Origin: a virus
Taxonomy: Duplodnaviria > Heunggongvirae > Uroviricota > Caudoviricetes
IMG/VR virus record: IMGVR_UViG_3300029816_000015
Span: 1-23,279 of that record
Length of the DNA stretch: 23,279 nucleotides
Strand: one strand, 5' to 3'
Shown here: piece by piece, positions 1-23,279 of the stretch
How the letters are laid out: each line of letters begins with the position of its first letter
How positions within the stretch are numbered: the first letter of the stretch is position 1
The notes under the pieces: model-generated
Seen by the model: the letters and a program-made list of their open reading frames with translations, nothing else
Databases searched by the model: none
Told to the model about the DNA's origin: nothing
Position numbers and translations under genes: made by a program

Positions 1-2383
<2,383 letters not shown>

Positions 2384-2384
<1 letters not shown>

Positions 2385-2623
2385 TACATTTTTCCTGCTC
2401 TTCTAAGTTCGTTGTAAGCAATTTCCTCTTTATACGACCTCTGAATCTCAAGAAATTGTCTCAATGATAATAAATCAGAGAATGTCATAGCAAAGAGTTG
2501 GTCAAGTGTTTCTTTACACCCTTCCATACCATAAATAGCAAGCACAAATTTCATCTCGTCTGCTTCTTCATAGGTTGCCTCTACAGCAGCATCAGTCAGT
2601 GGTGTCTGTAGAGTATTGCCCAT
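2384..2623 (-). CDS. Tail assembly chaperone, T-like extension ORF (probably expressed as G-T fusion by -1 frameshift)
   Basis: 79 aa ORF in the -1 frame relative to the upstream 132 aa ORF; its frame is open at least 17 codons upstream of its own ATG across the end of the upstream ORF (KLRKFFRSKHFQKPNFSVN-MGNTLQ...). Confidence 0.6.
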
Positions 2624-2625
2624 GT

Positions 2626-3024
2626 TTACTGAGAAGTTAGGCTTTTGAAAATGCTTGCTTCGAAAAAACTTCCGAAGTTTGCCTCCAGCGCAAATGCTAA
2701 GTAATCAATAAACTCGCCGTAGTTTGCTTGGAAGTACGTATCAATATTAAGTGGGAAGTCATCAACAGTTGCCCCTTGAAATAACAAGGTAGCCATTTCT
2801 TCAAGGTTAATTTCTTCAATTCTGTCAAAACAAGCTTCAACAAGTTCTTTAAATGGAACCATCGGTGCTTCTTTCTTATCTTTATCAGTCAGACTTGATA
2901 GCATCTGTGCAAATGTTGGAACAACAATTTTACCCAACTTCATAGACATCTTAATACCATCTCTTGCCCCAAGCAGAACGATATTTACTTTCTTACCATT
3001 AATTACTCTAGATTCTGTTTTCAT
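2626..3024 (-). CDS. Tail assembly chaperone, G-like
   Basis: 132 aa acidic ORF between tail tube and tape measure genes; contains slippery heptamer near its 3' end. Confidence 0.65.
   Translation of the reverse strand: MKTESRVINGKKVNIVLLGARDGIKMSMKLGKIVVPTFAQMLSSLTDKDKKEAPMVPFKELVEACFDRIEEINLEEMATLLFQGATVDDFPLNIDTYFQANYGEFIDYLAFALEANFGSFFEASIFKSLTSQ
2662..2668 (-). promoter_or_regulatory. Candidate -1 programmed ribosomal frameshift site (slippery heptamer U UUU UUC)
   Basis: Minus-sense ...GGA AGU UUU UUC GAA...; a -1 slip on UUUUUUC enters the frame of the 79 aa ORF. X XXY YYZ heptamer at the position expected for G/GT chaperones. Confidence 0.55.
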
Positions 3025-3096
3025 TGTGATTCCTTAATACTTTAAAAGAAACAAAAAAGGGGAAGACCTTTTAAAGTCTCCCCCTTATAGGATTTA

Positions 3097-3543
3097 TTAA
3101 ACACTTGACGCTGGAATTGTTGAAGTATAGTCTAGCTTCTCACAACCAAAAATCCAAGTTTTAGAGTTCTGGTCACGACCAAGTTCAATCTGTGGTAATT
3201 CCTGCAACCAAGCATTAATACCAGTTGCCAGAACAGAGCCTGATGGGTCGTAGATTACGAAGTTAGAAGAGATATCTTCTTCAAGTTCCATATTGTCTTG
3301 TTTAGCTTGAATTGCAGAAAGCATCTGATTAGAGAGAGAAGTCTGCATTAGCTCAATCTCAATAGTACCTGTCTTGTCTGCATTTCTTGTCAGAGCAACC
3401 TGACCACCTGCACCTACAACTGGTGTGATAAGTGGTGATGTTCTCTGTAGACGTAAGAATGAGTCTGGAGCAAAGCCTTCAATAGCAATGCCATTCCAGC
3501 TACATACAACGTCTTTAGGGGAATATTGCTGATACATAGCCAT
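3097..3543 (-). CDS. Tail tube protein (putative)
   Basis: 148 aa ORF directly between the 450 aa sheath candidate and the chaperones; call by gene order and size only. Confidence 0.5.
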   Translation of the reverse strand: MAMYQQYSPKDVVCSWNGIAIEGFAPDSFLRLQRTSPLITPVVGAGGQVALTRNADKTGTIEIELMQTSLSNQMLSAIQAKQDNMELEEDISSNFVIYDPSGSVLATGINAWLQELPQIELGRDQNSKTWIFGCEKLDYTSTIPASSV

Positions 3544-3558
3544 TCCAATTTACCTCTA

Positions 3559-4911
3559 TTATTCGTAAGCCACTGTACCTTTCAAGTCAACATCCAAGAT
3601 AGCCCCTGCTAAGATACCTGCGAAGGTAACATCTTTCAGGATACGAGCTTTCTTGTCTGCCAAAGCAACTTGAGAGGCTTTAGGAACATTAACTGTGTAA
3701 GATGACAGGAAGTTTCTGTTGACTGCTCTTTGTAGAGAGGTTTCAATGACTTGACGAATACGGGTAATACCAGTATCATCATAAGTAATCTTACCACCCT
3801 TCTGGTTAATTAGCAAGTCTCTCAGAGAAGTTTTCAGGTCTGATTCCAACCAGTCAACACCACGGACGATATCAATCCATTCCCCACCAGAAGTAATCCC
3901 TCTACGAACCACTGGAACACCACCATCAAGGTCAATAAAGTTACAGTGACGTGCATCTAAAGCTGACTTCTGAATACTTGTCAGAGGTCTCTTATTAGCT
4001 GGCTGTAGAGAAGCAGCTACACCAGTTAGCTGAGCATTACCCCAAGCAATTGAACCTGCATCATATGGAGCACCATAAGCAATATATGCCATCTCTGGAT
4101 AATCTTCTGCCGCTGTGTGATGCCACAAGCAAACTGTGCGAGTATACATACTCTTAGCAAGCTGTGCTGGAACATCATTTGCACTGTTTAATTCTGTACC
4201 TTGTAGTGCTGCTACATCAGAGTTAGCTGTGAAGAAGATTTTCTTACGAGCCTGAATCTCAGAAGCCATTGCCAAAACAAACTGTTGAGTTCTGTCTTCT
4301 GCTGCAATGAAATACCAGTCGGTAGAATAAGCTTCAATAGCTGCCAGAGCAGTTGACGCTGTATCAGCAGTTGTGCTTGCAATAGACACAGTTTGTGCTG
4401 TAGTGGTTACCTTCACGAAATCATTGTCACCAGCTTTGGAGATGACCATTGTGGCAGAACCGTTGCTACCAGTAACATTGACTGAAACTTTATCTTTAAT
4501 TGATTGGTCAGCTTCAATCTGTGTTTTAAACTGTTGTAATACATTCTCGGCAGTGTCTTCACCTTGTGAGGTGTACTGGAATGGTTGTGACATTCCCCCA
4601 CCGACAGCTACAGTAATTGAGTAGTCTGTACTTTCGGTAACAGCATCAGGAATTGATACAGTATACTGCATAGCACGTCTACCAATATAAAGCTGAGTTA
4701 CTTTAGGAGTCTGACTCCAAAGTTGTTTAGCAGCCTTATATGCAGCAGTATTCTCATCGAAATCTTCAGCAACTTCAGTTAAGGAAGTGTAGCCACGAAC
4801 TCTTTCTTCAAAGTTATCTGTTGAAGCTAAGAATAGTGGCAAACCAAAACCTTCTCTTGTAGTTCCTGCGGTGTTCAATGTAATATCTACATTAACAATT
4901 GGATTCCACAT
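3559..4911 (-). CDS. Tail sheath protein (putative)
   Basis: 450 aa ORF immediately upstream of the tube candidate; sheath-tube-chaperone-TMP order is typical of contractile tails. No motif verification possible. Confidence 0.5.
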   Translation of the reverse strand: MWNPIVNVDITLNTAGTTREGFGLPLFLASTDNFEERVRGYTSLTEVAEDFDENTAAYKAAKQLWSQTPKVTQLYIGRRAMQYTVSIPDAVTESTDYSITVAVGGGMSQPFQYTSQGEDTAENVLQQFKTQIEADQSIKDKVSVNVTGSNGSATMVISKAGDNDFVKVTTTAQTVSIASTTADTASTALAAIEAYSTDWYFIAAEDRTQQFVLAMASEIQARKKIFFTANSDVAALQGTELNSANDVPAQLAKSMYTRTVCLWHHTAAEDYPEMAYIAYGAPYDAGSIAWGNAQLTGVAASLQPANKRPLTSIQKSALDARHCNFIDLDGGVPVVRRGITSGGEWIDIVRGVDWLESDLKTSLRDLLINQKGGKITYDDTGITRIRQVIETSLQRAVNRNFLSSYTVNVPKASQVALADKKARILKDVTFAGILAGAILDVDLKGTVAYE

Positions 4912-5511
4912 TTATTTTACCCCTTTGGAGTCTACATCTAGATGGATAGTATATTCTGGTGGCTCTTGCCCTTCTTCATAAACCAACTCACCATCAACAA
5001 TGACACGCTCAATAATACTTCCACGTTCATCTTTCAGGACTGAGTTTTTTACAAGAGTTACAACAAGAGGTGCAGAATTTTCGAAATCTGTATTGAGATA
5101 AGTATAGTCATTCGGGATTGCTCCAGTGTCTAGTACTGTAGCCCCTGTTTCTTCAAGGATTAAATCTCTGACTGAACTCATCTCTAATCGTTGTTTAAGC
5201 TCAAGCATAATACTGTGAGCACCTTTACCATTTACCGTAATTAATACAGGAATCTGAAAAGCAATTCTGTAGCAAACTACATCATCCTCAACAAACTTAT
5301 CAAGAACCCAACCATAAGGTGTTGCAGCATCTTGACAGTATACGGTAATAAATGGCTGGTCAGGTTTTAAACCTTTGTCATTTGAGTTATCAGAAGGGTA
5401 AGCTCTAATTACATTTGGTCTATTATTCTTATCACGAGCTAATCTGTGACCAATAACATCCACTAAGGTTCTAACTAGACCTTTTTCAAGTTCTGCTGTT
5501 TCTAACTGCAT
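4912..5511 (-). CDS. Hypothetical structural protein (tail completion/neck candidate)
   Basis: 199 aa ORF between the capsid and sheath genes; RBS AAGGGA upstream of ATG; tightly packed with neighbours. Confidence 0.4.
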   Translation of the reverse strand: MQLETAELEKGLVRTLVDVIGHRLARDKNNRPNVIRAYPSDNSNDKGLKPDQPFITVYCQDAATPYGWVLDKFVEDDVVCYRIAFQIPVLITVNGKGAHSIMLELKQRLEMSSVRDLILEETGATVLDTGAIPNDYTYLNTDFENSAPLVVTLVKNSVLKDERGSIIERVIVDGELVYEEGQEPPEYTIHLDVDSKGVK

Positions 5512-5887
5512 TCATTTTATCCCTTCTAATAATGATATATTCATAATGGGATGTATGGGCTAATTGCTGTGACCAATCCATAGTCATAAATACTTCATAC
5601 TCATGACCATCAATCATAACAATGTCAGACTCATTCCACTCTACATCGTCTGAAGTTCTAAGTTTATATGTAGTGTACAGGATTCTTGTATCGGTAAGTC
5701 TAATACCTTCCGGTAAAGCAATCTGTGTACCATTCTTTACAGAACCTTTGATATATGGCTGGATATTACCTTTACAGTTAACCTCTACAATATCTTGTGA
5801 AGCTACCCAATCACCATCATCATTATAATAACCGTCTTCAGAGACTTTACGCTTTACTACAAAGCTGTGTCTGTTTAAGAGTCTCAT
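5486..5887 (-). CDS. Hypothetical structural protein (head-tail connector candidate)
   Basis: 133 aa ORF, overlaps downstream gene by 26 nt; position between capsid and tail genes. Confidence 0.4.
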   Translation of the reverse strand: MRLLNRHSFVVKRKVSEDGYYNDDGDWVASQDIVEVNCKGNIQPYIKGSVKNGTQIALPEGIRLTDTRILYTTYKLRTSDDVEWNESDIVMIDGHEYEVFMTMDWSQQLAHTSHYEYIIIRRDKMNAVRNSRT

Positions 5888-6366
5888 TTTTTAATACCCT
5901 TCTTAGTAGAAATTTTATAAGCAAGGTTATCCCTTAAGTCACCTGTCTCAACAAGAGGTGCATTAAAGCCTTTTTTCTTGACTGTGGAAGGTGCGTTAGG
6001 AGGGAGGATAGCAGAATTACCAAAACCTCTTTTAATCGCCTTTTGAGCATTCTTTGCAAATGCTTCTAAGGTATTTGAAGGGTCTGTGTTGAGACTGCTA
6101 AGTTGCTTATATAGATTCTTCTTAGTCTGCTCTAACAAGGTCTGTTTGTTTAGCATCATAGTGATTTCAAACAACCTACGATATACTTTACCAGAAGCTG
6201 AAGGAACCCCAATGACTTCTTGTAAATACATTAAAGCAGGATAAGAAAAACCAGAGCTATGTTGACCTTGTTCTTGAAAATACCCAACTTGAGCATTAGC
6301 CGTTTGCAAGTTCTTCATAGCCCCGACTAATTTTGCTCTAGCGGGGTGAATAACCCTTTTAACCAT
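5884..6366 (-). CDS. Hypothetical structural protein (head-tail connector candidate)
   Basis: 160 aa ORF, 4-nt overlap with downstream ORF; position in morphogenesis module. Confidence 0.4.
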   Translation of the reverse strand: MVKRVIHPARAKLVGAMKNLQTANAQVGYFQEQGQHSSGFSYPALMYLQEVIGVPSASGKVYRRLFEITMMLNKQTLLEQTKKNLYKQLSSLNTDPSNTLEAFAKNAQKAIKRGFGNSAILPPNAPSTVKKKGFNAPLVETGDLRDNLAYKISTKKGIKK

Positions 6367-6815
6367 TATTCATCTCGCTCGATAATAAATACGCCATTAA
6401 CACGGTTGCAGTAATCTCTGCCTTCGTATCTGGCAGCATCACCATATTCTGTGTATTTCTTGACAGAGCAAGGATTCTGACGACGCATATCAATGTCACA
6501 CTGATTAATACCACCTACATAGGGTAGTCCTGAAACAGAGCTTTTAACAAGGTCGTCATAAACAGCTTTCAGAGATTTGAATCTGGAAGAGTTACGTAAA
6601 TAAACACCACCAACCTTCTCATCTCCCATCTTGGCTACTTGAAAGAGTAAATATTTAAGAGCTTTGATGGCTGCTTTCTTTTCATCCTTTCCAGATTCTA
6701 GATAGAACCACTCTAGCACAGACTGCTCAATAAGAATCTCATCATTATTGGTGTCTGTGCAGAGGATTCTTACTCTATCAAGAGGGTTATTGGCTGGGTC
6801 GCCTGTATAACACAT
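6366..6815 (-). CDS. Hypothetical structural protein (head completion candidate)
   Basis: 149 aa ORF immediately downstream of the major capsid gene, 1-nt overlap with next gene. Confidence 0.4.
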   Translation of the reverse strand: MCYTGDPANNPLDRVRILCTDTNNDEILIEQSVLEWFYLESGKDEKKAAIKALKYLLFQVAKMGDEKVGGVYLRNSSRFKSLKAVYDDLVKSSVSGLPYVGGINQCDIDMRRQNPCSVKKYTEYGDAARYEGRDYCNRVNGVFIIERDE

Positions 6816-6836
6816 TCATAACCCTCCTTAAGAATA

Positions 6837-7940
6837 TTAGTCTTTGGCGTCAGCACGAACATCTACCAGCAACTGAGGACGAGTACAGTATGGCAGCATG
6901 TAAGAGTGAGCTTCAAAGTCAATACCTTCGTCACGGTCTTTTTCGTATTCGAATACGTACAGTTCCTGACCAAGTGTGTTTGCATAACCCATCTTAGGAC
7001 ATGGACCATATGCAACTTCGAAGATGTTGTTAGCTTCACCAAGCATAGATACGTTAGGGAAAGCATGACCAACACCAACAGTTGCTGCTGCACCATCAAT
7101 GCTCACCAGAGTGTGAACCTTACCACGCTTGTCTTTGAACTTACCGTTGTACTGGACAAACTTAACACCACCGTAGTAGAAAGTGTTCATATGAGCCTGA
7201 ACGCCGTCAGTACCACCAGTTCTCAGAGAACCAGTAATCTGTTGCCAAGCCAGTGGGGTCTGCTGTGCAAGATAAGCGTCACGAATCTTAGGATGCTTAA
7301 CCAGCTTGCTGAAGAATACACGGTCAACAACTACGTGAATTTCTTCACCGTTGATTACAGTGCCAGTCTTAGCTTCGTCTTCCATGTGCATACGCAGTTC
7401 TTCAATAGAAGCGTCGATGTCAGCATTAGGGTTGTCAAGGTCGAAGTAAACAGTCTTCTTCTCAACGTCGAACTGCTTGTACAGGTCAGCGTACAGCGTA
7501 CCACGAGCATCAACAACTTTACCCTTCAGAGCTTGCATAAACAGGAACTCACGAGTAATATCGAACTTGGTACGAATCTTCATCAGCTTCTTAGCACGTA
7601 CTACAGCTTCAGTAGTCAGTTCGTTTGCAGTGCCTGGCTGACGTACACCCTGAATTTCATCAGGAGTGATGCTTTCAACTTCTTTGAAGTACATCATTGG
7701 GAAGCTGATTTGACGGACACGCTCAGGTGCGCTAGTCTCTGCTTTACGGCTATCACGGTCTACCGCATCAAGCAAGCTAACATCCCAATCAGTCAAGTCC
7801 ATAAGGAAAGTAGTTTGGGTGATTGGTGCTGAACGGAATAGACCTAAGTTGGAAATATACCCATAAGTATTTGGGATAGACTGGACTTCACCAGTCAGGT
7901 CAGCAAGGAAAAATCTGCTTTTTTCAGAATTAGTCAACAT
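6837..7940 (-). CDS. Major capsid protein
   Basis: 367 aa ORF following decoration and protease/scaffold genes (lambda-like C-D-E order); RBS GGAGAA 9 nt upstream of ATG; long antisense ORF 6906..7832 is spurious. Confidence 0.7.
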   Translation of the reverse strand: MLTNSEKSRFFLADLTGEVQSIPNTYGYISNLGLFRSAPITQTTFLMDLTDWDVSLLDAVDRDSRKAETSAPERVRQISFPMMYFKEVESITPDEIQGVRQPGTANELTTEAVVRAKKLMKIRTKFDITREFLFMQALKGKVVDARGTLYADLYKQFDVEKKTVYFDLDNPNADIDASIEELRMHMEDEAKTGTVINGEEIHVVVDRVFFSKLVKHPKIRDAYLAQQTPLAWQQITGSLRTGGTDGVQAHMNTFYYGGVKFVQYNGKFKDKRGKVHTLVSIDGAAATVGVGHAFPNVSMLGEANNIFEVAYGPCPKMGYANTLGQELYVFEYEKDRDEGIDFEAHSYMLPYCTRPQLLVDVRADAKD

Positions 7941-7973
7941 TGTAAAATTCTCCAGAATGTCTTATTATTGTTA

Positions 7974-8351
7974 TTACAGGCCAGTTGGTACGAAATCAAT
8001 ACCTTTAGCAGCCAGAGCTGTCTTGACTGCATCAGCATCAACACCTGATTCAAGAGTAAGCAGGTCTTTTAGTTCTGCGTCACGGTAAATACCAACCACT
8101 TTCAACTGACCGTGGTAAGATAGTTGCAGGTCTGCATAAAAGTTAACGATACATACAGAATCAGCCTGAGCTTCTTCTCCTGCTGCAACTTTAGTACCAT
8201 CTGCTTTCAGGACTTCACCTACACGGTATTCTGTTGAAGCAACTGGGGTGTACTCTTTACGAGAGTGGCCTGTTGGGGTAACCTGTTCCCAAAGAATGAT
8301 ATCATTCAGAGGTTCTCTTTTACCTAGCTTAGTAAAACCTTCATATGCCAT
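7974..8351 (-). CDS. Head decoration protein (putative)
   Basis: 125 aa ORF between the protease/scaffold and major capsid genes; call from position and size. Confidence 0.5.
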   Translation of the reverse strand: MAYEGFTKLGKREPLNDIILWEQVTPTGHSRKEYTPVASTEYRVGEVLKADGTKVAAGEEAQADSVCIVNFYADLQLSYHGQLKVVGIYRDAELKDLLTLESGVDADAVKTALAAKGIDFVPTGL

Positions 8352-8362
8352 TATTGTGTTCC

Positions 8363-9709
8363 TTATTTAATAAGAGATTTTAGAGCATTCTGGAGAGCCA
8401 GTTTGCGTTGTTCAGCGGTGTCTTCGGAAGCATTCTTAGCTGGTTCTTTTTCTTCTTCAACCAAATCAGCTTCGCCGTCATTACCCACTTCTTCCATAGC
8501 GTTGGAATGTTCAAGAACAGCACCAGCAGTTTCTTTCAGCTTGGTAATTTCTGATTCTTTTTCTTCCATTGCAGAAGCATGGGACGCGATAGTTTCATTA
8601 AGTTTCTGGTTAGCACCTTCCATAGCATTCATAAACAGAACACTCAGAGGGTTATCAAGACCAGCACCTAAAATAGTCGTTGCAGCTTCTTTTGCATCAA
8701 ATCCAAAAGCTTCAGCAGAAGCAGAAATCTTATTAGTCAAATCTGACAAAGCAGCTTCCTGTTCTTTAGCTTTCATTTGAGCAACCTGAAGACGCAAAGC
8801 TTCTAGTTCTTGCTTTTCTTGTTCAGTCATTTCTTCACCTGAATTGTTAACGTTTAAACTTACAGGAGCCTCTTCAGAACCTTGTAAGTAATTTAAGAAA
8901 TCATCTTGAGACATGATTGAGTTAATTAAACCAAGTTCAAGAGCTTCCTGAGCAGAATAAACATTCGCCTCAGTATTCTTTACAGCTTCTTCAGAGAGAT
9001 TACGAGATTCAGCTACAAAACCTGTAAAGGTTGCGTAGGTATCATTAATTCTCTTTTGAAGTCTTTCTTTGCTTTCTTCTGAAAGTGCTTGGAATGGTGA
9101 ACCCATACCTTTAAACTCACCAGCTTTGATGACGTTAATTGTTACGCCATTCTTTTCAAATGCCTTAGTTAATTCCTGATGAACCATGATTACACCGATA
9201 GAACCAACATCTGCATCTGGTGATGCAATAATTTCTTCAGCAGAAGATGCAAGAGCATATGCAGCGGAACAAGCGAACTCATCTACATAAGCAATAATTT
9301 TCTTTTGGCCTCTTGAAGCCATAATGTGACGTGCTAATTCAAAGCAACCTGAAGCTTCACCACCACCAGAATCAATATGCAGAACAATAGTCTTAATTGA
9401 CTCATCTGCTAGAGCTTCGTCAAAGCCTCTACGTAAACCCTCATAAGAGCTTAAACCACCAGTACACATTGCATCAATGAATGTCATACGATGAGTTAAA
9501 CCACCCATAATAGGGATAATAGCAATATCATCTTTTACTTTTAAAAGACTTCTTGCTTCACCTTTGGGTTTATCAAAGTTTACTGCTGCTTGGACATCAC
9601 CCAGCAATCTGTTATTCACATAAGTTGCTGCTGAGTGAGCTAATGATTCAGTGGCTAGTAAAGGTTGGTTGAATAATCTATCAGCAAGTCTGAAGATATT
9701 CGAACTCAT
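8363..9709 (-). CDS. Prohead protease (S49/SppA-like) fused to scaffold-like C-terminal region
   Basis: 448 aa; N-terminal half has S49-like motifs (LHIDSGGGEASG..., FACSAAYALASSAEEII with candidate catalytic Ser); C-terminal half is acidic, helical, Glu/Ala/Lys-rich like a scaffold; RBS GGGTGAG upstream. Confidence 0.75.
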   Translation of the reverse strand: MSSNIFRLADRLFNQPLLATESLAHSAATYVNNRLLGDVQAAVNFDKPKGEARSLLKVKDDIAIIPIMGGLTHRMTFIDAMCTGGLSSYEGLRRGFDEALADESIKTIVLHIDSGGGEASGCFELARHIMASRGQKKIIAYVDEFACSAAYALASSAEEIIASPDADVGSIGVIMVHQELTKAFEKNGVTINVIKAGEFKGMGSPFQALSEESKERLQKRINDTYATFTGFVAESRNLSEEAVKNTEANVYSAQEALELGLINSIMSQDDFLNYLQGSEEAPVSLNVNNSGEEMTEQEKQELEALRLQVAQMKAKEQEAALSDLTNKISASAEAFGFDAKEAATTILGAGLDNPLSVLFMNAMEGANQKLNETIASHASAMEEKESEITKLKETAGAVLEHSNAMEEVGNDGEADLVEEEKEPAKNASEDTAEQRKLALQNALKSLIK

Positions 9710-9720
9710 TTTTACTCACC

Positions 9721-10053
9721 CTATTTGTTTAAATCTACAGAGACTGAAGAGATAACATAGATACCTTCTTCAGCGAAGAATTGAGGTTTGCTAAGAGCAC
9801 CAGTTGCCACGCATTTATCGTTAGCATCCCACAAGCTATAGTGTGAGACCGTTGCAGAAGCTGGAACAGTAATGCTAACTGTGTCTTCTGAGGCAATTAA
9901 GCCATTATCCGGTTCAGAAAAATAAATAGCCACTGGCTGAGTAACCTTATTTGCTGTAGGGTCTGCCGTTGGGTCTACATTGTGTAAAATAATAGTCGTT
10001 GGGGTTAGCGTGGCGAGGATTTTATTCTTACCATCAATAGTTAATGTTCCCAT
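9721..10053 (-). CDS. Hypothetical protein (head module)
   Basis: 110 aa ORF between portal and protease genes; no recognisable motif. Confidence 0.45.
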   Translation of the reverse strand: MGTLTIDGKNKILATLTPTTIILHNVDPTADPTANKVTQPVAIYFSEPDNGLIASEDTVSITVPASATVSHYSLWDANDKCVATGALSKPQFFAEEGIYVISSVSVDLNK

Positions 10054-10553
10054 TAATTAAACCTTACTTTTTGTTTAAGGACTGTTGAATGGTTACCAGA
10101 TTCATCTACCACATTTACAATCATATCATATACTTTACCTTTGACAAGTACTTTGTAATCATTTTGTGAAAAAATGTATTCAAGTCTGTTTGTTTCTTTA
10201 TTAACTGTCATTGGAGATTGAAATGCAGTATCGAGGGTAATGAAAGCGGCTTCAATGCTATTAACATTGATACGTTTATTCTCGCAGTTATATAACTTTA
10301 CACCCAAAAGGCATGAACTGTCAAATGGAATTTTAACAATCTCACTACAATTTCCTGAAATAAACGGTTTTCCACTCATTGGTGCATCAAGTAACCTGCA
10401 AATAGTGAAAACGTCAGAGATTCCACCATCACTAACATAACCTGAAAGGCTGACCCTTGAGCCAGCCTCCACAGATAACTTGTCAGTGATGATAAGGACA
10501 CCCCTATACGAATGCACTCGTGTAGCATTTGAAATAGAGATAACTTCAGCCAT
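10053..10553 (-). CDS. Hypothetical protein (head module)
   Basis: 166 aa ORF immediately downstream of portal, 1-nt overlaps with both neighbours. Confidence 0.45.
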   Translation of the reverse strand: MAEVISISNATRVHSYRGVLIITDKLSVEAGSRVSLSGYVSDGGISDVFTICRLLDAPMSGKPFISGNCSEIVKIPFDSSCLLGVKLYNCENKRINVNSIEAAFITLDTAFQSPMTVNKETNRLEYIFSQNDYKVLVKGKVYDMIVNVVDESGNHSTVLKQKVRFN

Positions 10554-12019
10554 TATTTATTTGCCTTATTTGCTGTGCTTGGGTCTTTCGCTGAAGGTGT
10601 CTTTGCAGTACCTTCTCCAGCGGTCTTATAACCATCTCCTGAGCGGCTTTGGCTATTTGGAGAAAGCTTTTCAGATACTGGCTGAGACTCATCAGCAGGA
10701 GGAAGACCAATATGCTCTCTAAGTTTGTTAGATAGCTCTTTGTCAACTTCCAAAGCACCTACTGCAACAGTCTTCTGAATATAAGAACCAATTGCTTCAA
10801 GGTCTGGAGTTTCGATATCATCATATGTGATTTGTACATGTTCTTCATCATCCCACATATTAAGAGCGTAAGTCTGTGCAACTAAATCACGGTTAATTAC
10901 GTTCTTAATTTGCTTCAGCAGAATATCTACTGACATTGCTAATAGGCTTGTCTTAGAATCTGCAAGAGAGAATGAACCATATTTTGACTGACCCATAGCA
11001 AGAACATCTGACATAAATGCCATCATAATTTGCTTGGAATATCTGTCAATGATAGAACCTGTATCGTATGCTTTAGCACCCTGTCTAGAAACTAATGAGA
11101 ACTCAAAGATATCCTCTTTAGTATCTGGGTCGATATATCTAGGCCAGATTAAACCTGCTCTGTCATTAGCAATCATGTCATTAACAACAGTTTTGCAGTA
11201 TTGTACGAAAGCTTTCTTTTCAGGTTCTGCATTTTCATCCAGATAGTCTGGTGGTAAACCAATCTTTGGCATACCTACTAAGTCTCTTGAAACACCAACA
11301 GCTTCATACTCTTCAATCTGTACTTTATATTTCCACGGTACATAAGCATTAAGTAATGGTGAACGACCTTCTGGATTTCCATATTCATCGTCATACTTAA
11401 ATAGCATGAATTTAGCTCGTGGAAGTTTTCTTGTTAGAGGTCTTTCTCCAAGATTGATTGCTCCAGCAATATGTGAAACATTTCTCAGATTCTGTCTAAC
11501 ACCAGTAACTTTTCTAAAGTCTTCGTCAAAATACCACTTATCAAGTGTTGACTGGTTTCTGATTGGTAATTTAGCCCACCCAATTAGACCGTCATCAAAT
11601 TTTGACTGGTACTTTCCTTTTTTACCCTGACGTTTCTTATAAACCTTTTCGTTAACACAGAACCCATAAGTGCAGAATGACATTACAGAGTTAATAAAAT
11701 CTGCCCAATCATGCTCCATGTCATCCATTAAAGAATTAAAGAAGTCTGCTCTTTCAAGCATTTTAGGGTCTTGCTCTTTTCCCTTTGGAGGTACGAATCT
11801 CCAGTTGACTTTTCTGACAAACATCTTAATAATATTTACAGATGCTGCTACAGCAGGGTCACGCATCATTAATTGGAAAGTTTTAATACTTTCAGGGAAC
11901 CTTAGTGCCTGACGAGGTTCTTCATAGATTCTTCCATTCTTAACCTTCAGACCCAAAGAACCTACTTCACCCATTCTAAATGGTGGTAAGCTTTCTTGTG
12001 TTTCTGTAATATCTGCCAT
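10553..12019 (-). CDS. Portal protein
   Basis: About 488 aa ORF directly downstream of large terminase; the ATG at 12017-12019 with RBS AGGTGA is preferred over the GTG at 12028 used in the ORF track; basic/Ser-rich C-terminal tail. Confidence 0.75.
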   Translation of the reverse strand: MADITETQESLPPFRMGEVGSLGLKVKNGRIYEEPRQALRFPESIKTFQLMMRDPAVAASVNIIKMFVRKVNWRFVPPKGKEQDPKMLERADFFNSLMDDMEHDWADFINSVMSFCTYGFCVNEKVYKKRQGKKGKYQSKFDDGLIGWAKLPIRNQSTLDKWYFDEDFRKVTGVRQNLRNVSHIAGAINLGERPLTRKLPRAKFMLFKYDDEYGNPEGRSPLLNAYVPWKYKVQIEEYEAVGVSRDLVGMPKIGLPPDYLDENAEPEKKAFVQYCKTVVNDMIANDRAGLIWPRYIDPDTKEDIFEFSLVSRQGAKAYDTGSIIDRYSKQIMMAFMSDVLAMGQSKYGSFSLADSKTSLLAMSVDILLKQIKNVINRDLVAQTYALNMWDDEEHVQITYDDIETPDLEAIGSYIQKTVAVGALEVDKELSNKLREHIGLPPADESQPVSEKLSPNSQSRSGDGYKTAGEGTAKTPSAKDPSTANKANK

Positions 12020-12035
12020 TCTTCTCACCTAGCTA

Positions 12036-13637
12036 TCAACGTCTAAGCCCCTCATATGGGTTCCCTCTCACTAAGTCTGTGTGAGCGCCCATTGATGGTG
12101 GCTTGAATAATTTAACTTCGTTAAGACTGTTGAAAGCATCACTGGTAGCATCCACTTGGTCATCTTTAGTTTTACCATCACCACAAAAGCCTTCAAGTTC
12201 TTGGAAGTAAGCTTCGTTCCAACTACCTCTCAAGACTTTTACAAGTCCAGCTTCAGAAGCAGCAGAAAACCCCGCAAATCGGGTAACTTTATCTTTATTT
12301 GTTGGTTTAGCTCTTGCTCGATAACCTTTCTCGGCAAGTTTCCTGATGAGGGATGTTGCGTAGGATTTACCAGCAGCGCCTGGGTCTTGAGGGATAAAAA
12401 TACCAGTTCGCTTACCGTCACTTTCAGCAGTCAAATTAATTTGTGTTTCGACTCCAGAGGGTCTATCTCTAAATCTTACTACATCAATGATATAATAGCA
12501 ACCGTCTTTTTTAGATTTACCCATCTTAACACCTGCTGTCCAGTCTGGATTAGGGTTAATCTCAGATGGTAAAGTTGCTGCTAAGTCCCATGCTCTGACA
12601 TCGAATACATCCTCTGGGAGTGAATCAACAATTTCACACCATTGTCTTTGCCAATAGTTTGAACCTTCTGCACGAGCCTTCCAGTTACCGAAACGAAGTC
12701 TTGCAACGTTTACAGGAGTGTTGTTTTCCAACTTACCACGATATTTAGGTTCTAAGAAGTCAAGAATTGGGTTATCATCAATCGTACCAGAGATGAATGT
12801 ATATGTTTGAGGAATCTCAAGAGGAAACATTTCGAGAATCTTGTCTCTCTCCCAATCAGAAACCATAACACCATCATTCATTACATACCAACGAATACGA
12901 CCACATTTTTCAGAGTCTGGGTAACCTTCTTCATCTAAGAATGGTTCTACCCAATCGTAAATAAAGTGGTCTCTGTCTGGGTTCATAGAAATCTTCATGT
13001 ATGAATCACCTTCAGCCCCAGAACGTAAACGAGTCTGTAGGTATGAAATCTGTGAAGCAGAGAAGTGCGTACCTTCGTCAAAGTAAATAGCTGAGTATTC
13101 AATACCCTGATGACCTTCAGCGTGCTTTTCAAGTTCTAGATAGGTAAACTTGATAGTTGCCCCAGAAGGGAATGTGATAGTCATCTTCTGCTCGTGAGGA
13201 ACCCCACCAAACTTACCAAATAGTTTCTTTGCAGCAGGCCACAAACCACCTTGTAACTGTGTTGTATTTCGACGGAAATAGACAGCATTATAGTTAGGGT
13301 CATCAATAAACCTTAAAGAGTCCATTAACAATGCAGCCGTCTTACCAGCACCAGCAGCACCACCATAGAGAACCAAGTCGGCATTAGTATTTAAAAAGAC
13401 CTCTTGAGAACCCGGCTGAGGGGCTACATAGTTCTTATCAGTCATTAATTTGAAGATAAGTCTAACTTGGTCTGGTGTGTATCTTAATAAAGTCAGAATT
13501 TGAGTTGGAAGGAATTTAGAGGGGTCTTTACCGAATGATTTGATAATTTCTTTTACTTCATCAGAAAGCCCCAACTCTCCAGCTAGGACTTTCCTAACAT
13601 CTTCCACTCGCTTCTGCTTAACAGCATTTAAGTCCAT
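12036..13637 (-). CDS. Terminase large subunit
   Basis: Walker A motif (LYGGAAGAGKTAALL) in N-terminal ATPase region; about 533 aa; ATG at 13635-13637 with RBS GGAGGTG preferred over the TTG start at 13652 in the ORF track. Confidence 0.85.
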   Translation of the reverse strand: MDLNAVKQKRVEDVRKVLAGELGLSDEVKEIIKSFGKDPSKFLPTQILTLLRYTPDQVRLIFKLMTDKNYVAPQPGSQEVFLNTNADLVLYGGAAGAGKTAALLMDSLRFIDDPNYNAVYFRRNTTQLQGGLWPAAKKLFGKFGGVPHEQKMTITFPSGATIKFTYLELEKHAEGHQGIEYSAIYFDEGTHFSASQISYLQTRLRSGAEGDSYMKISMNPDRDHFIYDWVEPFLDEEGYPDSEKCGRIRWYVMNDGVMVSDWERDKILEMFPLEIPQTYTFISGTIDDNPILDFLEPKYRGKLENNTPVNVARLRFGNWKARAEGSNYWQRQWCEIVDSLPEDVFDVRAWDLAATLPSEINPNPDWTAGVKMGKSKKDGCYYIIDVVRFRDRPSGVETQINLTAESDGKRTGIFIPQDPGAAGKSYATSLIRKLAEKGYRARAKPTNKDKVTRFAGFSAASEAGLVKVLRGSWNEAYFQELEGFCGDGKTKDDQVDATSDAFNSLNEVKLFKPPSMGAHTDLVRGNPYEGLRR

Positions 13638-13658
13638 TAAGCACCTCCGCAAATAGAA

Positions 13659-13859
13659 TTATTCAGAGTCTGTAGCAGTCTCTTCTGTCTTAACTTCGAA
13701 CTTTGCATCAACAGCATCAAGAAGTGCATCCATAGACGCTTCTTGAATATCAATACCTGTTGCTACAGATAATCTGTCTGCAATTGCCATGATAGTGTTC
13801 TGCATAAATTCTAGCTTCTTGTTAGCTTCGTAAAGTTCTTTATAAACGGTCTCGCTCAT
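13659..13859 (-). CDS. Small hypothetical protein upstream of terminase (small-terminase-like position)
   Basis: 66 aa ORF with RBS GGAGAAAA 6 nt upstream of ATG; acidic and helical; smaller than typical small terminases. Confidence 0.45.
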   Translation of the reverse strand: MSETVYKELYEANKKLEFMQNTIMAIADRLSVATGIDIQEASMDALLDAVDAKFEVKTEETATDSE

Positions 13860-13895
13860 TATGTTTTCTCCAAATAGTTAACCACGTTTCCCCTT

Positions 13896-13919
13896 AAAAA
13901 AGACGGTACAGAGACCGTC
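13896..13919 (-). terminator. Rho-independent terminator (minus sense GACGGU-CUCUGU-ACCGUC followed by UUUUUU)
   Basis: Perfect 6-bp GC-rich stem, 6-nt loop, then six T in minus sense; lies between the tRNA array and the terminase operon. Confidence 0.6.
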
Positions 13920-13984
13920 AAGGAGAAACCACAATGTACGTCAGAGACATACTGTATAAGGCTTCTTATAAAGTATAACTCTGT

Positions 13985-14044
13985 AAAAAAGCCCTGTCTA
14001 AAAATACTCTTCGGTAGCGAAAGGAAGAATACTTATAGCAGGGC
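13985..14044 (-). terminator. Compound stem-loop with T-run downstream of the last tRNA (candidate terminator)
   Basis: Minus sense GCCCUG...(nested hairpin)...CAGGGC followed by UUUUUU; loop is long (about 40 nt) so function is uncertain. Confidence 0.35.
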
Positions 14045-14084
14045 ATTATTATTATTTTAATTGAGAGAGAGTAAAATAACTTGG

Positions 14085-14157
14085 AGAATCCGAAGGGACT
14101 CGAACCCTTATAGACCTGTTTTGCAGACAGGCACATAGCCATTTCTGTCACGGATTC
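14085..14157 (-). tRNA. tRNA-Cys (anticodon GCA)
   Basis: Hand-folded: acceptor CGGATTC pairing, T arm AAGGG-TTCGAGT-CCCTT, anticodon loop CTGCAAA, encoded CCA at 14082-14084, U73. Confidence 0.7.
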
Positions 14158-14164
14158 AAATTGG

Positions 14165-14254
14165 AGGAAGATACCAGACTTGAACTGGTACACCGATTTC
14201 TCAGCTACTGGCAGTTTAGCAAACTGCTCCCTTACCTTTTAGGGTTAATCTTCC
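14165..14254 (-). tRNA. tRNA-Ser (anticodon GCT), long variable arm
   Basis: 90 nt; acceptor GGAAGAT/ATCTTCC, T arm ACCAG-TTCAAGT-CTGGT, anticodon stem GCAGT/ACTGC with loop TTGCTAA, long variable arm; CCA encoded. Confidence 0.7.
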
Positions 14255-14255
14255 A

Positions 14256-14990
14256 TTATTTCTGTAATGCGTTCTTCATTTCTGGTGTTGCAATAGTATC
14301 AATTACACCAGTTTTACAAGCATCATCAAACCAGTCTGGTAAGATACCTGCTAAGAACCCATTGATATTCGTTTTAAGGTACTCTGCAATAAGGGCAGCT
14401 TCTTCTTCAATCATCTGCACAACTTCATCTGCATAAGCTGTAATCTTCGAGATACCTTCATTAATCTTACTAACAGCTTGGTTAGCTAAATCAGAAACAG
14501 TATCAAGACCTTTATCAATAGCATCTTGTAAGTCACTTAATACATCATTAACACCGTCTAGTGCACTGTTAATTGTGTCAATAGCTTTTTGACCATACTC
14601 TGTAGCAACACCCATAATACCACTAAATGGTGTACAACCAACTTGCTCTCCTGCTGCACCCATAACATTGGAGTAGCCTTTTGCTACCTGCATACGTGAG
14701 GAAAACTCATCAATAGACTTTTGACCATAATCTGTCAATGTCTTAGTGGTTGATGTAGTGCTTGTCAGACTCGTTGTAAAGCTATTAAGCAGAGCTGTTG
14801 TAAGTCCAGCAGCAATGAGCTTATCCTTCATTGTAGGGTCTGTTACAGAGCTAATAGAGCTTACAAGTGATGTAGAGGCAGCCACGGTTCCACCTAGAAC
14901 TGCTGCACCAGTAATAAGGGGATTAGAAAACCCTCTACCGGTTTTTAAGAGATTAAAAATCTCCTTACCTTGTTCTGTCATCTCTTTCAT
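14256..14990 (-). CDS. Hypothetical protein embedded in the tRNA array
   Basis: 245 aa from ATG 14988-14990 with RBS AAGGTG 5 nt upstream; the ORF-track 5' extension to 15053 overlaps tRNA-Phe and is rejected. Ala/Thr/Ser-rich, helical C-terminal half. Confidence 0.55.
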   Translation of the reverse strand: MKEMTEQGKEIFNLLKTGRGFSNPLITGAAVLGGTVAASTSLVSSISSVTDPTMKDKLIAAGLTTALLNSFTTSLTSTTSTTKTLTDYGQKSIDEFSSRMQVAKGYSNVMGAAGEQVGCTPFSGIMGVATEYGQKAIDTINSALDGVNDVLSDLQDAIDKGLDTVSDLANQAVSKINEGISKITAYADEVVQMIEEEAALIAEYLKTNINGFLAGILPDWFDDACKTGVIDTIATPEMKNALQK

Positions 14991-15008
14991 TAAGCACCTT
15001 TGAAATTG

Positions 15009-15083
15009 GTAGTCCAGTGGGATTTGAACCCTCTTCTCATGTTTTTCAGACACGCGCTTTAACCATATAAGCTACTTGGACTA
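15009..15083 (-). tRNA. tRNA-Phe (anticodon GAA)
   Basis: Acceptor TAGTCCA/TGGACTA; T loop TTCAAAT; anticodon stem-loop CGTGT-CTGAAAA-ACATG; D stem weak. Confidence 0.55.
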
Positions 15084-15091
15084 TAAATTGG

Positions 15092-15164
15092 GGTGACCTA
15101 CGGGATTTGAACCCGTATAGACCATGTTCACAGCATGGGTCATTACCTTTTATGATAAGGCCAC
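15092..15164 (-). tRNA. tRNA-His (anticodon GTG)
   Basis: Acceptor GTGGCCT/AGGTCAC, D stem TCAT/ATGA, anticodon stem CCATG/CATGG with loop CTGTGAA, T arm ACGGG-TTCAAAT-CCCGT, CCA encoded. Confidence 0.7.
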
Positions 15165-15198
15165 ATTTAAGGACTCTCGTAAGAACCCTTAGAAGTGG

Positions 15199-15271
15199 CA
15201 GCGGCATAAGGATTTGAACCTTAATAAGACAGCTTCAGAGACTGTTGCATTGCCAGTTATGCTATACCGCT
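15199..15271 (-). tRNA. tRNA-Gln (anticodon CTG)
   Basis: Acceptor AGCGGTA/TGCCGCT, D stem GCAT/ATGC, anticodon loop CTCTGAA, T arm TAAGG-TTCAAAT-CCTTA, CCA encoded. Confidence 0.65.
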
Positions 15272-15279
15272 AAATTTGG

Positions 15280-15355
15280 TACTCCATATCGGATTCGAAC
15301 CGATACATAACACAGATTTTAAGTCTGGCCTCTCTGCCAATTGGAGTAATGGAGC
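15280..15355 (-). tRNA. tRNA with Leu anticodon TAA but short variable arm (76 nt)
   Basis: Acceptor GCTCCAT/ATGGAGT, U8, D stem CTC/GAG, anticodon stem CAGA/TCTG with loop CTTAAAA, 7-8 nt variable loop, T arm ATCGG-TTCGAAT-CCGAT, A73, CCA encoded. Confidence 0.5.
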
Positions 15356-15360
15356 ATTGG

Positions 15361-15433
15361 CGGGGGATGTTGGAATTGAACCAACTTCTTCGATTTCAAA
15401 GACCGAGGTTTTAACCTTGTAAACTAATCCCCT
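15361..15433 (-). tRNA. tRNA-Gln (anticodon TTG)
   Basis: Acceptor with A1-C72 mismatch, T arm GTTGG-TTCAATT-CCAAC, anticodon stem TCGGT/ATCGA with loop CTTTGAA, CCA encoded. Confidence 0.6.
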
Positions 15434-15441
15434 TTAAATCT

Positions 15442-15999
15442 TTACTTTCTTAGTGGATGAATAAAGAATGCCAACATAACTCTTTCCCTTGAGAATGCTC
15501 TTTCTTCTGGGACAACACTTTTAAGTTTCCACCCAACATAAATTCTCCAGTAGAATTGCTTACCAAAGACTTTAATTGACGGGATAAAAGCGAATAATCC
15601 CCAAGCATTACTGTTCCACATTAGGAGATAACCTGTCTGATTATCTTCAGGGTTAGAACTTACATTGATATTACCTTTCCACTTAGTAACATCTTTTACA
15701 TCTCTTCCTAACACATGGTAAGAGAAGTTATAAGCTTTGTTTCTCCAGAGCCAACCAACTCTCTGCATATAGACACCAAGCTTACCAATCTTTCTAATCT
15801 TAGCCCATCGTTCGACATGACCTTTATCACCATCAATTGGGTTGTCATATGTCTCCATCCATCTGAATCCAAAAGGGAGATGTCCTTTCTTCTCACTGTA
15901 GAATGGAACTACGAAAGGTGCTAAGATAACTGCTAAGATTGCTGCAAATGGCTCTAACAAAGCTAAGAAAATCCATGAAGCATACTTCAAATATCTCAT
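15442..15999 (-). CDS. Hypothetical membrane protein embedded in tRNA array
   Basis: 185 aa ORF with RBS AAGAGG upstream of ATG; N-terminal hydrophobic helix (WIFLALLEPFAAILAVILAPFVVPF), Trp/Lys-rich remainder; flanked tightly by tRNA genes. Confidence 0.55.
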   Translation of the reverse strand: MRYLKYASWIFLALLEPFAAILAVILAPFVVPFYSEKKGHLPFGFRWMETYDNPIDGDKGHVERWAKIRKIGKLGVYMQRVGWLWRNKAYNFSYHVLGRDVKDVTKWKGNINVSSNPEDNQTGYLLMWNSNAWGLFAFIPSIKVFGKQFYWRIYVGWKLKSVVPEERAFSRERVMLAFFIHPLRK

Positions 16000-16021
16000 C
16001 TAAATAGCCTCTTTAAATTGG

Positions 16022-16094
16022 CGCAGGATAAGGGATTCGAACCCCTATTAACAGCTTCGTAGACTGTTGCTCTATCCATTTGAACTAATCCTGC
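16022..16094 (-). tRNA. tRNA-Arg (anticodon ACG)
   Basis: Acceptor GCAGGAT/ATCCTGC, T arm AGGGG-TTCGAAT-CCCTT, anticodon stem ACAGT/GCTGT with loop CTACGAA, CCA encoded. Confidence 0.65.
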
Positions 16095-16102
16095 AAAACT
16101 GG

Positions 16103-16177
16103 TGTTCCAAGACGGATTCGAACCGTCACTAATACAAGGTTTGAGCTTGCATCCTCTGCCAATTGGGATACTGGAAC
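16103..16177 (-). tRNA. tRNA with Leu anticodon CAA but short variable arm (75 nt)
   Basis: Acceptor GTTCCAG/TTGGAAC, U8, D stem TCC/GGA, anticodon stem GCAAG/CTTGT with loop CTCAAAC, 6-nt variable loop, T arm GACGG-TTCGAAT-CCGTC, A73, CCA encoded; length fixed by adjacent tRNA-Val. Confidence 0.55.
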
Positions 16178-16181
16178 ATGG

Positions 16182-16254
16182 TACTCACTAAAGGACTTGA
16201 ACCTTTTTTCTTCATCTTGTAAGGGTGATGTTTTACCATATAAACTAAGCGAGT
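16182..16254 (-). tRNA. tRNA-Val (anticodon TAC)
   Basis: Acceptor ACTCGCT/AGTGAGT, T arm AAAGG-TTCAAGT-CCTTT, anticodon loop CTTACAA, CCA encoded. Confidence 0.65.
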
Positions 16255-16353
16255 ATGAAAGAGGTCTGAAGTTGTGCCGCTAACTCAACTCCGTGGAATT
16301 TGTTATGGTCTTCAGTTGACTCAAAGCGGTCTTTCACTTGACCTCTAAATTGG

Positions 16354-16425
16354 TGCTCCCACAAGGATTCGAACCCTGATAAGTTGCTTACAAGGCAACC
16401 GTAATAGCCAATTATACGATAGGAG
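16354..16425 (-). tRNA. tRNA-Thr (anticodon TGT)
   Basis: Acceptor GCTCCTA/TGGGAGC, T arm CAGGG-TTCGAAT-CCTTG, perfect anticodon stem GTTGC/GCAAC with loop CTTGTAA, CCA encoded. Confidence 0.65.
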
Positions 16426-16436
16426 CATTAATTTGG

Positions 16437-16508
16437 AGCATCCAGAGGGAATCGAACCCTCAACCTCAGTTTGGAAGACTGTAATTTTCCCGTTTAAACT
16501 ATGGATGC
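16437..16508 (-). tRNA. tRNA-Gly (anticodon TCC)
   Basis: Acceptor GCATCCA/TGGATGC perfect, T arm GAGGG-TTCGATT-CCCTC, anticodon loop CTTCCAA, CCA encoded. Confidence 0.7.
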
Positions 16509-16517
16509 ACTAATTGG

Positions 16518-16590
16518 TGGAGTCACTGAGAATTGAACTCAGTTCCCAAGTTTGCAAAACTCGAATTTTAACCATATAAACTATGACCCC
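16518..16590 (-). tRNA. tRNA-Ala (anticodon TGC)
   Basis: Acceptor GGGGTCA/TGACTCC with G3-U70, T arm CTGAG-TTCAATT-CTCAG, anticodon loop TTTGCAA, CCA encoded. Confidence 0.7.
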
Positions 16591-16599
16591 ATTGCTTGG

Positions 16600-16672
16600 T
16601 ACAGGTGGAGGGAATTGAACCCATCGTCTTACTGATTAAGAGTCAGCCGCATAACCATTTTGCTACACCTGC
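16600..16672 (-). tRNA. tRNA-Lys (anticodon CTT)
   Basis: Acceptor GCAGGTG/CACCTGT, D stem GCA/TGC, anticodon stem CTGA/TCAG with loop CTCTTAA, T loop TTCAATT with only 3 clean T-stem pairs, CCA encoded. Confidence 0.55.
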
Positions 16673-16682
16673 ATTAATTTGG

Positions 16683-16757
16683 TAGGAGACAAGGGATTCG
16701 AACCCTCAAACACCAACTTCTAAGGATGGTAGGTTTACCAATTACCGTCAATCTCCC
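16683..16757 (-). tRNA. tRNA with Leu anticodon TAG but short variable arm (75 nt)
   Basis: Acceptor GGGAGAT/GTCTCCT (two G-U pairs), anticodon stem CCATC/GTTGG with loop CTTAGAA, T arm GAGGG-TTCGAAT-CCCTT, A73, CCA encoded; two extra nt between acceptor and D stem. Confidence 0.45.
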
Positions 16758-17011
16758 ATTAAATCTTTTTAGAGAACTTCTAAGAACCTAAGCAACAAGG
16801 TTCCACAACAAGCTGTAATAACCTTAGAAGCCCTCTAAAAAGACCTAATTTGGTCTTTGCATAGTCTTGTTTAATCCGGTGACTAGAACCTTTGGAGAGC
16901 TTGATATATCTCTTCTCCGTGACACCTACTAGGTGCTTTATCAGTGTACGACAATACACGAGGGATAAACCGAAAATGCGAGCAAGCATGGACGGTGTAA
17001 ATCTTATTAGG

Positions 17012-17099
17012 CGGTAAGTAAAGGAGTCGAACCCTCACCGTATCTCTACAGTGGCAACAGTTTTCAAGACTGTTTGGCTGCCATTAGCCGCTACCTACC
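17012..17099 (-). tRNA. tRNA-Ser (anticodon TGA), long variable arm
   Basis: 88 nt; acceptor GGTAGGT/ACTTACC, 3-bp D stem, perfect anticodon stem ACAGT/ACTGT with loop CTTGAAA, long variable arm, T loop TTCGACT. Confidence 0.6.
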
Positions 17100-17115
17100 C
17101 CTAATAAGATTTTGG

Positions 17116-17195
17116 CATGGGACGGAGGAGTTGAACCCCTTTGAAACGGTTTTGGAGGCCGTTGCTCATGCCTTAGAGTCTTAACATCGTCCCAT
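17116..17195 (-). tRNA. tRNA-Trp (anticodon CCA), enlarged D region
   Basis: 80 nt; acceptor ATGGGAC/GTCCCAT perfect, anticodon stem ACGG/CCGT with loop CTCCAAA, T loop TTCAACT, CCA encoded; D region about 7 nt longer than standard. Confidence 0.5.
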
Positions 17196-17340
17196 ACTGT
17201 AATTCGAAGCTTACCGTATTTTCACAACACTGTAAAGCCCCTTCTCAGATTATTTACATGTTCTGGAAAACATGAGATACAGACCACCTCCTTACACGGA
17301 GACCCGATAAGGTCGTCTAAGCAATCTGCTAACTATTTGG

Positions 17341-17414
17341 CACACCCTACAGGATTCGAACCTGTAACTCAATGATTAGAAGTCATTTGCTCTGTCCAGT
17401 TGAACTAAGGGTGC
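17341..17414 (-). tRNA. tRNA-Arg (anticodon TCT)
   Basis: Acceptor GCACCCT/AGGGTGT, T arm ACAGG-TTCGAAT-CCTGT, perfect anticodon stem AATGA/TCATT with loop CTTCTAA, CCA encoded. Confidence 0.7.
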
Positions 17415-17617
17415 ATTAATCTTTAAAAACTCTCTTAGAAAGCCCTTAAAGATGCCCACCTTATTAATCATACCGTGGGCTAGTACGCCAAATTCTTTGA
17501 TGAGGGATTGGAAGACCTCACTGGTGTTTAGCCTATCAAGCTACTGCCAGAAAAACATTGTCGTTTGCATTTATTTTAAATTTGCAAAATAGACGCTACG
17601 CAACGAAAACTAAGGTT

Positions 17618-17646
17618 ACTATAAAGTGGTCACATCTAAATGTCAA
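17618..17646 (-). promoter_or_regulatory. Sigma70-like promoter inside the tRNA array (minus sense TTGACA-N17-TATAGT)
   Basis: -35 TTGACA at 17646..17641 and -10 TATAGT at 17623..17618 with a 17-bp spacer; predicted start near 17610, about 195 nt upstream of tRNA-Arg(TCT). Confidence 0.5.
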
Positions 17647-17664
17647 CAACTTTATTGAAATTGG

Positions 17665-17737
17665 TACTGGTAGGTGGAATCGAACCACCGATGTTCCCTT
17701 ATCAGGGGAGTGTTATAACCTTCTTAACTATACCAGC
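17665..17737 (-). tRNA. tRNA-Ile (anticodon GAT)
   Basis: Acceptor GCTGGTA/TACCAGT, T arm GGTGG-TTCGATT-CCACC, anticodon loop CTGATAA, CCA encoded. Confidence 0.7.
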
Positions 17738-17741
17738 TTGG

Positions 17742-17815
17742 AGGTTCAGATGGGATTCGAACCCACATTCATAGGGCTTATGAGACCCTTGCATTACCTT
17801 ATCTGCGACTGAACC
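17742..17815 (-). tRNA. tRNA with anticodon CAT (Met elongator or Ile2-type)
   Basis: Acceptor GGTTCAG/CTGAACC perfect, D stem GCA/TGC, anticodon stem AGGGT/GCCCT with loop CTCATAA, T arm GTGGG-TTCGAAT-CCCAT, CCA encoded. Confidence 0.65.
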
Positions 17816-17822
17816 ATATTGG

Positions 17823-17895
17823 TAGAAGTGGAGGGATTCGAACCCATCGCCTGTCAGATTAAAAGTCTGCCGCATCACCATTCTGCTACACTTCC
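17823..17895 (-). tRNA. tRNA-Lys (anticodon TTT)
   Basis: Acceptor GGAAGTG/CACTTCT, anticodon stem CAGA/TCTG with loop CTTTTAA, T loop TTCGAAT with GGG/CCC core as in the other Lys tRNA, CCA encoded. Confidence 0.55.
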
Positions 17896-17901
17896 ATTAA
17901 A

Positions 17902-18040
17902 TTATCTTTGTAGATAAGCTACCCAGACTTGCTTAAGGTCTGTAGCGATGTGCCTTGTTGGGTTTAAATCTAGAATTTACCCTTTCACCCTTTGTGGTCG
18001 CATACTCACAGGTAAGCTTAATAACTTATCTACAAAGATA
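17902..18040 (-). repeat. Long hairpin: 17-bp perfect inverted repeat (TTATCTTTGTAGATAAG / CTTATCTACAAAGATAA) enclosing about 105 nt
   Basis: Arms at 17902-17918 and 18024-18040 are exact reverse complements; interior holds smaller hairpins including CCAGAC-N8-GGTCTG (17922-17943); no tRNA fold found. Confidence 0.5.
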
Positions 18041-18044
18041 ATTA

Positions 18045-18176
18045 CCAGACCGTTGTTTATCATCTTAAGTGCTACCATTACACCAACTCGACATCTGCCG
18101 AGTGAAGGAATCGAACCTTCGCCTTTTCTTTACCGGAGAAATAGATTGTTTAAGTTTTGCTGTAAACGGTCTTCTG
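18045..18176 (-). ncRNA. Candidate Y-RNA-like ncRNA (YrlA-type) with permuted tRNA-like module
   Basis: Closing helix from minus-sense CAGAAGACCGUU (5') and AACGGUCUGG (3'); interior in minus sense has T arm GAAGG-UUCGAUU-CCUUC, then hairpin ACUCGGC-AGAU-GUCGAGU, then D-arm-like UGGUGUAAUGGUAGCAC. No anticodon arm. Confidence 0.4.
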
Positions 18177-18188
18177 TAAATTTGTTGA

Positions 18189-18265
18189 GCCAGACCAAGT
18201 TTTAAATTTTCAAAATTAAATTGGCTTTAAATTTTAAGTAACTTGCTGAATTTGGTCTTCTGCTC
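18189..18265 (-). ncRNA. Bulged-helix hairpin element, same closing helix as 18045..18176, AT-rich interior
   Basis: Arms GCCAGACCAAG (18189-18199) and TTGGTCTTCTGC (18252-18263) pair as AGACC/GGUCU plus a 3-nt bulge plus GG/CC; loop about 50 nt without tRNA-like arms. Confidence 0.3.
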
Positions 18266-18277
18266 CTTTAAAGAATA

Positions 18278-18314
18278 CTCGTAAGAACCCTTTAAGGGAG
18301 GGGCTAAATAGCCC
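18278..18314 (-). promoter_or_regulatory. Conserved spacer motif (minus sense CTTAAAGGGTTCTTACGAG) next to small hairpin GGGCTA-AA-TAGCCC
   Basis: Near-identical to the motif at 15174-15195 (minus sense CTTCTAAGGGTTCTTACGAGAG); weaker copies at 16770-16790 and 17428-17450. Function unknown. Confidence 0.3.
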
Positions 18315-18326
18315 TCTCAAAATTGG

Positions 18327-18400
18327 CGGTTACGATGAGACTTGAACTCACATCATCTCCCGTGACAGGGGAGTATTTTATCCAGTTAAACTACATAACC
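18327..18400 (-). tRNA. tRNA-Asp (anticodon GTC)
   Basis: Acceptor GGTTATG/CGTAACC, T arm GTGAG-TTCAAGT-CTCAT, perfect anticodon stem CTCCC/GGGAG with loop CTGTCAC, CCA encoded. Confidence 0.65.
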
Positions 18401-18409
18401 TTTATTTGG

Positions 18410-18494
18410 TGTGCCGTGTAGGAGTCGAACCTACCGAGTCTCAATGACAAGGGATTTACAGTCCCCACCGCTACCATCTACGGGATAACGACAC
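18410..18494 (-). tRNA. tRNA-Tyr (anticodon GTA), long variable arm
   Basis: 85 nt; acceptor GTGTCGT/ACGGCAC, D stem CCG/CGG, anticodon stem GGGGA/TCCCT with loop CTGTAAA, long variable arm, T arm GTAGG-TTCGACT-CCTAC, CCA encoded. Confidence 0.65.
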
Positions 18495-18506
18495 ATTTAA
18501 ATTTGG

Positions 18507-18580
18507 CGGTTAGTCAGGGATTCGAACCCTGTGCCATTCGCTTAACAGGCGACCGCACATACCTTATGTGCTTCCTAACC
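18507..18580 (-). tRNA. tRNA-Asn (anticodon GTT)
   Basis: D stem GCAC/GTGC perfect, anticodon stem GTCGC/GCGAA with loop CTGTTAA, T arm CAGGG-TTCGAAT-CCCTG, CCA encoded. Confidence 0.65.
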
Positions 18581-18590
18581 TTAATATATT

Positions 18591-18655
18591 GCCAGACCGT
18601 GTTTTTTTTTCTTTTATCCGCAAAAAGTAGTTTATTGCTGCATACGGTCTTCTGC
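18591..18655 (-). ncRNA. Bulged-helix hairpin element (third copy)
   Basis: Arms GCCAGACCGT (18591-18600) and ACGGTCTTCTGC (18644-18655); 7-bp helix plus 3-nt bulge plus G-C pairs; 43-nt loop with a poly-T run on plus. Confidence 0.3.
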
Positions 18656-18663
18656 AAAATTGG

Positions 18664-18737
18664 AGGCGGGTGCAGGAGTCGAACCTGCCGATGCCATGCT
18701 AATGAGACATGTGAGACGCCCTTTCTCTATACCCGCA
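18664..18737 (-). tRNA. tRNA with anticodon CAT (second copy; Met, fMet or Ile2-type)
   Basis: Acceptor TGCGGGT/ACCCGCC with 1:72 mismatch, T arm GCAGG-TTCGACT-CCTGC, anticodon stem CATGT/GCATG with loop CTCATTA (U at position 37), CCA encoded. Confidence 0.5.
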
Positions 18738-18748
18738 ATTCTTAATGA

Positions 18749-18821
18749 CCAGACCAAATCTCTTCTTTGTCCGATTTAGCTTCAGATGAATAAGATTAAG
18801 TTTGCTGTAATTGGTCTTCTG
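18749..18821 (-). ncRNA. Bulged-helix hairpin element (fourth copy)
   Basis: Arms CCAGACCAAA (18749-18758) and TTGGTCTTCTG (18811-18821) enclosing an AT-rich 50-nt loop. Confidence 0.3.
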
Positions 18822-18831
18822 TCAAAACTGG

Positions 18832-18906
18832 CGTTCCAGAAGGGATTTTAACCCTCAAATATCCACTTTGAAAGAGTGGTGACTATACCATTTTGTCTAC
18901 TGGAAC
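18832..18906 (-). tRNA. tRNA-Glu (anticodon TTC)
   Basis: Acceptor GTTCCAG/CTGGAAC perfect, D stem GAC/GTC, perfect anticodon stem CCACT/AGTGG with loop CTTTCAA, unusual T loop TTAAAAT, CCA encoded. Confidence 0.6.
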
Positions 18907-18916
18907 ATTAATTTGG

Positions 18917-18990
18917 TCTCTGTTGGAGGACTTGAACCTCCGGCCTTACCGCCCCAAACGGAACACTCTACCAAGCTGAGCTAAACAGAG
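18917..18990 (-). tRNA. tRNA-Pro (anticodon TGG); first gene of the array in transcription order
   Basis: Acceptor CTCTGTT/AACAGAG perfect, T arm GGAGG-TTCAAGT-CCTCC, anticodon loop TTTGGGG, CCA encoded. Confidence 0.65.
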
Positions 18991-19016
18991 ATAAACTTTT
19001 CAAACTCTATGTAACC

Positions 19017-19046
19017 ACTTTAACATTATTTTTTAGTGATTGTCAA
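19017..19046 (-). promoter_or_regulatory. Sigma70-like promoter for the tRNA array (minus sense TTGACA-N18-TAAAGT)
   Basis: -35 TTGACA at 19046..19041, -10 TAAAGT at 19022..19017; predicted start about 10-20 nt upstream of tRNA-Pro. Confidence 0.45.
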
Positions 19047-19108
19047 GAACTTTTTTAAAATATTTTTCAGTATCTTAGAAAAGCTCTCATTTCGTTTCTA
19101 TGTAGAAC

Positions 19109-19137
19109 ATATTAAAGGGTATCAAACACATTGTCAA
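19109..19137 (-). promoter_or_regulatory. Second sigma70-like promoter (minus sense TTGACA-N17-TAATAT) overlapping a hairpin
   Basis: -35 TTGACA at 19137..19132, -10 TAATAT at 19114..19109, 17-bp spacer; the -35 lies in the loop of hairpin GGGTAT...ATACCC (19117-19142). Confidence 0.45.
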
Positions 19138-19147
19138 TACCCTTTTT
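19115..19147. terminator. Hairpin GGGTAT-N14-ATACCC flanked by T/A runs (candidate terminator for the upstream minus-strand operon)
   Basis: 6-bp stem; on plus followed by TTTTT, in minus sense by UUUAAU; sits 10 nt downstream of the stop of the vWA gene. Confidence 0.35.
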
Positions 19148-19155
19148 AAAACTTT

Positions 19156-19521
19156 TTACCAGATATAACGGTCAACCATTACTGCTTTGAGCATTACGCT
19201 GATTGGGTCAAACTTCTCACCACCAAGCAGAGCTTTTAAAGTGGCTGGAGAGAACCCTGATACCATCGCTACACCATTATCCTTAACAGATACTTCGCAA
19301 GTACCATTACGGTTTGCTAAGTACCAGAATACTAGTTGTGGCATTTCGTATCCAGCTTTTTTGTACTTACTCTGAATTGCTTCAAAGTTTGTACGACCAT
19401 TTGCACCATCAACCTGATTAAACTCCATATCAGAGAAGATAATAAGCTTACTTGGCATATCTTTCTGAGTCAAGTTGTTTCTCTTACCTATCTCAAGAAT
19501 ACGGTCAAAGCTGCTTGTAAG
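19156..19521 (-). CDS. C-terminal part of Ro60/Rsr-like (or DUF2828-like) vWA-domain protein, out of frame with N-terminal part
   Basis: Frame open from just after a TAA at 19522-19524; encodes LTSSFDRILEIGKRNNLTQKDMPSKLIIFSDMEFN... (second half of a vWA fold). ORF track entry 19156..19473 begins at an internal TTG. Confidence 0.55.
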   Translation of the reverse strand, partial: LTSSFDRILEIGKRNNLTQKDMPSKLIIFSDMEFNQVDGANGRTNFEAIQSKYKKAGYEMPQLVFWYLANRNGTCEVSVKDNGVAMVSGFSPATLKALLGGEKFDPISVMLKAVMVDRYIW

Positions 19522-20570
19522 TTAGTTGAACCATATTCAACATGACGCATTACCTGACGATGACGGTTTCGTAAATCACCACTCAGTTCAATGAAATGAG
19601 GGTTTGTTGAATAGACCATTAACTCATCTTTAAAGCAACCTGTATTGCGTTCTGCTACATACAAGGCAAGTGATACACCAATATCAAGGGCAGTGATTGA
19701 ACCAAGATTCACCCAAGACATTGAGCTTGAAACATCAGTCATACACAAGATGTTCTCACCTTCTGCCATCCAGTTTGGTAGTGCTTTCCACTGCTCATTA
19801 GCAACATCTGCATTACCATGCTTGATAGACTTAATCACATCGTATGGGTAGACAGCACCAGCATTAATCTTAGCCTCACCTTTTGATAAGGACTCAATGT
19901 AAGCTTTGTAGCGTTCTCCATCTTTGCGGTTAAAGAGCTTTTGGTAACGTGCAGCAGCAAGAGACGGAATCTTACTGTAATCAATCTTACCAAACTCATT
20001 AGCAGAGATTTTTTGCTCAACCGTATCAGACAGTGCAGATAACAGTGTGCGGTATTCTTTCTCGCTTAAGTTTGCAAACTTACAGAAACGTTTTACAAAC
20101 TGTTTGTGTCGTGGTTTTACTCGTGGTAACCACTTGGCTGCTAAACCTGCTGTCTCAGGGTCTAGTAATGCTGCTTCTAAATGCTTAAAGGCATCTGTCT
20201 CAAAACGAGTACCTACGAAGATTTTGAAGTCATCAAAACGACCAAGTTCTGCAATCTTATCCATAATACGAAGAAACTGTGTAGGCTCTAAAACTTTATC
20301 TTCGATTGCTTGAAGTAAAACAGTTCTGAAGGCTTTACGCTCACCCATACCTTCTCGTACATCTCGCATGTGAAGCAAAATACGAACTGCAACATCAACA
20401 TCCTCACGCAAAGCTTTGTAGAACAAGTCTGGTAAGATTTCTACATTGCTACGGCTTGAACCAGCAGCTTTGTAAAAGTCCACAAGAGCAGACATTGATG
20501 AAGTATGGTTTACAGCACCATTTTCAGTTCGACCTGCATGAAGGTGCGCATGTTTAAATAATTCGCTCAT
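19488..20570 (-). CDS. N-terminal part of Ro60/Rsr-like (or DUF2828-like) protein: helical domain plus start of vWA domain
   Basis: 360 aa; RBS AAGAGAG upstream of ATG; helical N-terminal about 280 aa, then DxSxS motif (CMTDVSSSMSW) typical of a vWA MIDAS; ends at TAG 19488-19490 inside the vWA domain. Confidence 0.6.
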   Translation of the reverse strand: MSELFKHAHLHAGRTENGAVNHTSSMSALVDFYKAAGSSRSNVEILPDLFYKALREDVDVAVRILLHMRDVREGMGERKAFRTVLLQAIEDKVLEPTQFLRIMDKIAELGRFDDFKIFVGTRFETDAFKHLEAALLDPETAGLAAKWLPRVKPRHKQFVKRFCKFANLSEKEYRTLLSALSDTVEQKISANEFGKIDYSKIPSLAAARYQKLFNRKDGERYKAYIESLSKGEAKINAGAVYPYDVIKSIKHGNADVANEQWKALPNWMAEGENILCMTDVSSSMSWVNLGSITALDIGVSLALYVAERNTGCFKDELMVYSTNPHFIELSGDLRNRHRQVMRHVEYGSTNLQAALTVFLR

Positions 20571-20651
20571 ATTTTACTCTCTTCTCTCATTTGTTGTTTG
20601 ATGTGACAGACTTTAGAGCAACTTTGTAGAGTCTGTCAACACCTTTTAAAA

Positions 20652-21023
20652 TTATTTTTTGAGAGTCGCTACAGCAGAGAACGTTGGTTTGTTATCTGTC
20701 TGTGGTTGACCACCATTATCAGGAGTCTTCTTAGTGTCTGCTGCAAGTGCTTTCATCTCACCTGCTGAGTGAGTAAAGATAGTTTTACCGACCTCAATCA
20801 TACTCTTGATGGTTACATCGTCTGTGTTTAACCCGAACTCTGCAAGCTTAGCAGCATCCCTTGTAACAATCGCCTCAAACAGCTTTGCAGCAAACTCAGC
20901 AGAATTATCAATGGTCAGTTGAGCTTTTACGAGTGAGCTTTTGTTACGAGAGCCTTTTGGTCTTCCAGATGGGTTTCCAGATTGGCCTTTTTTAAACTGG
21001 CCTTTGTTTGTTCTGTTTTTCAT
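20652..21023 (-). CDS. Small basic protein with N-terminal GNPSGRPKG motif (putative nucleic-acid-binding)
   Basis: 123 aa ORF, RBS AAGAGG 8 nt upstream; N-terminus KGQFKKGQSGNPSGRPKGSRNK; first gene of the minus-strand operon containing the Ro-like gene. Confidence 0.55.
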   Translation of the reverse strand: MKNRTNKGQFKKGQSGNPSGRPKGSRNKSSLVKAQLTIDNSAEFAAKLFEAIVTRDAAKLAEFGLNTDDVTIKSMIEVGKTIFTHSAGEMKALAADTKKTPDNGGQPQTDNKPTFSAVATLKK

Positions 21024-21070
21024 TGGTATGCCTCTTATAAGACCTCTTAAAAGGCTTTTAAGATAAAAGA

Positions 21071-21090
21071 TAGATATCCAGAAAGATATC
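21071..21090. promoter_or_regulatory. Operator-like inverted repeat AGATATC-N6-GATATCT in divergent intergenic region
   Basis: Perfect 7-bp arms separated by CAGAAA, between the divergently transcribed minus (20652..21023) and plus (21273..) operons. Confidence 0.4.
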
Positions 21091-21151
21091 TGTTTAAATA
21101 GCCTTTTTAGAGGAACCTTTTAAGTTATCTTCTAAGTATTTATAAGCCTAC

Positions 21152-21210
21152 ACCTTGTCAAGTACTTTGTCAACAACTTTTTTAACTTGCAATAGTTCTT
21201 GACTTGTTGT
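21152..21210. promoter_or_regulatory. Cluster of TTGTCAA/TTGAC repeats (candidate operator/promoter elements)
   Basis: CTTGTCAAG palindrome (21152-21160), TTTGTCAACAAC (21165-21176) and inverted CTTGACTTGTTG (21198-21209). Confidence 0.35.
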
Positions 21211-21227
21211 ATGGATTACTGTACCAT
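21199..21227 (+). promoter_or_regulatory. Candidate sigma70-like promoter for the plus-strand operon (TTGACT-N17-TACCAT)
   Basis: -35 TTGACT 21199-21204, -10 TACCAT 21222-21227, about 45 nt upstream of the first plus-strand ATG; -10 is weak. Confidence 0.35.
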
Positions 21228-21272
21228 CTTACTTAAAGCTGTAGGTCTGCCTTGTTCTACAAAGGAGACTTA

Positions 21273-21434
21273 ATGAGAAAATCAAACAACCCGAAGAAAG
21301 GTAAAAATACCAATCACTGTAAGGAATCAAAAAGGGTAGAGTTACTCTACTATTCATCCTCTGAAATTGGTCTGTACCTGTTCTTTCAAAATTACAGAAG
21401 ACAAGAGGATTATCTATGTGTAGTTCCCAATTAG
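21273..21434 (+). CDS. Small basic hypothetical protein
   Basis: 53 aa from ATG 21273 with strong RBS AAAGGAGA 5 nt upstream (ORF track starts at an upstream TTG, 21252). Confidence 0.45.
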   Translation: MRKSNNPKKGKNTNHCKESKRVELLYYSSSEIGLYLFFQNYRRQEDYLCVVPN

Positions 21435-21661
21435 AAATCGCAGATATTATAGATTTATATAAGACTGCAAAGAGTCATGGCTATATAACCTCAATTGGAA
21501 AGAATAGTCACTACGATGCTTTGACTGGAATGTATTTCAGGGCAATGGCTCAATCTAGTGAACAACACTTAATGGTTTCTTCCAGTGAGTTTACTTCGTT
21601 TCTCTATTGCAGCAAAATCATAAATCGCAGGAGAACTGAAAATGTTAACAGTAAGTTTTAA
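21416..21661 (+). CDS. Small hypothetical protein
   Basis: 81 aa ORF with RBS AGAGGA upstream; overlaps both neighbours by about 20 nt. Confidence 0.4.
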   Translation: MCSSQLEIADIIDLYKTAKSHGYITSIGKNSHYDALTGMYFRAMAQSSEQHLMVSSSEFTSFLYCSKIINRRRTENVNSKF

Positions 21662-22232
21662 TTATAATAGTGATGGCTCTGTATCAATTAATTCACCATA
21701 TGCAAATGACCTATTGAAAGCGCTAGTTAATCAGTGTGATAGAGGTCTTCACTATGTCCCAAATTCTTTCAAGCAGAAGACTATTGCCAATAACCTGATG
21801 CGTGTGACGGTTACGACATCAAACCCAAACTATGACATTGATAGTGAAAGTCCTTACTCTTTAGTGGCTCTTGGAGAATGCAGTCAATTTAAACTTGTAT
21901 GCCACGACTCAGAAACATTTCTTAAGGTATTTTCCAACCTTATTCACAATAACAAGTATGGATATGTTGATGGTAGTGTTAACTTCTATCCAGCAAACTA
22001 TACCTGTCTATTGATTGATAATATGAGAAACAGCAAGCAAGAGCCTACAGAAATTTCATTTGATGTGAACTCTAGTCCAGACGCAGAAACAAGTAATAAC
22101 TTCGATATGAGTTACGCGCTATCACTCAGCAAGAAATCCGAGTTCATTGATTATGTCAATGGATTTGGTTTTAAGTTTGACGAGAGCATGAATCTCAAAA
22201 AACTTAAGAACCTACTTAAGACCAAAGCTTAA
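21642..22232 (+). CDS. Hypothetical protein
   Basis: 196 aa ORF with RBS AGGAGA 8 nt upstream of ATG; followed by a terminator hairpin; no motif recognised. Confidence 0.6.
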   Translation: MLTVSFNYNSDGSVSINSPYANDLLKALVNQCDRGLHYVPNSFKQKTIANNLMRVTVTTSNPNYDIDSESPYSLVALGECSQFKLVCHDSETFLKVFSNLIHNNKYGYVDGSVNFYPANYTCLLIDNMRNSKQEPTEISFDVNSSPDAETSNNFDMSYALSLSKKSEFIDYVNGFGFKFDESMNLKKLKNLLKTKA

Positions 22233-22240
22233 GTATAAAC

Positions 22241-22262
22241 AGGGGCTGATGCCCCTTTATCT
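22241..22262 (+). terminator. Rho-independent terminator (AGGGGC-TGAT-GCCCCT followed by T-rich tail)
   Basis: 6-bp GC-rich stem with 4-nt loop then TTTATCTGTTT, immediately after the stop at 22230-22232. Confidence 0.6.
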
Positions 22263-22279
22263 GTTTATAAGGATATTTA

Positions 22280-22651
22280 ATGAAGGCTAAGAGTGCAAAA
22301 GACTTTTATTGCTTCCTACAATCCTATATCCACTCCGTGGAGAATGGTGAAAGATACAATCTTAACGATGTTATTGCATCACCTTTAACATGGAGAATGA
22401 GTAAATGGCCTGAAGAGGATATTACACCAACTGCCGAACAACCCACCTATAACCCAGAAATTAAACTCCCAGATTCAGATAAGTTACTATACCCAATGTT
22501 CCACATTGTCGGGCTTGGTACGTTTATCATGGATATCCAGTATGTAATTGGTAAGGGTTATAAAGTTGAAGGTATTGTTGTTAGTGATGTGTCTCCACAA
22601 CATAAAGGCTATTTTAGATTAAACGCACGTTTAGAGGCTAAAAAGAAATGA
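22280..22651 (+). CDS. Hypothetical protein; paralog of the N-terminal domain of the next gene
   Basis: 123 aa, RBS AAGGA upstream; shares spaced identities with the next ORF (KAK..DF...NG.RY, SxWPEEDI/SYWPEADI, D.LLY, F.MD.QY.I). Confidence 0.6.
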   Translation: MKAKSAKDFYCFLQSYIHSVENGERYNLNDVIASPLTWRMSKWPEEDITPTAEQPTYNPEIKLPDSDKLLYPMFHIVGLGTFIMDIQYVIGKGYKVEGIVVSDVSPQHKGYFRLNARLEAKKK

Positions 22652-23279
22652 TTAAAGCAAAGACTTACCCAGACTTCAAAGAATTTGTAAGGGGTTTCAT
22701 TGCAAATGTAAAGGCTGGTAAGAGATATGATTTTAGAACATATCAAGAAGCTATTTTACCACTTACCTATAGTTCATATTGGCCTGAAGCTGATATCGCA
22801 GAAGTTGAGAAGTTTGACTACAAACCAGACTACAAAGTACCTTTTAGTGATGATTTGCTTTACAGCATCGGTGCTCAAAGGAGAACTTCTGACTTCTTCA
22901 TGGATTTACAATATGCAATTATCAATGGTAAAGACGTTGATACAGTGTATTGTGAATGGTTGGCAAGAGTTAAGCCGTTCTCAATGTTGAATGCTAAGTT
23001 GAAGGATGCCATTAAGCCACCAGTAATTACTCAGCAACCGACAAACCAAACAGTCAATGAAGGTGGAGCACTTACCCTAAGTGTTCTCGCAACTAATGCC
23101 ACTGGGTATCAATGGAAGAAGGATGGCGAGAATATCTCCAGTGCCACATCTGCAACCTATACAAAACAATCTGTAGTACCTTCTGACGCTGGTTCATACA
23201 CTTGTGTTGTGACTGGTGCTGGTGGTTCTGTTACTTCTAACCCTGCAACTATCACGGTAAAGGCTTTGCCAGTTATCAC
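22648..23279 (+). CDS. Hypothetical protein with C-terminal Ig-like domain (partial, continues beyond window)
   Basis: ATG at 22648 overlaps the previous stop (ATGA); frame open to the window end (at least 210 codons); N-terminal about 125 aa paralogous to the previous gene; then PVITQQPTNQTVNEGGALTLSVLATNATGYQWKKDGENISSATSATYTKQSVVPSDAGSYTCVVTGAGGSVTSNPATITV. Absent from the ORF track because it has no stop. Confidence 0.6.
   Translation, partial: MIKAKTYPDFKEFVRGFIANVKAGKRYDFRTYQEAILPLTYSSYWPEADIAEVEKFDYKPDYKVPFSDDLLYSIGAQRRTSDFFMDLQYAIINGKDVDTVYCEWLARVKPFSMLNAKLKDAIKPPVITQQPTNQTVNEGGALTLSVLATNATGYQWKKDGENISSATSATYTKQSVVPSDAGSYTCVVTGAGGSVTSNPATITVKALPVI

What the first reader, a model, noticed from the sequence alone, without database searches (positions are those of the whole stretch)
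18189..18821. Family of hairpins sharing one bulged closing helix but with unrelated loops
Arm pairs at 18189/18252, 18591/18644 and 18749/18811 (plus the one at 18045/18165) all form the same helix: AGACC/GGUCU, then a 3-nt bulge (AGA on the 5' strand in minus sense), then C-G pairs. Loops range from 43 to about 110 nt and differ in sequence. Related shorter CAGACC/GGTCTG hairpins occur at 17922-17943, 17277-17321 and 16838-16860. Conservation of a bulged helix with free loop sequence points to a protein-binding or processing determinant, for example the Ro-like protein, RNase III or RNase E.
Basis: seen in the sequence. Interest (0 to 1): 0.55.

Follow-up and report, generated by a model that had tools for sequence, protein, structure and literature searches.

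The report
Phage small RNAs partnering Ro60-like protein
The four hairpins between the tRNA genes of this FelixO1-like phage are genes for an undescribed, widespread family of small RNAs that always sits beside a Ro60-like protein gene, much as Y RNAs accompany Ro60, and their conserved core closely resembles the orphan 'Class I' RNAs of Dictyostelium.

Summary
Four minus-strand elements (E1 18746-18824, E2 18589-18657, E3 18187-18265, E4 18042-18179) share one closing module. It has a 4-bp outer helix that covaries, an AGA/G internal loop, a 7-bp inner helix, then single-stranded N3-CAGCAA, an A-rich 3' part and CUG. E4 also carries a V-T-acceptor-D tRNA-like domain, as YrlA Y RNAs do.

In 83 distant phage loci encoding this protein, the core module occurs 111 times on the gene's strand and 11 times on the other, against about 5 expected. 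Sixty per cent of these lie within 600 nt of the gene. Three tRNA-rich phages lacking the gene have none.

A covariance model trained only on non-Ounavirinae phages finds E1-E3 at E about 1e-6. All 75 of its hits in the surveyed loci are on the gene's strand.

No Rfam family covers these RNAs. The nearest is Dictyostelium Class I RNA, and the resemblance holds in both directions.

Most likely they are Y-RNA-like partners of the Ro60-like protein, released from the tRNA transcript by tRNA processing. Binding and function are untested. I rate this a new variant of a known kind.

The parts
18746..18824 (-). E1: short (Class-I-like) element between tRNA-Glu and tRNA-Met. Outer helix UGAC/GUCA, AGA/G loop, inner helix AGACCAA/UUGGUCU, UUA-CAGCAA. 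The core from G to CUG is 18750-18816.
   Evidence: CM R1, trained only on distant phages, scores it 40.5 bits, E=7.4e-7.
18589..18657 (-). E2: short element between tRNA-Met and tRNA-Asn. Outer helix UUGC/GCAA, inner helix AGACCGU/ACGGUCU, AUG-CAGCAA, long A-run before the 3' strand. Core 18593-18649.
   Evidence: R1 scores it 40.9 bits, E=5.8e-7. Rfam RF01414 scores it 22 bits, below threshold.
18187..18265 (-). E3: short element downstream of tRNA-Asp. Outer helix GAGC/GCUC, inner helix AGACCAA/UUGGUCU, AUU-CAGCAA. Core 18191-18257.
   Evidence: R1 scores it 39.1 bits, E=1.6e-6.
18042..18179 (-). E4: long element with the same module (outer helix UUAC/GUAA, inner helix AGACCGU/ACGGUCU, UUA-CAGCAA; core 18046-18171). 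It encloses a permuted tRNA-like domain: V-like hairpin 18125-18141, T arm GAAGG-UUCGAUU-CCUUC 18104-18120, closed acceptor-like stem 18086-18103, D arm 18068-18084.
   Evidence: MFE fold shows a four-way junction. The Rfam tRNA model aligns 18103-18153 at 22 bits. The order V-T-AS-D matches YrlA as described in PMC4201824. The Rfam YrlA model does not hit it, and R1 does not capture it whole.
19156..20570 (-). Ro60-like protein gene (Pfam DUF2828 + DUF7788/vWA; PHROG 850 'RNA-binding protein'). In this window a frameshift near 19495-19520 splits it into ORFs 19488-20570 and 19156-19473. It is the ortholog of Bas63 gp130.
19017..19137 (-). Two sigma70-like promoters (19137-19109, TTGACA-17-TAATAT; 19046-19017, TTGACA-18-TAAAGT). 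They lie upstream of tRNA-Pro and read into the tRNA/E1-E4 array.
   Evidence: Consensus match only. No minus-strand terminator-like site lies between 19000 and 17900.
17820..18990 (-). tRNA genes that punctuate the elements: Pro 18914-18990, Glu 18829-18906, Met 18661-18737, Asn 18504-18580, Tyr 18407-18494, Asp 18324-18400, Lys 17820-17895. Their 5' and 3' processing sites would set the ends of E1 and E2 (3-4 nt before and 8 nt after the outer helix).
   Evidence: Spacing was read from the sequence. The processing itself is inferred.

Best explanation
E1-E4 are genes for four small non-coding RNAs of a widespread, previously undescribed phage RNA family. This family is the Y-RNA-like partner of the Ro60-like (DUF2828/vWA) protein encoded immediately upstream. 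Shown: the RNAs share a closing module of A-G-N5 paired with N5-C-U, then an unpaired G, with single-stranded N3-CAGCAA right after the 5' strand and an A-rich stretch before the 3' strand. The helix covaries. The module co-occurs with the Ro60-like gene, on its strand and mostly within 600 nt, in phages of Proteobacteria, Firmicutes, Actinobacteria and Campylobacter. A subset, including E4, carries a YrlA-type permuted tRNA mimic. Inferred: in this phage the RNAs are transcribed with the tRNAs from the promoters at about 19.05-19.14 kb. They are released when RNase P and the tRNA 3'-end enzymes cut out the flanking tRNAs. The Ro60-like ring binds the helix end plus the CAGCAA hexamer, as Ro60 binds the conserved Y RNA stem. 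The variable or tRNA-like part then gates the ring or recruits a partner (a nuclease, a tRNA enzyme or a defence protein). This contributes to the anti-defence role reported for the Bas63 ortholog (gp130 counters Ppl).
Against: There is no expression, end-mapping or binding data, so the protein-RNA link rests on gene neighbourhood and analogy. Individual hairpins are not unusually stable (z -1.5 to -1.9). The canonical Ro60-binding motif GNCGAA(N)G is absent. The Rfam YrlA model does not hit E4. The protein does not match Pfam TROVE. The window's copy of the protein gene is frameshifted. 27 of 83 distant loci gave no strict hit, partly because of variant geometry or truncated contigs.
Confidence: 0.7

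Rival explanations
1. The RNAs are real and belong to this family, but a different protein recognises the module. Candidates are a host factor, an RRM-type protein such as Rnp1A (which binds Dictyostelium Class I RNA), or another phage protein such as the adjacent DUF5681 product. Under this reading the Ro60-like gene is only a frequent neighbour.
For: No binding data exist. The only proven direct binder of the look-alike Class I RNA is the RRM protein Rnp1A. DUF5681 sits next to the Ro60-like gene in Ounavirinae.
Against: The association follows the DUF2828 gene through phages that share little else (Listeria, Campylobacter, Mycobacterium and Bacillus phages, vibriophages, and uncultivated viral contigs). 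Density rises 15- to 25-fold within 600 nt of the gene. DUF5681 was not listed next to the gene in the non-Ounavirinae loci whose gene tables were fetched.
Confidence: 0.12
2. The hairpins are cis-acting processing or stability signals of the polycistronic tRNA transcript, that is, sites for RNase III, RNase E or RNase P, or protective structures. They are not independent functional RNAs.
For: They lie in inter-tRNA spacers and are co-transcribed with the tRNAs.
Against: There are no hits in the tRNA arrays of T2, a T5-like phage with more than 30 tRNAs, or an rV5-like phage, all of which infect the same hosts. In many phages the elements flank the Ro60-like gene with no tRNA beside them. The element has a conserved single-stranded hexamer and a tRNA-mimic domain. 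From general knowledge, a helix of 7+4 bp is short for RNase III.
Confidence: 0.07
3. The elements are cis-regulatory leaders or trailers of the Ro60-like gene's own mRNA, for example autoregulatory binding sites.
For: 39 of 111 distant copies lie within 600 nt upstream of the gene on its strand.
Against: In this window they lie 330-1100 nt downstream of the stop codon, beyond two promoters and between tRNAs. There are tandem arrays of 3 to 7 copies. Some copies are kilobases away inside tRNA clusters. Some carry tRNA-like domains. This reading is compatible with protein binding, so it is not fully exclusive of the best explanation.
Confidence: 0.06
4. The elements are DNA-level repeats, such as miniature inverted-repeat mobile elements, recombination sites or decayed tRNA genes, with no RNA function.
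For: They have inverted-repeat termini. E4 contains tRNA-like pieces. A collapsed copy sits at 17922-17943.
Against: Compensatory changes occur in both helices between copies and between phages. G.U wobbles pair on one strand only. The strand bias is absolute (75 to 0). The arms differ between copies in one genome, unlike transposase-recognised terminal repeats.
Confidence: 0.03

Closest known systems
Bacterial and phage Y RNAs of the YrlA/YrlB type with Ro60/Rsr (Chen et al. 2014, PMC4201824; Rfam RF02553)
   Same: Small RNAs encoded beside a Ro60-fold protein gene on the same strand, often several per locus. A stem formed by the 5' and 3' ends carries the presumed protein-binding site. One class (E4 here; L072 and L026 elements elsewhere) holds a permuted tRNA-like domain in the order V-T-acceptor-D. 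The rest are short with variable loops, like YrlB. Genomic neighbours include RtcB-type RNA ligase in the Listeria phage.
   Different: The recognition motif differs: A-G helix, N3-CAGCAA and 3' CUG instead of GNCGAA(N)G. The protein is the DUF2828/DUF7788 family, not Pfam TROVE. RF02553 does not detect E4 and reaches only 29-39 bits (gathering score 69) on relatives. In this phage the RNAs are embedded in a tRNA array.
Dictyostelid Class I RNAs (Rfam RF01414; Kjellin et al. 2021, PMC7919456)
   Same: About 60 nt. A 6-7-bp stem joins the 5' and 3' ends, with structure conserved but not sequence. An invariant G pairs with the C of a 3' CUG(U). Single-stranded ..UUA-CAGCAA follows directly after the 5' strand. 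An A-rich stretch precedes the 3' strand, and the remainder is variable. The resemblance is reciprocal: RF01414 hits phage elements (36.1, 25.2, 24.3 and 22 bits). The phage-derived descriptor recovers 28 of 37 Class I RNAs and 0 of 7400 shuffles. A phage-only profile ranks 22 of 28 above all 2800 decoys.
   Different: The spacer is 3 nt in phages and 4 nt in Dictyostelium. Phage RNAs have an extra A-U pair, and in Ounavirinae an outer helix. All RF01414 scores are below the gathering score of 41.5. Class I RNAs have their own DUSE promoter and are reported as unique to Dictyostelia. Their only proven binder is the RRM protein Rnp1A. Whether Dictyostelium has a DUF2828 protein could not be tested here.
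Thermus phage phiLo Ro60 with Yrl1/Yrl2 (PMC12135203; PDB 9KOP, 9L5Y)
   Different: It is a TROVE-type protein whose RNAs carry the CGAA motif. There is no tRNA array and no CAGCAA module.
Bas63 gp130 (PhageMaP preprint, bioRxiv 10.1101/2024.10.10.617714)
   Same: It is the orthologous Felixounavirus gene, directly upstream of the tRNA block. The authors noted its similarity to Ro60, showed it counters the Ppl defence, and speculated that Y RNAs exist among the tRNA genes.
   Different: No RNA was identified there. The RNAs found here are not annotated tRNAs; they occupy the inter-tRNA spacers.

Membership tests
Y RNA / YrlA (RF02553) | Encoded near a Ro60 ortholog, on the same strand | tested here: met
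   E1-E4 lie 330-1100 nt downstream of a Ro60-fold gene on the minus strand. The protein is a Ro60 paralog family (DUF2828), not Pfam TROVE.
Y RNA / YrlA (RF02553) | Conserved 5' motif GNCGAA(N)G / GGUCCGA in the stem | tested here: not met
   The 5' strand reads CAGAAGACC. There is no CGAA. The motif definition comes from PMC4201824.
Y RNA / YrlA (RF02553) | tRNA-like domain with T arm, closed acceptor-like stem and D arm (plus V), in that order | tested here: met
   Met by E4 only. E1-E3 lack it, as YrlB does.
Y RNA / YrlA (RF02553) | Scores at or above the Rfam gathering threshold (69 bits) | tested here: not met
   No YrlA hit on E4 even at E<=10 in a 161-nt search. Related elements in L072 and L026 reach 28.7-39.2 bits.
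Y RNA / YrlA (RF02553) | Binds the Ro60 protein | not testable with these tools
   Needs EMSA, RIP or a structure.
Dictyostelium Class I RNA (RF01414) | Short stem joining the 5' and 3' ends, with an invariant G paired to the C of a 3' CUG(U) | tested here: met
   G-C is invariant in 71 of 71 trimmed elements and CUG is invariant, although both are fixed by the search pattern used to collect them. In the window the 3' end reads CUGG.
Dictyostelium Class I RNA (RF01414) | 11-nt single-stranded motif CCUUACAGCAA adjacent to the 5' strand (near-invariant U3, C6, C9, A10, A11) | tested here: inconclusive
   CAGCAA is present in all four elements, preceded by UUA, AUG, AUU and UUA. The spacer is one nucleotide shorter than in Dictyostelium.
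Dictyostelium Class I RNA (RF01414) | Scores at or above the Rfam gathering threshold (41.5 bits) | tested here: not met
   Best in the window is 22 bits (E2). Best in related loci is 36.1 bits (L082).
Dictyostelium Class I RNA (RF01414) | DUSE promoter and occurrence in Dictyostelia | tested here: not met
   This is a phage context, co-transcribed with tRNAs from sigma70-like promoters.
Ro60 / TROVE proteins (for the neighbouring gene) | HEAT-repeat ring plus C-terminal vWA domain with a MIDAS site | tested here: met
Ro60 / TROVE proteins (for the neighbouring gene) | Matches Pfam TROVE (PF05731) or solved Ro60 by sequence | tested here: not met
   Only DUF2828 and DUF7788 match, even at E<=10. 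phmmer against PDB sequences finds nothing.
New phage family defined here (CM R1) | Detected by a covariance model trained without any related (Ounavirinae) sequence | tested here: met
   E2, E1 and E3 score 40.9, 40.5 and 39.1 bits, E about 1e-6. They are the top three hits of a 142-kb search. E4 is not captured because of its 100-nt insert. It meets the structural descriptor instead.

The most novel reading that the evidence does not exclude
The phage elements and the Class I RNAs of dictyostelid amoebae are one RNA family: the dedicated RNA partners of DUF2828-type Ro60 paralogs. From memory, unverified here, Pfam describes that protein family as eukaryotic and viral. If so, the Ro60-Y RNA paradigm has a sister system spanning phages and eukaryotes. 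The 20-year-old orphan Class I RNAs would gain a predicted protein partner. One candidate is the uncharacterised DdR-21 pull-down protein DDB_G0281243, or another Dictyostelium DUF2828/vWA protein.
Probability: 0.3. Interest if true: 0.92.

Novelty: new variant of a known kind. Interest (0 to 1): 0.8.

Why it matters
About 1.4% of sequenced phages (710 of 50,697 records) encode this Ro60-like protein. They include model and therapeutic phages: FelixO1-like, Listeria P100/A511-like, Campylobacter, KVP40-like and mycobacteriophages. One ortholog is an experimentally supported anti-defence factor. Its RNA partners had only been guessed at.

This work gives their sequence and structure signature, a working covariance model and exact coordinates. 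RIP, EMSA and deletion experiments can therefore be designed at once.

It adds a second, sequence-distinct recognition module to the Ro60/Y-RNA world and a new set of tRNA mimics inside phage tRNA arrays. It corrects annotation, because some records place hypothetical ORFs over these elements. It also offers a concrete, falsifiable hypothesis for the function of Dictyostelium Class I RNAs.

Tried and rejected
- Rfam at gathering and at permissive thresholds finds no family that covers E1-E4. There is only a partial tRNA hit in E4 and sub-threshold RF01414 hits.
- The first scanner, which required the outer helix, was noisy (about 3 false hits per locus). The outer helix also turned out to be specific to Ounavirinae, so the scanner was replaced by the core descriptor.
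- Exact AGAAGACC is absent from relatives at 55% protein identity, so the arms are conserved in structure, not in sequence.
- CM R1 cannot capture E4.
- The AFDB libraries were unavailable, so the taxonomic spread of the protein in cellular organisms could not be checked.
- Avesson 2011 is not held. The sequence of DDB_G0281243 is in none of the held supplements. 'Dictyostelium' and 'DUF2828' never co-occur in the searchable literature.
- RF01414 gave no hit in four further loci, so that model is only sporadically sensitive to phage copies.
- The RNase III/E, mobile-repeat and terminator readings were considered and set aside for the reasons given under the rival explanations.
- The three 'short related hairpins' were rejected as family members.

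Full report
CONTEXT. The window comes from a FelixO1-like myovirus. The region 17900-19000 matches 289 phage records, 235 of them over at least 80% of its length, mostly Felixounavirus. ARAGORN finds 26 tRNA genes, all on the minus strand, between 14082 and 18990. The finding lies in the spacers of this array. Two sigma70-like promoters (19137-19109 and 19046-19017) precede the array on the minus strand. No minus-strand terminator-like site lies between about 19000 and 17900.

THE OBSERVATION. It is confirmed.
- All four exact CAGAAGACC sites and all four minus-strand GGTCTGG sites of the 23-kb window lie in 18045-18821, and they pair one-to-one.
- Read as minus-sense RNA, each element is: outer helix (4 bp), AGA, AGACCNN, N3, CAGCAA, variable part, NNGGUCU, G, outer helix. 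RNAfold recovers this structure.
- The outer helix differs between the four copies in a compensatory way (UGAC/GUCA, UUGC/GCAA, GAGC/GCUC, UUAC/GUAA).
- The 'bulge' is really a 3x1 internal loop.
- The loops are not free. All begin with N3-CAGCAA and end A-rich.
- E4 (18042-18179) contains a V-like hairpin, a canonical T arm (GAAGG-UUCGAUU-CCUUC), a closed 7-bp acceptor-like stem and a D arm, in that order. This is the permuted-tRNA architecture described for YrlA Y RNAs (PMC4201824).

THE NEIGHBOURING PROTEIN.
- Immediately upstream on the same strand is a DUF2828+DUF7788 gene. A frameshift near 19495-19520 splits it in this window. It is an intact 471-aa CDS in relatives.
- An AlphaFold2 model of the intact ortholog is confident (pLDDT 90.6, pTM 0.90).
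- The nine best Foldseek PDB matches are all Ro60 proteins, aligned full-length.
- The MIDAS residues are invariant across the family.
- By sequence the protein matches neither Pfam TROVE nor any PDB chain.
- The family (PHROG 850, 'RNA-binding protein') occurs in 710 of 50,697 phage records. These include vibriophages, Campylobacter, Listeria, Staphylococcus, Enterococcus and Bacillus myoviruses, and mycobacteriophages, where SEA-PHAGES calls it 'Ro-like RNA binding protein'.
- Its Ro60-likeness is therefore already known at annotation level. For the orthologous Bas63 gp130, a preprint notes the similarity, shows that it counters the Ppl defence, and speculates that some 'tRNA genes' are Y RNAs without identifying any.

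THE RNA FAMILY.
- Phages whose protein is only about 55% identical (a Yersinia phage and an uncultivated contig) keep the synteny DUF5681, Ro60-like gene, tRNA array. They carry the same module with different helix sequences, for example GGACUGU/ACAGUCC and AGUAUC/GAUACU. Some copies again enclose T, acceptor-like and D arms.
- I reduced the module to a core descriptor: G-x5-(3 or 4 nt)-CAGCA[AT], then 12-300 nt, then y5-CUG, with x and y fully paired.
- In 83 distant loci (1.35 Mb, mostly about 40% protein identity) it hits 111 times on the gene's strand and 11 times on the other. Shuffles give about 5 per strand. 56 of the 83 loci have at least one hit. The tRNA regions of T2, a T5-like phage with more than 30 tRNAs, and an rV5-like phage have none.
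- 67 of the 111 hits lie within 600 nt of the gene (0.58-0.79 per kb against 0.03-0.05 per kb elsewhere). The base before the G is A in 97 of 111, although the scan did not require it. 54 hits are 80 nt or shorter, and 15 contain a T-arm motif.
- A test that does not presuppose pairing: of 115 sequence-only seeds near the gene on its strand (only 6 on the other strand), 58% have a perfect, correctly placed partner. With shuffled downstream sequence the figure is 1.9%.
- On 71 trimmed elements the five variable pairs show 5-6 pair types each, and 196 cells are changed on both sides (53 in shuffles). The covariation score is 0.99, against 0.19 for shuffles and 0.07-0.14 for slid registers. The selection required those five pairs, so the enrichment figures are the stronger evidence.
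- Mooglevirus copies contain G.U wobbles that pair only in minus-sense RNA.
- A covariance model built from 41 short elements, none from Ounavirinae, ranks the window's E2, E1 and E3 as the top three hits of a 142-kb search (40.9, 40.5 and 39.1 bits; E about 1e-6). It finds nothing in the controls.
- Over 1.37 Mb that model gives 75 hits at E<=0.01. All are on the gene's strand, and 34 were not in the training set.
- Isolated phages carry the elements beside the gene. Listeria LP-083-2 has three in tandem directly upstream, with an RtcB-like ligase and an RNA ligase downstream. Campylobacter F368 has one directly upstream. Mycobacteriophage Kingsolomon has three in the gap after its Ro-like gene. 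Bacillus Tsamsa has three.
- Rfam's own YrlA model hits elements adjacent to the gene in L072 (28.7 and 38.9 bits) and L026 (39.2 bits). These are the same RNAs that carry the CAGCAA module.

RESEMBLANCE TO DICTYOSTELIUM CLASS I RNA.
- The only non-tRNA Rfam family that aligns to these elements is RF01414: E2 at 22 bits, then L082 at 36.1 and 25.2 bits and L072 at 24.3 bits, all on the gene's strand. All are below the gathering score of 41.5.
- Class I RNAs are about 60 nt. Their 5'/3' stem is conserved in structure but not sequence. An invariant 5' G pairs with the C of a 3' CUGU. The motif CCUUACAGCAA follows the 5' strand, and the rest is variable (PMC7919456).
- Using the curated D. discoideum sequences, the phage-derived descriptor recovers 28 of 37 full-length and 0 of 7400 shuffles. 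All 28 use a 4-nt spacer, whereas true phage copies use 3 nt.
- Both sets have about 48-49% A in the 12 nt before the 3' strand.
- A structure-blind profile built from phage elements alone ranks 22 of 28 distinct Class I RNAs above the best of 2800 decoys.
- Of the four proteins pulled down with Class I RNA DdR-21, one (DDB_G0281243) is uncharacterised. I could not obtain its sequence, nor test whether Dictyostelia encode a DUF2828 protein.
- The resemblance is therefore a computed fact. Common ancestry or a common protein partner remains a hypothesis.

MECHANISM.
- Shown: a structured, strand-specific, covarying RNA family is genomically coupled to a Ro60-fold protein, and a subclass mimics tRNA.
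- Inferred: E1-E4 are transcribed with the tRNAs. E1 and E2 begin 3-4 nt after the 3' end of the upstream tRNA and end 8 nt before the 5' end of the downstream tRNA. Ordinary tRNA processing would therefore release them.
- Inferred by analogy with Ro60-Y RNA: the Ro60-like ring binds the helix end plus CAGCAA, and the variable or tRNA-like part gates the ring or tethers a partner. This would serve RNA surveillance or repair, or the counter-defence role reported for gp130.
- Nothing here shows binding, expression or function. Individual hairpins are not unusually stable.

NOVELTY. The protein's Ro60-likeness and the idea that Y RNAs might exist nearby are prior art. The RNAs themselves, their module, their distribution and their likeness to Class I RNA are absent from Rfam 15. 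I found them in none of the papers returned by ten full-text searches. I rate this a new variant of a known kind (the Ro60/Y-RNA type of RNP), with an unexcluded and much more novel reading that links it to the dictyostelid Class I RNAs.

Noticed in passing
window 19156-20570 (-), around 19495-19520: The Ro60-like gene is split into two ORFs by a frameshift (protein residues 1-359 in one frame, 351-471 in another). It is intact (471 aa) in related phages. Truncated versions (218-333 aa) also appear among database homologs, so disruption or sequencing and annotation error may recur.
   Followed up: partly
window 17415-17661 (-): The 250-nt gap between tRNA-Arg and tRNA-Ile gives weak tmRNA and permuted-tmRNA Rfam hits (29 and 13.9 bits). 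It also holds a near-consensus promoter (17646-17618, TTGACA-17-TATAGT).
   Followed up: no
window 17119-17193 (-): A degenerate tRNA-like sequence (tRNA-Sec model, 23 bits) that ARAGORN does not call. It may be a decayed tRNA or another tRNA mimic.
   Followed up: no
window 17922-17943 (-): The small hairpin GCUAC-AGACC-UUA-AGCAA-GUCUG-G-GUAGC looks like an internally collapsed copy of the module. It has the outer helix and an AGCAA remnant, but no proper inner helix or loop.
   Followed up: partly
window 14256-15053 and 15442-15999 (-): Two protein genes (DUF7217 and DUF7338) are embedded inside the tRNA array.
   Followed up: no
L003 ~9000-9230 and L002 ~7600-7780 (+): Two distant Ounavirinae-like phages share a conserved tRNA-like element with a long insert (gcgggtgtagtt...ggttcgattccctcc...gaaaataacacgaggcgac...). 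It is unexplained.
   Followed up: no
L089 4429-4980; L028 1353-1676; L082 10279-10638; L026 15696-15922: Loci with the Ro60-like gene often hold other structured RNAs nearby: a ROOL-like RNA in Listeria phage LP-083-2 (87 bits, below the gathering score of 99), a permuted tmRNA (71.7 bits), a tmRNA (44 bits) and a group I intron.
   Followed up: no
L089 8815-12527: In Listeria phage LP-083-2 the Ro60-like gene is followed by an RtcB-like ligase, a 'tRNA amidotransferase' and an RNA ligase. This echoes the bacterial rsr-yrlBA-rtcBA operon.
   Followed up: no
L087 1762-1932 (SUSP2); window ORFs 17948-18205 (+) and 18503-18745 (+): Some GenBank records annotate small 'hypothetical protein' ORFs over these RNA elements (the SUSP2 CDS covers the E2 ortholog). 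The mechanical ORFs overlapping E1-E4 in the window are probably spurious.
   Followed up: partly
e.g. L014 11408-11472, L024 11397-11458, L046 16881-16934: Many short elements carry one or two further AAGCAA/CAGCAA copies inside the variable loop.
   Followed up: no

Follow-up and report, generated by a model that had tools for sequence, protein, structure and literature searches.

A single-base contraction in a run of T probably disrupts the Ro60-like gene of a gut Felixounavirus strain

The viral DNA analysed here (23,279 nt, referred to as the window) carries a gene for a Ro60-like protein as two reading frames on the minus strand. Comparison of the gene with its relatives points to disruption by an ordinary, strain-specific and non-programmed single-base deletion, and we put the probability of this reading at roughly three in four. 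One T would have been lost from a run of four that spans the codons Ala354-Phe355, with replication slippage as the most likely cause. The frame would then change at residue 355, six wrong residues would be added and translation would end at the TAG at 19490-19488. The lesion appears to be non-programmed, confined to one strain and very recent, and the phage may tolerate it because the gene is accessory.

The window was assembled from a human gut metagenome and was assigned by megablast to Felixounavirus, the Felix O1-like myophages of E. coli, Salmonella and Shigella. Genes for the tape measure, tail, capsid, portal and terminase lie in the window. Over its entire 23 kb it is collinear with many genomes, at about 96-97%, and 251 records cover the region of the Ro60-like gene at identities of up to 97%.

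The first of the two frames, ORF1, runs on the minus strand from the ATG at 20570 to the TAG at 19490-19488 (20570..19488, 360 aa). Judged by the model of an orthologue described below, it contains the N-terminal TROVE-like ring (Pfam DUF2828), followed by the first half of the vWA domain, in which the DxSxS motif (D279, S281, S283) and Thr349 lie. The last six residues of ORF1, LTVFLR, are out-of-frame read-through ahead of the premature stop. The remainder of the gene, from Asp356 to Trp471 with the stop codon, lies on the minus strand at 19156..19506, now in the -1 frame relative to ORF1. It comprises the end of helix 351-364, the vWA strands beta4 to beta6 and the MIDAS residue Asp381 (FSDM, within the stretch LIIFSDMEF). 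This second frame is closed on its 5' side by the TAA at 19524-19522 and stays open between 19521 and its own stop at 19156, and the interval in which the shift must fall is bounded by this TAA and by the TAG at 19490-19488. The minus-sense string AACTTACAAGCAGCTTTGACCGTATTCTTGAGA corresponds to 19523..19491; read to 19488, the codons are AAC TTA CAA GCA GCT TTG ACC GTA TTC TTG AGA TAG. Gene callers start the downstream ORF (ORF2) at the ATG at 19458, giving 100 aa, and the ORF listing starts it at the TTG at 19473, giving 105 aa.

Judged by profile searches, ORF1 and ORF2 are pieces of one protein, far beyond chance juxtaposition, because both match consecutive parts of PHROG 850 and of DUF7788. 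In PHROG 850 ('RNA-binding protein', 476 positions) ORF1 covers positions 1-373 (E 5.8e-133) and ORF2 positions 382-476 (E 1.5e-39). In Pfam, ORF1 matches DUF2828 and the first 86 positions of DUF7788, and ORF2 matches DUF7788 positions 85-189. An earlier sequence-only reading of the window had ended the N-terminal ORF at the same TAG, after DxSxS, and had continued the vWA domain in the -1 frame that opens after the TAA. The recomputed coordinates agree with both statements, and the Pfam and PHROG split agrees with the second.

The position of the lesion was defined by alignment. Against five relatives, 95-97% identical across the gene, the sole indel is a contraction from T4 to T3 at 19509-19507 on the minus strand (AAA on the plus strand). 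It occupies a single gapped alignment column, the relatives reading GCAGC-TTTT-GACC and the window GCAGC-TTT-GACC. The start-to-stop span is 1415 nt in the window, compared with an intact CDS of 1416 nt (471 aa) in the five relatives, where the gene carries the annotation 'vWFA protein', 'DUF2828 family protein' or 'RNA-binding protein'. The ancestral codons GCT TTT specify Ala354-Phe355; the second of these residues, Phe355, does not vary in a family alignment of 60 sequences that reaches down to 41% identity. Insertion of one T yields a 471-aa ORF that has no internal stop and is collinear with the relatives. A 1-nt indel inside 19491..19521, perhaps at the TTT run, and a full-length product of about 470 aa had both been proposed from the sequence alone; the alignment puts the missing T exactly at that run and the repaired ORF has 471 aa. 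Besides the deletion, the strain-specific codon changes are three synonymous ones and one conservative replacement (I466V), and beyond these no secondary decay or relaxed selection was seen in the Ro60-like gene. The lesion would be recent, because the gene is otherwise nearly unchanged. The absence of decay would be expected of a very recent mutation and, just as much, of an artefact.

To describe the protein encoded by the intact gene, an AlphaFold2 model of the intact homologue P0002 (97% identical) was built from a 60-sequence alignment; it had a pLDDT of 90.5 and a pTM of 0.90. Foldseek comparison with the PDB matched this model over its full length, with E values between 3e-8 and 2e-6 and TMq between 0.50 and 0.65. 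The top matches were Ro60 (2I91 and 1YVP from Xenopus, and recent cryo-EM entries), TROVE 9KOP, the Ro60 of Thermus phage phiLo, 9L5Y (PMC12135203), and Rsr of D. radiodurans (2NVO). Isolated vWA domains were found only at E 1e-3 or weaker. These matches support, at the level of the predicted fold, a Ro60-like HEAT-repeat ring capped by a vWA domain for the ancestral gene, as opposed to the truncated product, and at that level the name 'Ro-like' that had been given from the sequence is upheld. Sequence identity to the solved Ro60 structures is only 11-16%. Pfam returned only DUF2828 and DUF7788, with no match to TROVE, and searches of NCBIfam and of PDB sequences with phmmer returned nothing.

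The residues D279, S281, S283, T349 and D381 are invariant in the 60-sequence alignment and form a MIDAS-type set, which is complete in the intact relatives. In the window this set is split, with D279, S281, S283 and T349 in ORF1 and D381 in the shifted frame. The role of the MIDAS in Ro60 is unclear (PMC12135203). The shift falls at residue 355 inside helix 351-364, between the invariant T349 and D381, and removes Asp381 together with strands 375-380, 412-417 and 434-438, the last three of the six vWA strands. Because the 360-aa product is without Asp381 and these three strands, it is predicted to be unable to complete a folded vWA cap, and the allele would be null or near-null. The downstream piece of 100-105 aa would be at most weakly expressed and is not expected to fold alone.

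The gene was then followed through its relatives. All 12 distinct Felixounavirus copies that were extracted, IMG/VR contigs included, are intact at 1416 nt and have no internal stop. An intact 471-aa homologue matched 693 phage records by tblastn, with one place covering at least 80% of the query in 691 of them. Each of 60 evenly sampled tblastn rows is one unbroken piece, at 27-99% identity, and the homologues range from Felixounavirus to Vibrio, Campylobacter, Listeria, Enterococcus and mycobacteriophages. Other annotators have named such homologues 'Ro-like RNA binding protein' or 'RNA-binding protein'; a literature search returned nothing on a Ro60-like gene in Felixounavirus phages. In this comparison with orthologues, which the sequence-only reading had called for, the gene is unsplit in every relative examined and a split at the same place is absent.

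The T3 allele itself was sought with a 41-nt probe designed so that any 28-mer seed must cross C-TTT-G; the T4 version served as control. Among 50,697 phage records the T3 probe gave 0 matches and the T4 control 189. In IMG/VR contigs the T3 pattern was found 0 times and the T4 pattern 9 times, and an exact-pattern scan of metagenome and species-genome collections gave no match to the T3 allele. Looking up the exact proteins was the only route by which the allele was found, and those contigs that bear a label come from one project.

A phage that is truly T4, with an intact gene, could give the same picture if the missing T were an error or a minority allele picked by the assemblers. The lesion sits in a homopolymer in an otherwise undecayed gene, which is the look of a sequencing error, and all T3 contigs may come from one project and one read set. 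Even so, we regard an artefact as unlikely, and the evidence comes from the assemblies in which the allele is found. A public protein collection lists 11 contigs for the exact 360-aa product and 11 for the exact 100-aa product, and five stretches of 7-20 kb taken from those contigs were compared (L017-L019, L021 and L022). The contigs include NODE_1106 (SPAdes-style name, cov 57.5), which was compared twice, as L017 and L021; k119_63690 (MEGAHIT-style name, 85.6 kb); GUYA17-1_SAMEA3708731 scaffold_352 (scaffold-style name, 85.6 kb); and ERR1190805.PRJEB12124...k127_34761 (MEGAHIT-style k127 name). Across the gene, all five stretches have exactly the sequence of the window, T3 included. With the window they make six assembled versions that agree on T3, and the contig names suggest at least three assembly pipelines (SPAdes, MEGAHIT, scaffolding).

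At least two of the T3 contigs are labelled PRJEB12124, the stool metagenomes of Gu et al. 2017, for which an Illumina HiSeq 2500 was used to produce 100-bp paired-end reads (PMC5702614). The label 'GUYA17' would appear to denote the same study. The assemblies with T3 probably share one read set or one patient, so their agreement would exclude assembler error and would still be compatible with a systematic read error or a mixed T3/T4 population. Illumina indel errors at runs of 3-4 nt are very low, and consensus errors there are rare at about 57x. For HiSeq 2500 100-bp paired-end data of about this coverage, such an error rate argues against an artefact. So does the absence of the repaired 471-aa protein from a collection of 15 billion proteins, because of which no assembly of the strain can be said to give an intact gene. 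In addition, 24 other reference CDSs of EF202P1 were aligned with the window, and each gave one unbroken full-length match, except for the last two residues of one 77-aa ORF. On the opposite side, assemblies of the strain are at odds over two further 1-nt indels, one near 16908 and one near 18610, and public records of the phage group hold likely homopolymer errors in essential genes, for example in the major capsid protein of CL1.

These comparisons suggest that assembler error is effectively excluded as the source of T3 and that read error is unlikely. A real, very recent deletion is favoured with fair confidence over a consensus error, because six assembled versions agree on T3, at least two of them labelled as Illumina HiSeq data, from one project. 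The sequence-only reading had offered a pseudogene or an assembly error as alternatives; with all six versions at T3, the pseudogene side is favoured and the assembly error disfavoured.

Several other single-base differences were recorded in the strain and its relatives. The window is short of one base at about 16908 (GAGAT-ATATC), which is present in five other assemblies of the strain and in relatives. One assembly (L022) has A8 rather than A9 at about 18610 (18602-18610). Both sites are intergenic and lie in the tRNA cluster. The five stretches differ from the window solely by the single-base indels at about 16908 and, in one, at about 18610; the strain assemblies are thus not indel-perfect, or the population is heterogeneous. 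A second strain-specific contraction, A5 to A4 at 21639-21642 on the plus strand, is common to all assemblies of the strain, and the site is A5 in all eight related loci that contain it (seven other phages). This contraction alters the final two residues of a 77-aa ORF, lengthening it to 81 aa (21416..21661), and cuts the GGAG-to-ATG spacing of the next gene by 1 nt. The record of Escherichia phage CL1 (OK040806), compared with the window at 6828-6943 and 20590-20661 and with EF202P1, shows single-base homopolymer indels. As a result the major capsid protein and a DUF5681 protein have shifted C-termini in CL1; sequencing errors in its record are the probable cause.

Other disruptions of the Ro60-like gene were seen at other positions. 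A Felixounavirus-like contig of Logan SRR29674334, 79% identical, has an in-frame TAG at codon 334 (L020, 1388-2803). Escherichia phage Barry (LR880803) has A5 in place of A6 at about nt 557, leaving 244 + 227 aa (L023, 1501-2915), and Escherichia phage EcSzw_1 (MH791400) has an additional C at about nt 106 (L024, 1356-2772). On sequence these three disruptions would fit a dispensable accessory gene, and the lesions of Barry and EcSzw_1 may be artefacts. It could be proposed that loss of the Ro60-like gene is selected and not merely tolerated, given four independent disruptions at four positions and a coverage of about 57x in the gut. We consider this quite doubtful, and selection for loss is not argued here because essential genes, too, have likely homopolymer errors in the public records of the group (CL1). 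Were it true, the protein could be costly, or sensed by host defence in some hosts, and the strain would be a natural knockout for the role of phage Ro60-like proteins beside tRNA clusters.

Restoration of the full-length protein by programmed -1 frameshifting or by transcriptional slippage at C UUU G is highly improbable. The shift that is needed is indeed -1, a U-rich tetramer U UUG stands at the right place, the phage encodes a tRNA-Leu(CAA) and the window holds an apparently genuine -1 site in its tail chaperone gene. In such a scenario a slip of tRNA-Leu from UUG to UUU would yield Phe355Leu. However, the overlap of the two frames contains no in-phase X XXY YYZ heptamer, the best partial match being T TTG ACC, and upstream of it there is no SD-like stimulator and no AGGAGG-like string. 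The MFE of 19512..19400 (113 nt) is -22.3 versus a shuffle mean of -21.9 (z = -0.12). The two-frame layout occurs in no relative examined, and relatives whose gene needs no shift have the same flanking sequence. Transcriptional slippage takes a much longer run than three T. The sequence-only reading had noted that a canonical slippery heptamer is lacking, had ranked an indel above programmed frameshifting and had named a slippery site with a stimulatory structure as what would count against this ranking. No heptamer was found in phase within the overlap and no structure was found, the split is not conserved, and programmed frameshifting was rejected on these grounds.

Two real genes, whose 360-aa and roughly 100-aa products would reassemble into a working Ro60-like particle, are scarcely credible and were likewise rejected: a partial SD-like AAGAG does stand 7 nt upstream of the TTG at 19473, an ATG is available at 19458 and the phage reaches about 57x coverage in stool despite the split, but the orthologues are single ORFs at 27-99% identity, the break lies inside a helix amid one compact vWA fold, the split is found in no other lineage, and the SD-like string is identical in intact relatives and so did not evolve for a second start.

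The tail chaperone genes of the window were examined as well. A T TTT TTC at 2668-2662 on the minus strand is in phase near the end of a 132-aa ORF (2626..3024), and the -1 frame runs stop-free from it into a 79-aa ORF (2384..2623, also on the minus strand). The 79-aa ORF is followed closely by the tape measure gene, and the arrangement of two frames is shared with EF202P1. In the CL1 record this site is one T longer, and a fused 213-aa 'tape measure chaperone' is annotated. From its sequence and layout, 2668-2662 appears to be a true -1 frameshift site, of the kind known from tail assembly chaperones.

The next genes after the Ro60-like gene, on the same strand, are a cluster of 26 tRNA genes (14082..18990, minus strand), with two sub-threshold tRNA-like remnants in gaps of the array (17119-17193 and 18103-18153). 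YrlA and Y RNAs are usually located within 4 kb of bacterial and phage Ro60 genes (PMC4201824). An Rfam search of 16700-21500, at the gathering threshold and at E<=1, detected no YrlA or Y RNA near the Ro60-like gene, a result that a divergent Y RNA could escape. Only tRNAs and weak tRNA-like remnants were returned from this region.

For annotation, a single Ro60-like gene that is disrupted is the best description of the locus, in preference to a pair of hypothetical proteins or a case of recoding, and its import beyond that is small. If reads confirm T3, the strain would carry a natural null allele of a poorly understood DUF2828/DUF7788 protein in a phage that is abundant in the human gut, and the gene would be dispensable for propagation in that gut.

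The disrupted gene can be compared with three known systems. As in tail assembly chaperones of the G/GT type, two overlapping frames on the same strand stand in a -1 relation. The chaperone site of the window has an in-phase heptamer and a layout shared with EF202P1, whereas the site in the Ro60-like gene has neither. With the Ro60/Rsr family the orthologues of the window gene share a full-length fold match and invariant MIDAS-type residues; they differ in that no Pfam TROVE assignment is made, and in the window no Y RNA was detected nearby and the protein is truncated. The remaining comparison is with frameshift pseudogenes, or null alleles, that arise by homopolymer contraction. The present case, read here from assembled sequences, differs from that class in showing no secondary decay, and its lesion would be very young. 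In common with the class it has a single-base change in run length, intact relatives, repair by one base and a premature stop 6 codons downstream.

Follow-up and report, generated by a model that had tools for sequence, protein, structure and literature searches.

Predicted back-to-back sigma-70 promoters and a conserved leader hairpin in the divergent gene 40/41 intergenic region of a Felixounavirus

We have described here the divergent intergenic region of a 23,279-nucleotide stretch of viral DNA (the window), which is 97% identical to UAB_Phi87 and by its sequence is a Felixounavirus. We favor, with moderate confidence, a reading in which this region contains two back-to-back sigma-70 promoters and a leader hairpin that acts after initiation, at the RNA level, and not an operator that blocks polymerase. 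The region is less GC-rich (0.325) than the window as a whole (0.398), and the locus is collinear with FO1a gp41/gp40. The initial annotation called it a divergent control region with operator-like repeats, and all of the motifs that it listed are present where it placed them; the flanking genes do diverge, the region stands as a divergent control region, and TTGTCAA and CTTGAC do coincide with -35 boxes, but the operator role given to the motifs is not supported.

Divergent transcription and a promoter, P41, were proposed for the gene 40/41 gap of Felix O1 in 2010 (Whichard et al., PMC3185647), in a genome paper that termed the divergence "odd", found no further promoter in the 40/41 region and none in the 96/97 region, and placed the maximum expression of ORFs 41 and 42, by RT-PCR, at 25 min. 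The timing of transcription in the Felix O1-like phages, which are widely used in Salmonella and E. coli typing and in biocontrol, is an acknowledged gap. Neither an RNA polymerase nor a known sigma modifier is encoded by these phages, and we found no paper in the literature with a mapped transcription start for the group (Felixounavirus). Our analysis does not overturn current ideas; it resolves what was loosely termed a "control region" into defined elements that can be tested, namely a promoter architecture that is corrected and conserved, a tandem -35 signature common to three transcription-unit heads, a defined 90-nt conserved leader element that is open to mutation and testing, and a small-terminase candidate.

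Conservation was scored among 30 distinct relatives from three genera, and promoter layout was compared in 11 lineages. A search of IMG/VR with the single DUF5681 protein returned close relatives only, and useful intermediates came from Logan contigs. The motifs stand above chance because they are conserved among these relatives. The features are collected in Table 1.

Table 1. Features of the divergent intergenic region (window coordinates; promoter, leader and hairpin entries are predictions)
Feature	Position	Strand	Remarks
DUF5681 gene	20652-21023	minus	123 aa, AT-hook-like N-terminal arm; first gene of the leftward unit
Intergenic gap	21024-21272		about 250 bases; equivalent of the Felix O1 gene 40/41 gap, between the DUF5681 gene (minus) and a 53-aa ORF (plus)
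Leader of the DUF5681/Ro-like transcript	21024-21138	minus	115 nt, from predicted start
DUF5681 ribosome-binding site	21031-21036	minus	AAGAGG, 7 nt before ATG 21023, read from sequence
Long imperfect hairpin	21034-21124	minus	outer stem 21043-21059/21097-21113; apex is the GATATC repeat
CTTNNAAG site 1	21034-21041		CTTATAAG; adjoins the ribosome-binding site
19-bp perfect palindrome	21045-21063		TCTTAAAAG-G-CTTTTAAGA; two head-to-head CTTNNAAG sites
CTTNNAAG site 2	21046-21053		CTTAAAAG on plus strand
CTTNNAAG site 3	21055-21062		CTTTTAAG on plus strand, CTTAAAAG in leader sense
GATATC inverted repeat	21072-21091		AGATATC (21072-21078), N6, GATATCT (21085-21091); minus strand reads AGAUAUC-UUUCUG-GAUAUCU
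CTTNNAAG site 4	21117-21124		within TAACTTAAAAGG in leader sense
CTTNNAAG site 5	21129-21136		CTTCTAAG on plus strand, CTTAGAAG in leader sense
Leftward -10	21145-21150	minus	TAGGCT, 17 bp after box A; predicted start near 21138
Box B	21156-21161	minus	second TTGACA, core of CTTGtCAAG; 12 bp downstream of box A, inside the spacer
Possible second rightward promoter	21167-21196	plus	TTGTCA-N18-(TGc)AATAGT; -35 is the complement of box A
Box A, leftward -35	21168-21173	minus	TTGACA; -35 of Felix O1 P41; TTGTCAAC (21167-21174) of the initial annotation
A6 tract	21178-21183	minus	resembles a proximal UP-element; reads aaaaaagttg-TTGACA, just upstream of box A
Rightward promoter	21199-21227	plus	TTGACT-N17-TACCAT; -35 is CTTGAC (21198-21203); predicted start near 21234
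Ribosome-binding site and ATG of the 53-aa ORF	21263-21275	plus	AGGAG, ATG at 21273; Felix O1 gp40 homologue

Promoter architecture

On both strands a hexamer at or near TTGACA is followed after 17 bp by TAnnnT, within the 17 ± 1 bp of sigma-70 promoters (TTGACA-N17-TAGGCT leftward and TTGACT-N17-TACCAT rightward), and the pattern of variation fits this assignment, with no change in the boxes themselves and with variation in the bases that separate box A from box B, in the central -10 positions and in the spacer upstream. Box A is invariant in the 30 relatives and present in all 11 lineages as well as at two paralogous sites, and a TAnnnT lies 17–18 bp after it in every lineage; in the -10 hexamer of the 30 relatives T1, A2 and T6 never change, unlike the bases in the middle. 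The predicted leftward start is near 21138. The sequence aaaaagtt(g/c) stands ahead of box A in all lineages and ahead of many other promoters of the genome, and by comparison with the known consensus the A6 tract would serve as an UP-element.

Box B is likewise invariant in the 30 relatives and is found in all lineages at 11–13 bp from box A; the TGTCAA cores of both boxes are invariant, and the 5–6 bases separating them are variable among the relatives compared. We rejected box B as a promoter of its own, as no conserved TAnnnT is found 16–18 bp downstream of it in the 30 relatives or the 11 lineages, and position 21138 varies. The CTTGtCAAG palindrome at 21154–21162 is present as annotated but is not conserved as a palindrome, the C at 21154 being a G in Mooglevirus. 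The complete layout (A-tract, TTGACA, 5–7 nt, TTGACA, 4–6 nt, TAnnnT) is shared by the 11 lineages, down to 55% protein identity, and it is seen again at positions 52538 and 17279 of UAB_Phi87. In the other divergent intergenic region, a copy of the 25-nt stretch spanning boxes A and B is identical at 24 of the 25 positions.

Many intergenic regions of the genome contain aaaaagttgTTGACA followed by TAnnnT at N16–18. The window has 10 copies of TTGTCAA where 6.9 would be expected by chance. Both TTGTCAA and CTTGAC are part of predicted host-type promoters that form a family across the genome; that TTGTCAAC and CTTGAC overlie candidate -35 boxes was correctly noted, but they are the -35 hexamers themselves and not separate overlapping operators. 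The locus is homologous to that of Felix O1 P41, the -35 of which is box A (PMC3185647). The published P41 -10, TATAGG at N15, occurs only in Felix O1 itself, the window reading TGTAGG, and differs from the -10 conserved here, TAGGCT at N17. That paper describes neither the rightward promoter nor box B, and neither the hairpin of the leader nor the CTTNNAAG sites.

The rightward TTGACT-N17-TACCAT shows almost no variation among the 30 relatives, and the reverse-complemented intergenic sequences of two further loci contain TTGACT-N17-TATTGT (L050) and TTGACT-N17-TAGTAT (L055); transcription would start near 21234. A second rightward promoter is at best weakly indicated, with a -10 that is partly conserved and no counterpart seen in L050. 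A T4-type late promoter (TATAAATA on the minus strand, 21144–21137) was considered and rejected, as the sequence is unconserved in Suspvirus or Mooglevirus. As for a small conserved open reading frame within the gap, only an unlikely one of 41 aa was seen, which begins with TTG and lies antisense to the start of the DUF5681 gene.

We propose that two promoters used by the host RNA polymerase lie back to back with their -35 boxes 25 bp apart. The leftward one, comprising the A-tract, box A, a 17-bp spacer that holds box B, and TAGGCT, would start near 21138 and yield an AT-rich leader of 115 nt followed by the DUF5681 gene and then the Ro60-like gene, and the rightward one would drive small genes homologous to Felix O1 gp40–gp38. 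The GATATC repeat would form the apical stem-loop of the leader hairpin, and the leader could tune translation of the first gene, the stability or processing of the mRNA, or read-through.

The leftward leader and its inverted repeats

The AGATATC-N6-GATATCT repeat is perfect and has the dyad symmetry ascribed to it, and by itself it is no rarer than chance: the window contains two perfect 7-N6-7 repeats against 2.08 ± 1.5 in dinucleotide shuffles, and 18% of the shuffled intergenic sequences have a 7-bp inverted repeat with a 3–8 nt spacer. Its conservation is complete, with no variable column at 21072–21101 in the 30 relatives. No further copy is found in the window or in the 87-kb UAB_Phi87 genome, where the best other matches have two or three mismatches and lie in coding sequence. 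The initial annotation named uniqueness together with lack of conservation in related phages as evidence against its reading; the repeat is unique in the genome, yet perfectly conserved.

The repeat lies at about +47 to +66 from the predicted leftward start, its center (21081/21082) at about +58, and that center is about 150 bp upstream of the predicted rightward start, so that it overlaps no -35, -10 or start site. As it lies outside every promoter, it cannot repress both units by blocking polymerase binding. A relative of 69% identity (L050) carries AGAACAT-CTTTCT-ATGTTCT in register with AGATATC-TTTCTG-GATATCT, and four double, compensatory changes separate the two while keeping the 7-bp stem. 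These changes favor the repeat as the tip of a hairpin in the leader RNA over an operator that occludes a promoter, although it may be a DNA site. The suggestion that a repressor controls both units is not supported: besides the position of the repeat and the compensatory changes in L050, no helix-turn-helix repressor was found among the neighboring genes. We consider it improbable that the leader works as an operator at which a repressor keeps polymerase from binding.

The repeat forms the apex of a longer predicted structure, which includes an outer inverted repeat that the initial annotation did not list. The predicted fold has an energy of -28.4 kcal/mol (z -2.9), pairs at its base with the start of the DUF5681 ribosome-binding site, and, given the inferred start, falls wholly within the predicted leader. 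The 90 bp at 21042–21131 have six variable columns in the 30 relatives, against 8–22 per 30 bp in coding sequence. Two of the variable positions are paired: 21112/21044 is C-G in 20 sequences, U-A in nine and U.G in one, and 21116/21042 is G.U in 20 and A-U in 10; both pairs are standard in all 30 sequences in the transcribed sense, and in 29 and 10 of 30, respectively, on the opposite strand. The remaining four variable bases are all unpaired. Compensatory pairing as expected of a structured leader is thus observed, in a small sample of one divergent lineage (L050) plus one pair, and the L050 changes together with the C-G/U-A/U.G series are more in keeping with a hairpin in the transcript than with an unchanging binding site for a protein. 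In the 30 relatives the bases of the loop and internal loops vary no more than those of the stems; a simple hairpin does not need this, and it points to sequence-specific recognition, which is equally possible on DNA.

Folding of the two strands differs among relatives. The transcribed sense folds better than the antisense by 13–19 kcal/mol in L050, L053 and the Hafnia phage, and the antisense folds slightly better in the window and in SUSP1, Moogle, M719, L055 and L052. In the Hafnia clade different hairpins take the place of the long one, and in the Erwinia phage phiEa104 the long hairpin is unrecognizable and the fold reaches only -12.6 kcal/mol. We rejected a known RNA family, or a Y RNA beside the Ro-like gene: Rfam at gathering scores returned tRNAs only, and a scan of 18900–21400 at E <= 5 gave this region nothing beyond a miRNA match of 19.5 bits that we ascribe to chance.

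The leader also contains five CTTNNAAG sites that the initial annotation overlooked, along with the 19-bp palindrome formed by two of them, which is partly kept in phiEa104. At site 1 the fourth base is A, T or C among relatives and CTT..AAG is retained, and a TTACTTAAAAG sequence lies 29–31 nt after box B in all lineages. The motif is about three-fold over-represented, and only at its own spacing, with 144 occurrences in the genome against 42.5 ± 6.5 expected and 36 in the window against 12.2 ± 3.6, and its densest clusters are the two divergent intergenic regions. Repeated CTT..AAG palindromes yield hairpins as a by-product. A region-wide 12-bp tandem array was rejected, since the lag-12 autocorrelation (z 5.9) arises from three separate two-copy repeats and lags 24 and 36 are silent.

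The DUF5681 gene and competing explanations

The DUF5681 protein probably is the small terminase missing from the annotation, no small terminase having been identified in Felix O1 or UAB_Phi87. This assignment draws on gene position and on fitness data: for P0046, a distant homologue (loci L059/L060), the gene runs into the beginning of one for Terminase_6N/Terminase_3, and the SUSP1 homologue agp130 is scored as "Fit". In this phage the Ro-like gene and 26 tRNAs stand between it and the large-terminase gene. An AlphaFold2 model, at a pLDDT of only 67, has a basic arm and two long helices, and the whole protein gave no hits in PDB or NCBIfam. Its invariant GRPKGSRNK matches AT-hook 2 of HMG-I(Y) at nine of 11 residues, so that the proposal of an adjacent small basic protein as the binder is borne out as to an AT-hook-like motif; by position and fitness data, however, the protein resembles a small terminase. 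No helix-turn-helix or ribbon-helix-helix domain is found in the five neighboring proteins, and a "transcriptional regulator", Phi87_111, is annotated elsewhere in the UAB_Phi87 record. No comparable motif arrays were found upstream of very distant DUF5681 genes.

Other models were also considered. In one, which is in line with the initial annotation, a phage or host regulator that shuts off or times one or both units would bind double-stranded DNA at the GATATC repeat and the CTTNNAAG sites, and possibly at the tandem TTGACAA boxes too. It might form a roadblock within the leftward leader, or compete with sigma-70 at box B. The 7-N6-7 dyad symmetry would suit a dimeric DNA binder, and the invariance of the whole block (loop and internal loops included), the three-fold excess of CTTNNAAG with its clusters at both divergent regions, the retention of box B without its own -10, and the AT-hook-like GRPKGSRNK next door are all consistent with such a model. 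We nevertheless consider it unlikely, as the repeat overlaps no promoter element and, being unique, defines no regulon, as a protein site with arms altered by four compensatory substitutions around a similar loop in L050 would require a co-evolving protein, and as the neighbors include no detected helix-turn-helix or ribbon-helix-helix protein and DUF5681 elsewhere occupies the small-terminase position. A more specific RNA model, which we regard as doubtful, would make the invariant 90-nt leader a dedicated regulatory RNA that acts in cis, in which the hairpin and a CUUANAAG array are read by a phage or host factor and gate a packaging/anti-defence unit. The AT-hook-like DUF5681/small-terminase protein would be the candidate factor, feeding back on its own mRNA, and a CTTANAAG code would tie the second divergent region, together with 1.7 kb of gene-poor DNA, into one Ounavirinae regulatory/replication network.

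A T7 primary origin consists of two tandem promoters followed by an AT-rich stretch, and the tandem promoter with its conserved AT-rich block is comparable, raising the idea of a transcription-activated origin of this type, or of a loading site for terminase or a nucleoid protein, with a second copy in the intergenic region that borders the DNA polymerase gene. The Felix O1 gene products include a DNA polymerase like that of T7 and a primase-helicase of the gp4 kind (PMC3185647), and the polymerase-proximal region, which adjoins the polymerase gene as a paralogous copy, also has tandem TTGACA boxes and CTTAAAAG sites and includes the most AT-rich 120 bp of the genome (19% GC); the extreme non-coding conservation would also fit. 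We find this idea very unlikely, however: GC skew is uninformative because skew and gene orientation switch at the same point, and the leader is only moderately AT-rich (GC 0.296). Unlike those of the T7 origin, the promoters here are host-type and not those of a phage RNA polymerase. A packaging cut site is excluded by the physical genome ends, which lie about 5.4 kb away: the 542 bp found identically at both ends of the UAB_Phi87 record correspond to window 15233–15774, a 608-bp terminal repeat has been shown experimentally (PMC4837284), and the gap was rejected as genome terminus or pac site. The break of the Si3 record at 21141/21153 is an assembly break, and the "two places" of SPJ41 are the product of a 127-bp duplication further right. 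There is also little probability that the repeat and palindromes are functionless, the block being kept by recent recombination among genera or as the downstream region of a strong promoter. Strong phage promoters, the early ones of T5 for example, are known to have conserved initially transcribed regions, 7-N6-7 repeats are at chance level (2 versus 2.08), and AT-rich sequence with repeated CTT..AAG palindromes readily forms hairpins; but both flanks are 15–20% diverged while the block is invariant in 30 genomes of three genera, its variable positions are unpaired or compensatory, and the L050 stem is kept through four double changes. The motif positions, the pattern of conservation, the paralogous copies and the compensatory changes are direct observations, and the start sites and the working of the hairpin as RNA are inferred.

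Comparison with known systems

In the early region of T7 the tandem host promoters A1–A3 are followed by the R0.3 RNase III hairpin before the first gene, and the arrangement here is similar in that tandem strong host-type signals precede a first-gene leader with a hairpin that is long and imperfect. It differs in that the -35 boxes are 12 bp apart and share one -10, and the hairpin, unlike R0.3, is AT-rich, has large internal loops and is unconserved in the Erwinia relative.

The module of lambda PL, nutL (boxA/boxB) and N antitermination offers another parallel, with a promoter, a leader hairpin with a covarying stem, and a first gene whose small protein product has an N-terminal arm that is basic and disordered; in the leftward unit here, the second gene is followed by a terminator-like hairpin (19145–19114). 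The boxA and boxB pentaloop that mark lambda-type N/nut antitermination are not recognizable, as the leader sense has nothing resembling the boxA sequence CGCTCTTA, and the loop, UUUCUG or CUUUCU, is a pyrimidine-rich 6 nt and not a GNRA-like or purine-rich pentaloop. The basic arm, unlike that of N, is AT-hook-like, in a family that occupies the small-terminase position.

Strong promoters such as rrnB P1 and those of T5 combine an A-tract UP element with a conserved downstream region. The leftward promoter departs from these in its weak -10 (TAGGCT) and in the conserved second TTGACA inside the spacer, and resembles them in its perfect TTGACA, its A6 tract at about -41 to -46, and its conserved initially transcribed TTACTTAAAAG, which is common to several promoters of the genome.

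The gene 40/41 intergenic region and its surroundings

More than 200 Felix O1-like phages match the 3.3 kb around the divergent region at 96-97% identity, with UAB_Phi87 as the top match. FO1a is collinear, with gp41 corresponding to the DUF5681 protein and gp40 to a 53-aa ORF, and the 250-bp gap between the two units is therefore the Felix O1 gene 40/41 intergenic region. This is a control region whose locus has drawn attention before: Whichard et al. 2010 (PMC3185647) recorded the divergent transcription and termed it odd, predicted a single promoter (P41, TTGACA-N15-TATAGG), and found nothing further either here or at the second divergent region, 96/97. New to that picture are a corrected promoter architecture including a conserved second -35 box, a 90-bp near-invariant leader with a covarying hairpin, an array of CTTNNAAG sites, and a probable small-terminase identity for the gene downstream of the leader.

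Features of the divergent region and the unit to its left (window coordinates)
Feature	Position	Strand	Remark
Intergenic region	21024-21272		250-bp gap
DUF5681 protein	20652-21023	minus	123 aa; first part of the unit
Ro60-like DUF2828/DUF7788 gene	19156-20570	minus	here 360 + 105 aa
26 tRNA genes	18990-14082	minus	same leftward unit
Terminase and structural genes		minus	same leftward unit
Box A (TTGACA)	21168-21173	minus	
Box B (TTGACA)	21156-21161	minus	
-10 hexamer TAGGCT	21150-21145	minus	
Predicted leader	21024-21138	minus	115 nt
Predicted leader hairpin	21034-21124	minus	long, imperfect
GATATC repeat	21072-21091		AGATATC-N6-GATATCT
Perfect palindrome	21045-21063		19 bp
Outer inverted repeat	21043-59 / 21097-113		encloses the GATATC repeat
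CTTNNAAG sites	21034, 21046, 21055, 21117, 21129		five, in the leader

The Ro60-like gene is split by a 1-nt deletion in a T-run at about 19510 relative to UAB_Phi87, which encodes an intact 471-aa protein; the gene is either truly a pseudogene or only looks split through a homopolymer sequencing error. A homologue, Bas63 gp130, counters the Ppl defence system. The gene is also found in three other relatives (L050, L057, and L058), but in the distant Ounavirinae Erwinia phiEa104, Hafnia SarahDanielle, and Pectobacterium Wc4-1 (L013-L015) tRNA genes come straight after the DUF5681 gene with no Ro-like gene in between; the Ro-like gene is therefore an insertion in some lineages only. A 265-aa ORF (14256-15053, minus) lies between tRNA-Ser and tRNA-Phe within the tRNA array. 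In Salmonella phage SPJ41 (L003) the 127 bp of window 21392-21518 are duplicated in tandem (9543-9669 / 9670-9796), and the GenBank record of phage Si3 (L001/L002) has a break inside the promoter region (window 21141/21153), where some 11 bp are absent.

Predicted promoters in both directions

The two minus-strand TTGACA hexamers, boxes A and B, lie 12 bp apart. More distant relatives, with DUF5681 identities from 69% down to 55%, were taken from Logan metagenome contigs and from phages in GenBank. The leftward layout is present in 11 of 11 lineages: an A-tract (aaaaagttg), box A, 5-7 nt, box B, 4-6 nt, and TAnnnT, the last always 17-18 bp from box A. An alignment was also made of 30 distinct sequences of Felixounavirus, Suspvirus, Mooglevirus, and unclassified relatives, whose identity to the window is 82-99% across 1.07 kb. 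In these the -10 hexamer has invariant T1, A2, and T6 and variable middle bases, a pattern characteristic of a functional sigma-70 -10 hexamer. TATAGG at N15, published as the P41 -10, is present only in Felix O1 itself, and no separate -10 for box B is conserved among the 30 sequences, the first base of the candidate TACTTA being variable. Both TGTCAA cores are invariant, the bases separating them vary, and the C completing CTTGtCAAG is not conserved.

In the rightward direction, CTTGAC is the -35 of a promoter, TTGACT-N17-TACCAT, that is almost invariant in the 30 sequences and that we read by eye, on the reverse complement, as TTGACT-N17-TATTGT in the intergenic sequence of the 69%-identity relative L050 and TTGACT-N17-TAGTAT in that of the relative L055. 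The initial annotation described the TTGTCAA and CTTGAC motifs as operator-like repeats overlapping candidate -35 boxes; judged on sequence, they are themselves the boxes of a host-type promoter family. In UAB_Phi87 a 25-nt stretch over both leftward boxes recurs with 24/25 identity in the divergent region adjoining the DNA polymerase gene, a looser copy of the tandem boxes lies at 17.2 kb, and 'aaaaagttgTTGACA' followed by TAnnnT at N16-18 is found in many intergenic regions.

More host-type promoters occur in the minus unit (window 20639, 19137, 19046, and 17646, minus). One of them, TTGACA-N18-TAAAGT, separates the DUF5681 gene from the Ro-like gene, two lie directly ahead of tRNA-Pro, and one is within the tRNA array. 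The first tRNA promoter is overlapped by a 12-bp-stem hairpin at 19145-19114, which is t42/t43 of Felix O1; the tRNA array thus probably has its own promoters.

A conserved leader with palindromic repeats

All four motifs of the initial annotation are present where it placed them, and its operator-like repeats are real and lie in the control region, but they are mostly ordinary promoter elements, and taken alone they are not statistically remarkable. Perfect 7-N6-7 inverted repeats number two in the window against 2.08 in shuffles, 18% of intergenic-region shuffles have an inverted repeat with 7-bp arms and 3-8 nt between them, and TTGTCAA occurs 10 times against 6.9 expected. The 19-bp palindrome, the outer inverted repeat, and the five CTTNNAAG sites had been overlooked.

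Conservation in the 30-sequence alignment is sharply partitioned. Coding sequence has 8-22 variable columns per 30 bp, and the most variable stretches are 21162-21191 (15 columns) and 21012-21041 (16), whereas successive 30-bp bins have 2, 0, and 4 variable columns across 21042-21131 and 3, 3, and 4 across 21192-21281. These low counts define two conserved islands, a block containing all of the palindromes, and the rightward promoter with its leader.

CTTNNAAG is in about three-fold excess both in the window (36 versus 12.2 +/- 3.6 expected) and in the UAB_Phi87 genome (144 versus 42.5 +/- 6.5). The excess is limited to the 2-nt spacing, with none at 0 or 1 nt, and no other 150 bp of the genome are as dense in the motif as the 40/41 intergenic region. 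Other clusters lie in the second divergent region and, outside the window, in a gene-poor stretch of UAB_Phi87 at 15.45-16.1 kb. The clusters (L019 and L020; UAB_Phi87 15450-16100 and 52343-52568) occupy both divergent regions and a 1.7-kb gene-poor stretch located where two units converge. At site 21034 the inner base is A, T, or C with CTT..AAG retained, TTACTTAAAAG lies 29-31 nt after box B in all lineages and at the paralogous site, and most copies of CTTAAAAG are oriented in the sense of transcription.

The GATATC repeat is single-copy in the genome. It occupies about +47 to +66 of the leader, whose start we infer to be near 21138, and the rightward start is some 150 bp downstream of it. 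The leader (29.6% GC) is predicted to fold into a hairpin (-28.4 kcal/mol, z -2.9) with the GATATC repeat at its apex and its base paired to the beginning of the ribosome-binding site. In L050, AGAACAT-CTTTCT-ATGTTCT is exactly in register with AGATATC-TTTCTG-GATATCT, so that four double substitutions keep the 7-bp stem. In the 30 close relatives, the bases at 21112/21044 form C-G 20 times, U-A nine times, and U.G once, and those at 21116/21042 form G.U 20 times and A-U 10 times; each pair is acceptable in the transcribed sense in 30/30, compared with 29/30 and 10/30 on the opposite strand. The remaining four variable bases of the conserved block are all unpaired. Together, the compensatory stem, the pair variation, and the unpaired variable bases are evidence for selection on pairing. 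Counting against a simple RNA hairpin, the loop and internal-loop bases are likewise invariant, folding is slightly better for the antisense strand in the window and in five other relatives, the CTT..AAG palindromes give hairpins as a by-product, and Erwinia phage phiEa104 has no recognisable counterpart of the structure. Weighing the pairing evidence against these points, we favor a leader RNA element, with about an even chance of being correct, over a DNA operator at the GATATC repeat, which we regard as rather unlikely.

Readings of other kinds can be considered for the same region. The layout fits a lambda N/nut-like system, but the boxA and boxB sequences do not. A T7-like transcription-activated origin is an alternative of low probability, as the replication proteins resemble those of T7 and the tandem promoter and AT-rich block recur beside the polymerase gene, where the genome is most AT-rich. 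GC skew is confounded with gene orientation. The second divergent region (UAB_Phi87 52343-52568; L020 4343-4568), with its copy of the tandem TTGACA boxes, three CTTAAAAG sites, and the most AT-rich 120 bp of the genome (19% GC), is itself a candidate replication origin or early promoter hub. A packaging end at the intergenic region is ruled out, since the terminal repeat maps elsewhere: window ~15233-15774 matches the UAB_Phi87 direct terminal repeat, of which 542 bp are identical at both record ends and which was reported as 608 bp (PMC4837284). The physical genome ends of this phage type thus lie within the tRNA array, and the stretch covers tRNA-Gln/Leu/Gln and part of a 185-aa ORF.

The DUF5681 protein

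The adjacent 123-aa protein matches DUF5681 (Pfam), and its alignment contains an invariant FKKGQSGNPxGRPKGSRNK. The only PDB sequence match of the N-terminal peptide is AT-hook 2 of HMG-I(Y) (2EZD; 9/11 residues, weak at E 0.24), in line with the E of 3e-4 from pairwise BLAST, and a low-confidence AlphaFold2 model (pLDDT 67) has a disordered basic arm and two long helices. The protein is probably the missing small terminase with an AT-hook-like arm, because a distant homologue's gene overlaps the start of a large-terminase gene, the SUSP1 homologue agp130 scored 'Fit' in a CRISPRi-ART screen (PMC11879866 supplement), and no small terminase has been identified to date in Felix O1 or UAB_Phi87. 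In the same screen the Ro-like agp131 and the rightward genes agp127-129 were 'Not Fit'. The DUF5681 protein is also a candidate binder of the AT-rich block.

Follow-up and report, generated by a model that had tools for sequence, protein, structure and literature searches.

The closest described systems are the capsids of Bas63 (Escherichia phage JohannRWettstein) and of the Shigella phage Sf14, in which a decoration protein, referred to as Hex-Dec or 'Hoc-like', occupies a central position in each of the 60 pentamer-proximal hexamers of a T=9 head and is not present on the 20 facet-centre hexamers, with one to four flexible immunoglobulin-like (Ig) domains directed outward (PMC12609058, PMC11821841). 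In Sf14 the capsid-binding domain (CapBD) comprises amino acids 1-118, and its residues Arg79 and Arg107 form salt bridges to Asp221 of the major capsid protein (PMC11821841). The corresponding protein of Felix O1, gp36, has been detected in purified virions with 44% peptide coverage. A second gene, which lies upstream and consists of a CapBD only, is unmentioned in the Sf14 structure paper (PMC11821841), and no description of the relation of this gene, or of its Felix O1 equivalent gp37, to the CapBD of Hex-Dec was found in the literature searched.

The DNA analysed here, a stretch of 23,279 nucleotides (the window, positions 1 to 23,279 of the IMG/VR record IMGVR_UViG_3300029816_000015), belongs to a Felixounavirus, that is, a Felix O1-like myophage; its segment 21400-23279 shows ~90-97% identity to 219 phage records, almost all of them Felixounavirus with E. 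coli, Salmonella and Shigella as hosts. The two reading frames at the end of the window, designated ORF A and ORF B, had been singled out in an earlier note made from the sequence alone. They and the features that bear on their interpretation are as follows.

Minus strand of the window: genes for the tape measure protein, sheath, major capsid protein, prohead protease, portal and large terminase
After the minus-strand structural genes: array of 26 tRNA genes
6837..7940, minus strand: major capsid protein (phrog_29; E 6.6e-248 to 9NCF_A)
7278-7280, minus strand: codon for Asp221 of the major capsid protein (alignment ..KIRD221AYL..)
Upstream of the hairpin: 196-aa gene, homolog of Felix O1 gp38, separated from ORF A by the terminator-like hairpin
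22241..22256, no strand assigned: G+C-rich hairpin with T-run, terminator-like on both strands (sequence scan)
22269..22273, plus strand: AAGGA, resembling a Shine-Dalgarno, 6 nt ahead of the start codon of ORF A
22280..22651, plus strand: ORF A, 123 aa, ATG start, TGA stop, CapBD paralog without Ig domain
22634..22637, plus strand: GAGG, Shine-Dalgarno of ORF B, contained in the 3' end of ORF A and 10 nt ahead of the ORF B ATG
22648..22651, plus strand: ATGA overlap of the ORF B start with the ORF A stop
22648..23016, plus strand: ORF B residues 1-123, CapBD of the Hex-Dec / Hoc-like protein, with Arg79 and Arg107
23017..23262, plus strand: ORF B residues 124-205, first Ig-like (I-set/Ig_3) domain (Pfam)
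23263..23279, plus strand: linker ALPVI opening a second Ig repeat; gene cut by the window end

ORF B is open for 210 codons from the ATG at 22648 to the end of the window, with no stop codon. The two genes are placed beyond the structural module, beside the endolysin gene, which in relatives directly follows the ORF B ortholog (294 aa). Equivalents of ORF A are Felix O1 gp37, VpaE1 ORF40c, SUSP1 agp126 and phrog_4463. The hairpin that precedes it is entered as a terminator immediately upstream of ORF 37 in Table 2 of the Felix O1 study, where RT-PCR placed the peak of ORFs 36 and 37 at 60 min, together with the portal, sheath and fibre genes, and that of the flanking ORFs 35 and 38 at 25 min (PMC3185647). 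The same hairpin is kept in phages that are without ORF A.

The junction of the two genes is strongly conserved. The ATGA overlap is present in 29 of 31 loci, the remaining two, both of Suspvirus, having an overlap of 8 nt, and the sequence TTAGAGG(C/A)T around the ORF B Shine-Dalgarno is conserved in every locus examined, including those of phages without ORF A. In the window ORF A ends in the codons GCT AAA AAG AAA TGA, and ORF B lies in the -1 frame and is open from 22642; a programmed -1 frameshift on A AAA AAG, which would yield a CapBD-CapBD-Ig fusion, was therefore considered. The chance of this is judged to be negligible, and the proposal was rejected on the ground that the motif is unconserved outside a part of Felixounavirus: the slippery run is missing in wV8-type Felixounavirus (GCT GAA AAG), in Mooglevirus (GCT AAG/AAT AAA) and in Suspvirus, whereas the element that is conserved is the GAGG Shine-Dalgarno. 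Moreover, no ORF A peptides are found in virions and the solved Hex-Dec chains begin at residue 1 of ORF B.

The paralogy of the two proteins, proposed in the earlier note, is borne out by pairwise alignment, BLASTP giving 36% identity and 55% positives over 121 aa (E 3e-17). It is also evident from cross-matches to the PHROG families, ORF A matching phrog_3995 at 4e-16 and ORF B matching phrog_4463 at 1e-15, and from a comparison of ORF A with 177,635 distinct PDB sequences, among which only 9NCF_S (E 1e-13) and 9C2D_S (E 1.5e-11), both orthologs of ORF B, were matched. ORF A is homologous to the CapBD fold family over its full length, and the N-terminal module shared by the two proteins is the capsid-binding domain. 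The note had further read the continuation of the second protein as an Ig-like fold, and this also holds: amino acids 124-204 of ORF B match Pfam Ig_3 (1.6e-12; 48.2 bits against a cutoff of 30), Ig_2 (1.5e-10) and I-set (2.9e-7), all above the Pfam gathering scores, and the domain can be aligned with every one of the four Ig repeats in 9NCF_S. As the last residues of the window (..KALPVI) correspond to the linker to a second repeat, the full-length protein is predicted to carry at least two Ig domains; Hex-Dec orthologs of 210/211, 294, 377 and 461 aa contain one to four. ORF A, for its part, stops after 123 aa and shows no Ig domain and no Pfam match, and its intact full-length orthologs are all 122-124 aa long.

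ORF B is almost certainly Hex-Dec, the equivalent of Bas63 Hex-Dec (9NCF chain S), Sf14 gp20 (9C2D) and Felix O1 gp36, and it enters the explanation offered here by virtue of its near-identity to two solved structures. It is aligned from residue 1 both to 9NCF_S, an 'Immunoglobulin-like domain protein' (E 1e-220), with two differences in the 123 residues of the CapBD, and to chain S of 9C2D/9C3A, Sf14 gp20 (E 5e-154), and it matches phrog_3995 at 4.5e-122. ORF B has both Arg79 and Arg107, residues that do not vary among 28 unique orthologs, and the major capsid protein of the window carries Asp221. Given the near-identical solved virions and the match of the window's capsid protein to 9NCF_A, ORF B would be expected on the 60 pentamer-proximal hexamers of a T=9 capsid. 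Two other assignments were discarded. The reading of ORF B as a phage tail or major tail protein derives from matches to phrog_158, 853 and 3575 that are confined to the Ig domain, and the solved orthologs are on the capsid; the database labels 'tail protein' and 'major tail protein', which come only from Ig-domain similarity, are wrong. Membership in the T4 Hoc family was likewise dismissed, the PHROG 'Hoc-like' matches covering only the Ig region (aa 126-206), and ORF B is an analog of Hoc from a different family. The earlier suggestion of an accessory or virion-decoration locus thus stands for ORF B, which solved capsid structures identify as a virion decoration protein, although the question had already been answered in the literature, with the structure and the capsid placement published in 2025.

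The pair is widely distributed among relatives. A tblastn search with ORF A matched 253 phage records of Felixounavirus, Mooglevirus and Suspvirus, nearly all of them at two places that correspond to ORF A and Hex-Dec. The reading frame of ORF A is intact in about 230 of the 253 records, across lineages with dS above 1, and about 20 of the 253 are without an ORF A match. Bas63 carries ORF A, as do all the Mooglevirus records listed by tblastn, and for this latter reason Sf14 is taken to carry it also. A divergent 87-kb metagenomic phage shows the same layout, namely a 195-aa gene, ORF A (122 aa), Hex-Dec (298 aa) and a lysozyme gene, its copies being 45% (A) and 58% (B) identical to those of the window. 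Felix O1 gp37 (phrog_4463), which is 85% identical to ORF A, is annotated as 'hypothetical protein' and in UniRef as 'Tail protein'. The family is narrow, an exhaustive HMM search of 1.84 billion representative proteins having yielded only 12 clusters at 50% identity, and a word-indexed protein search with ORF A returned close ORF A orthologs only.

The A and B sequences form two reciprocally monophyletic clades in a neighbour-joining tree. In more distant relatives that share the neighbourhood, the CapBD occurs once, fused to Big_2, to Ig or to a brief low-complexity tail, and no adjacent stand-alone copy was found in them. From the tree and these single fused proteins we infer that the ancestral protein was probably a fused one and that ORF A arose before the genera of Ounavirinae diverged, either by duplication of the CapBD only or as a duplicate that subsequently lost the display domains.

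Evolutionary rates were compared over 31 loci, with dS values of up to 1.4. ORF A and the first Ig domain (Ig1) each gave a dN/dS of 0.12, and the Hex-Dec CapBD one of 0.045. The coding sequence of ORF A is thus under constraint; the gene evolves about three times faster than its CapBD paralog, and it can be regarded with high confidence as a functional, selected CapBD paralog. With dN/dS values as low as 0.04-0.13, the notion of a diversifying locus put forward in the earlier note finds no support, either as positive selection or as a mechanism of the DGR type. The variation of ORF B consists in the number of Ig repeats (one to four) and in recombination among them, and not in positive selection. 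In the comparison with UAB_Phi87, dS is 0.04 in ORF A and 0.68 in Ig1, a disparity within the same relative that points to a separate, recombinational history of the Ig segment, with recombination among the Ig repeats.

Loss of ORF A has occurred in one natural lineage. In the four such phages examined, mio, Tf, REP5 and FGS030, only a decayed remnant of the gene is present, with the start codon lost, ~220 nt deleted at one shared junction and polymorphic 1-nt indels. The remnant retains the 5' ~60 nt and the 3' ~110 nt of ORF A, with the Hex-Dec Shine-Dalgarno included. Compensatory changes were sought in the Hex-Dec CapBD of these four phages and no lineage-specific substitutions were observed; the major capsid protein of mio, the sole one from this lineage that was compared, is 99% identical to that of the window and keeps D221. 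In the SUSP1 CRISPRi-ART screen the equivalents of ORF A (agp126; fitness -0.91, p 0.74) and of Hex-Dec (agp125; -0.39, p 0.72) were both scored 'Not Fit' (PMC11879866), a screen that yields false negatives, since the endolysin was also scored Not Fit. ORF A is dispensable under the laboratory conditions of CRISPRi-ART and in the one natural lineage.

The retention of the Hex-Dec Shine-Dalgarno in the remnant, together with the dispensability of the gene, would suit a view of ORF A as a functionless relic of a partial duplication, kept for the sake of the Hex-Dec ribosome-binding site in its 3' end. However, the frame is intact in the great majority of the records (about 230 of 253) and dN/dS is 0.12 over the whole length, and where ORF A is truly non-functional it decays fast, by start loss, the ~220-nt deletion and indels. 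A relic is therefore highly improbable, having been effectively refuted by the selection analysis.

The nature of the divergence between the two clades was examined with 28 unique A and 28 unique B sequences. In 32 columns the same residue is invariant in both clades (DF..F, G.Y, PLT, WPE.DI, Y.P, LLY, F.MD.QY, LNA.L), and these shared columns probably define the CapBD fold; a further 28 are fixed differences. The position of Arg79 is occupied in ORF A by a fixed Gly78 and that of Arg107 by Gln or His, so that ORF A is without both of the capsid anchors known from the Sf14 structure. In place of the basic loop of Hex-Dec, ORF A has an invariant hydrophobic sequence, PMFHIVGLG. An AF2 model of ORF A was of low confidence (pLDDT 59.6), and a Foldseek search returned nothing significant. 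The presence of the endolysin gene nearby and the hydrophobic stretch LLYPMFHIVGLGTFLMDI prompted the idea that ORF A could be a membrane protein, a holin or a spanin; this was rejected, as the segment aligns to a core strand and helix of the CapBD; it also holds an Asp that is invariant in the family.

With both arginines gone, ORF A may have ceased to contact the capsid altogether. It could serve a function unrelated to the capsid, such as binding of a host factor, a decoy directed at a defence system or timing of lysis, with only the fold and the operon position retained. The replacement of both arginines, the 28 fixed differences and the PMFHIVGLG sequence in place of the basic loop agree with such a function, as do the roughly threefold faster evolution relative to the CapBD, the dispensability in the laboratory and in one natural lineage, and the location of the pair next to the endolysin and outside the structural module. 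Against it, the overlap is strictly conserved across genera and the two genes are expressed late together, which indicates a process shared with Hex-Dec, ORF A carries no motif or Pfam signature, and the hydrophobic stretch is a CapBD core strand and helix with an invariant Asp rather than a membrane segment. A capsid-unrelated function is on balance considered unlikely.

ORF A is probably not a stoichiometric virion protein. According to the published proteome summaries, on which this absence rests, gp37 is not among the virion proteins of Felix O1, and the VpaE1 ortholog is not among the 22 virion proteins identified by LC-MS/MS with all ORFs of more than 50 codons tested; Hex-Dec was detected in both cases. 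The capsid maps of Bas63 and Sf14 show no density on the other hexamers (PMC12609058, PMC11821841). These observations bear directly on the alternative that ORF A is a second, Ig-less decoration protein, which plugs the 20 facet-centre hexamers on the true 3-fold axes or is present at low occupancy. Such a role accords with the production of ORF A late and together with Hex-Dec, and with the exclusion of Sf14 Hex-Dec from the 3-fold hexamers, which the structure paper ascribes to displacement of the Asp221 partners of R79 and R107 (PMC11821841), exactly the residues that are replaced in ORF A, as expected for a different hexamer geometry. In addition, the distant single-copy protein P0060 (153 aa) has only a short low-complexity tail rich in Lys and Ser after its CapBD and no Ig array, which suggests that a nearly bare CapBD can be the sole copy. 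Nevertheless, neither cryo-EM study, including the 4.5 A asymmetric map of Sf14, reveals density on the other hexamers, ORF A is unreported in Felix O1 and VpaE1 virion proteomes that caught smaller or rarer proteins, and mio has lost ORF A without any change near the hexamer centre of its capsid protein. A second decoration protein of this kind is thus unlikely. The stricter form, a genuine plug specific to the facet centres with two paralogous proteins telling apart the two hexamer classes of a T=9 head, is less probable still. A plug would be easily overlooked, since a monomer on a true 3-fold axis would be smeared by icosahedral averaging and a 14-kDa protein at ~20 copies per virion can be missed by proteomics; were it real, the replacement of the two arginines would be an adaptive change.

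The explanation preferred here, to which as a whole a probability of about 55% is assigned, is that the locus encodes Hex-Dec together with an accessory CapBD paralog that acts off the virion. The CapBD of Hex-Dec (~120 aa) would sit as a monomer in the hexamer centre, anchored by Arg79 and Arg107 to Asp221, and its string of Ig domains (at least two in the present phage, one to four in relatives) would project outward, presumably for adhesion, aggregation or environmental sensing, as has been proposed for T4 Hoc. ORF A would be an old tandem duplicate comprising the CapBD only, in which the residues of the fold were kept and the Ig array and both arginines are gone. Transcribed late with Hex-Dec, and selected yet dispensable, it would work inside the infected cell as an accessory to head decoration that the phage can do without; it may transiently engage the partners of a CapBD, either the centres of capsid hexamers that Hex-Dec has yet to occupy or Hex-Dec itself, and would form no permanent decoration. 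The case for a role off the virion draws mainly on negative results, and the specific proposal that ORF A is an off-virion modulator or chaperone is put forward only tentatively. An obligatory chaperone role is disfavoured because the phages without ORF A keep an unchanged Hex-Dec.

The analysis corrects the annotation of a pair of genes hitherto labelled 'tail protein' or 'hypothetical', which correspond to a head decoration protein and its CapBD-only paralog. It also raises the question of why ~90% of Ounavirinae keep a CapBD copy that is without Ig domains and capsid anchors and overlaps the decoration gene. Should ORF A modulate or pre-occupy the hexamer centres, it would be relevant to the use of Hex-Dec as an anchor for phage display in therapeutic and diagnostic phages of the Felix O1 type, and, to our knowledge, no accessory factor of a Hoc-like decoration protein would have been reported before it.

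Among the known systems, pb10 of T5 (PDB 5LXK, 8ZVI) has an Ig domain similar to that of ORF B (E 4e-11), but the capsid-binding domains of the two proteins share no sequence relationship, and pb10 is not accompanied by a tandem gene for the CapBD only. T4 Hoc is similar in its working, being a non-essential monomer at the hexamer centre with an outward string of Ig domains and proposed roles in adhesion, aggregation or sensing; we know of no report of a stand-alone paralog of its capsid-binding domain. That domain is C-terminal, smaller and topologically distinct, so that the order of domains is reversed relative to Hex-Dec (PMC12609058). Sf14 gp20 shares ~80% identity with ORF B in the CapBD and has three Ig domains. 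Bas63 has the same order of CapBD followed by I-set, with ORF A upstream, the endolysin downstream and the same capsid protein as the window, and its Hex-Dec has four Ig repeats, whereas the window contains one complete repeat and the start of a second. ORF A shares with Bas63 Hex-Dec only the CapBD (~36% identity), being without the Ig domains, R79 and R107, and shows no difference from Felix O1 gp37 (phrog_4463), with which it forms one and the same uncharacterised family.

The Hex-Dec gene pair (22280-23279), in which ORF A, a 123-aa stand-alone paralog of the Hex-Dec capsid-binding domain (CapBD), precedes the Hex-Dec gene itself, lies on the strand opposite to that of the head/tail module (141-13652), ~9 kb past its end and ~15 kb from the capsid gene. 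It is located beyond the tRNA array, adjoins the endolysin and constitutes a separate late unit, flanked on either side by genes whose expression in Felix O1 is highest at 25 min.

Features of the window outside the gene pair
7974..8351, minus strand, 125-aa ORF beside the capsid gene, matching phrog_4146 (label 'tail protease')
14082-18990, minus strand, array of 26 tRNA genes with small ORFs in between
19156..20570, minus strand, vWA/DUF2828 'RNA-binding protein' gene (phrog_850) with a 1-nt deletion at ~19509

In the distant metagenomic relatives P0057-P0061 (loci L035-L039), the same CapBD is joined to different display modules, namely Big_2, one Ig domain or a low-complexity Lys/Ser-rich tail, and judged from these fusions it looks like a reusable capsid anchor. 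The first Ig-like domain (Ig1, 23017-23262) has a dS of 0.68 against UAB_Phi87 (L008), while the values for the adjacent segments are far lower (ORF A 0.04, CapBD 0.125). Further, the C-terminal half of Ig1 (VVTGAGGSVTSN..) is similar to the later Ig repeats of Bas63. Both the raised dS and this similarity suggest that the Ig repeats recombine with one another.

ORF A has been lost in a natural Felixounavirus lineage comprising mio, Tf, REP5 and vB_Si_CECAV_FGS030 (loci L003:2306-2497, L004, L041 and L042) through a single common deletion of ~220 nt, and its start codon is also gone. The decaying remnant of ~190 nt retains both the ribosome-binding site of Hex-Dec and the hairpin of the terminator. 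A 30-aa ORF annotated on this remnant in FGS030 is spurious.

Based on its position and size, the 125-aa ORF beside the capsid gene is inferred to be the counterpart of the Bas63/Sf14 beta-tulip decoration protein (Dec/gp33; Felix O1 gp57), and 'tail protease' is probably another misleading family label. The tRNA array, in which tRNA-Met, tRNA-Gln, tRNA-Lys, tRNA-Arg and tRNA-Ser are each present twice and tRNA-Leu three times, is typical for Felix O1-like phages. In the vWA/DUF2828 gene, the deletion shortens a T run from TTTT to TTT, resulting in two ORFs (360 aa and 105 aa), where the corresponding protein of vB_EcoM_D4 and EF202P1 has 471 aa; either the homopolymer was misread in sequencing or the gene is a true pseudogene.
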